Position numbers and translations under genes: made by a program. This document shows, piece by piece, positions 1 through 47,078 of a stretch of DNA of 47,078 nt. A model generated the notes under the pieces. The model saw only the letters and a list, made by a program, of their open reading frames with translations. It ran no database searches and was not told the origin of the DNA. Within the stretch, counting starts at the first letter, position 1. Each line of letters starts with the position of its first letter. Source of the stretch: Arcicella sp. (GTDB lineage: Bacteria; Bacteroidota; Bacteroidia; Cytophagales; Spirosomataceae); NCBI GenBank assembly GCA_040403275.1, contig JBBAKZ010000001.1, forward strand, positions 1 through 47,078. The letters run 5' to 3'.

Positions 1-284
1 CAAAAAAGTGTAACGATTTTGGGTACCATGCCAGAATAATGCACCATTTCGATTACAATAAGTTTTATTTTCTCAATTAGTATAGCTTTCTTATCATCCA
101 TTAGCTCTAAACCAGATTCAAACAGAACTTTTTGTAATTGCTCTCTATGTTGTTCAGCAATGTTTTCAGCAAGTTCGACTTCTCCCAAATTAATACTCTT
201 ATAGGGTATCCCAATCCTATTCAGAGCGTCTTTTACCATAAGTTTACATCGCAAACTCACCATGAATTTTATATACAATTTCAT
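1..284 (-). CDS. AraC-family transcriptional regulator, N-terminal part (runs off window edge)
   Basis: Manual translation from ATG at 284: MKLYIKFMVSLRCKLMVKDALNRIGIPYKSINLGEVEL...GLELMDDKKAILIEKIKLIVIEMVHY. This is the N-terminus typical of Bacteroidota small AraC regulators (MVxxRC motif). Not in the ORF track. Confidence 0.75.
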   Translation of the reverse strand, partial: MKLYIKFMVSLRCKLMVKDALNRIGIPYKSINLGEVELAENIAEQHREQLQKVLFESGLELMDDKKAILIEKIKLIVIEMVHYSGMVPKIVTLF

Positions 285-358
285 ACCATAACCTTTTAGT
301 TTAATAAAGTTTAGATATAGTGGTTTTATGTAAGAGTAAGGGTTATTAAAACCTAACC

Positions 359-715
359 CTAATCTTCGTAACCGCTTTTGATGACCGTTGAAATCATTTT
401 AAATTTCTCTTTGGCATTAAAAAATTGAGAAGCATGAGCTGGAATTATAATACCTTGCCCAATGGTAAGTATATGGTTTTTGCCACGAATCATAATTTCG
501 GCTGTACCATCAATTATTTGAATGAAATTATCAAACGGAGAAATTTTTTCTGCCAACTCTTCTCCTGCATCAAAAGAAGAAGCCATTACATTACCTGTTA
601 TTTTTTTGACGATTGTTTTGCTCACGACTGCGTTTGGGATATATTCAATTATTTCAACTATGATATGTACTTTTTCTTTCTCTAATTCTTGACTATCCAT
701 TTTCATGATTTTCAT
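359..715 (-). CDS. Cupin domain protein
   Basis: 118 aa; SFDAGEELAEKISPFDNFIQIIDGTAEI...IIIPAH matches the cupin_2 pattern, although the usual His ligands are partly replaced. Confidence 0.8.
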   Translation of the reverse strand: MKIMKMDSQELEKEKVHIIVEIIEYIPNAVVSKTIVKKITGNVMASSFDAGEELAEKISPFDNFIQIIDGTAEIMIRGKNHILTIGQGIIIPAHASQFFNAKEKFKMISTVIKSGYED

Positions 716-1056
716 TTAATTATCGTATGGGCGTAAAGGTTAGCCAATTAAATGGTTTAATCATTACACATTTAATTATAATTATTGTATAATTCACTGA
801 TTTTGGTTTTGGAATTAAGCATTTCTGAATATTGGGTATGTAATTTAAAATAACTTGGTAAATAGACCATTGTCTAAATTATTTTTCAATTTTCGAATCA
901 ATCTTGTTACAAAATAAACCATCCTATAAAACACCACAATAATCAAACAAAACTCAGCGCTAAAAACGAGTTAAATCTTATAAAATAATTTAAAAAATGG
1001 GATTTTATGAAACCCCACACTCGCCAACAATACCCATTCATAAAATAGTTGGGTTT

Positions 1057-2073
1057 TTAACGATAAGGTTCAATAGTCTGAATTTTTCCATCAGCTCCAT
1101 ACGTAATTTCAGTAACTTTTACACTGCGTAAATGCGTTATGCCTTCTGAAAGACTTGAATCGTGATAAAATAAGTACCATTTGCCATCGACTTCGCAAAT
1201 AGAGTGATGGGTTGTCCAACCAACTACGGGATTTAAAATACGACCTTGATAAGTAAATGGGCCATAAGGACTATCGCCAGTAGCGTAACAAAGGAAATGG
1301 GTATCGCCTGTGGAATACGAAAAGTAATATTTTCCTTGATAAAAGTGCATCCAAGAAGCTTCAAAAAAGCGTTTATCATTATCACCCGCCAACATTGGGT
1401 TGCCATTTTCATCAAGTATTAATACTTCTTTCGGTGCTTCCGCAAAGCTAAGCATATCCTCCGTAAGTTTGGCTACTAATGGATTAAGTGCTATTTCGGT
1501 TGCTTCGGGTTCTTGATATTCAGCTGAATATTGATTATTGCGATAGCTTTGGAGTTGTCCACCCCAAAGTCCGCCAAAATATAGGTAAAAAGCACCATCT
1601 TTATCCTCAAAAACGGCTGGGTCAATTGAATAACTTCCTTCAATAGGTAGAGGCTCCGCCGCAAATGGCCCAATTGGCGAATCCGCTACTGCTACGCCAA
1701 TTTGAAAAATATCATTTGCTTTCTTGGCGGGGAAATACAGATAATATTTTCCGTTTTTATGGGCAGCATCGGGAGCCCACATTTGGCGTTCGGCCCAGGG
1801 CACGTCCTTCACATGCAGTGCTACACCATTATCAACGGCTTCACTGATTACAGAATCCATTGAAATTACGTGGTAATCTTCCATGGCAAAATGGCTACCT
1901 AAATCATCGAATGGAATACCAGCCTCAATATCGTGCGAGGGATAAATGTAAATTTTACCGTCGAATACATGTGCTGATGGGTCAGCGGTAAAAATATGTT
2001 TTACAAGTGGTTGAGAAATGGCTCTACGATTCAAATCTTCAAAATCAATATGTACTATGCTTTCTTCTGGCAT
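1057..2073 (-). CDS. xynB: GH43 (subfamily 1-like) beta-xylosidase/alpha-arabinofuranosidase
   Basis: Motifs FTADPSAHVF, WAPDAA, SIDPAVF, RFFEASW, WTTHHSI; no signal peptide. ATG at 2073 preferred over the ORF-track start at 2082. Confidence 0.92.
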   Translation of the reverse strand: MPEESIVHIDFEDLNRRAISQPLVKHIFTADPSAHVFDGKIYIYPSHDIEAGIPFDDLGSHFAMEDYHVISMDSVISEAVDNGVALHVKDVPWAERQMWAPDAAHKNGKYYLYFPAKKANDIFQIGVAVADSPIGPFAAEPLPIEGSYSIDPAVFEDKDGAFYLYFGGLWGGQLQSYRNNQYSAEYQEPEATEIALNPLVAKLTEDMLSFAEAPKEVLILDENGNPMLAGDNDKRFFEASWMHFYQGKYYFSYSTGDTHFLCYATGDSPYGPFTYQGRILNPVVGWTTHHSICEVDGKWYLFYHDSSLSEGITHLRSVKVTEITYGADGKIQTIEPYR

Positions 2074-2084
2074 TTTTTTCAATT

Positions 2085-3557
2085 TTATGCGTTTCTTCTT
2101 TCCTTTAGTTCTCTTTCAAGTTTCAATTCCATCTTTTTATCAATCTCGTACCAAATCACCAAAGTTGCGCCCAAAATAAAAATGATTCCTGGGTAAATGC
2201 TTACGGACATTTTAATACCCGATACTGCTTCTGCTGTTTGGTCAACTTTTTCGGCGTTATATCCCGATGTTGATAATAAGGTAGCACCAATGGCTCCACC
2301 AATACTCAAACCTGCTTTCAGACCAAAAATCATCGCAGAAAAAATGATGGCCGTTGCTCGGCGGTTATTTTTCCATTCGCTATAATCGGCTACATCAGCA
2401 ATCATCGCCCATAATAATGGAATTGTTACCCCGTAAGTAAGCCCGTGGAAAAGTTGAGTGATAAATACTATTCCGATGGAATCTCTCGAATAGAAGTTAA
2501 ACATGATTAAACACAAAGCCGAAAGTGTCAGGAATAGGCCAAAAATATTACGTTTCCCAAATTTGTCTGCCAAAGGTTTAGAAAACATGATACCCACAAT
2601 CATCATGATAATTCCGCCAGCATTAAATAAACTATTGGCTGAAGTTGGTGCATCTTCGGGCCATTCAAATTTTCCTAATCCTAAACCTGTAATGAAATGA
2701 TTTAACCCTTCAATAAAATGATTAAAACCAATGTCTTGCAAAAAAGTGGCTTGAGCGGTTGGATTAAGATAATATTTGAAATAATAAATATACATACCGC
2801 CTTTGAGCGATAAGGTAATGAAAATCAAAATCGTTAAAGAAAGCATAATTACCCAAGGGCGATTTTTCACTAAATCAGAAAGGTCTTGACCTACACTATT
2901 GGTCTCTTGTTTAGCCGATATTACTCTTTCTTTGGTGGTAAGAAAAGTGATTAGAAAACAAACAACACCAACCGTAGCAAAGAAAAACATGACTTTTTCA
3001 AAACCAGCCGCTTTGTCGCCATGACCAAGTGAAATCGCTAAAGGTAGTAATAATGATTGAATAATAAATTGAGCAACCATTACCGCCACAAATCTATACG
3101 ATGATAAACTATTACGGTCGGACATATCGCCCGTCATAACTCCACTCAAAGCTGAGTAGGGTAAATTATTGGCCGAGTAAACAAGTACCAACGAAAGATA
3201 GGTAATCAAAGCATAAATTACTTTTCCGTCTTCGCTAAAATTGGGCGTAGAAAATGCTAGAAGTGCAATTACACCAAAAGGAATCGAAGTCCAAAGAATC
3301 CAAGGACGGAATTTTCCCCAACGAGTATTAGTTCTATCGGCAATTAAACCCATGGCAATATTAAAAAACGCTCCGATAATTCCGCCTGTAAAAATTACGA
3401 TGCTGGCCTTTCCCGCTGGTATTTTATAGACATCGGTATAAAAATAGGCTAAAAAGGTCATCAAGGTTTGAAAAATCAAATTGGCAGCTAAATCTCCCAA
3501 ACTGTAGCCTACTTTCTCTAAAACTGAAAGTTTCTGTACTTCCTTATTCATATTCAT
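2085..3557 (-). CDS. GPH-family (MFS_2) xylo-oligosaccharide:cation symporter
   Basis: EKVGYSLGDLAANLIF, DRTNTRWGKFRPW, WAMIADVADY; multiple TM segments; lies between GH10 and GH43. Confidence 0.9.
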   Translation of the reverse strand: MNMNKEVQKLSVLEKVGYSLGDLAANLIFQTLMTFLAYFYTDVYKIPAGKASIVIFTGGIIGAFFNIAMGLIADRTNTRWGKFRPWILWTSIPFGVIALLAFSTPNFSEDGKVIYALITYLSLVLVYSANNLPYSALSGVMTGDMSDRNSLSSYRFVAVMVAQFIIQSLLLPLAISLGHGDKAAGFEKVMFFFATVGVVCFLITFLTTKERVISAKQETNSVGQDLSDLVKNRPWVIMLSLTILIFITLSLKGGMYIYYFKYYLNPTAQATFLQDIGFNHFIEGLNHFITGLGLGKFEWPEDAPTSANSLFNAGGIIMMIVGIMFSKPLADKFGKRNIFGLFLTLSALCLIMFNFYSRDSIGIVFITQLFHGLTYGVTIPLLWAMIADVADYSEWKNNRRATAIIFSAMIFGLKAGLSIGGAIGATLLSTSGYNAEKVDQTAEAVSGIKMSVSIYPGIIFILGATLVIWYEIDKKMELKLERELKERRNA

Positions 3558-3567
3558 ATGGGTTAAA

Positions 3568-4695
3568 TTATTTTGCTGCTTTTAAGTTTAATACAGCGTA
3601 ATAGGCTTTTTTAGGTTCTAAAGCTCTATCGAATAACAGAGGGTAATTGGTACGATTACGGATTGGAAAACCATTCAACCATGAATGACTATCATCAACT
3701 CCCCAAAAAGTTACTCGGCTAATTTTATCACGGTGTTTCAAGAAAATTTTGAAAATTTCTTTGTAACTATTGGCCAGTACCGTCTGAACTGAATCTGGCA
3801 AGGCGTCTTTGTACGGATTCATGGCCGGGTTTTCGGCAAATCGTTGATTTACATCAGCGCCCTTCATATCCCAAGGGTTAGGTAATACGGTAAGGTCTAA
3901 TTCGGTAAAAGCTACTTTAATTCCTAATTTTGAAAACTCAATAATTGATTCTTCAATTTCTTTTAAGTTGAGACTGTTGATACTCCAATGTCCTTGAATA
4001 CCCACGCCGTCAATTTTTGTACCACTTGCTTGCAGCTTTTTAATGAGTTCAATGGCTCCTTTCCGTTTGGCAGGTTGTTCAATATTATAATCATTATAAT
4101 ACAGCGCCGCTTTTGGGTCGGCTTTAGCGGCCAAGTCAAATGCTTCTTTGATATAACCTTCTCCTAATTTATTCAAAAAAACTGATTTTCGTAAGGTTCC
4201 GTCCTCGTTCAATGCTTCATTTACCACATCCCAACTATTCATTTTTCCAGCATATCTGCCAGCAACCGTGTTAATATGGTCGGTCATAAATATACGTACG
4301 GAATCTGCACTTTTAATCTTACTTACGAAAGTCGGTAATTGTGAATGCCAAACTAATGTATGACCTACAATGTACATATGATTCTTTTGTCCATACTCAA
4401 CATATTTATCGGCAATAGTAAAGTTGTAATTATTTTGTTCTGGGTGAATCGGTTGAGATTTCATGACATTCTCAGGCGTGATGGCATTGAATTCTCGCTT
4501 AATCAACTGATTGGCTTTTTCATTTTTTTCGAGAATGTGTTCTGTTCCCAAAGCCGTACCAATTAAAAAATCTTCTTGATAAACAGATTTAAGGGTTGGA
4601 ATTTTGTCTTGACTGAAAGACAGTTGGGATGCTAAAGCACAGATGGCCATTGTGCTAAAAAATGACTTTGTTTTTTTACGATAATTCATTCTCAT
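3568..4695 (-). CDS. xynA: GH10 endo-1,4-beta-xylanase
   Basis: TPENVMK, GHTLVWHSQ, WDVVNEA (acid/base), YNDYN, GIQGH, TELD (nucleophile), TFWGV; N-terminal signal-like segment. Confidence 0.95.
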   Translation of the reverse strand: MRMNYRKKTKSFFSTMAICALASQLSFSQDKIPTLKSVYQEDFLIGTALGTEHILEKNEKANQLIKREFNAITPENVMKSQPIHPEQNNYNFTIADKYVEYGQKNHMYIVGHTLVWHSQLPTFVSKIKSADSVRIFMTDHINTVAGRYAGKMNSWDVVNEALNEDGTLRKSVFLNKLGEGYIKEAFDLAAKADPKAALYYNDYNIEQPAKRKGAIELIKKLQASGTKIDGVGIQGHWSINSLNLKEIEESIIEFSKLGIKVAFTELDLTVLPNPWDMKGADVNQRFAENPAMNPYKDALPDSVQTVLANSYKEIFKIFLKHRDKISRVTFWGVDDSHSWLNGFPIRNRTNYPLLFDRALEPKKAYYAVLNLKAAK

Positions 4696-5324
4696 TATAT
4701 TATATGTTCTAATAAATAATACATTTTTTCAAATTTTAGCCCTGTTTTATATTATTATACCACATGATTCAATTGGGCATAATAAGGTGAATCAGTTATG
4801 GTCATACGCAAAAATTCCATTGATAGTATTGTAAAAATAAGACAATAAATTATCTAAATCTAAATACTTTTTGGGCGGTAACAAAGTAAGTACATCAATG
4901 AAAAAATCAGTAGCACATATCGCTATTTCTACGCATCAAATGTTCAACCAACATAAAATTATCAAATAAATACCTTTAATATTACTATAATGTAGATGAA
5001 ATCTGGTAAAAAATAGAAAAAATACCAGTAAGAATGCTCATTTCATCATTTAAGTGGAAGAAATGTTAAAATTATGAATACGAGTATTAGCATAAAATTT
5101 GATACAAACTTATAGCTAAAGTAAGATTGGTGATAATCACGTGGTCTCTTATTGGGCCAAAAGTAAGATGAAACCCTGTAAGTCGATGACTATCCGTAAC
5201 TTACAGAATGAAATTTTTAGGCTAAATTTCCGTATTTCCAAGCGTAAATTGTTGTTTAATCAATTCTAAAACGCAATTTGATGATTGGCTTACCAAAAGT
5301 GATAAAAACGGTAAATTTACACTA

Positions 5325-5363
5325 ATCAAACGCCTAAGGTTTTAAAAACCTTAGGCGTTTGAT
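5325..5363. repeat. REP-like perfect palindrome (19-bp arms), possible terminator of the phosphoesterase gene
   Basis: ATCAAACGCCTAAGGTTTT-A-AAAACCTTAGGCGTTTGAT read directly from the sequence. Confidence 0.8.
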
Positions 5364-5395
5364 ATAAAATTCCTACAAGTACCCACCTATAAACT

Positions 5396-8089
5396 TCATC
5401 TCTTTTTAAAATTCTCCTTTATTTCCTTCACATCATCCATTTCTGGCCCTTTCATGATTTTTCGCCAGTCGATGTTTCGATTGTATATTTTCATGGCTTT
5501 TTCCACATCAAAAACCCTTGGGTCGTGCATTTCTAACGTGTATGGTGCAAAATCTGGTTTTGAAGTAAAAAAATCTTGAAGCAACGACGCTGTTACGTCA
5601 TATTGGTTTACATAAGGTACTTTCAGAATATTGTAAATGGTTTTCAAGATAGAACCAAAGTTGGCGTGTGTATTGCTGACGTACCCTTTTTTGACATAAG
5701 GCCCGGCGAGCATGAGTACAGATCTATGGGCATCAATGTGGTCAACACCCCCTTGCGGGTCGTCTTCGGTGATGATTACCAGCATATTTTTCCAATAGGG
5801 TGTTCTTGAAAGAAAATGCAAAATACGACCCACCGCCAAGTCATTATCAGCTACAAACGACGCTCTTGTATCGTAACCGTCTTTAGGGCGTGGGTCTGAA
5901 GTATGGTCATTAGGAATTTGGACTGTGACCAACGATGGCATTTTTTCTTTTCCCTTCAACCACATTTTAGTAAACTCTTCCTCAAATTGGTTCATCCTAA
6001 ATTGATCAGGTATGTTTGAATTAAAACCTGCATAATTATGGCTGGTGCGGCTATACAATGCTTTTTGCATGGGAACCATCACACCATGCCCCGCACCAGT
6101 GGCTGTATCTGCCCAGCTTTCTCTTACGTGAGCGGTTTCGTTGGCTTCACCAAAATTATAAAAGGACACATTTTTCCTTTCCATTGCTTCCCAAATGCCA
6201 CCTTTTTCGGCATAGTCCTCCGGGTCCATGCTTCCTGTTGAGCCAGGAAAACGCCTTCCGGCTGCCTTAGTGAAGTATTTTGCAGTTTTATCTACACTTG
6301 AATTAGCTTCTACCCATTCGTTGGGTATTACGCCCATCATCCAGTGGTGACCGTGGATGGAGGCATCGCTATCGCAATAAAAATTATCGCTAAAAGCAAA
6401 GGTTTTGGCAATTTTATGGTGGTTTGGCGTAACTTTCATTTGTGAAAATTTCCCTCTTAAACTATCGGTTAGCGTATATTCGCAATTCACCCCAAATCTT
6501 GCCAAAGAAGAATCGCCTTTGCCCGCTTTGAGTTGCCCAAATATTTCATCGTAAGTCCTGTTTTCTTTGGTAATATAAACGATATGTTTGATTGGGCTTT
6601 TGCCGGTGTATGGGTCGATTGGTAATGGATTGTTATCAATCTTTTTTGTTTTTTCAGTAAATGTATTTGATATGGTTTGTTCCGTATACGTTTTTAAAGT
6701 AGCAGCATCTGGCATGGGAATTTTTTGAAATGTCCCCAGTTGAATATTCCCGACGTATGTTCCTTGAGGCGGTGCTGCGAAATCTTTGCCTCCATTAGGC
6801 CCCGCACCTAAACCACGGCAGGTAATAGCATAAATATTGGTTTCATCGGGTGAAAGTAAAACTCTGGTTGGGCCCCAGCCAGAAGGAATAAGTCCAATCG
6901 TTTTCTTTGAATTCACATCTATTACAGCAATCGCATTCATGCCCAATAATGCAACATAAAGCTTTTTTTCGTCTTTACTTAGCGTAATACCAAAGGGTAA
7001 AGCCCCTCTATATTTGTCAATTCTTTTGTCTATACTGATGGGAATATGGGCGACAATTTTATGAGCATTGTAGTCAATAACAGAAATATTATCATTGGTA
7101 GCGTTGGTTACATAAATATATTTGCTGCCCACTGCAATTGAGTTGGGACTTGCCCCGCCAACCACTTCGGTTTCCTCAATCATTTCGCCAATTTGATATC
7201 CCGTCTTGAACTTGTCAATAACTTTATTCGTGTTCAAATCTATTGAGAAAATGCTCATGGCCTCGGGTGACAAAGGACTGCCCACACCCGGGGCAAATTG
7301 CCCGTCAACGGTCGTGCCGTTGATTGATTCTTTGGTATTATCGCCATACGGATGCCTCGAAATGAGTTTTTCGTTATAATTCTTTTCGTTAATTCCTTCG
7401 ACCATCGGATACGCATACATACCTACATTGGCCACAAACGCCATTTTTTTATCTTTACTCAAAGCCAATCCAAATGGCTGACGACCCACATCGATTGATT
7501 TTTTCAAGGTTTTAGTTTTCAAATCGTACCTCACCAACCTGAAATTTCCTCTATCCAAAACAAGCAACTCATCTTTATGATAGACCAAATCAGACGTAAA
7601 GCTGTCTACGTATTTTATTCCATCAATTGTGCCATTGAGTGAAATAGAATCTACCATTTTTTTAGCTGAAATATCATAAACGAGCACAGCCCCATTATCG
7701 CCGCCACTCAAGAAAAGTGTGTTATTATCGTCCGCAAAAGCCACGCCAATAAACGAGCTTTCACCCAGAGGCTTCGCTTCTTTTTCTTCGTAGGAAGGAA
7801 TTCTTGTTGTACCCAAGTTTTCCAAATTAATGATGGTAAATACGCCATTGTGAAGGGTTACGGCTTTTTTCCCATCCGGCGATAGGCTCATGCCAAAAGG
7901 GTCATTCGTGATTCGTACCACATTGCCAGCAGGTCGTACCCAACGACCACTCGGCAAAACGGAAGTACCGTTTAAATTTATCTGTGCGTATTGGTCTATA
8001 CCAGGCACTTCCAAAATTTTCTTTTCTTTCACTTGGGCAAAAACTGAAATATTTGCCAAGCTGATAAACAGCAATAAAATTAGTCTCAT
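5396..8089 (-). CDS. Secreted YVTN/YncE beta-propeller fused to phosphoesterase (alkaline phosphatase/phospholipase C superfamily)
   Basis: Signal peptide; propeller repeats (VGRQPFGLAL, SPNSIAV, GWGPTRV); C-terminal IKHIVYITKENRTYD, DNFY, PNDHT, EDDPQGGVDHIDAHRS. Confidence 0.85.
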   Translation of the reverse strand: MRLILLLFISLANISVFAQVKEKKILEVPGIDQYAQINLNGTSVLPSGRWVRPAGNVVRITNDPFGMSLSPDGKKAVTLHNGVFTIINLENLGTTRIPSYEEKEAKPLGESSFIGVAFADDNNTLFLSGGDNGAVLVYDISAKKMVDSISLNGTIDGIKYVDSFTSDLVYHKDELLVLDRGNFRLVRYDLKTKTLKKSIDVGRQPFGLALSKDKKMAFVANVGMYAYPMVEGINEKNYNEKLISRHPYGDNTKESINGTTVDGQFAPGVGSPLSPEAMSIFSIDLNTNKVIDKFKTGYQIGEMIEETEVVGGASPNSIAVGSKYIYVTNATNDNISVIDYNAHKIVAHIPISIDKRIDKYRGALPFGITLSKDEKKLYVALLGMNAIAVIDVNSKKTIGLIPSGWGPTRVLLSPDETNIYAITCRGLGAGPNGGKDFAAPPQGTYVGNIQLGTFQKIPMPDAATLKTYTEQTISNTFTEKTKKIDNNPLPIDPYTGKSPIKHIVYITKENRTYDEIFGQLKAGKGDSSLARFGVNCEYTLTDSLRGKFSQMKVTPNHHKIAKTFAFSDNFYCDSDASIHGHHWMMGVIPNEWVEANSSVDKTAKYFTKAAGRRFPGSTGSMDPEDYAEKGGIWEAMERKNVSFYNFGEANETAHVRESWADTATGAGHGVMVPMQKALYSRTSHNYAGFNSNIPDQFRMNQFEEEFTKMWLKGKEKMPSLVTVQIPNDHTSDPRPKDGYDTRASFVADNDLAVGRILHFLSRTPYWKNMLVIITEDDPQGGVDHIDAHRSVLMLAGPYVKKGYVSNTHANFGSILKTIYNILKVPYVNQYDVTASLLQDFFTSKPDFAPYTLEMHDPRVFDVEKAMKIYNRNIDWRKIMKGPEMDDVKEIKENFKKR

Positions 8090-8198
8090 GATGATATTTT
8101 TCTGATTATAAATTTAAAGACAATGATAGTAACTTAAATAATAAGTCACTTTTATAACCTATTATGATTATGTAAAATCTTGGCTTGGGCATATTTAT

Positions 8199-8329
8199 GG
8201 AGTGCATCAAAAAGTGTGGGGAAAATATTTTTGAAGTACTTAACTCAAAAGTTATCGAGTTAAAATGGCTAATTTAAATCGATTCTTTAAAACATAAATT
8301 TAATTATCCCACACTTTTTGATGCACTCC
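8199..8329. mobile_element. 131-bp MITE-like element with perfect 22-bp terminal inverted repeats
   Basis: GGAGTGCATCAAAAAGTGTGGG (8199-8220) and CCCACACTTTTTGATGCACTCC (8308-8329) enclose an AT-rich non-coding interior. Confidence 0.75.
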
Positions 8330-8454
8330 TACCTTGTTTAGCTTATGAATAAACTAAGTTGCTTAGTGTTAAGATTTTCTATAAATTAATCTATTGCTAA
8401 CGATGAGGATATATTCGGATACTTATTTTACATCTTAAACTTTTCCATTCCTAC

Positions 8455-11208
8455 ATGAAGCAATTTTCCTTAATTTTTCTCCTTGTTTGTTTATCTTTTC
8501 TTTCTTTTGCGGGAAACCTTAAAGGCAAGGTTTTTGATGCCAAAACAGGCGAACCACTCACAGGAGCAAACGTAATTTTGAAATCAACAAAATTCGGTAC
8601 AACAGTGGGTTTAGATGGAAGTTTTACCCTCAAAAATATTCCTAATGGGACCTATCAATTACAGATTAGCTACCTTTCCTACAAAGCCATTCTACAACCA
8701 ATTAAGATTGAGAAAGAAGAAAAAGAGCTCAATTTTGCCCTTGAAGATGAGGTTCATCAGACTTTGGATGAGGTGGTTGTAACGGCAAGTGCCGATAAAT
8801 CTACCGAAAATACCGCCCGACAAATTGAACGAAATTCTAACCAATTGATGAATATTGTTTCGGGAAAAGCCATTGAAATTTCTCCTGATTTGACGGTTGC
8901 CAATCTTATCCAACGAGTTTCTGGCATTTCAATTGAACGCAATTCTAATGGCGATGGTCAATACGCTATTTTGCGGGGCATGGATAAACGCTACAATTAT
9001 ACGTTGGTGAATGGAATCAAAATTCCGAGTCCCGATAATAAATACCGCTACGTTCCTTTGGATATTTTTCCTGCTGAATTATTGGGACGTTTGGAAGTAA
9101 CCAAGACTTTAACGCCTGATTTAGAAGGTGATGCAGTTGGCGGTGTAATCAATATGGTGATGAAAGACGCCCCAAATCAGTTAGAAATTAAGGCAAATTT
9201 AGCGAGTGGCTATAATGAACTTTTTCTTAATCGAGGTTTTATGAGTTTTGATAAAAGTCAAGTAAATAGCCTTTCTCCCTACGAATTGAACGGAAGTAAT
9301 TACGGAGCAACACCCAAAGATTTTCCTAAAGCTACTGCCACTACCCAAACAAAAAATCCCCTGCCTAACTTGGTGGGCGGTTTGTCCATCGGAAATCGTT
9401 TCTTTCAAAATAAATTAGGAGTCATTTTGGCGGGAAGTTACCAGCAAAGTTATCGAGGAAGTAATAGTAGTTTTTTCTCCTCTACGGTGTATGATACCGA
9501 AAAAACTTCTCGCATCACCAGTTTGGCCGAACGCCAATTTTCCGACCAACAAATGCGGCTCGGATTGCACACAAAAATTGATTATCGGATCAGTAGTAAA
9601 AGTAAATTGCAGTGGTATAATGCCTACATGAATTTGGAAAATGACCAATTGAGGGATACCAAAACTACCGAATTTTCTTCAGGTGGATATGATCCTGTGA
9701 AAGGAAATGCGCTCTTAAATTTCTCTACAAGATCAAGATTGACTCGTCAGCAAATTTTTAATAGTACACTTCAAGGGAATCATTTTTTATTGGAAAATTT
9801 AAATTTTAATTGGTCAGCAGTTTATTCCTTGGCAAAAAATGAAATTCCTGATAACACTTCAATTAGTGTTTTGGGAAAACGGGAAAATTTTGTAGAAACC
9901 AAAACCTACGTCTCATCTTCTACTCGCCGTTGGGAACACAATTCAGACCAAGATTATACCGCTTATTTGAATTTCGCCTATTCGACTTTTTTTCAAAATA
10001 ATCCCATGGAAATTTCTGCTGGTGGACTTTATCGGAATAAAATCCGAGATAATTTCTATAATAATTACCAATTTCAGCCCAGCAATGTATATGCCCAATA
10101 CGGAAAAGATTTTACTACTAATTCCGAAATCAATTGGAGTATTAATAATCCTGGTGGGTCGGTGGCTTCGGCTTTGAATTATAAAGCTACCGAAAAAATA
10201 TTGGCAGAATATTTAATGGCGAAACTTCAATCTAAAAAATGGCAAGTCATTGGTGGTCTGCGAGTTGAACAAACTAATCAGGGCTACGAAATGCTTTTTC
10301 CATTGGGAGAACCACGCCCTTCTGGAACGCAAAATTACACCGATTTTTTACCGAGTCTTAATCTAAAATACCGTATAAATCCTACGCAATTTCTACGAAC
10401 TTCTTATTTCCGTTCCATTAATCGTCCAGGATTTTTTGAAATTGTGCCAGGTAAAGTAGTAAATGAAGAATACCAAGAAAGGGGTAATCCTGACTTGAAA
10501 CGAGCAATTGCGGATAATTTTGATATTCGCTACGAAATTTTTCCGAATGCTACCGACCAATTTATGGCAGGTATTTTTTATAAATACCTCAAAGACCCCA
10601 TTGAATATGCGCTAAAAGTGGATGAAACTCGTGGACAAGATGTATTTTATTCTGCAGGGAATTATGGAAATGCGAGTAATCTAGGGTTGGAATTAGATTA
10701 TATAAAGTACTTCCAAAAATTTGGGATTAAAGCAAATTACACCTATACCAATTCATCGATTACGACCCAAAAAATCATCAGAGAAAGAGATTCAAACGGC
10801 AATCTTTTTTCCAAAAACGTTGAGCAAACTCGCCCACTTTTCGGACAATCGGCTCACATTGGTAATCTTACTTTACTTTACAAAGACACTCAAAATGGAT
10901 GGGATGCTCAAGTAGCAGGGTCATACACAGGCGAGCGAATCAATACGGTTTCTCAATTTTTGGACAATGATTTGTGGCAAGAGGCTTTTATTCAGATGGA
11001 TGCCTCGGTGGAAAAGCGTTTCAACGACAAATGGACCATTTTTATGAAAGCCAATAATTTGCTTGATACGCCACTTCGAGTAATTATAAAAAATACCAAT
11101 CCCATCAATAAAGATGTTTTTCAAGATGGAAAATCGGACGACAGAACGCTTATTCGTCAGGATTTTTATCGGCGGTCATTTATTGTTGGCCTACGTTTTA
11201 AAATGTAA
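8455..11208 (+). CDS. TonB-dependent receptor (non-SusC type) with N-terminal carboxypeptidase-regulatory-like domain
   Basis: Signal peptide; GKVFDAKTGEPLTGANV; plug motifs (RGMDKRYN, LDIFP, GGVINMV); GNPDLK; C-terminal VGLRFKM. Confidence 0.9.
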   Translation: MKQFSLIFLLVCLSFLSFAGNLKGKVFDAKTGEPLTGANVILKSTKFGTTVGLDGSFTLKNIPNGTYQLQISYLSYKAILQPIKIEKEEKELNFALEDEVHQTLDEVVVTASADKSTENTARQIERNSNQLMNIVSGKAIEISPDLTVANLIQRVSGISIERNSNGDGQYAILRGMDKRYNYTLVNGIKIPSPDNKYRYVPLDIFPAELLGRLEVTKTLTPDLEGDAVGGVINMVMKDAPNQLEIKANLASGYNELFLNRGFMSFDKSQVNSLSPYELNGSNYGATPKDFPKATATTQTKNPLPNLVGGLSIGNRFFQNKLGVILAGSYQQSYRGSNSSFFSSTVYDTEKTSRITSLAERQFSDQQMRLGLHTKIDYRISSKSKLQWYNAYMNLENDQLRDTKTTEFSSGGYDPVKGNALLNFSTRSRLTRQQIFNSTLQGNHFLLENLNFNWSAVYSLAKNEIPDNTSISVLGKRENFVETKTYVSSSTRRWEHNSDQDYTAYLNFAYSTFFQNNPMEISAGGLYRNKIRDNFYNNYQFQPSNVYAQYGKDFTTNSEINWSINNPGGSVASALNYKATEKILAEYLMAKLQSKKWQVIGGLRVEQTNQGYEMLFPLGEPRPSGTQNYTDFLPSLNLKYRINPTQFLRTSYFRSINRPGFFEIVPGKVVNEEYQERGNPDLKRAIADNFDIRYEIFPNATDQFMAGIFYKYLKDPIEYALKVDETRGQDVFYSAGNYGNASNLGLELDYIKYFQKFGIKANYTYTNSSITTQKIIRERDSNGNLFSKNVEQTRPLFGQSAHIGNLTLLYKDTQNGWDAQVAGSYTGERINTVSQFLDNDLWQEAFIQMDASVEKRFNDKWTIFMKANNLLDTPLRVIIKNTNPINKDVFQDGKSDDRTLIRQDFYRRSFIVGLRFKM

Positions 11209-11255
11209 AATGTTCAAGTTTTAAAGAGTAAAACAACTAACAAAATCCATAAAAA

Positions 11256-12512
11256 ATGAAAAAGTTATTATTATTTTCAACCTTTGCTACCTTGTTTTTT
11301 ATAGGGTGTAAAAGTGACTCATCCACTACCGTAGCCCCCGTAGTGAAACCCGATGAATTATCCGTAAAAGGTGAAGTTTCTGGAACTTGGAAAAAAAGTT
11401 CAATTATCACCGTAACGGGCGATATTATCATTCCAGTAGGTAAAACCTTAACGATTGAAGAAGGGGTAAGTGTGGTAATGGATACGACCAGTAAGCCAGA
11501 AATTATCGTAAATGGTAATTTATACGCTTTAGGAACAACGGCGAATCCCATTAAAATATCCATTCCAGAAGCTGCAAAGTTAACAAAATATAAATTTGGA
11601 CAGCTTTGGGGAGGAATCTTAGCCGACAAAACTTGTACTGAATTAGTGCTTGATAATGTAATCATGGAATATGGCGGGGCCCTCATCACCGAGGCTTCAA
11701 CGTCAGTGAAATTAGGATTGTACAAAGCGATTAGCGGTGAATTTGACCCGGCTTTATGGTTTTCGAATACCACTGGTAAATTAGTAGTAAGAAATTCTAT
11801 TATAAGAAATTGGCGTGACGATGCCTTTTACATCGAAGGCGGAAGCGTGATATTGGCCAATAATACTTTTTATACCACGGGTTTGAACAGTGGAGACGCA
11901 ATCGATATTAAGTCGGGTGTAATTGTGGATATAGCCTATAATTTAATTTATAGCACCAACACCAATGCTTTGAAACTTACCAATACTGGCGGACGTACTC
12001 CACAAGCTTATTCAGTGGCTTATAACAATACTATTTTAAATACAGGCTGGAGAAAACCAACGGCAAAAGGTGGTTCAATTTGGGTTGAGCAGAGTATTCG
12101 TGCTGAGTTATATAATAATTTAATGGCAAATACACGCTTTGGAATTAAAAGAGATGTAAAATTACCCGAAGATAATCGTTCGATTATAAGCAACAATTAT
12201 TATTATGGTTACACGCAAACTGGCGTTGACCAATTTCAGCCCTCAGCCGATATTCTTAAAGGTACAAACGATGTGATTAGTAAAATTGCTGGTGATAACG
12301 ACCCCAAATTCGTAAATTATCCAACAAATACCGATAGTCAAAATTCAGATTTCAATACCGCTTGGGATTTTCACCTATCGGCTGGTTCTCCTGCTTTGGG
12401 AAAAGGAATTATAACTTTTAACAGAAATTTCAAAGACGGAATCCTCATCAATGGTATAAATTATAAATCTCCTGAACCTGCTACCTACGTGGGTGCATTT
12501 GGAACGAAATAA
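11256..12512 (+). CDS. Beta-helix-rich lipoprotein partner of the TonB receptor
   Basis: Lipobox FIGC; Asn/Thr-rich parallel beta-helix-like repeats (NNTF, NLIY, NNTI); DFHLSAGSPA tail. Confidence 0.7.
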   Translation: MKKLLLFSTFATLFFIGCKSDSSTTVAPVVKPDELSVKGEVSGTWKKSSIITVTGDIIIPVGKTLTIEEGVSVVMDTTSKPEIIVNGNLYALGTTANPIKISIPEAAKLTKYKFGQLWGGILADKTCTELVLDNVIMEYGGALITEASTSVKLGLYKAISGEFDPALWFSNTTGKLVVRNSIIRNWRDDAFYIEGGSVILANNTFYTTGLNSGDAIDIKSGVIVDIAYNLIYSTNTNALKLTNTGGRTPQAYSVAYNNTILNTGWRKPTAKGGSIWVEQSIRAELYNNLMANTRFGIKRDVKLPEDNRSIISNNYYYGYTQTGVDQFQPSADILKGTNDVISKIAGDNDPKFVNYPTNTDSQNSDFNTAWDFHLSAGSPALGKGIITFNRNFKDGILINGINYKSPEPATYVGAFGTK

Positions 12513-12527
12513 ACAATCTTTATTCAA

Positions 12528-12565
12528 ATTCCAGCCCCTTTGTTCATGAACGAAGGGGCTGGAAT
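12528..12565. repeat. Near-perfect 38-bp palindrome (REP-like / terminator) between convergent units
   Basis: ATTCCAGCCCCTTTGTTCA-TGAACGAAGGGGCTGGAAT, one mismatch, 15 bp after the lipoprotein stop. Confidence 0.75.
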
Positions 12566-12785
12566 CACCCTTTGAACCTAAAATAAATAAGGCTTGTAAT
12601 GGGTTCATTAGCAATAATTTACAAAAAAGATGTCTTCTTAAACGGACATTTCAAGATATAATAAAAACGACCTCGAAAACCCATTCTTAGTATCTATTTT
12701 AACATCTCATAAATCAACTTCTCAAATATTCTCATAAAATATGGCTCTATGAGACATAATTATTGCAGATTTTTTTGTAAGCTTT

Positions 12786-14342
12786 TCACTTAGGGTTAAT
12801 CACCTCCTTATTCTTAAAATCTTTATTCAATATTCCGCTAATTATTTTTGACCAAATCTGATAGCCTTTTTCATTGAAATGGAGCTTATCATTGATGTAC
12901 AAATCGGGTTGATATTTACCATCCTTACTTAAAAGTTGCGGCATTGTTTCGATAAAATGCAAATTAGGGGTATTTTGGCAGTAATTCTTAAACAGTTCAT
13001 TAGCTTCTACAATTTTATCTTGCACTGCCCAGCGCCGTTCATTAGGCGAAATAGCAATATAGTAAATTGACGTAGTTGGGTGTTTTTGACGAACTTTTTC
13101 CACTACATACTTGAAGGCCTCTAATACTTGTTCTGGCGATTTATCCTGATTACCTGCGGTAATATCATTGCTTCCCGAATAAAACACAATGGCTTTGAAT
13201 GAGTGATTGGCCATAATTCGGTCAATATAATAGGCCATTTCAGCGATATTTGACCCACCAAATCCTCGGTGAATAACTTCATGAGGAGCTAAATCTTGCT
13301 TAATTGTTTTCCATAAGCGAATGTATGAACTCCCTGTAACCAAAATCGCATTAGAAGAATAAGATTCAGTTTTATCCAGCTTTTCAAATTCCTGAATATC
13401 CTTTTCAAACCTCAAAACGCCGACCGTATTATTTCCTTTATTTAATTGCGTAAACAGCCAAAGACCAATTTCGTCTAAAGCCTGTTTTTGTTTGTTTTTA
13501 TCACTATCCAACGTATGTCCAGCCTTATCAAAAAGCTTTAATCCTGTGGGAATTCCTAAAGATAATGCCCTATAAAACAAAATCGAGCTACCATATTTGA
13601 AACCATGATAAGCGTAAGAAGAATCAAAAGGAACGGTTTTATCGCCTGTGCCATGTACGCTAAAAAGTGGCACATCACCCGAATTTATCCAACGATAATC
13701 AATCATCGCTCCCCAACAATTAACCACTGCATTTACTTTTGATGAATAGCCTTCGTTTCCACTTTTTCCTTCCAAACTACCCAATTTTGAGGTATTTATA
13801 TAAGTTGGCACCTCATTTTGGTCTAAATAGGCCAAGTGCATAGCCACTTTCGAACCAGCCGAACCACCCATGATATAGATTTTTGAGGTATCAATCCCAT
13901 ATTTTTCAGCATTTCTTCTGAAAAAGCGAACGGCAGCTTTGGCATCTTGCACACCTCTGTACATCGCCTCAAAATACGAGGTATCGTTCTTTGGCTTTTC
14001 AATTCCTAAACGGTAATTGATAGAACTACTCACATAACCTCTTTTGGCCAAACCGGTACAAAATAAAATCGGATAGCCCGTACTTTTATCGCCATTGACA
14101 AATCCGCCACCATGAACAAATATGACTAAAGGACGCTTTCTGAGGGTATCACTCATTGGCGAGTAAATATCTAAAAATAATTTTTCAGACTCATTATTCA
14201 TATTTTTTGACTCACCATATTGAATGTTTTTGAGGGAATCAATAGACATGTAAACCTCATTTTTAAAGCGTTGAGGTTTTTGGGCGAACGACAAATGGCA
14301 AGTAAAAAACAAGCTTAAGCCAAGGAGAAAAAGTTTATTCAT
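12786..14342 (-). CDS. Secreted bifunctional esterase: alpha/beta carboxylesterase + SGNH/GDSL domain
   Basis: Signal peptide; HGGGF oxyanion motif, GGSAG nucleophile, HGTGD, GH; then GSSYI, HRGFGGS, GSND, DKLH (SGNH blocks). Confidence 0.88.
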   Translation of the reverse strand: MNKLFLLGLSLFFTCHLSFAQKPQRFKNEVYMSIDSLKNIQYGESKNMNNESEKLFLDIYSPMSDTLRKRPLVIFVHGGGFVNGDKSTGYPILFCTGLAKRGYVSSSINYRLGIEKPKNDTSYFEAMYRGVQDAKAAVRFFRRNAEKYGIDTSKIYIMGGSAGSKVAMHLAYLDQNEVPTYINTSKLGSLEGKSGNEGYSSKVNAVVNCWGAMIDYRWINSGDVPLFSVHGTGDKTVPFDSSYAYHGFKYGSSILFYRALSLGIPTGLKLFDKAGHTLDSDKNKQKQALDEIGLWLFTQLNKGNNTVGVLRFEKDIQEFEKLDKTESYSSNAILVTGSSYIRLWKTIKQDLAPHEVIHRGFGGSNIAEMAYYIDRIMANHSFKAIVFYSGSNDITAGNQDKSPEQVLEAFKYVVEKVRQKHPTTSIYYIAISPNERRWAVQDKIVEANELFKNYCQNTPNLHFIETMPQLLSKDGKYQPDLYINDKLHFNEKGYQIWSKIISGILNKDFKNKEVINPK

Positions 14343-14356
14343 TTTAAAGTAGTTAG

Positions 14357-14474
14357 TGCCTAAAACTGCAAAATTAGGCTATTATTTTATTTCTTATCAA
14401 AGTATTTTACCAATTCGTATTTATTCAAATTCAAGACTTTCATTTTTTCTAATAAAGGCAAATAGGGTTTGTAT
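14357..14474. repeat. Direct repeat copy 1: orphan duplicate of the GH50-like gene 3' end plus downstream DNA
   Basis: Matches 17299-17416 with 5 mismatches in 118 bp; the minus strand reads YKPYLPLLEKMKVLNLNKYELVKYFDKK*. Confidence 0.92.
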
Positions 14475-17257
14475 CAATAATTAACAAAAAACTTAATAGC
14501 TTGACTTAATTTGTCAAAAGTTACTCTTAAAAAATAAATACCGCTATTGAGTTTAATATTAATTTGCTCTTTGTTTGCGTTAGAACTTGTTTGAACTTTG
14601 CTGTAAATACATTTTCCGTTCAAATCAAAAACTTCTATTTCCCATAATTTATGTTGTTGCGGTAGTTCTACCCAAAATGTACCTTCATTTGGATTGGGAT
14701 ATAATTTGATATTTAGGTTGTTATTATCTTGTTCAATTCCTGTAATTATAATGGCGTCAGATTCTGAAAAACAGCCATTTTCAATTACTTTAACTGTGTA
14801 AGCCCCTGAACTAAATCCATTAAAATATTGTCCGGTAGCATCTTTTATCGGAATGCCTCCTAAATACCACTGATTGTTAATGGCACTACTTGATTTTAAT
14901 GCTGTATTTTCTATTAAAACTGTTGGTTTAGGTGGTTTAGGATTCACTAAAACCGTCGTAGTGGTAATTGTGGAACATGCATTGATATCAGTAACTTTTA
15001 AGGTATAAATACCTGAAAAAGAAGTTGTAAGATTTGGAATATTTGGATTTTGTTGGGACGACATAAAACCGTTTGGTCCCGTCCAAGCATAAGCAATCCC
15101 ACCATCTCCCCTTAAATTTAATGTTTCCCCTGCACAGATTGTTCCACCGCCATTTATAAGTGCCGTTGGGATTGAAAGCGTAACTTTGATTACCGAACGA
15201 GGCGAGTTTTCTACATTATTTACTGAACTTTTGCAACTCACGTAATAACTCGTGGCTGAATTTAGACTTGGGGTTGTATAGGAATTTCCAGTCGCTAATA
15301 AATTTCCTCCAACTTCCGAATCATACCATAGCGGTACATCGCTACCACCACAGTTAGCTTGCAAAGTCGTAGAACTAGCCGTACAACAACATAGATTTTT
15401 ATCGGCAAGCACAGGTGCATTTGTTTCGTGAGCCCCAATGTCCGGTGCATTTTTATAAAGTGGATTAGACCAATAATCCAAACCTCCGTTATTTGGAATT
15501 ACAACACCGCTGTTGATGGCTGGTGATGTACTTTTTAAACGATATCCATTTAGGGTATTAATGCCAATATTACCGATGCCCGGACTTACAAAAAGCGGGT
15601 CAGTAGTAATTTTAAAAGCATCGCTCGGTTCGTTTACGGGATGGCTACCGTAAAATAAATTATGGCTAAAGCTCCGTGTCTGAACTCCTGTTCCAGTGCC
15701 AAATCCGTATTTTGCACCAGTCTTTTCATTACTTATGTTATAAATAATGTTATTATAAAAATTGTAGGTATGGTTGGTTCGACCATTTTCGTGAATAATG
15801 TTTGGGCTTTTCCCCGCACCAATATAAAAAGTATTGTTATAAATCTCATTTCCAGCCGATGGATAATTAAAGAATATTAAATCTCCTAAATCATTTTGGC
15901 TAATATTATAACGTACCGTAGTTCCTGCATCATTTGGGTCTGGAATTCCTGAGTTTACCTCCGATTGCGAACGAGCGTTACAGCCCCAAAACAAGCCTTC
16001 TGAATTATCATGACTATAACTGTATTGAAAAATAATGCCAACACTACCCAAATCGGCATCATACATACTGCCATCAATTGTACCACCTGTGGTAGAAGTG
16101 GCTCTATTCAAATAACCTTCATTGTATTGAAAAACAGTTCCTTTACAACGGGCTGTAAACATCGTATTCCCCGTAGTTTTAATGGCAGTTTCATAACACA
16201 CATTGCGTTCAATTAGACCTGTCTCGTCTGCCATTCGAATAATTATCGCATTTTTTGCAATGTGATGAATGGTATTATTTTTTATCAATAAGTTAGTATT
16301 TCGGCGGTCGTACCAGTTTTGATATTCAACTACATCGGCTGGATTTAAACTTTTTTGCCCTCCTGGATAAAAAACGTTCCATTCATTATCAAAAGTCAAA
16401 CCGGTATTATCACAATAAGCAATCGTACATCCATCAATCAAAATATCATTGAAACGTGATTTATCATTTGGACCCTCGGTATCCAAAACAGCGAAATAAA
16501 TTCCACCGGTTCGTTTTGGAATTGCCCCATTTATGGCGGTGCTTCCGCTACCATCTTGCCCTCTAACATGGTGAATATTTAGGTTTTTTAAATAAATATG
16601 GTTGGCCGTTCCAAAACCAGAAATGGCCACAAAAACGCCCCGCCTGTCTCCTCCGGTTGACACATCAAAATCACCAATTAAGCCTGGATAATTGGTGATT
16701 TCGAGGTCGCTTACTTCCCAAAATTGCTGATTTTCGAGGTAAATAGTTGCTTTTCCCGTAATGCCAATACCATTGATAATAGGATTTGCCCCATTCCCGT
16801 ATTTTCCAATAATAGTTGGTTCTGCGGATGTTCCTAAGCCTTTTGGAATTAATTGACCCGACCAAGTTTCACCAGATTTAAAAAAAATACGACTTCCCGC
16901 TGAAAAAATTAATGAATTAACTTTGCTGATTGATTTCCAAGGAAAAGTCAAAGAACCGTTGTTAGCGTCATTTCCATTGGTGGCGTCAACATAATAATCA
17001 GACTTTGGAACTGTGATTGCCAATGCAGAAACGGAAACGTTAACGAAAGCAAAACTTTGTTTTTCATCACCAATATCAGTTGGCATTCCGAAAACCCATT
17101 CCCTAGTGTTATCGTAAACACCTAAAAATGTATGAAACTCATCTGTTTCAAGCGAATTTGATTGCGTAAAACTTTCTGTTAAAACCGTTTTTTGTCCATA
17201 CATATTTACAGACCAATTAAATACCGAACAAATCAGAAAAAGCAATATTTTTTTCAT
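14474..17257 (-). CDS. T9SS-secreted right-handed parallel beta-helix protein (putative glycan-degrading enzyme) with Ig-like domains
   Basis: YYVDATNGNDANNG...PWKSI start of the beta-helix; WYDSEVGGNLL and YAWTGPNGF Ig-like repeats; C-terminal LYPNP...GIYFLRV T9SS type-A sorting domain. Confidence 0.8.
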   Translation of the reverse strand: MKKILLFLICSVFNWSVNMYGQKTVLTESFTQSNSLETDEFHTFLGVYDNTREWVFGMPTDIGDEKQSFAFVNVSVSALAITVPKSDYYVDATNGNDANNGSLTFPWKSISKVNSLIFSAGSRIFFKSGETWSGQLIPKGLGTSAEPTIIGKYGNGANPIINGIGITGKATIYLENQQFWEVSDLEITNYPGLIGDFDVSTGGDRRGVFVAISGFGTANHIYLKNLNIHHVRGQDGSGSTAINGAIPKRTGGIYFAVLDTEGPNDKSRFNDILIDGCTIAYCDNTGLTFDNEWNVFYPGGQKSLNPADVVEYQNWYDRRNTNLLIKNNTIHHIAKNAIIIRMADETGLIERNVCYETAIKTTGNTMFTARCKGTVFQYNEGYLNRATSTTGGTIDGSMYDADLGSVGIIFQYSYSHDNSEGLFWGCNARSQSEVNSGIPDPNDAGTTVRYNISQNDLGDLIFFNYPSAGNEIYNNTFYIGAGKSPNIIHENGRTNHTYNFYNNIIYNISNEKTGAKYGFGTGTGVQTRSFSHNLFYGSHPVNEPSDAFKITTDPLFVSPGIGNIGINTLNGYRLKSTSPAINSGVVIPNNGGLDYWSNPLYKNAPDIGAHETNAPVLADKNLCCCTASSTTLQANCGGSDVPLWYDSEVGGNLLATGNSYTTPSLNSATSYYVSCKSSVNNVENSPRSVIKVTLSIPTALINGGGTICAGETLNLRGDGGIAYAWTGPNGFMSSQQNPNIPNLTTSFSGIYTLKVTDINACSTITTTTVLVNPKPPKPTVLIENTALKSSSAINNQWYLGGIPIKDATGQYFNGFSSGAYTVKVIENGCFSESDAIIITGIEQDNNNLNIKLYPNPNEGTFWVELPQQHKLWEIEVFDLNGKCIYSKVQTSSNANKEQINIKLNSGIYFLRVTFDKLSQAIKFFVNY

Positions 17258-17298
17258 CTTCTAAGTGCTTAAGATTTACATTAATTGCAAAAATTGTT

Positions 17299-17416
17299 TG
17301 CCCAAAACTGCAAAACTAGGCTATTATTTCATTTCTTATCAAAGTATTTTATCAATTCGTATTTATTCAAATTCAAGACTTTCATTTTGTCTAATAAAGG
17401 CAAATAGGGTTTGTAT
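17299..17416. repeat. Direct repeat copy 2 (functional 3' end of the GH50-like gene)
   Basis: Offset 2942 bp from copy 1; reads YKPYLPLLDKMKVLNLNKYELIKYFDKK*. Confidence 0.92.
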
Positions 17417-18735
17417 TGATAGCTTACTAAGCCCTTGTTTGAATCACGGTTCGATTCGTCGGCTGAGAGGTCGGTTGGGTCATTATCTTGATATCGAAAC
17501 CAATGCCAACCTACGCAATTTGGAGCTTTCAGCAATTCCATGCAGAAATTTTGATAGTGAATTCCACGGTCGGCTTGGGTTCTAACTAACCAACCCGCCC
17601 CGGTTTTGTTTTCCATGCCTGAATCTTCGGCTTTTGTATAAAATTCGGTAATGAAAAACGGGCGATTACACCATGCAGCCCAATCACTAATGTTTTTGGC
17701 TTCGGGTTGCCAATAGCCATAATAGTTGATAGAAACAATATCAAGGTGCTTTTCGGCTGCTTTCAAAATCGCTTGTACGTTTTTTGCAGAACTATGCAAA
17801 CGACTCCCAAGGTATAAATGATTTGGGTCATATTTATTCAAAGCTGCCTTGATTTCGCCGTAATAAATATCTGCCACGTAGCCCAAAAATGCCTCTTTTT
17901 GTCCTTTCGTTAATTTATTTTTATCAAATCCATTTTCACTAGCCCATTTTTCGAGCGCCAATACATCGGCGGAGCTTTTATCAGTCTTGGCTAAAATCTT
18001 ATTGAGTAAATCATTGGTAAAAGTCAATTCATTGTCTGAAAAATGACCTAAGAGGTTTTTATCTGATGCTGTGGCCAACACCATTTTTTTGGCGTGTTCA
18101 TCACAAAATAGTTTAAAGCTTGGCTCAAAAATCAATGATAAACTATTTTCTTTTTCTGCTCCAATTTTCTTATTTCTTTTTGAAAATTCTCCCAAAAAAC
18201 TCAACATTGTGGTATAAACAATCGGTTTTTCTGGATGTGAAACATTGTATTTTTGAATCAATTCCACTTCCGACCACGCTCCAATCACATTAAAGTCAGC
18301 CTCTTTTATAAGTTTATTGGTTTGCACCAGCCATTCTTCGGGCGTGCCAAATTTAGCTTTTAGAGAAAGTTCATTATTAGGCGATTTCCCCATTCGAACA
18401 CTATTGACGGCAGCGGTAACAAAATAATGCCCTTCAGGGTCAATTATCCACCAACGATTTCCAATCTTTTCGGTTCTAAAAAAACCCGTTACTTTCGCAT
18501 TTGAAAGTAAATCCCCCCCGTATTTATCCGTTTTCACTTTTGTAATTGGGCTGAAATTGGGTAGGATATCTACCGTTTTGCTTTGGTAAGTTTTCCAATC
18601 TGAAATAACAATATTACGCAAGCTATCTCGTCCCCAAGTTTTGGCTTGAATGCTTATCATCCCGTTCATATTTTGTTGAGCAAAACAAGTATTGAGAATA
18701 ATAAAGCAAAAGAGTGTGGTTAGGTATTTTTTCAT
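17329..18735 (-). CDS. GH50-like (beta-agarase-related, clan GH-A) glycoside hydrolase, substrate unknown
   Basis: TGFFRTEKIGNRWWIIDPEG, GHFSDNEL (acid/base), YLGSR, SINYY, ITEF (nucleophile), VGWHWFRYQD. Likely start MKKYL at 18735 gives a signal peptide (ORF track starts at 18792). Confidence 0.78.
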   Translation of the reverse strand: MKKYLTTLFCFIILNTCFAQQNMNGMISIQAKTWGRDSLRNIVISDWKTYQSKTVDILPNFSPITKVKTDKYGGDLLSNAKVTGFFRTEKIGNRWWIIDPEGHYFVTAAVNSVRMGKSPNNELSLKAKFGTPEEWLVQTNKLIKEADFNVIGAWSEVELIQKYNVSHPEKPIVYTTMLSFLGEFSKRNKKIGAEKENSLSLIFEPSFKLFCDEHAKKMVLATASDKNLLGHFSDNELTFTNDLLNKILAKTDKSSADVLALEKWASENGFDKNKLTKGQKEAFLGYVADIYYGEIKAALNKYDPNHLYLGSRLHSSAKNVQAILKAAEKHLDIVSINYYGYWQPEAKNISDWAAWCNRPFFITEFYTKAEDSGMENKTGAGWLVRTQADRGIHYQNFCMELLKAPNCVGWHWFRYQDNDPTDLSADESNRDSNKGLVSYQYKPYLPLLDKMKVLNLNKYELIKYFDKK

Positions 18736-18853
18736 TGATAATAAGTTTTGTAATAATGTTACTTGTTGAAGTATAATTTTAGTCATATTCATAATTGATC
18801 ATAATATCTTCAACTATCATTAATGAAATACGGACGCTTATCCGTTTGAAATT

Positions 18854-19615
18854 TTAGGGGTAAATGATCTTTACCATAACATACAATAAAGAGGGGCATA
18901 ATAAACAGCCCAATCCTGTGTAAAAGGTGGCGGTCATTGCTCCATAAGGCACCAATTTAGGGTCAGTGGCGGCTAATCCAGCGGCGGTTCCACTGGTTGT
19001 ACCCATCAATCCGCCATAAATCATGGCTGCTTGTGGATTATTTAAACCAATATGACGGGCGATAAATGGCGTACCGATGGTTACTAAGATTGATTTAACT
19101 ACCCCAGCGGCAATACTGATGGCAATTACCTCGGAACTTGCTCCAACTGCCGTGCCCGTAACTGGACCCACTACAAAAGTGCAAGCGCCTGCGCCAATGG
19201 TTGTAATACTGGCTGCATCGTGAAAACCCATACCTACGGCGATGACCGCCCCAGCCAAAAATGATAAAATAACACCAACGATAAGCGAGGTTACACCCGC
19301 CAAGCCTGTTTTTTTGATTACCGCAAAACTTGCTCCCATGGCCGTAGAAACGATGGCAAAATCACGGAACATGGCACCGCCCATGAATTCAAATCCTGAT
19401 AATTGTTTGATGTCGGCAATGCCCTTGTTTCCTCCCGTAATCTTACCCCCAATGTATGCCAGTACTAAGCCCGAAAAAATAGCAATGGCAGAACCGGGTA
19501 TTTTTTTGTTGGTGAGGGTTTTGGAAAGCCATTCGGAAAAATACATGACGATGCCCGTCACTAAAAACGCAACAATTAATCCATTTTTTACCAATAAAGT
19601 GGTTATGTACTCCAT
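18854..19615 (-). CDS. madM: Malonate transporter subunit MadM
   Basis: 253-aa hydrophobic protein; GSAIAI, MGGAMFRDFAIV, VGPVTG, GGLMGTTSG, LVPYGAMTATFYTGLGCLL. Confidence 0.92.
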   Translation of the reverse strand: MEYITTLLVKNGLIVAFLVTGIVMYFSEWLSKTLTNKKIPGSAIAIFSGLVLAYIGGKITGGNKGIADIKQLSGFEFMGGAMFRDFAIVSTAMGASFAVIKKTGLAGVTSLIVGVILSFLAGAVIAVGMGFHDAASITTIGAGACTFVVGPVTGTAVGASSEVIAISIAAGVVKSILVTIGTPFIARHIGLNNPQAAMIYGGLMGTTSGTAAGLAATDPKLVPYGAMTATFYTGLGCLLCPSLLYVMVKIIYP

Positions 19616-19618
19616 GAC

Positions 19619-19981
19619 TTATGGCTCTTTTTTTGATAATTTTGAAATATACGGCATCGTTGCTAAACAAATAAGCATGGGAATAACGCCTACCAAAACA
19701 GCAACGACACCACTTGAAATAGCAACTCGCACATTTTGTATCGACGACATTGCCACAATGATTGGAATGTACATTTTGCTCCAAAAATTCACCCCTTCCT
19801 CCATTTCTTTATGAAATAGTCCCTTTTTTTCCAACTCATTTTGGGTTAAAATAAGTAGTAACATGGCGAAGCCAACTCCCCCCACATTGGCATCAATGTG
19901 TAACCAACGACCTAACGTTTCGCCTGTTATTTGTCCAATAATGAAACAGCCGGCTAGTAGGGCAACCCCTCTTAATAACAT
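19619..19981 (-). CDS. madL: Malonate transporter subunit MadL
   Basis: GVALLAGC, ANVGGVGFAMLLL, FWSKMYIPIIVAM, QNV; directly upstream of madM. Confidence 0.92.
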   Translation of the reverse strand: MLLRGVALLAGCFIIGQITGETLGRWLHIDANVGGVGFAMLLLILTQNELEKKGLFHKEMEEGVNFWSKMYIPIIVAMSSIQNVRVAISSGVVAVLVGVIPMLICLATMPYISKLSKKEP

Positions 19982-20015
19982 ATCTATTTGGGTTTATTTT
20001 ATTTTTTGTGGTGAT

Positions 20016-21518
20016 TTAAGAATTAACCAAGAACTGTTTTTTAACCTCATTTTTAGTAACTTTTCCCATGGCATTGCGAGGCAGCTCATCGGTAAGTTCA
20101 TACCTTCGAGGTGTTTTGTAGGCAGGCATTTGAGTTCGCATCCAGTTATTCAATTCTGCTAAATCAATTTGTTCATCCTTCGGAACAATCACTGCAACGA
20201 CTAATTCACCCCATTCGTCATCGTCAATTCTAACCACGCAACAATCTGAAATTAAAGGGTATGTACGCAAAACTTCCTCTATTTCCAAAGCCGAAATTTT
20301 ATAGCCACCCGATTTAATAATATCCACCGAATTTCTTCCCAGAATACGATAACCACCTACTTCATCAACGGTGGCTACATCACCAGTTTTAAACCAACCA
20401 TCTTTAGTAAATGACTCGGCTGTAGCTTCTGGTTTATTCCAATATTCACCAAATACGTTTGCCCCCTTTACTTGTATTTCTCCGATTTCAGTTGGTGAGA
20501 TTTCCTGATCTTGTTCATCAGCCAAACGAACTTGAACGCCAGGCAACGGATAACCAACATGACCAGCGTAACGCTTACCTTTAAGCGGATTGCTCAATGC
20601 CATGCCAATTTCTGTCATGCCATAACGCTCTAAAAGCGTATGGTTGCTAATTATCTGCCATTTTTCCATAATTGAAACTGGCAAAGCCGCCGAACCAGCA
20701 ATCATTAAGCGTAAACTTTCCATGATTTTGGTTAATTCATTTTGGTCATCAACAGGAAGCGTTTCCCAATAAGCAATGAGTTTAAAGTAAATAGTTGGCA
20801 CCGCCATAAATACATTTATTTTACCTCGCTTGAAAGCATCAAAAATACCTTTTGCAGAAAAACTGGGCAAAAACTCGCAACAAGCCCCAGCCCATAACGC
20901 ACAACTGACTACATTGACAATTCCGTGTACGTGGTGAAGTGGCAAAACACAAATGGAATGGTCATTTTTTGACCATTCCCAAGCTTCAATTAAGGATTCA
21001 ATTTGGGCATTCAAATTTTGATGAGTAGTTACAACCCCTTTTGGTAAATTGGTTGTACCGCTGGTATAAAGAATCATTGCCCGCCGACTTTCACGAATGG
21101 CTGGTAAAACCACGTTTTCTTGTGCATGGATTAAATCGTCTGTGCCTAAAACAATAAATCGCAATGATTTTTCAAGCGCAAGGGGTTGTAATAAATCAGC
21201 ATATTCGGGAGAAACAACCAATATTTTTGCTCCAGAATTTTCAATTGTATAGGTCAATGAAGGTAAAGGATAGCTCAAACACAAAGGCACGGTAATTCCA
21301 CCTGCCTGCCAAATTCCCCATTGTACCCGCACATATTCAAAGCCAGGGGATACCATAAAAGCAACACAAGTTTCATTGAGATCAGTTTGTTCACCAAGTA
21401 AAACATTGGAAAATTTACCTGACTCATATAATAATTGTTTATACGAGTACGAACGAGTATCATCAATAATGGCGGTTTTTTCAAGGTTTTTATGTGCTTC
21501 CTTAACGATTTTGAGCAT
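20016..21518 (-). CDS. matB: Malonyl-CoA synthetase (MatB/ACSF3-like acyl-CoA synthetase)
   Basis: YTSGTTNLPKG, LPLHHVHG, FMAVPTIY, GSAAL, ERYGMTE, DIIKSGGYKISALEIE, PRNAMGK; adjacent to madLM. Confidence 0.85.
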   Translation of the reverse strand: MLKIVKEAHKNLEKTAIIDDTRSYSYKQLLYESGKFSNVLLGEQTDLNETCVAFMVSPGFEYVRVQWGIWQAGGITVPLCLSYPLPSLTYTIENSGAKILVVSPEYADLLQPLALEKSLRFIVLGTDDLIHAQENVVLPAIRESRRAMILYTSGTTNLPKGVVTTHQNLNAQIESLIEAWEWSKNDHSICVLPLHHVHGIVNVVSCALWAGACCEFLPSFSAKGIFDAFKRGKINVFMAVPTIYFKLIAYWETLPVDDQNELTKIMESLRLMIAGSAALPVSIMEKWQIISNHTLLERYGMTEIGMALSNPLKGKRYAGHVGYPLPGVQVRLADEQDQEISPTEIGEIQVKGANVFGEYWNKPEATAESFTKDGWFKTGDVATVDEVGGYRILGRNSVDIIKSGGYKISALEIEEVLRTYPLISDCCVVRIDDDEWGELVVAVIVPKDEQIDLAELNNWMRTQMPAYKTPRRYELTDELPRNAMGKVTKNEVKKQFLVNS

Positions 21519-21623
21519 AAATATCTATTTGCTTTTTTTAGGGATATTTTTTTAAACAATTTAAAAAAAACTTGTACAGAATAATTATTGGAAGACATCT
21601 TATCTTCCAATAATTATGATGAA

Positions 21624-23297
21624 TTAATACCCCGGATTTTGTGGCATCACTTTGGTTAAATTAGCATCAATTACCGTTTGTGGAATTGGCATAATAGTAT
21701 CTCTCAGGCTAATTAACGCCCCCGCATTGATATTATATTTCTTGGTTCGGTCAAACCAGGTTTTGGTTCTTAGCAGTGTGTATCTTCTATGTTCTTCCGT
21801 TATTAATTCTCTCGAACGCTCATCCAAAATAAAATCAAGTGTTACTTGCGAGGCAGTTATAGGCGTGGCCTTAGCTCTATTACGTAAAATATTGATGGTA
21901 GTTGCTGCATCCGCCAATTCGCCTAATTTGAATTGAGCTTCGGCTAATAACAAATAAGTTTCAGCCAAACGCAAGTAAATAATGTCATTGAAATTGCTTG
22001 ATTGTTGTAAATCGGATGCAATTGAAGGAGCCCAGTCCCATTTTCGGGTACTTGGCCAAGTTTGAGCAGTGGTTGAATTCGTAACCGGTTCACTGCCCGT
22101 AAAGCTCAATTTTACAATATCTCCCAACTTAGCTCCTGTTGGTAATGAAGCAGCATTATTCATTGCGTAGGAATATCTCCATGCAAAATCTCCACCACGT
22201 TCATCGGTTGATCCATACAGTGAGAGTGCATATTTTGTTACGCCAAATCTCCCAATTCCTCTTCCACCATTCTCGACTGAAAAGGTGATAGGAGTTTTAC
22301 CACTAACCGAAATCCTTTCATAACGATTTACCCACCAGCGTCGCATGATACAAGCAGTTGCTCCAGGGGATAAATATTCATTTTGTAGTACGTACAATGC
22401 TTCGGTATTGCCCTCGCTTCTATTAGAATTTCCATCAATGAACATATCGGTAAATGGTGTTCCTGGCAAACTTTTATTTACGCCATAACGTGCCGTTACT
22501 AATTTGAACAAACCTGCATTTACCACTGATTGAGCTTTTTGTTTGGCTTTTATGTTATCACCAATTGTCAGATATAATTCAGCTAAATAATGTGTTGCCA
22601 CTGCTCTGGGAAAGCGTGCTGCATTAGGTGAAGTTTCGGCAATGTTAGCTTCGGCGTACAATAAATCCTCTTCCATTGCTTTTCTGACCGTACCGATTGG
22701 AGTGCGTTCCCAGTCCGTTTTTATCGAATTCCCAGTAGATTCAGTTAAATTAAGCGGTACATTACCAAACATAAAAGTTAAATGACGATACGCCCAAGCT
22801 CTTACCAGTCTAGCTTCCCCCACGATTTGTTTTTTTTCTGTTTCCGTCCACTTAATAGATGGATTTTCAGCTCTATCAATAATCGTATTTGCTGCGTTAA
22901 TTGTCTGATAAAGCCATTGCCAAACATTCTGAATGTATGGAACGGCTGGATTAAGCGTCACACCGAAAGTATTAAATACCCGCTCGGGTTGTTGGGCTCC
23001 CGCTGGAAAAGGGCTGTAAGCATTGTCAACACCAACGAATGCTGGCGTAATGTACATATCATTGGTAGAAGCAACTACAACGGGATTTGAATTTGCGCCA
23101 TCAATGCCTGCTCTTTCGAGTCTTATTAGATTATATAATCCATAAAGACCCGCCTCGAAACCTGTTTTGTCCACATAGAGGTTGTCTGGAGCAATGATAT
23201 TTACGGGTTGTTCTATTAAAAAATCTTCTTTACAGCCAGTTGTCGTAAAACTGGCAATTAAAGTGACCAAAAATATTTTTATCGTATTATTTTTCAT
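21624..23297 (-). CDS. susD: SusD/RagB family glycan-binding lipoprotein
   Basis: Lipobox TTGC; GEARLVRAWAY, LRLAETYLLLAEA, ILDERSREL. Likely start MKNN at 23297. Confidence 0.93.
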   Translation of the reverse strand: MKNNTIKIFLVTLIASFTTTGCKEDFLIEQPVNIIAPDNLYVDKTGFEAGLYGLYNLIRLERAGIDGANSNPVVVASTNDMYITPAFVGVDNAYSPFPAGAQQPERVFNTFGVTLNPAVPYIQNVWQWLYQTINAANTIIDRAENPSIKWTETEKKQIVGEARLVRAWAYRHLTFMFGNVPLNLTESTGNSIKTDWERTPIGTVRKAMEEDLLYAEANIAETSPNAARFPRAVATHYLAELYLTIGDNIKAKQKAQSVVNAGLFKLVTARYGVNKSLPGTPFTDMFIDGNSNRSEGNTEALYVLQNEYLSPGATACIMRRWWVNRYERISVSGKTPITFSVENGGRGIGRFGVTKYALSLYGSTDERGGDFAWRYSYAMNNAASLPTGAKLGDIVKLSFTGSEPVTNSTTAQTWPSTRKWDWAPSIASDLQQSSNFNDIIYLRLAETYLLLAEAQFKLGELADAATTINILRNRAKATPITASQVTLDFILDERSRELITEEHRRYTLLRTKTWFDRTKKYNINAGALISLRDTIMPIPQTVIDANLTKVMPQNPGY

Positions 23298-23348
23298 TTT
23301 TCTAAATTTTAAAAAAGAAACCATTAGGGGTTGAGTGATTCAATTACT

Positions 23349-26300
23349 TTAAAAACCGAAGTTCATTCCAAAAATAAGTTCACGTTGTAATGGTACGTCT
23401 AATTGATTATTAATTTCGGGGTCAAGCCCTGAATATTTTGTAAACGTTGCTAAATTCCGACCTGTTACATAAAACTTTAACTTACTCAATTTCAACCGAT
23501 TGACTACCTTATTTGGCAATTGATAAGCCAATGAAACATCTTTCAAGCGAGCGAAACTCGCATCTTCGTAAAATCGAACGTTAAAAGTGTTTGCCAGACC
23601 ATCGTTAGAAAAGTGAGTACCTGAAGTATTAGTGGGAGACCACCAATCTTTTTTAGTGGTATTTCTACGAACATCGCCAAAAACATCGTCCTGCTCTAAC
23701 GGATTTTCTTTAGTTACACCCAGAAGTCCGTTAAAGAAAACCATTAGACTGAATCCTTTGTAACTGAAAGTATTGGAGAATCCAAAAACTACTTTTGGAT
23801 CGCTGTATCCCAAAATAGTTCTATCAAGGGTTGTGCTAATTTTTTTATCACCATCTACATCAACTACTTTCACGTAACCGGGTTTACTTGTTGTTTGAGC
23901 CGAAGCATCCACGTCAGCCTGTGTTGTAAAAATTCCGCCGTTTTGTAGTCCATAGATAGTTCTGATGGGTTGCCCGATGAACCAACCATTCGCCACATCG
24001 TCTCGGCCATCGCCGTAAAGGTCAACTATTCTGTTTTTGTTATGAGAAAGATTAAGATTTGTCGTCCATTTAAAGTCATGGGCATTATAATTAATTGAAG
24101 TGATACCCAACTCTATCCCGCTATTGGCAGTTTTTCCTATGTTTTGCAGTATTCTATCAAACCCTTGTACGGATGAAATGATTCGATTGAGTAATAAATC
24201 TTGGGTTTCACCAGCGTACACGTCTATTGAACCTTGTACACGATTGTTAAATAATCCAAAATCAAGACCAATTGTCTTTGATGTAGTAGATTCCCATCCT
24301 AATTTTTCATTAGCCAATTTATTAGGAACATACCCTGTTATAACCGTTGCACCATTCAAATATTGACGAGTTGCCAGCGTTGCCAAAGACTGATAACTTG
24401 ATACGGCTTGATTACCATTAACGCCATAAGATCCTCTGAGTTTTAGGTTACTAATAAATTTAATGTTTTGCATAAAGGCCTCTTTTGAGATATTCCAACC
24501 GAAAGCCAGCGAAGGGAAAACCCCGTATTTTGAATTCACGCCAAAACCTGAAAAACCATCCCTTCGGGCAGTAACCGTTAATAAATATCGGCTATCGTAA
24601 CTGTAATTTAGGCGTCCCATTTGTGATACTAAATTTTGCGTATAATTCTCATGGGATGGCGTGAGCAAAGTAGCCGCATTCATTTGATAATTGGTCAATA
24701 CATCATTGGGAAAACCCACACCAACTAGTTGGTCTCGGTCATAATCGTGACTTTGAGAGCTGTATAATGCTGTTATGTTGATATTATGCTTACCAAAATC
24801 TCTTGCATAGGATATGATATTTTCTACCGTAAAATTTCTTTCGATTGAATTAAAATTAGTGGCACTTCCTTTCTTTTCATAGCCAACAGCCGTACCCACA
24901 CCGTAGTAGGTTTTTCGTAAATTATTGTCGTATTCAACCCCAGTATTCAGCTTATAGGAAAGCCCCTTTACGAAAGGGATATCAATTTTGACATTATTGG
25001 CACTAAATATTCGATAGCCGTTATCTTTATTGATAGCCTGAGTTTCTCCGAGAGGATTACCCGCAGTGTTATATTCTGGCCAAGCATAGACGGTTGGCGT
25101 ACCGTCTTCGTTAAAAGCGGTGGTTAATGGGTTCATAACGTTTGCCCCAAACTGTCCTGCAAAATCCGCCGGACGACCACTTCGGTCTTGAAAGGAAAAC
25201 TGAGTTGATGAGCCAATTGTAAGCCAGGGTGTAACTTTTACATCAATATTTGGACGAATAGAATATCGTTTAAATTGGTCATTTACGGCAATTCCTTGCA
25301 CGTTTAAATATGTACCACCTAAGTAAAACGAGATTTTATCCGTTCCGCCCGCCAACGATAAGGTATGCTGTGACCTTGTACCTTGTTGCGTAGCCAAACT
25401 GTACCAATCAATCGCTTTCCCAGCATCATATATTGCTTGTTCGGATGGTGTTATTGAATTGGCGGGAATATTTAACCTGTTTTTCTTGAAATCATAAAAC
25501 TCGGTACCTGTCATTAAATTTGGTTTATTGGCAATATTTTGAACGCCATAAAAACCATCGTAGGTAATATTTAATTTCCCCTTTTTTCCTTGCTTGGAAG
25601 TTACCAGTATTACTCCATTAGAAGCTCTTGCACCGTAAATCGCCGCCGCCGATGCATCTTTCAAGACTTCAATGGATTCTACATCATTGGGATTTATTTC
25701 CGAAATACCGCCCGTGTAGGGAATTCCGTCCCAAATAATCAATGGGTTTGTGCTGGCACTGATTGAATTTCTACCTCTAATCAGAATAGAATTATCATTG
25801 CCTTCTGCTCCGCCACTATTGGTATTAATTTGTAAGCCAGGTATTGCCCCCTGCAAAGCTTGAGCAATGTTGGTATTGGGAAGTTGCTCTAATCTTTCTC
25901 TTGAAACCGAAGCAACAGAACCCGTTACATCGCTTTTCTTTTGGCTACCGTAGCCCACAACAATTACTTCGTCGAGTACTTTTGTATTTACTTTTAAACC
26001 AACATTGAAAATGGTTTGATTTCCGACAACTATTTCTTGTTGTTCGTAACCCACAAAACTAAAAACTACAATCGATTTTTCGTTTGGAACATTCAGTCTA
26101 AAATCCCCTTTACTATCGGTTGTTGTACCGTCATTTGTTCCTTTAATGAAAATATTTACCCCAGGCAAAGCCTCGTTGTTAGCAGAATCACTAACTTTTC
26201 CAGAAATCAGTTTCTCAACAATTAAGTTCTTTTCAGTATTACGAGCTCCTTGGGCTTCTGAAAGTAGATTTCTATCAGCGTTTTGGAGTAAAGAATTTAT

Positions 26301-26705
26301 TTGATTGGGCGTTGATGCTTCTTGTATTTGAGCCTCCAGTTGAGCCGTTTTCTTATTTCGCTTTTCACCCAGAACCAAATAAGTACCCTCCTTAATTTTC
26401 TTATACCTTAACCCTAACGGGCTTAGAATATTACCTAAATTACGCTCAAATTTTGATTCGAAGTTCAATAAATTGACTGATACAGATAAGCATTCAACAA
26501 CGTTATCTTCAAACAAAATATCAATTTTGTAATGCGATTTCAAGTCACGAAGGGCATCTTTTAGTAAGATTGATGTTACTTTCGTTGAACGAGGAACTTG
26601 CGGTTCAGCATACGCTAACATTTGGGCAATGCTGGTGTTTTGACCTATAAACAGCATCATTAGCATAAAAAAAGTCTTCCAGACTAATCGTAGTTTTTGT
26701 TTCAT
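23349..26705 (-). CDS. susC: SusC/RagA TonB-dependent transducer with N-terminal signalling extension
   Basis: VVVGYG-type motif (VIVVGYGSQKK), INPNDVESIEVLKDASAAAIYGARASNGVILVT, LGWE, C-terminal FGF; long N-terminal extension consistent with FecR coupling. Confidence 0.96.
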   Translation of the reverse strand: MKQKLRLVWKTFFMLMMLFIGQNTSIAQMLAYAEPQVPRSTKVTSILLKDALRDLKSHYKIDILFEDNVVECLSVSVNLLNFESKFERNLGNILSPLGLRYKKIKEGTYLVLGEKRNKKTAQLEAQIQEASTPNQINSLLQNADRNLLSEAQGARNTEKNLIVEKLISGKVSDSANNEALPGVNIFIKGTNDGTTTDSKGDFRLNVPNEKSIVVFSFVGYEQQEIVVGNQTIFNVGLKVNTKVLDEVIVVGYGSQKKSDVTGSVASVSRERLEQLPNTNIAQALQGAIPGLQINTNSGGAEGNDNSILIRGRNSISASTNPLIIWDGIPYTGGISEINPNDVESIEVLKDASAAAIYGARASNGVILVTSKQGKKGKLNITYDGFYGVQNIANKPNLMTGTEFYDFKKNRLNIPANSITPSEQAIYDAGKAIDWYSLATQQGTRSQHTLSLAGGTDKISFYLGGTYLNVQGIAVNDQFKRYSIRPNIDVKVTPWLTIGSSTQFSFQDRSGRPADFAGQFGANVMNPLTTAFNEDGTPTVYAWPEYNTAGNPLGETQAINKDNGYRIFSANNVKIDIPFVKGLSYKLNTGVEYDNNLRKTYYGVGTAVGYEKKGSATNFNSIERNFTVENIISYARDFGKHNINITALYSSQSHDYDRDQLVGVGFPNDVLTNYQMNAATLLTPSHENYTQNLVSQMGRLNYSYDSRYLLTVTARRDGFSGFGVNSKYGVFPSLAFGWNISKEAFMQNIKFISNLKLRGSYGVNGNQAVSSYQSLATLATRQYLNGATVITGYVPNKLANEKLGWESTTSKTIGLDFGLFNNRVQGSIDVYAGETQDLLLNRIISSVQGFDRILQNIGKTANSGIELGITSINYNAHDFKWTTNLNLSHNKNRIVDLYGDGRDDVANGWFIGQPIRTIYGLQNGGIFTTQADVDASAQTTSKPGYVKVVDVDGDKKISTTLDRTILGYSDPKVVFGFSNTFSYKGFSLMVFFNGLLGVTKENPLEQDDVFGDVRRNTTKKDWWSPTNTSGTHFSNDGLANTFNVRFYEDASFARLKDVSLAYQLPNKVVNRLKLSKLKFYVTGRNLATFTKYSGLDPEINNQLDVPLQRELIFGMNFGF

Positions 26706-26726
26706 AATGAGAAATTAGTAATTAAA

Positions 26727-27722
26727 TTATTCAAAAAAAGTAACATTATTATTTTGGCGATTGTAATTGATTTCTAGTAATTCGGCAATGACTTGGAGTA
26801 GCTCATCAGCGTTTTTGGCGTGAAAAGTACCACTGATTGTCCTTTTTGCTAAAAGTTCATCTCTAAATTCAATATGTATATCAAAGTTTTCTTGAATCAT
26901 GGTTGCCACTGCTAATAATGAGGTTTCCTCAAATACAAACCGTTGTTCTTTCCAGGCTGAGAAGATTTGAGGCTGTGACACTTCTTTCAAATTTGCATGA
27001 CCTTTTTGGTCTATCATTACCAAATCGCCTGGTTTCATGGTAATTTTTTTGGCTAATTTTCCGTCGATATAATTAAGTTGAATTTTCCCTTTGTTAAGTA
27101 CAACTTTAGCCTCTTTCTGACGGGCATAAACGTTGAATTCTGTTCCTAAAACTTCTATTTCAAAGTTCTTGTTGGTTTTTACGATAAACCGCTTGTCGTC
27201 AAGGGTGTGTTTAACTGAAAAATTGGCTTCGCCACTTAGAAAAACCTCACGGATTGAATTATCAAATCCAAATCGGGGAACTTTTAGAAAAGAATTGGCA
27301 TTCAGGGTGACTTGGCTTCCATCCGAAAGTTCGATTTTTCTAATTTCACCAAAAGCAGTTTTATAATGATGATAAAGAATATTGTCTTTGCCTAGAATAA
27401 AACTCACTGAAAACAGCAATAGTAGCACAGCAGCAGCGGCAAACCAAGAACGATTTTTATAATAATAATTGATGGCTGGCCGTTTTCGGGAACTCATCAT
27501 AAAATCCTCTGATTGTTCAATTTTAAGTAAAGATTTTTCAAGTGCAGTATCCACATCGGGTAATAATTGGATGAATTGATTTTCCCATTCGTCGAGCCAT
27601 TGGTAGTATAATTCCTTATTATTTTCTTCTTGTATCCAAGCTTCAATTAGCTTCTTTTGCAGTGGTGTAGTTCGACCAGCAAAATTTTCAAATAATATAT
27701 TTTTATTAACTGATTTGTTCAT
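26727..27722 (-). CDS. FecR-family anti-sigma factor
   Basis: One TM helix; LSDGSQVTLNANS, REVFLSGEANF, VLGTEFNV. Confidence 0.93.
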   Translation of the reverse strand: MNKSVNKNILFENFAGRTTPLQKKLIEAWIQEENNKELYYQWLDEWENQFIQLLPDVDTALEKSLLKIEQSEDFMMSSRKRPAINYYYKNRSWFAAAAVLLLLFSVSFILGKDNILYHHYKTAFGEIRKIELSDGSQVTLNANSFLKVPRFGFDNSIREVFLSGEANFSVKHTLDDKRFIVKTNKNFEIEVLGTEFNVYARQKEAKVVLNKGKIQLNYIDGKLAKKITMKPGDLVMIDQKGHANLKEVSQPQIFSAWKEQRFVFEETSLLAVATMIQENFDIHIEFRDELLAKRTISGTFHAKNADELLQVIAELLEINYNRQNNNVTFFE

Positions 27723-27783
27723 TTTAATCTCATTTAAAAGAATTCATTGATGTGGTATACACCCATTTTTAGGATTGCAAATG

Positions 27784-28410
27784 CTAATATCCCTCTAATG
27801 ACTTTCGCATTTGAGCAAGTGCCTTCATGATGTGTGCTTCCACGGTTTTTAGGGCTATACCTAACTCATTGGCTATTTCTCTGTTTTTTCTATTTTCAAA
27901 ACGACTCATTAAAAATACACTTTGACATTGAGGTGGTAGTGCCTTGATGCCGGTTTCAATTTTCTGAAAAAGTTCATCATATTGTAGAATAGTTTGGGGA
28001 GTATCCTCGTGTACTTGATTTAGATTATTTTCGTGAATAGTATCAATGTCGTTATCTTTTTTAAACTCCCATTGTAAATAATTAATGGCACGATTTCGCA
28101 CCGCCGCATATAGATAAGCTCTGAAAGAAGTGTTTATTTGCTCATGAACTTTGTTTTTCCACAGAACCAAGAAAACATCTCCTACAATATCTTCGGCAGT
28201 TTCTTTTGAGTAAACAAACCTTACAGCATGACTACATAAGGCACGATAATATTTCCTAAACAGCAGTTCATAGCCTTTACTTGGATTTTCTCTGAAGGAT
28301 TCTCGAATAAAAATTTCGGAATCCAAAATTTTACTGTGGTTGCCCTCCTTATTTAGTATTAGCAATTTTGTCTCAATATGGTTGGGTTGTTTTTTTAATT
28401 TATCAGTCAT
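27784..28410 (-). CDS. ECF RNA polymerase sigma-70 factor (Bacteroidota PUL type)
   Basis: LFRKYYRALC, AEDIVGDVF, LPPQCQSVFLMSR, EIANELGIALKTVEAH. Confidence 0.93.
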   Translation of the reverse strand: MTDKLKKQPNHIETKLLILNKEGNHSKILDSEIFIRESFRENPSKGYELLFRKYYRALCSHAVRFVYSKETAEDIVGDVFLVLWKNKVHEQINTSFRAYLYAAVRNRAINYLQWEFKKDNDIDTIHENNLNQVHEDTPQTILQYDELFQKIETGIKALPPQCQSVFLMSRFENRKNREIANELGIALKTVEAHIMKALAQMRKSLEGY

Positions 28411-28434
28411 GTCTTTTAAACGCTCTTAATTATT

Positions 28435-28462
28435 TAGACAAGATTTATTATTTTTACCCTTA
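28435..28462 (-). promoter_or_regulatory. Putative autoregulatory ECF-sigma promoter
   Basis: Minus strand TAAGGGTA-AAAATAATAAATCT-TGTCTA just upstream of the sigma gene resembles the GGGT...TGTC pattern I associate with PUL ECF promoters; inference only. Confidence 0.4.
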
Positions 28463-28845
28463 GTTAGTTTTTGAAAAAGTTAAATTTTTTATTTAAAAAG
28501 TTACATTCATGTTCATTCATACAAAAAGGATGGTCTATTTTATAAGACAGTTATTTAGAAAACTTAAAAATCATTTAGGTATTAGTAGAAATGTTTATCA
28601 ACCTATTACCTATTTTAGACGCATGAGGAATCAAAACATTGTAAACTATACGTAAACGATGGAGCAGTCAAAATGGCATTAGAAGATGCTATTCGGAGGA
28701 TGGTTCGGGTTGGGTACTTGTCTATTTGGTTTAATAAAAATCGACAAAAATCACTTTTATGCCTAATTAAAAGAAGGGAATTTGAAGGAATAAATTAAAC
28801 TTATAGGAAATTTTCAACCCCCTCAAAATCGAAGAAAAATATGAC

Positions 28846-28904
28846 ATTTTCAGAGTTTTAATCATAAGTGCAAATTTTGCACTTATGATTAAAACTCTGA
28901 AAAT
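28846..28904. repeat. 59-bp perfect palindrome (29-bp arms) just downstream of parB; candidate centromere and/or terminator
   Basis: ATTTTCAGAGTTTTAATCATAAGTGCAAA-T-TTTGCACTTATGATTAAAACTCTGAAAAT. Confidence 0.9.
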
Positions 28905-28911
28905 CAAATGT

Positions 28912-29757
28912 TTATATAAATTTTTTTAAATCTTTTACCTTTTGCACTAATACCAAATAATCAGATTTTGTAGATATATTTACCACTAAACGAGCTATCT
29001 CTTTTTTTCTAATAATTCCCTCATTCCCTTCTGGTAATTCTGTATCTGAATTTTCAGGAACTAGGTTTAAAGAGGATAATGTTCCAATCAAAATTTCTTC
29101 CTTACGACCTAAATCTTGAATAAAGGAGCGACTTAGATTGACTTTCCCAGTTAACACTTGTTGTTGAAGCTCTGGGACTAATTTTGCAATACCTGCGGCA
29201 AAATTACCATCATTTTTAATTGTTCTGGGACTAACTTTAAATTCAGTGGCTAAAATTTCGGAGAAATCACCGTCTTTTTCAATTCTATCATATTTCCCTT
29301 GACTTCCTTTCTCTCTATTGTATCTTAGACCTCTAAAATATGACATTTGTTCTGGTGTTAGATTTCTACGACCTAACTGATAGTCAATCATATAATCCTT
29401 GACCTGCTCAATACTTTCAAACTGTAAGATAACTATCTTAAAATCTAAGCCATATTTTTGACATATTGTGTATCTATTATGTCCATCAATTAATACAAAT
29501 ACCGTCTCGTCTGGATTTTGGGCGTTTGTGTCCAAAACTCCTTGGGAAGTTTCCCAGACAGCTAAAGGATCTTTACATCCTTGCTTCAAAATATTTGATT
29601 CTAAGTTTTTAAACTCTTCATTGGATAAAGGAGTGATGAATTGTCGAAGTTCTTCAACAATGATTATTTCCTTTTTTATCTTTTCTAATTCCGAAAAAGT
29701 TGAACTAGGTAATTGAGCTGCAACTGCTTTCAGTCCAGTCATAAAGTTTTTTGCCAT
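28912..29757 (-). CDS. parB: ParB-like partition protein
   Basis: ParB N-terminal domain (PLSNEEFKNLESNILKQGCKDPL, LIDGHNRY), QLGRRNL, HTH (LATEFKVSPRTIKND); downstream of parA. Confidence 0.82.
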   Translation of the reverse strand: MAKNFMTGLKAVAAQLPSSTFSELEKIKKEIIIVEELRQFITPLSNEEFKNLESNILKQGCKDPLAVWETSQGVLDTNAQNPDETVFVLIDGHNRYTICQKYGLDFKIVILQFESIEQVKDYMIDYQLGRRNLTPEQMSYFRGLRYNREKGSQGKYDRIEKDGDFSEILATEFKVSPRTIKNDGNFAAGIAKLVPELQQQVLTGKVNLSRSFIQDLGRKEEILIGTLSSLNLVPENSDTELPEGNEGIIRKKEIARLVVNISTKSDYLVLVQKVKDLKKFI

Positions 29758-29765
29758 GACTAAAT

Positions 29766-30713
29766 CTATTGTATTTTAATTACTTCTTTTGTTAATTCCA
29801 TATACTGATTTGCCGACCCCGATTTACCCGCATAAGTAAATAAATCTTTCTTAGCAACTTGAGATTGCTTTATGGTCGTTGAAACTTCAACCAAGGTATC
29901 AAAAATAGTAAAGTGAGAATACACTTCTTTGATATGGTCAATCATGCCACGATGTACACTTTGGTTTTTATGAACCATCGTGAAAAAAATACCTTTTACT
30001 TTCAAAGAATAATTAAGGTGTTCTCTAATTTCAAATATCCTATTAAATAGATTTTCAACCCCATGATATGCGGACGCTTCGGGTTGAATAGGAATTAAAC
30101 ACTCATGCGAAGCAACCAACGAACAAGTAGTTAAGATATTCAGTGACGGTGGGCAATCTATGAGTATGTAATCATACTTATCCAAGTATGGTACTAACTT
30201 ATTGTATAGTCTTTTTTCACTACCAATTGAATTGACTAATTCTAATTCTCGGTAAGCCATTTGAATGTCTGACGGAACGATGTGTAGTTTTGGCTCAATT
30301 TCTATAATTGGCAAGGGAATTTTATCTAAAAGAGCATCAATTAATTGGCTCACAGGGCGATGAATCCCGAAACATTGAGATAGATTGCCTTGCGAGTCAA
30401 TATCTATCATTAAAACCCTATTTCCCATCAAGCTCAAGGCCTTTCCGATGTTAATGGTAGAGGTTGTTTTACCAACTCCTCCTTTATGATTAACTACCGA
30501 AATCACTTTTGCTTTACTGAATAACTCTTCTGAATATCCATAGCTACGTAAAATTGGCAAAAGTTTTGACAAATGGTTTTCATTGAGATTAATAAGACCT
30601 CCTTGCGCTTTATACAGTGTTTTTGAAGGTAATCCGGCCTCTTTCTCTATTTGAGAAAGATTAAGTGCTGTTTTCATTTGCAAAAAACGAAGGACAATTT
30701 CTTGAGTTAGCAT
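29766..30713 (-). CDS. parA: ParA/Soj Walker-type ATPase with N-terminal HTH-like extension
   Basis: NHKGGVGKTT, DIDSQGNLS, IDCPPSL. Likely start MLTQ at 30713; the N-terminus has LSQIEKEAGLPSKTLY. Confidence 0.92.
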   Translation of the reverse strand: MLTQEIVLRFLQMKTALNLSQIEKEAGLPSKTLYKAQGGLINLNENHLSKLLPILRSYGYSEELFSKAKVISVVNHKGGVGKTTSTINIGKALSLMGNRVLMIDIDSQGNLSQCFGIHRPVSQLIDALLDKIPLPIIEIEPKLHIVPSDIQMAYRELELVNSIGSEKRLYNKLVPYLDKYDYILIDCPPSLNILTTCSLVASHECLIPIQPEASAYHGVENLFNRIFEIREHLNYSLKVKGIFFTMVHKNQSVHRGMIDHIKEVYSHFTIFDTLVEVSTTIKQSQVAKKDLFTYAGKSGSANQYMELTKEVIKIQ

Positions 30714-31594
30714 GATGAGTAATATTATTTTCAACAAAAATAGATAATTATTTATCATTATAAAAAATAATAGAACTATTTATATCTATTTTCTATAATT
30801 GAATTAGCTATTCTTCAAAAACGACATTTACAGGGTTGACCCTAGATTTAACTCTTTTGATATTAAGTTATTTTTTTAGCTATTTATGTGAATCGGTTGA
30901 CTTAATGAGTAATCTTAAACATTATTATTTTTAGTAATGACAGATCTAGCTGTTTGTATTTCTTTTAAATTTTTTCATTCTTTCTATAAACTAACGAAAT
31001 TGGCTCAAAAGGCTGAACAAGGATTTCATTCCGAATGAAAATTTTGAATCCGTGCTTCAAAAGGAAAGAGACGATACTTGGAAATACGAGGGTCGAACGG
31101 TAAAAGGTTTTTCCGAGCCGCCTCAAAATAAACATTAAACCTTTTTTAACAAAAAACTGGGGTAAAATTAAAAGAACGTACCTGCTTTGGTTGTTTTCGA
31201 AATAAAACCTCTTTCGATTTCCAATACCAATGGGGTCACTTGAATGTGGGGCAAACTTCCCATGAAAAAGCAAAAGATTTGTTTTAAAATGTCTTTTTAT
31301 ATAAAAGCTACTGTTTACCTTTTATTTCTGCTAATAAACAGTTTGTTTGCTTAAAATAGATTAAAAAAAGATTAAAATACCCAGGAAATTATCCCTACAA
31401 AACCTCTTAAAAAAACACGAATTGTTTATTTTTTTTCTAGTAAGAAATTGTTTATCAACTAATTAAGTATTTTACGTGGGAAGTTAGCATCAAATTTAAG
31501 TGAACCCCCTGTATTTTTACAAATCTGCTCTATTCGTAACAACATTATTTTAAAAACGGATATGTTTAATTCAAAATTTGGGGATTATAACTAT

Positions 31595-32085
31595 AAGGGG
31601 AGTTTTTAGACACTTTTAATTAGATAAATTCAATTATCATTACATTGCATAAAACTTCTATTTATTTGTAAAAAAACAGGATAAATAGTTCAAAATGGAA
31701 GGTTATTACTTCTTAAAAGTATAGAAAATGTTTATAAGGGGATTTTTTGGACACTTCGGAACATTGAATTTTAAAATCAACCTGTGTATTTTTCTTGTTA
31801 AGGGAGTTTTTGGATACTTTTTAAAAAATATTAAAATACCAGAGTGCAGAAGTCAGGTTGTTTTTAGCAAAACGAGGCCCAAATACTTTTATTTTTAGTA
31901 ATATTTCTTTTGATTTTTATATTTCTCAATAATATTTGATTGATTTAGAGCAACGTAACATATTGATAATCAGTTAGTTGAAATCTTTTAGGGGAGTTTT
32001 CGGACACCTTAAGGGGAGTTTTTAGACACTTAAAAGTCTCGTAAGAGGAGTTTTCGGACACCTTAAGGGGAGTTTTTAGACACTC
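31595..32085 (+). repeat. Iteron array (replication origin), consensus AAGGGGAGTTTT(C/T)(G/A)GACAC(C/T)T
   Basis: Seven copies at about 31595, 31736, 31799, 31990, 32011, 32043 and 32065; an AT-rich tract at about 31880-31950; upstream of rep. Confidence 0.9.
31956..31980. promoter_or_regulatory. Back-to-back IHF-consensus sites next to the iteron cluster
   Basis: TAACATATTGATA (reverse complement TATCAATATGTTA) and AATCAGTTAGTTG both fit WATCARNNNNTTR; another match lies at 31453-31465. Confidence 0.5.
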
Positions 32086-32170
32086 AAACCCTTGCTAAAT
32101 TCATTAATTGTTCATAACTTTAAATTTAATTACCCAACTATATAAAATACTTAAAAATCTACGGTGCTTT

Positions 32171-33223
32171 ATGGAAAATGACCAAGAATTATCTCAGGTA
32201 CAGGAATATAATTTTGAAGAACAAACTTTCATTGAGAGAAGAGTAAATAATTATTTACCTAACAACTTAGTTGTCAGTCACGCAAAGTATGGCAGAATTG
32301 AGCAAAAGATTTTTGAATTTTTCATTAATCAAATAGATTTTGAAAAATCAAGGGACATTTCTTCGACAACGGGGTTAATTATTAAAATTCCTTTGAAATA
32401 TATTTCCAAACATATCAAATATGCTGATTTAAAGACTCATTCAGCCACGTTGGGAGCCAAACCCATTACGATTGAGGAAATATCTATCGGAACAAAAAAA
32501 GAGAAGTTTACGCACCTTTTTCCATTTATTAAGATTGAATACAATCCAGACCAAGGCTTTTTGGAATTTTATACAAATCCACAGATTTCACCGTACTTAT
32601 TTTTCCTTGAAAAACAGTATGCCAGGTATAAATTTGAGAATGTTTTAAGTTTCAAGTCAATTTACACCACTCCAATGTATAGACTGTTGCGAATGCACAT
32701 CGGTCAAAATCGCAATATGTTTGTGTATAGCATTGAAGAGATTAGGAAAATATTAGGCGTTGATGCGGAGAAATATACCAATTTTAAGGACTTCAAAAAG
32801 TATGTAATTGAACCAGCAAGAAGGGAAATGGCGGAAAGCACCTTTGAAGCCATTAATTTTGAATACGAAAGTACTGGTAAAAAATTAAGGAATGTGTCGC
32901 ATTTGACTTTTACAATTCTGGACGCAATTACCGTCAGCCACCGTGAGAAAGAGGAATTATCGAATGCTTTGAAAAGAATAGCCGATCCAGATTATTTATC
33001 GAAAGCTGCCTCAGTAATTTTGGCTCGTGACTACAATATGCCGAACCATTTAATGAGTAAAATTTTAATGGATGGTGAACTTTTGACAAGATTTGTTACG
33101 CTGGATATTGAACTAAATAATGGAGTACATCCAAAAGTGAAAAATAGAACCGCATGGATATTGGCCTGTTTGAATTTGGTTAAGAAAAAAGCAAAACAAG
33201 CAGAATACAAGCCTTTATTCTAA
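32171..33223 (+). CDS. Rep_3-family plasmid replication initiator
   Basis: N-terminal PNNLVVS...IEQKIF; FKSIYTTPMYRLL, SIEEIRKILGV..KYTNFKDFKKYVIEPARREM, typical of Rep_3 winged-helix domains; iterons upstream. ATG at 32171 preferred over TTG at 32108. Confidence 0.88.
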   Translation: MENDQELSQVQEYNFEEQTFIERRVNNYLPNNLVVSHAKYGRIEQKIFEFFINQIDFEKSRDISSTTGLIIKIPLKYISKHIKYADLKTHSATLGAKPITIEEISIGTKKEKFTHLFPFIKIEYNPDQGFLEFYTNPQISPYLFFLEKQYARYKFENVLSFKSIYTTPMYRLLRMHIGQNRNMFVYSIEEIRKILGVDAEKYTNFKDFKKYVIEPARREMAESTFEAINFEYESTGKKLRNVSHLTFTILDAITVSHREKEELSNALKRIADPDYLSKAASVILARDYNMPNHLMSKILMDGELLTRFVTLDIELNNGVHPKVKNRTAWILACLNLVKKKAKQAEYKPLF

Positions 33224-33242
33224 GAAAAAACATTCCCTATCT

Positions 33243-33814
33243 ATGCAAAAATTACCCTAAGGATACAGACATTTTCTGAAATTAGAAATCAAAATTATCT
33301 TTTTGTGGATAAAACAGAGGATATTTTTAGAATGATAGATGCTGGAAAATACTTTTTCTTTTAACATTCACGTAGATTCGGCAAATCATTGTTATTGGAC
33401 ACTTTACATAACATATTTGAAGGCAACCAATCCTTACTCAAAGGTCTATGCATAGAAAATAAAATTAATTGAAAACCATATCCAGTTATAAGAATTGATT
33501 TTGGCAGAGTAGTGAGTAAGGACGGAAATTTGATTGACGCTTTGTTAAAAGAGATTTCAAGAAACGCTGATAGGTTAGGAGTAGTTATAACAAATTTATA
33601 TTCCCCTTCAATTACATTTGGTGACTTATTGGATAGAGTTTATCTTAAATACGGAAAAAATAGCATCTTACTTTTGATCAATGAATACGAAAAAGCGCTG
33701 TATGAAGATGATTTAGCGACATTTACCAATTGTATAAAAGTTGCTTTTTCAAAAATATCCCATCATTTATTTATTGAAAAAGAAGTATTCTATCATTCAA
33801 TGTTATTAATGTGA
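33243..33814 (+). pseudogene. AAA-ATPase-like (PD-(D/E)XK-associated) pseudogene
   Basis: MQKLP/(frameshift)IQTFSEIRNQNYLFVDKT...FFF*HSRRFGKSLLL...N*KPYPVIRIDF continues into ORF 33512 (LLINEYEK, then EVFYHS). Two stops, one frameshift and an apparent large internal deletion. Confidence 0.82.
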
Positions 33815-33887
33815 TTCCAGCCCGAACCGCTCAAAGCGAAAAGTTTAAACAGGTTCTAACGAATAGTAATTAATTCATCTTCAAAAT

Positions 33888-36800
33888 ATGAAAGTAAATC
33901 CACTAAGTTTCAGTACAAAAAATGAAAATTTAGATTTTATCAAACATAAAACGTTAATTGAGCTATTCAAAAAGACAGTTGAATCACATAAAGAAAAATT
34001 AGCGCTCAATTTTAATAATACGGAATTAAGTTACTTAGAACTTGACCAATACAGTGACTTTGTTGCCCAATCACTCATTGATTCAGGGACAATCCAGGGC
34101 GATTTGATTGGCGTCTATCTACCCCGTGGGCTTGATTTGCACATTGTAATTTTGGGTATTTTAAAAGCAGGGGCTGGCTACATTCCCTTTGATATAGAAA
34201 CACCAACCGAAAGAGTGATTGACATACTTTCGAGACTAAACATAAAAAGATGTTTTTCTGAGACCAATATCTCCCCAAAATTTAAGAATATTACGCCTGT
34301 TAGGCATAAGTTACGCAACGGTAATTGCCTTGATTTTTCAAGCCCATCCGAAATAGCCTATATTATCTTTACGTCAGGAACCACTGGCAAACCTAAAGGC
34401 ATTCCCATTAAACATTCCCAAATTTGCCATCTCATTCAAGCTGAGAACAGCATTTTAGGCATAAATTCCCAGGACCGTGTATATCAAGGTTTTTCAGTAT
34501 CGTTTGATATGTGGTTTGAAGAAACGTGGATAAGTTATCTCGTGGGGGCAACGCTCTATATTTCTGATGCGATTACAGCCAAATCTTTCGATAAACTGCA
34601 TCAGTTCATGAATCAACACCAAATTAGTGTGTTGCACGCCGTCCCAAGTTTATTAGCACTGATAGATAATCAAATCCCTACTTTACGACTCATAAATTCG
34701 GGCGGTGAGGCTTGTAACAATAATATCCTCAATAAGTGGACAAAACCTGAAATTACTTTTTTTAATAGTTACGGTCCAACCGAAACAACCGTTTCTGCCT
34801 CTTTCATTCAACTCAAAGCAGGAGATGATATTTCCATTGGTTTTCCATTGCCAAATTATGGTATGTGTATCGTGGATGAAAACCTCGAAGCAGTCCCCGT
34901 TGGAACATCGGGTGAGTTGGTTATTAGCGGTATAGGACTAAGCGAAGGGTATCTGAACCTGCCTGAATTAACAGAAAAAGTCTTTTTAGCCAAACCCAAT
35001 TCACTTTCGGAAATGGTTGGAGATAGAATTTATCTATCGGGCGATATCGGAATGATGAAACCAGATGGCAGTTTTAAGGTTTTTGGTAGGAAAGACGACC
35101 AAATAAAAATCAGAGGATACCGAGTAGAATTAGGCGAAATTGAGGCGAAATTAAATGCTATTTTCACCATAAAAAAAGCAGTAGTAGATCTCCAGAAAAT
35201 CAATGACATTGACCAATTGATTGCCTTCGTAATATGCAATCCAAACGAAAATTTAAATGAAAAATATTTAAGGAATGAATTAAATAGGATTTTACCCGTG
35301 TATATGGTTCCTAATTTCTTTGTTGAAGTACAAGATTTTAGTTACCTCACCAGCGGGAAAGTCAATAAAAAAGCATTGCCCCCATTTAATCCAGTTGTTA
35401 ATTCAAATGAACAAAATACTGAATTTATCACAGAATATGCTTCCAACCCTTTATTAGAACAGATTGCGACTAAACTATCAAATTTATTTCCTGGACAAAA
35501 TATTAAGAAAGAACTTGACTTTTTTAATGGTTTGGGCGGACATTCACTCTTGGCCGCTTATTTTGTTTCCGAGGTCAGAGCAATAAAAGGGATGAAGAAT
35601 ATTTCAATCATGGATGTTTATGAGCATCGTCCCATTGAAAAACTATTTTCTTATTGGAATACAAATACGGCGCAGGTAAAAGCCGTAGAAAACGAAGAAT
35701 TTCAAGCCGTTTCTCGCCTCAATTATTATGGCTGTTGGCTCGCCCAAACTATCGCCCTTGTGTTTATTTATGGCTTGGTAGCCGCCCAAATATTCTTGCC
35801 CTATTTGGGATATTACGTAGCCGCCCTTGAATTAGATGGTCACATAATTCCCATTATTATTGCGATTCTGCTTTACTGTACCGTCATCCCACTTTCATCT
35901 TTTTTAGTTATACTGATAAAAAAATTCTTTATTGGTAAATTGGTCGAAGGCAATTTTCCACTATGGGGATTAACTTATTTTAAATGGTGGTTGCAGAAGC
36001 GTTTGTTTTCGTTAATTCCTAAAGAAACGGTCAGTAACACTCCTTTATTCCCCATTTTATTAAATTGGTTAGGGGTAAAGGTTGCTCAGGATGCTCAGTT
36101 AAGTAATTTTGAAATTGGAGCGGAAGATTTAGTTTCAATCGGAGAAAATGTAACGATTAGTTCAAATGTTATGTTAAACAACGCTTGGGTAGAAAATGGG
36201 TTATTCAAATTACGTAAAATAACGATTGAAGATGATGCCTACATCGGAACAAGTGCGGTTGTAAATGGAGGGTGTACTTTGAAAAGAAGTAGTGAATTAA
36301 AAGATTTATCATGTTTAGCTAAAGACCAAATATTACCAGCATTGCAAACATGGGGAGGTAGTCCAGCAAAACCTATTTTTACCAGAGAACAATTTGCTGA
36401 CCGAAATATTATTCCAGAGAAAACTTTCAAGAAATACAAGTTGGTGTTTTTTATGTTAGTTTTCCTGTTTCCTATTCTTATAATTTTACCGTTAACGCCT
36501 TCCATTATCATCCTTTACACGTTGGATGAAAATGCAGATTTTTATTCGTTTTATTACCTTTTCCAAACGCCAATTTTTTCATTATCCTATCTGCTTTTAT
36601 TTCTTTTGGAAGTTATTTTATTAAGCAAAATATTGAGAAAAAATATAAAAATAGGCACATTTTCGATTTACAGCTCCACGTACCTCCGAATATGGTTTTT
36701 AGATCAACTATTTTCTCTTTCCTTGAATGTAATTAAACCCATTTTTGCCACGGTATTCATTACATCAGTATATCGCTTGCTCGGTGCAAAAGTTGGTGAA

Positions 36801-37826
36801 AATACTGAAATTTCGACTGCTTCAAACGTTACCCACCATTTATTTGAAATCGGTGATGAATCATTCATCGCTGATGATGTGGTTTTGGGCGAAAGTGAAG
36901 TAAAAAATCAAGAAATCAGTCTCCTTAAAACGACTATCGGTAATAAAAGCTTTGTCGGAAACAGTGCCTTAATTCCGCAAGGTTACGAACTTGGCGATAA
37001 TATGCTCATTGGTGTCTTGTCTGTACCACCCACCCATGAGCAAATTAAGAACACTAAGACGTTGGATTGGTTTGGTTCACCCGCTATTGCTTTGCCTCGT
37101 CGAGAGATTCGAGACGACTATCCACCGAACTTAACTTATCAACCAACTAAGCTCAGGAAAATAGCACGGGGGTTTGTTGAATTGGTAAGAATTTTAATAC
37201 CACAATCGGTCATCCTAAGTTTGAGTATTTTATTTATTGCCTACGCTCACGATTTGATTACTCAAAATAAAATCCAAAAAATGTTGTTTTTATTTCCATT
37301 TTATTACTTGGGTTTTGTGGCAATCCCTTGTTTTCTCATAACATTTGTATTTAAATGGGTATTCGTTGGAAAATATAAAACTGCCGAATATCCCATGTGG
37401 ACCCTGTCAGTATGGCTAACCGAAGCAATAACTTCAATTTATGAAGCCTTAGCCATTCCATTTTTTCTAATTTATTTGAGAGGAACACCTTTTTTACCAA
37501 TCATGTTACGGCTGATGGGCGCTAAAATCGGGAAAAGAGTTTTCTTAGACACTGCGGATTTGACAGAATTTGACATGGTAACAATTGGGAATGATTGTGC
37601 TTTAAATACCGATTCTGGACCCCAAACGCATTTATTTGAAGACCGTGTAATGAAAATAGGCAAAATTGAAATTGGTGATGAAACGTCAATCGGCGCCGGA
37701 AGTGTAATTCTGTATGGTTCAACAATTGAAAAAAATTGCCAAATTGAATCCCTTTCACTGGTTATGAAAGGCGAAAAATTACCTGAAAAAACAAACTGGT
37801 CTGGAATACCCACTAAAATACAATAA
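33888..37826 (+). CDS. Pls/PosA-family membrane-bound single-module NRPS (poly-amino-acid synthetase)
   Basis: A domain (IIFTSGTTGKPKG, FDMWFEE, NSYGPTE, IKIRGYRVELGEIE, SGKVNK); T domain (DFFNGLGGHSL); then three TM-pair plus hexapeptide-repeat blocks ending in QTHLFEDRVMK...WSGIP. Confidence 0.9.
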   Translation: MKVNPLSFSTKNENLDFIKHKTLIELFKKTVESHKEKLALNFNNTELSYLELDQYSDFVAQSLIDSGTIQGDLIGVYLPRGLDLHIVILGILKAGAGYIPFDIETPTERVIDILSRLNIKRCFSETNISPKFKNITPVRHKLRNGNCLDFSSPSEIAYIIFTSGTTGKPKGIPIKHSQICHLIQAENSILGINSQDRVYQGFSVSFDMWFEETWISYLVGATLYISDAITAKSFDKLHQFMNQHQISVLHAVPSLLALIDNQIPTLRLINSGGEACNNNILNKWTKPEITFFNSYGPTETTVSASFIQLKAGDDISIGFPLPNYGMCIVDENLEAVPVGTSGELVISGIGLSEGYLNLPELTEKVFLAKPNSLSEMVGDRIYLSGDIGMMKPDGSFKVFGRKDDQIKIRGYRVELGEIEAKLNAIFTIKKAVVDLQKINDIDQLIAFVICNPNENLNEKYLRNELNRILPVYMVPNFFVEVQDFSYLTSGKVNKKALPPFNPVVNSNEQNTEFITEYASNPLLEQIATKLSNLFPGQNIKKELDFFNGLGGHSLLAAYFVSEVRAIKGMKNISIMDVYEHRPIEKLFSYWNTNTAQVKAVENEEFQAVSRLNYYGCWLAQTIALVFIYGLVAAQIFLPYLGYYVAALELDGHIIPIIIAILLYCTVIPLSSFLVILIKKFFIGKLVEGNFPLWGLTYFKWWLQKRLFSLIPKETVSNTPLFPILLNWLGVKVAQDAQLSNFEIGAEDLVSIGENVTISSNVMLNNAWVENGLFKLRKITIEDDAYIGTSAVVNGGCTLKRSSELKDLSCLAKDQILPALQTWGGSPAKPIFTREQFADRNIIPEKTFKKYKLVFFMLVFLFPILIILPLTPSIIILYTLDENADFYSFYYLFQTPIFSLSYLLLFLLEVILLSKILRKNIKIGTFSIYSSTYLRIWFLDQLFSLSLNVIKPIFATVFITSVYRLLGAKVGENTEISTASNVTHHLFEIGDESFIADDVVLGESEVKNQEISLLKTTIGNKSFVGNSALIPQGYELGDNMLIGVLSVPPTHEQIKNTKTLDWFGSPAIALPRREIRDDYPPNLTYQPTKLRKIARGFVELVRILIPQSVILSLSILFIAYAHDLITQNKIQKMLFLFPFYYLGFVAIPCFLITFVFKWVFVGKYKTAEYPMWTLSVWLTEAITSIYEALAIPFFLIYLRGTPFLPIMLRLMGAKIGKRVFLDTADLTEFDMVTIGNDCALNTDSGPQTHLFEDRVMKIGKIEIGDETSIGAGSVILYGSTIEKNCQIESLSLVMKGEKLPEKTNWSGIPTKIQ

Positions 37827-37833
37827 TTGATCA

Positions 37834-38739
37834 ATGAAAAAAAGTACTCTTTTATTCTTTTTACTATTCGCATTTACTAAGATATTTTGTCAAAATGCAG
37901 AAAATCAAAAGCCTTACTTTGTTAAAGTCGGTGTGAGTTATTTAGACAATTACGTTTATAATGGTCGAAGTGATTCATTAAAGACCCCCTATTTTATTCC
38001 TTCGTTAACCATTGTATATGATTCCTCACTTACGATTAATGGTAATTTTTATTATTTATCGCAAGGAGAAGATAAAGGGTTTGATTTTTTAGAACTGAAT
38101 GCTTCCTACGAATTTGATATTACAAAGCGATTGTCAGCTGGAATTTACGGAACAAAATATTTCTATAAAGGTAACTCTAATGCCATTACAGGTAATATTA
38201 ATGCTACATTGGGAGGAAACTTAGATTATGATTTTGATTTATTTGAGTTAAATGTGGGTGCGTATTTTTTGTTTACAAACGGCCATATTGATGTAAATTT
38301 TAATCCAGGGATTGAACGGGAAATTATTTTCGGAGCCAAGAATGCATGGAAATTATTGCCAAGTTTTTATGTAAATTTTAGCACTTTAAATTTTTATGAA
38401 GGCTTTTCAACGCAAAGGGCTACCAAAAAACTAACGAGAAAAAGCGCAACTAATCCCACCTTGGCGACCCTTGAAGAAATAACTACGGTAAATGATAAAA
38501 GCATGAGACTATTAGATTACGAATTCAGTTTACCGCTAACTTATGAAAATAATAAATGGGGTTTTTCGCTTGAACCTACAATTGCTTTCCCCAAAAATCC
38601 TATCAGTACAAATACAGCAGTGCTTAGGGTAGTAAATGGGACTACACAACTTATTTCAAACAAAGATAGTACCCCTTTTTCAGAAAGGAATTTGACTCCC
38701 ATTTTTTATACACAACTCAGCTTATTCTTAAAATTTTGA
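37834..38739 (+). CDS. Putative outer-membrane beta-barrel protein
   Basis: Signal peptide, alternating aromatic/hydrophobic strands, C-terminal LFLKF; starts 7 bp after the NRPS stop. Confidence 0.6.
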   Translation: MKKSTLLFFLLFAFTKIFCQNAENQKPYFVKVGVSYLDNYVYNGRSDSLKTPYFIPSLTIVYDSSLTINGNFYYLSQGEDKGFDFLELNASYEFDITKRLSAGIYGTKYFYKGNSNAITGNINATLGGNLDYDFDLFELNVGAYFLFTNGHIDVNFNPGIEREIIFGAKNAWKLLPSFYVNFSTLNFYEGFSTQRATKKLTRKSATNPTLATLEEITTVNDKSMRLLDYEFSLPLTYENNKWGFSLEPTIAFPKNPISTNTAVLRVVNGTTQLISNKDSTPFSERNLTPIFYTQLSLFLKF

Positions 38740-38764
38740 TTGGATAGAATATGATTGAAATTGC

Positions 38765-38788
38765 CCCAAACTTTTTGATGTCCTCCTA
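38765..38788. repeat. Isolated copy of the MITE right end
   Basis: CCCAAACTTTTTGATGTCCTCCTA is 21/24 identical to 8308-8331; a shorter degenerate copy CTTTTGATGAACTC follows at about 38796. Confidence 0.65.
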
Positions 38789-38824
38789 CAATATACTTTT
38801 GATGAACTCTCTGTTAAAGGGTAA

Positions 38825-38867
38825 TTAAAAAAAGCCATTCAGATCAATTTTGAATGGCTTTTTTTAA
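38825..38867. terminator. Bidirectional intrinsic terminator
   Basis: TTAAAAAAAGCCATTCA-loop-TGAATGGCTTTTTTTAA between convergent genes, with an A-tract on one side and a T-tract on the other. Confidence 0.85.
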
Positions 38868-38870
38868 ATT

Positions 38871-39275
38871 TTACATTTTTACCATTTTTCCATCCGCTTC
38901 AAAAAACAAATCTTTTCCACCAACTTGGGCTTCGTAAAAAGTTTTACCGCCTTTCTGGATGATAGCCGCTTCCTTTACTTTTTTTCCTTTCAAAGCCGCC
39001 TGAACTGGCGTGGGAAATTCTGAGAATTTAATGTCCTTTTCTACTTCTTTTTCCAAGCCTTTTCCATCAAAGACTACCGACATATCTTTATCATCCATTT
39101 TAAAAGAAACCTCGTAATCAGCCTCTTCTTTATTCCATTTAACTCCTTTTACCTTTGCATAGTTTTTCGTAAAGCTCTCTTTTACTGCCGTGGGTACTTT
39201 ATTAGCGGTCATTTTTTGGGCATTTACTTCAATTGTTACTAAGGCAAAAATTGCCAAAATCAATAATTTTTTCAT
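38871..39275 (-). CDS. PepSY-like (BLIP-like) periplasmic protein
   Basis: Signal peptide; VPTAVKESF..Y..VKWNKE..YEVSF, repeated as FPTPVQAAL..FYEA..LFFEADG. Confidence 0.8.
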   Translation of the reverse strand: MKKLLILAIFALVTIEVNAQKMTANKVPTAVKESFTKNYAKVKGVKWNKEEADYEVSFKMDDKDMSVVFDGKGLEKEVEKDIKFSEFPTPVQAALKGKKVKEAAIIQKGGKTFYEAQVGGKDLFFEADGKMVKM

Positions 39276-39301
39276 GGTATTGTGAATTTAATTGTTAAAC
39301 A

Positions 39302-39341
39302 TTCACTAAAACTAATCATTGATTTTGAAGGGATTTTGTAG
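39302..39341 (-). promoter_or_regulatory. Promoter with tandem 11-bp-period repeat plus -7 box (copy A)
   Basis: Minus strand CTACAAAATCC-CTTCAAAATC-AATGAT-TAGTTTTA-GTGAA; 29/40 identical to 45802-45841. Confidence 0.65.
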
Positions 39342-39350
39342 TTCAAAAAG

Positions 39351-40364
39351 CTATTTGCCAAACTCCATTACCATAAAGGTATTTGGGACAATTTTGGCTC
39401 TTGGACGTGGGTTATCGGTGGTAACGGGTGGTGTTTCACCGTACTGTGCTGATATCGTAAAAATATGGTTTGTTTTTTCGTCGTAAGTTATTGTTCTTGC
39501 TCCCACAGCAGATTTTATGGTTTCCGCTACAGTAAATATATTCGGAGACTCTTCGTGAACTGCCGTGATTGTACCTTCTCCATTGGATGAAAATGCCGTT
39601 TTTGAAACGGGGTCATACGCTACGCCATCGCACCTTCCACCGATACCAACTTCAGTTATTACTTTTCCGTTTTTTGCGTCCAAAATTATCATCTTTTTAT
39701 TACCACAAACGGCAAATAATCTTTCCGTTTTCGGGTCAATCGCCAAGCCCGTTGGTTCTTCACCCGTTCCGATTTTATAATGTTTTTTGATGGCTAAACT
39801 TTTGGCATCAAAAGCTACAATTTCGTTCAAATCTTCCAAGTTAACAAAGATTGTTCCCTTGCCATCGGTAACCCCAGCTTCGGCAGCTTCACCACCTAAT
39901 TTTACCGTTTCGATGGCTTTCAAGGTACTCGCATCAATGGCAGTTACACTCCCGCCTTTGTGGTTGAATACGAACACTCGATTAGAGAATTTATCGTACA
40001 AAAGTGCATCAGGATTGTCGCCTGTAGGAATTTCCGAAAGCTTAGCTAATGTTTTCAAGTCAAAAACAATCACTGTATTTGTCCGCCCAGAGGTGATAAA
40101 GCCCTTTCCAACTGATGGTACAGCTTCGATGCCATGAACACCTTTTGTATCGGGAATACTACCAATTTTTTCGTGAGTATCCACGTTCAAAACCTCTACT
40201 TGGTTGCCATGAGAAAGATACAAACGGCGGTCTTCAGCACTAACCGAAAGATAATCCCAACCGCCTTCTCCTCCAACAACGGTTGATTTTTTTAGGGTAG
40301 TTTGAGCCGATAAAATGCTCGAAAATGAGGCGATTATGCCAAAAATAAAGATGATTTTTTTCAT
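39351..40364 (-). CDS. YncE/YVTN-family beta-propeller secreted protein
   Basis: GGEGGWDYL, GVHGI, GDNPDA, EEPTGLAID, GARTI. Confidence 0.82.
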   Translation of the reverse strand: MKKIIFIFGIIASFSSILSAQTTLKKSTVVGGEGGWDYLSVSAEDRRLYLSHGNQVEVLNVDTHEKIGSIPDTKGVHGIEAVPSVGKGFITSGRTNTVIVFDLKTLAKLSEIPTGDNPDALLYDKFSNRVFVFNHKGGSVTAIDASTLKAIETVKLGGEAAEAGVTDGKGTIFVNLEDLNEIVAFDAKSLAIKKHYKIGTGEEPTGLAIDPKTERLFAVCGNKKMIILDAKNGKVITEVGIGGRCDGVAYDPVSKTAFSSNGEGTITAVHEESPNIFTVAETIKSAVGARTITYDEKTNHIFTISAQYGETPPVTTDNPRPRAKIVPNTFMVMEFGK

Positions 40365-40421
40365 TATTTTTTAATGTTAGAAAAAGTGAAAATTGAAATA
40401 TTTATTATAAAAAACGGTTTT

Positions 40422-40480
40422 AATAGAATGTTAGCACGCTGGCTGAGTTTTGAACCCAGCCAGCGTGCTAACATTCTATT
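40422..40480. repeat. Long hairpin / REP-like inverted repeat (24-bp perfect arms)
   Basis: AATAGAATGTTAGCACGCTGGCTG-N11-CAGCCAGCGTGCTAACATTCTATT between the RND and yncE genes. Confidence 0.85.
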
Positions 40481-40487
40481 TAACGGA

Positions 40488-43400
40488 TTAATCTTTATTT
40501 ACCTTCCGATAAAACAACCTCAATAAACTTGGTAACACAATTAATAATAAAGGTAAAGCCACTAAAAATCCACCAATCACGGCAATGGCGAGTGGTTGAT
40601 GCAATTGCGCTCCCGTACCAATTCCCAAAGCAATCGGCAAAAGAGCAATAATAGCTCCCAAAGCGGTCATCAATTTTGGGCGTAATCGGGTGGAAATCGC
40701 AAAAATAATGGCATCGTGCGGACTAAGTTCATTATGCAAAGATTCTTTGAATTGCAGAAAGGTAAAGATGGCATTTTCACCAATAATTCCTACAATCATA
40801 ATCAAGCCCGTGTAGCTCCCAACATTCAAAGCAGTATGGGTAAAAAACAAGGCTATATAACTTCCAGAAATGCCCAAAACGGATACTACGAGAATGATAA
40901 AAGCAATTTTTAGTTCCTTAAATAAAAATAAAATAACCCCAAAAACTAATAAACTGGAGGTTATCAGAATCAATAATAACTCCTCAAAACTCTTTTGCTG
41001 GCTCGCATAAGCTCCTCCGTATTGGATATGATAACCATTTGGTAAGTTCACATTGGAGGCTATTTTTTGCTGAATTTCTTTCACGGCACTTCCCAAATCT
41101 CGATTATCCAAACGAGCCGTCACTACGCCCATCGCTTGTAAATCTTGTCGTTCAATTTCGGCATCACCTTCGCTTAATGATACGTCCGCAAGGGCAGTAA
41201 TGGGTTGTAACTTACCATTTGGCAGAAATATTTTCGTATTGCCAATATCATTGACGGAATGATTTCGACTGTCGGGATATAACATTCTGACGCTTGTGAC
41301 CCGTTCTTTTTCCAATACACTACCAACAATTGTTCCTTGCAAACCCAATTGAAGTTGATTTTGGAGATTCATGGGCGAAATCCCAAACTGTGCCAACTTT
41401 ACATATTCGGGCTTGACATTGATGGAAGGACCCGCAATGACGATGCCATCGAAGACATCGGCAACGCCCGCAACGCTTTCTAACTCCTTCGCAATTATGC
41501 GAGAAAGGTCGTGCAATTTTTGCTTATCACCCCCAAAAATTTTTATTTCAATAGGCTGTACAGAGGACATTAAATCGCCTAACATATCGCCAATGACTTG
41601 CCCAAAATCTATCCTAAGAGCGGGTTGAGAGGCTTCTACTTTCGTCCTAATTTCGCTAATAACATCATCTGTGCTACGATTACGAGATTTTTTTAACTGA
41701 ATCAAATAATCGCCTCGGTTGGGTTCGGTAATAAAAAAACCCATCTGTGTACCCGTTCGGCGGGAATAGGTTTCCACTTCGGGAACTTTGACGATGATTT
41801 TCTCGACTTCTCTTAAAATTCTGTCCGTTTCTTCCAAGGATGTGCCAGGCGGTGAACTATAATCCAAGACCACACTTCCTTCATCCATTTCGGGTAAAAA
41901 TCCTGTTTCTAATTTTGGAAAGATGATGTAAACCGACACCATCAAACCAATCATAAATAAAATACTCAAAATTGGTCTTGTAATAAAAAAATCTACCCAA
42001 CGCTGCGGCTTTACTTCGTGAACTACTTCTTTTTTCTTGAAAACCCTATCCCTCGAAAGCAACAAATAAACCACTGCCAAGCCCAACCACGTCACAAAAA
42101 ATGAGCAAATCAGCGTAATAATCATGGTGTCGGTCATCACTTTGAAATAGGCTCCTGCCACGCCCGTCATTAATACGAAGGGCAGAAAAATCACAATGGT
42201 ACTAATGGATGACCCCAACATGGCTGGGAAAAGGTAGTGAATTGACCTTGGCAAAAGAGAGGCTGTGGATTCATCGGGATGTTCTTCGTGGCTTCGGTGA
42301 ATCTGTTCGACCACCACAATCGCATCATCAATAATCAACCCGATGGCGGCGGCAATTGCCCCCAAAGTCATAATATTGAAGGTATACCCAATCACTTTTA
42401 AGCAAATTAAGGTCATACAAAGCGTAATGGGGATGGTTATCAAAATGGTTAAACTCGCTTTGAGAGAACGCAAGAAAATAATGGCTACTACAATTGCTAA
42501 TGCCAAACCAATCCATAAACTGTCACTCACACTTTTTACGGATTCATTTACAAAATCGGCTTGCAAATAATACGGTTTTACCTGAACATTTTTAGGTAGA
42601 ATTTTTCGTAATTCATTGACTTTCAAGGTCATTTCTTCCGAAAGAGATACTAAATTGGCATTGGGTTGTTTGATAACGGCAATCAAAATACCGTCCTTAC
42701 CATTGGCGTTTACCTTGATGTATTCCACGGCTTCGTTCACTTGCACATTGGCAATATCTTTTAAAACCACGATTCTTTTGCCATTATTACTCACCACAAT
42801 ATTCTCAATTTCAGTTTTCGTAAGGGCTTGTGCATCGGTTACGGTCAAATACAACAGGCGATAATCGGACAAATATCCGTTGGATTTGAGCATATTGGTC
42901 TGGCTCAAAGCCAAACTAACAATATCGGGCGTAATACCGAGTGTACTCATTTTTTGGGTCTGTAATTCCAACCAAAACTCCTTATTTTTCCCACCAATAA
43001 CCCGAATTTCTGATACGCCAGACACCTGCGAAAGAAAAGGTTTTATCGTATAAGTGGCTAATTGTTTGAGTTCGATGGGCGATAAGTCATGGCTTTCGAG
43101 CGTATAACCACTCACGGGTAAAATCGACGGATTCATCTTTTCAACCGTAATGGAAATATCAGGGGGAAGTACATTTCTGATTTGAGCAATTTTTGATTCT
43201 ATCCGTTGCTGACTAAAATCTATGTTCGCATCCCAATCCATAAAAGCCGAAATTTCACAGCTTCCTCGACTGGTAATACTTTTAATCATCTGTAAATCAG
43301 GAACTTGCTTAATGGCGTTTTCTAAGGGACGAGTTACTGTTACCATCATTTTATTGACGGGTTGCAAGCCTGCATCGGCAATTATTTTTATCTTTGGGAA

Positions 43401-43518
43401 GGTGATTTCTGGAAAAAGCGAAGTCTGTAACTTACTGTACGAAAAAAAAACCACCCATGATGATAATTGCCATCATCACGGCGATTGGACTCTTGTAGGT
43501 TGAAAAGGGATTTTTCAT
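40488..43518 (-). pseudogene. RND efflux permease (AcrB/CusA family), frameshifted in a T9 tract at the end of TM1
   Basis: ATG 43518 gives MKNPFSTYKSPIAVMMAIIIMGGFF, which stops after the 9-T run (A9 at 43442-43450). An 8-T run would join it to ORF 40488..43454 (SLFPEITFP, GLIIDDAIVVVE, RLRPKLMT). Could be a sequencing error. Confidence 0.8.
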
Positions 43519-43608
43519 CTGATTATCATGTTCAGTTATTTTCAATGGTATCAGATGGAACGCTTAACCATTATTTGGATATCAAAGTTTTTGAGATGGC
43601 GTTTCATA

Positions 43609-44541
43609 TCAGTTTGCTTTCTCAATTTTCACGCTTGCCGTATCTGGCAAACCATAATTTCCTGATATCAAGATTTTATCGCTTCGTTGAAATTTGGGCG
43701 ATAAAATCTCTACTCTTTCACCCAATTCTATGCCTTTATGAATCGGAATTTTCACGGCAGTGGAAGCATTAATCATTTTCATTACCCAAAAATTCGACTG
43801 TGTTTCATCGGTTAAAATGGCTTTTTTAGGTAATGATAGGGCGTTCATCTTCGTCTTCTTCACAATCCGTACTTTGGCAATCAAATTTTCTGGAATTTGA
43901 TGTTTAGCATTTACTTTAATTGCCACACTTTCGGTTTGCGAAATGGCATCTACGGTGGGCATCATTTGCACAATTGTTCCCGCCAAAACTTCCCCATCGG
44001 GCATCGTCAATTTTACCGATTTTCGGTTTAGGATATAAGTGCGCAACTCGTAAGGCAAGTCCAATAAAAACACAAAACTGTTGATTTCGCTAATAGCCGC
44101 CAACTGTTCGCCATCCTGCACATAATCACCGTTTTGGTGATTCAATTGGGTGATATAGCCACTTTGCGTAGCCGAGATTTTGGTGGTGCCAGAAAATTTA
44201 AAAGTAGAATCTAAGCCGTTCAAAATATTGCCCAAACCTTGGGATTCCTTTGTTTTGAGGCTAAAAAGCACTTTATTGACCGATACATATTCACCTAATT
44301 TAGTAGAAACACTTTGCAAATAACCGTTGGAAGTAGCTTTTACAAAACTATTTTGTAGAAACGCCGACGTGGCATTCAGTTCCAAAAAATCTTGCATTTC
44401 ACCTTCATTTATATTCGTAATCATTACGGGTGTTCGGGAATCTACTGGGGTTTCTTCTACTGCTTTTTCGGTTTTATGACAAGCCGAAATACCAACAAAA
44501 ATCAGTAAAAAAGGCAAATATAGTTTTAGATTTTGACTCAT
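43609..44541 (-). CDS. RND periplasmic adaptor (MFP) lipoprotein
   Basis: Lipobox ISAC; biotinyl-lipoyl-like segments (ISATQSGYI, GDYVQDGEQL); lies between tolC and the RND gene. Confidence 0.88.
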   Translation of the reverse strand: MSQNLKLYLPFLLIFVGISACHKTEKAVEETPVDSRTPVMITNINEGEMQDFLELNATSAFLQNSFVKATSNGYLQSVSTKLGEYVSVNKVLFSLKTKESQGLGNILNGLDSTFKFSGTTKISATQSGYITQLNHQNGDYVQDGEQLAAISEINSFVFLLDLPYELRTYILNRKSVKLTMPDGEVLAGTIVQMMPTVDAISQTESVAIKVNAKHQIPENLIAKVRIVKKTKMNALSLPKKAILTDETQSNFWVMKMINASTAVKIPIHKGIELGERVEILSPKFQRSDKILISGNYGLPDTASVKIEKAN

Positions 44542-45788
44542 TTATTCCAATAGTTTAATTGATTTTTGGTTTGTAAACGATTGAGTTGGTTCAAGGTAAT
44601 TTGATTTTTGGCATTTAAAAAATTGGTTGTTGCCAATAAATAATCCACAATTCTAACATCTCCCGTGGTGATTAATCGGTTATTTGCTTCAATTAATCGT
44701 TGTGAATATTTTAACTGGTCGAGCAATTCTGCACTCAAATCTTCGTGTAATTTCAATTGTTGAAACAGTTGGGAAGTTTGTTGGGTGTATTGTTTCAGGA
44801 AGAAATTTCGATAATTCTGACGGGTCAATTCTGCAATTTTGTTCTTGTTGTGTTGTAAATTTCTTTGTCTGCCATCGTACAAAAGTATGGTAGCATTAAA
44901 GCCAAAACTTGCCCCAAAATTATAGTAGGGTTGCATCGAAAATGAGGATACAAAGCCACCATCGACAAAAATATTACCCCTGATTCGATAGGCAAAATCA
45001 ATTAGACGGTCACTATTCTTGATTTTTAAACTATCAAAAACGAAAGGACGGTAAAAAACAGAATTTCTAACTTCGGGCAGTTGTGGAGAGGGAATATTAG
45101 GGGTTGGAATTTCAATAATTTGCGTTTGTTGCGTGTTTTCCGAAGCAATGCCACAGAGATAATTTAGCGTACCAAAATCATTCAAAAACTGAATTTATAA
45201 GCGTTTTAATTGTAATTCTTGCTGTTGAAGCGTTACTAAAAAAGTTAAGTATTCCGTTTGTTTATAGACGTTAGTTTGCGTAAGTTTTTTTAGAATTACT
45301 TCTTCATTTTTAAACAAATCTAATACTTCTTGATTGAATTTTATTTGCAAATAATCGCCATAAGTTGTAACGTATTGGGCAGTAATCGTTCGGGTCAAAT
45401 CTTGTTGAGATATTCTTGTATTAGCTTGAATACCAGCAGATTGCAATGAAATCGTTTCGAGTTGATTTGCTAAATTTCGTCTTGGAATTATAGACTTATT
45501 GACAAAAAGTTGAGCTGAATAATTACCTCCGTTTGAAATGGCATTATCGTAACCAAACGACCCCAAAGCGGGATAGTAAGAGTTGTTTGTACCTGCCATA
45601 ACCTGTGGTTTGAAAGTGGCTAAGAGGCGTAAGCTATCCAATTGATTGGCAAGCACCTGATTTTTATAATCTTTCAAAAGTGGACTATTATCTTGGGCTT
45701 CGGCTAGGTAAAAATCTAAGCCATCTTGGGCAAGAGATTGACGAAAAAGTGAAGCCATAATAAGGCAAGAGAGCAAGAGTTTACGCAT
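44538..45788 (-). pseudogene. TolC-family outer-membrane efflux protein interrupted by an in-frame TAA
   Basis: ORFs 45195..45806 and 44538..45185 are in the same frame: ...QLKRL*IQFLNDFGTLNYLCG, with TAA at 45195-45197. Signal peptide starts at ATG 45788. Confidence 0.85.
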
Positions 45789-45801
45789 CAATAAGATTTG
45801 T

Positions 45802-45841
45802 TTCAATAAAGATACGCATTCATTTTGAAGAAAAATTGAAG
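45802..45841 (-). promoter_or_regulatory. Promoter with tandem 11-bp-period repeat plus -7 box (copy B)
   Basis: Minus strand CTTCAATTTTT-CTTCAAAATG-AATGCG-TATCTTTA-TTGAA upstream of tolC. Confidence 0.65.
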
Positions 45842-45886
45842 TTTTGATGCACTACTTTCTTGATAGCAATACCGCTAATTATAGAT

Positions 45887-47009
45887 TAAGTATTCGTATA
45901 TAAATAAGCGACATTTTATTTTGCACAACTTTGTTTATGGGATACAGATTCATTCAATTAAGTCCAGAGGACATGAGTCTTTTGGAAAAGACCTCAAAGA
46001 CTAGTACAAAAAAGGCACACATAAGACGCAAATGCGTTACAATTTTACTCAGTCATCGAGCTTATCATCTAAACAGCCTCTAACGTCTTTATAAGGTACG
46101 TACCTATACTATACGTGATTGGATGAACAATTGGATAGCCAAAGGTATTGATGGTTTTTCTATATCAGCTGGTCGTGGTCGTAAAGCTGAAATAGACCGC
46201 AACCATACAGATTTAATTGATGCTTTGACCAAGGCAATCAACCTCAAAACTTAGATACGATTTGTACAGAATTAAATAAATCTAAAGATTTCAACCTGAC
46301 TAAAAATAAAGTTATCCAATTTTAAAAAAATTAGGGTACTCGTATGAATGTTTTCGTAATTGTATAAAAAAGTGTCAAGAACCCGTGTCATACAAAGCAT
46401 CAGATGAAAACTTTGTCAAATACTCTATTTAAAGGAATAAGGGCTATTTAGAGTCTAATATGGGGATCAGAGTTGGTTCTCATTAACCACTTGTTTACCT
46501 TATGGTTCATCGCAGCCCAAAGATGAGTACATCCGTATTTGTCCTAAAAAAGTAATAGACTAAACGTCTTTGGCTTATTATCAAAAGATAATGATTTAAA
46601 AGTTTATTCTACCAATGGTACGATTTTATCAGACTTAATGATTGCTTATTTAGATGATTTCGCAAGACAAATTAAACAAAAAACGGTGGTCGTATTGGAT
46701 AATGCTCCCATACACCGTCCAGATGAATTTCATGAACAAATCGCATTTTGGGAAGAATAAGACTTGCATATTTTCCTTCTGCCAGCATACAGTCCACCCC
46801 CAATCGGGCGGCGTTCCGCATTATTGAACGATTGAGGTTAAAAGCTAAGTATGAATGGTTGAAACCACATCACTATGAATCTTTTGAGATACTATCTACT
46901 GCAGTAGAAGAAATGCTAAATCAAGTAGGAAACACATTTAAAATAGACTTTGCAGAAATTAAAAATTTTACAGAATTCAAAACGTCCTTTAAATTTGAAT
47001 GACTACTTA
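45887..47009 (+). mobile_element. Degenerate IS630-family element (transposase pseudogene)
   Basis: ATG at 45937; HTH part then an A-run at about 46324; DDE remnants GDQSWFSL, RLNVFGLL, VVLDNAPIH, FLPAYSP, KYEWL with many stops and frameshifts. Imperfect IRs TAAGTATTC.../...GACTACTTA bounded by TA. Confidence 0.85.
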
Positions 47010-47078
47010 TGGGTAATTTTCGTCTTTTTGTAATGAAAATCTTTACCTATAAAAAGAGTTAAAAAAATCTTTATTGAG

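Follow-up and report, generated by a model that had tools for sequence, protein, structure and literature searches.

The window is a 47,078-nucleotide stretch of DNA from Arcicella sp., and between positions 12786 and 28410 it carries ten ORFs, all on the minus strand and with zero internal stops, separated by spacers of 3-131 nt. The co-oriented, closely spaced ten-gene run of the original prediction was borne out in its ORFs, strand, order, and gene families. The order susD-matB-madL-madM-GH50 recurs in two further assemblies (L090 and L199/L030) and is, therefore, not an assembly artefact.

The run begins with an ECF sigma factor (27784..28410; TIGR02985 158 bits, cut-off 126) and a FecR-type anti-sigma factor (26727..27722; PF04773 and PF16344). 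These are followed by a SusC TonB-dependent transporter (23349..26705; TIGR04056 839 bits, cut-off 368), which has an N-terminal extension such that the match begins at residue 167, and a SusD lipoprotein (21624..23324; PF07980 and PF14322), for which inspection by eye places the start probably at 23297. This SusD defines a cluster common to 25 loci. The adjacent susC-susD pair (TIGR04056, PF07980), the CAZymes (GH50-like and GH136-like) and esterase downstream, and the ECF sigma-FecR pair mark the locus as a PUL. Bacteroidota PULs with ECF-sigma/anti-sigma control are known as a general type, and the window shares with them the sigma-fecR-susC-susD series, the CAZymes that come next, and a post-susD hairpin, but its putative operon adds an organic-acid importer and a CoA ligase.

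The stem-loop (21581..21617, minus strand) lies directly 3' of the susD stop. Comparable hairpins are found 3' of susD in five loci where GH50 is the next gene (L170, L173, L138, L092, and L112); the structure is a generic PUL feature and not a cassette boundary, and we rejected it as a sign of separate cassette transcription because it is also present where no cassette follows. A scan for sigma-70 promoters and terminators came out at chance (55 vs 56.4 and 12 vs 13.7, respectively), using a sigma-70 model that does not cover Bacteroidota promoters. By GC content, matB and madL are not distinct from the PUL genes (0.39 vs 0.34-0.40), and madM is higher, at 0.45.

The malonate cassette comprises a MatB-type (methyl)malonyl-CoA ligase of the AMP-binding family (20016..21518) and the transporter subunits MadL (19619..19981) and MadM (18854..19615). 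madL and madM are adjacent with a 3-nt spacer, madM is single copy in the genome, and both products exceed their curated cut-offs (TIGR00807, 130 bits against 113, and TIGR00808, 344 bits against 236; PF03817 and PF03818 are likewise above cut-off). The top solved matches of the ligase are MatB enzymes (4fuq, E 5e-76; 3nyq, E 7e-75), and it shows no signal peptide by eye. It carries ERYGMTE at residue 297, a motif that has been located at the malonyl-CoA site (PMC12476969) and is kept in 90/90 MatB sequences examined. On the NCBIfam malonyl-CoA synthase model NF005702, it reaches 378 bits, below the cut-off of 558, although this is still the best of 108 families.

The claimed absence of a malonate decarboxylase also held: no alpha subunit lies in the locus, and PF16957 was not found in the 84.9%-complete genome, where the control matched 1/14. 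The MatA profile PF05292 had no match in the genome, and its control profile was likewise without any match; biotin-dependent carboxyltransferase genes are present. Malonate decarboxylase (mad/mdc) operons with madLM occur in Malonomonas rubra and Pseudomonas; these have MadL and MadM in common with the window, in which MatB is present and no decarboxylase alpha subunit was found. The matABC system of Rhizobium trifolii likewise couples malonate import to MatB-dependent malonyl-CoA formation (PMC12303837), and the same paper reports that MadLM with MatB is functional in E. coli; the window differs in having MadLM in place of MatC and in carrying these genes inside a PUL.

The next gene (17329..18792, start probably 18735) encodes a GH50-like glycoside hydrolase with no Pfam match. 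Its closest solved structure is BpGH50 (BACPLE_01683, PDB 5T3B; E 2e-65), and its structure model (pLDDT 95.7) superimposes on BpGH50 with Z 46.5 and rmsd 1.9 over 420 residues at 35% identity. Placement in GH50 follows from a barrel fold nearest to GH50 structures and two conserved glutamates, E255 and E383, whose catalytic roles we take from clan GH-A motifs; K387 and N452-K453 are the further residues noted. Past GH50, the structure search gave a tie between GH5 mannosidases and GH2 uronidases (Z about 24), and a profile search of PDB sequences returned only a non-significant GH2 match (E 0.37). An NKG motif, present in 119/120 homologues, resembles NRKG of B. uniformis glucuronidase 1, whereas agarase has NVG there; BpGH50 also has the NKG lysine. 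From this motif and the gene context, we predict that the protein is a beta-glucuronidase. Agarase function was judged unlikely because the window locus is without sulfatase or agar-type partner genes.

The BpGH50 gene adjoins a GH105/GH154 gene and its substrate is unproven (10.1101/2023.03.30.534863), and two PUL-encoded GH50s, CytfeDRAFT_4604 and AXE80_10390, are proven beta-D-glucuronidases (preprint 10.64898/2026.05.19.726164). Compared with BpGH50, the window GH50-like protein belongs to a distinct clade with its own SusC/SusD and esterase.

Between the GH50-like gene and the esterase lies a gene for a T9SS-secreted, GH136-like beta-helix protein with an Ig-like domain (14474..17257; PF19081 and PF18962). 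It is flanked by a 132-nt direct repeat, of which copy 1 (17299..17430) covers the 3' end of the GH50-like gene plus spacer and copy 2 (14357..14488) is 92% identical; the same duplication is seen in L090. The gene is missing from L091, L170, and L171. It is an optional late insert, and we rejected it as a core part of the PUL. The protein matches lacto-N-biosidases (E 1e-21 to 6e-19) and shares with the GH136 enzyme LnbX the beta-helix and an aligned DGxxxDAD motif, but it scores 82 bits on the LnbX equivalog against a cut-off of 2500; by sequence it appears to be a distant GH136 homologue only.

The last gene (12786..14342) encodes a two-domain esterase, assigned by domain matches, that combines an alpha/beta hydrolase (S161-D234-H276) with an SGNH/GDSL domain (S339, N392, D485, and H488). 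The alpha/beta-hydrolase domain is a candidate malonyl esterase. In the L116 group, the N-terminal domain alone (339 aa) comes after matB. The structure model matched only generic esterases. A lysine after the nucleophile, a possible carboxylate binder, was rejected as a malonate signature as it occurs in only 77/120 homologues.

Among relatives, madM is present in 111/251 genomes of the host family, and only 1/60 of the madM loci fetched has this PUL (59/60 are without it), so that matB-madLM is usually a free cassette there. The GH50-like tree splits into two clades; the one that includes the window, clade A (SH-aLRT 98), holds each of the 16 rows with matB, distributed over several branches. 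By tblastn, matB is found in 18/49 clade-A loci and madL/M in 12/49; the sister clade B has neither in any of 54 rows (53 after L183 was moved). When clade A is de-duplicated at 90%, matB is present in 10/20 evaluable locus groups, six of those ten with madL/M, and lacking in the other 10/20; one should bear in mind that L018 and L199 derive from madM searches, which biases the sample toward positives.

Gene order of cassette and PUL varies between lineages, and matB stands together with the esterase in 9/10 matB groups; in the tenth (L092), the contig ends within matB. The esterase occurs without matB in seven groups (L171 counted). In L097, L101, and L106, matB and esterase are found alongside an MFS transporter in place of MadLM. 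In a second family, few genomes have madM (4/301), and among its 12 GH50-bearing genomes only G650 does; of the four madM genes, two are accompanied by matB and this esterase, in one case behind uxuA-uxaC. L215 keeps uxuA-uxaC-matB-esterase-madLM as a block. A single clade for PUL-linked MatB and MadM was rejected (p-AU 0.0004), which suggests that malonate genes were recruited to PULs twice. Orthologous PULs devoid of matB-madLM had been named beforehand as evidence against the link, and the outcome is mixed: the 10/20 clade-A groups with matB stand against 0/53 in the sister clade, but the close orthologues L170 and L171, whose GH50 proteins are 87% and 82% identical, carry the PUL with no cassette in-locus, and in G678, which has the PUL and esterase, neither madM nor a matB at E<=1e-90 was found. 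The PUL-cassette link is real, recurrent, and optional.

Some clade-A loci include uxuA, uxuB, or uxaC; the window genome encodes the uxaC-uxuB-uxuA route away from the locus, unlike some relatives, which have it in-locus. Relatives of the locus also carry GH2/GH3 enzymes; the G423 locus encodes a CBM35 as well as a GH2 that aligns to B. uniformis glucuronidase 1 at E 4e-206. Given these genes and the glucuronidase-like lysine of the GH50-like protein, the substrate likely contains glucuronate. The fungal polymers first proposed, malonogalactan and luteic acid, fit poorly since the accessory genes point to glucuronate instead. As a malonate importer and an activating enzyme recur in related PULs, we lean, by a modest degree, toward a PUL that digests a glucuronate-containing sugar bearing malonyl esters and reuses the malonate set free from it. 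Within this reading, the tentative choice of substrate is an oligosaccharide or polysaccharide made of glucuronate and glucose; malonyl-glucuronides of flavonoids or saponins, as small plant glycosides, would be a slightly more doubtful one. No natural malonylated glucuronan was found in the literature searched, nor was a PUL with a malonate importer and CoA ligase described there; few subscription papers were covered.

In this scheme, SusC/SusD would carry the substrate to the periplasm and signal via FecR to the ECF sigma factor; the genes are all observed, and such import and signalling are established PUL biology. The alpha/beta-hydrolase domain of the esterase would remove the malonyl group and the GDSL domain probably a second acyl group, for example, acetyl. 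The GH50-like enzyme may then cut beta-glucuronide bonds, with breakdown completed by the GH3 and GH2 enzymes of relatives, and glucuronate would enter the observed uxaC-uxuB-uxuA route. MadLM would import malonate and MatB convert it to malonyl-CoA, most likely for fatty-acid synthesis, as no malonate decarboxylase was found.

An unlikely but serious competitor holds that free malonate merely co-occurs in the same food (e.g., plant leachate), the PUL promoter serving as a cue and the esterase being an acetyl esterase. Seven groups have the esterase without matB, as this would allow, and in 18/60 host-family loci, genes for protocatechuate, hydroxybenzoate, or acyl-CoA aromatic catabolism are found no more than 10 kb from the cassette (in L033, it sits between pcaIJ and pcaF); the cassette therefore also joins plant-phenolic operons without such an esterase. 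However, PUL matB is nearly always with one esterase, usually adjacent and across gene orders, it is in none of the sister-clade GH50 loci, and L215 preserves its block intact.

A variant with the same logic, but with methylmalonyl or another short dicarboxylate in place of the malonyl group, is improbable. MatB enzymes accept methylmalonate too, bacterial glucans with methylmalonyl substituents exist, the ligase is under the malonyl-CoA synthase cut-off, and the genome has the carboxyltransferase genes; against this, MadL and MadM exceed malonate-transporter equivalog cut-offs, and ERYGMTE, the malonyl-CoA site motif, is invariant among the MatB sequences examined. Least probable is neutral hitchhiking, in which a mobile malonate cassette landed in a PUL carried by a plasmid-like replicon and the two are functionally unrelated. 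ParA and Rep3 genes do adjoin the locus (plasmid-collection searches gave distant matches only, with two records each), the locus took a second insert in the beta-helix gene, and close orthologues are without the cassette. Recurrence of matB in ten groups and several gene orders, two separate MatB/MadM lineages, MFS transporters substituting for MadLM, and absence from 53 sister-clade loci nevertheless mean that hitchhiking is largely refuted already.

Among the decorations that PULs are known to strip off are acetyl, feruloyl, methyl, and sulfate groups; a PUL that also takes up the freed acyl group and activates it, as in the malonyl-ester reading, would be a new design. The locus supplies a specific candidate for a sugar-directed bacterial malonyl esterase and offers beta-glucuronidase as a testable activity for a GH50 subfamily whose members are often labelled agarases (e.g., P0064 of Rudanella paleaurantiibacter). 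It also predicts that freshwater contains a malonylated substrate with glucuronate. More speculatively, an undescribed natural glucuronate-glucose polysaccharide, esterified with malonate, might be common in freshwater and have a dedicated, repeatedly assembled utilisation system in Bacteroidota. If so, the esterase would be the founding carbohydrate malonyl-esterase, and the orphan BpGH50 subfamily would gain a substrate.

As originally predicted, the PUL is a co-oriented run of ten genes (ECF sigma, fecR, susC, susD, matB, madL, madM, GH50-like, beta-helix and double esterase) at window positions 12786..28410; all ten are intact on the minus strand, and the tight spacing claimed for them is borne out by intergenic spacers of 3–131 nt. 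NCBIfam cut-offs are exceeded by the sigma factor, SusC, MadL and MadM, and Pfam cut-offs by FecR and SusD. The ligase has malonyl-CoA synthase as its best NCBIfam family, yet scores below the cut-off (378 vs 558 bits); its closest solved structures are the MatB enzymes 4fuq and 3nyq, and it carries the motif ERYGMTE at residue 297, which the accessible text of PMC12476969 places at the malonyl-CoA site. The gene arrangement, observed both as gene content and as co-occurrence, is real and recurrent and very unlikely to reflect chance. With every enzymatic step inferred, we lean slightly toward a PUL that targets a glucuronate-containing sugar bearing malonyl esters and salvages the malonate; literature searches found no description of such a PUL.

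The window genome (84.9% complete) has a single copy of madM. The lack of a malonate decarboxylase was first remarked on for the window, and a search of this genome did not find the alpha subunit; MatA was not found there either, in a search whose control was silent. Genes of the uxuA, uxaC and exuT-like types lie on contigs other than that of the PUL. ParA and Rep3 genes sit just past the sigma gene, which makes a plasmid or chromid the probable replicon of the PUL; window 28850-33223, which adjoins the PUL and holds both genes, a perfect 25-bp inverted repeat and an ORF of 281 aa that matches nothing in Pfam, is the apparent origin. The window also contains a GH43-MFS-GH10 xylan-type cluster (1057-4695) and, at 33888-37826, encodes an AMP-binding protein of 1312 aa that has hexapeptide repeats. 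Named relatives of MadM come from Emticicia, Aquirufa, Haliscomenobacter and Saprospiraceae records, in keeping with a bacterium of the Bacteroidota.

The GH50-like query matched 15 of 251 family genomes, and the best 80 of at least 329 metagenome loci were taken. Among the matches listed, 61 de-duplicated rows form two clades in a quick tree, and all 16 matB-bearing rows fall inside clade A, that of the window (SH-aLRT 98); matB presence requires 9 changes on this tree vs 14.2 when shuffled. Short loci that could not enter the tree were given a clade by hand, from identity and partner genes. By tblastn among the same matches, 18 of 49 clade-A loci have matB, 12 madL/M and 22 the esterase N-terminal domain; matB or madLM occurs in 0/53 loci of the sister clade B, counted as 53 rather than 54 rows because L183 seems to hold the downstream half of the clade-A locus of genome G423. 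With three later loci added, grouping at 90% identity gave 36 groups (L018 and L199 entering via madM searches), and 16 were dropped as short (<6 kb downstream, no matB). Of the 20 left, 10 have matB and 6 madL/M. That rule also removed L171, which spans the whole PUL with no cassette, so that 10/21 is the fairer count for matB. The result on whether orthologous PULs share the cassette is split: among the clade-A groups so counted, 10 of 21 have matB, 6 of these also madL/M, and the rest lack matB.

The order varies: susD-matB-madLM-GH50 in the window, L090 and L199; GH50-matB-esterase-madLM in the L116 group; GH50-GH3-uxuB-uxuA-matB-esterase-madLM in L138; and matB-esterase upstream of susC in L097. 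An MFS transporter is present and madLM absent in L097, L101 and L106; in L097 there is, in addition, a second ligase with ERYGMTE. One of 19 genome-collection loci, L018, carries GH50-like, GH3, matB, the same double esterase as the window, madL and madM in differing order. It is titled Asaia bogorensis; since it encodes SusC/SusD and T9SS-sorted proteins, the label or binning looks wrong. The beta-helix product is a distant GH136 relative, and its gene is a late insert, as GH50 directly joins the esterase in L091, L170 and L171. It is flanked by a 132-nt direct repeat (92%; window 14357-14488 and 17299-17430) that copies the 3' end of the GH50 gene, and the beta-helix gene could be excised if the two repeats recombined.

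Frequent partners in clade-A loci are GH3, a mannonate oxidoreductase, UxuA, UxaC and a hexuronate-type transporter; the G423 locus adds CBM35 and a GH2 that hits B. uniformis beta-glucuronidase 1 at E 4e-206. The GH50-like model (pLDDT 95.7) is nearest to BpGH50. In Foldseek, GH2 glucuronidases rank directly after GH50, and in a wide structure search they tie with GH5 mannosidases, so the fold alone is not decisive. A C-terminal NKG is found in 119 of 120 homologues and in BpGH50, whereas agarase has NVG; B. uniformis beta-glucuronidase 1 has NRKGLVS, a likeness of motif rather than superposition. The lysine of NKG/NRKG presumably binds the uronate carboxylate. A PF11790 hydrolase in L097 makes a beta-glucan component possible. 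The accessible part of 10.64898/2026.05.19.726164 reports two PUL GH50s as beta-D-glucuronidases, gives glucanase and galactosidase activities for the family, and does not contain the string 'malon'. In that of 10.1101/2023.03.30.534863, the substrate of BpGH50 is unproven and the enzyme is listed with a GH105|GH154 gene; that of 10.1101/2020.06.09.142968 adds nothing. A gut-metagenome PUL (L131, L133, L143, L148, L150, L161) with susC-susD, a BACON protein, GH2+malectin and two tandem GH50-like genes has no malonate genes and is possibly a uronate-glycan locus.

Catalytic motifs are complete in each of the two esterase domains. The L116 group retains the alpha/beta domain alone, making this the part tied to matB; no sign of malonate specificity was seen in its sequence or model. 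We consider it unlikely that the acid is another dicarboxylate. The esterase accompanies matB in 9 of 10 matB groups, the G423 copy lying on the following contig (L183), and in the tenth the L092 contig stops inside matB. Seven further groups have the esterase and no matB, a nesting that fits an esterase that would be needed to open the substrate and a malonate salvage that would be optional. Among window-family genomes with the double esterase, madL or madM occurs in 7 of 8, in-locus in 2 and elsewhere in 5 (G571, G634, G404, G958, G960), and was not found in G593; given a base rate of 44%, this is no more than suggestive. In G958 the order is sigma-fecR-susC-susD-esterase, with GH50 absent. 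L217:8867-17457 has sigma-fecR-susC-susD of the same SusC/SusD type, then the double esterase and a GDSL protein, and no glycoside hydrolase in view.

In a second family, that of G650, madM occurs in 4 of 301 genomes, beside matB and the double esterase in G650 and G810 and outside that context in G702 and G935. As G650 was the search seed, G810 (uxuA-uxaC-matB-esterase-madLM, neither GH50 nor susCD being in view) is the sole independent case. The GH50-like gene occurs in 12 of 301, with madM in G650 only; three of the other loci resemble clade A, and two of these three contigs stop early. The third, G678, with PUL and esterase present and matB absent at E<=1e-90, is a counter-example to the PUL–malonate link. 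That the malonate genes are hitchhiking seems to us quite improbable; that free malonate co-occurs with the sugar is a more serious contender, which we nevertheless doubt.

PUL-linked MatBs group together (2 changes vs 15.1 shuffled, 90 rows), and most of the window's family natively has another type of MatB. On the MadM tree, L018, L138, L215 and the L116 group are separate from the window, L090 and L199. All of these trees, including the concatenated one, are quick ones with SH-aLRT support only. A concatenated MatB+MadM tree (26 rows) rejects a single PUL clade (p-AU 0.0004), so two recruitments of malonate genes into the PUL would be the simplest reading, ahead of one old association with several losses.

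With the window genome counted in both samples, madM exceeds the cut-off in 111 of the 251 genomes from the family and in 9 of the 401 from the phylum. At 60 family madM loci (≤20 kb each, picked to span genera, not randomly), matB-madL-madM is a free cassette in diverse contexts, and only L030 has a window-type PUL. Unrelated BD-FAE-type esterases (24-32% identity) adjoin free cassettes at L036:6784-7692, L040:6686-7594 and L046:10338-11300, and madL-madM lacks a neighbouring matB in L002, L003, L042 and L069. At L037:9603-14067 an apiosidase-like gene lies immediately upstream of matB-madL-madM; plants contain malonyl-apiosyl flavone glycosides. Aromatic-catabolism genes lie within the fetched stretch at 18 of the 60 loci (L031, L032, L033, L034, L043, L046, L049, L051, L053, L054, L061, L065, L066, L070, L072-L075). 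One example is L033:8175-19385 (pcaH-pcaG-pcaB-pcaDC-pobA-pcaIJ-matB-madL-madM-pcaF), where the cassette sits inside a protocatechuate operon with pcaIJ on one side and pcaF on the other. This placement of matB-madLM in or near aromatic clusters suggests that malonate and plant phenolics are encountered together.
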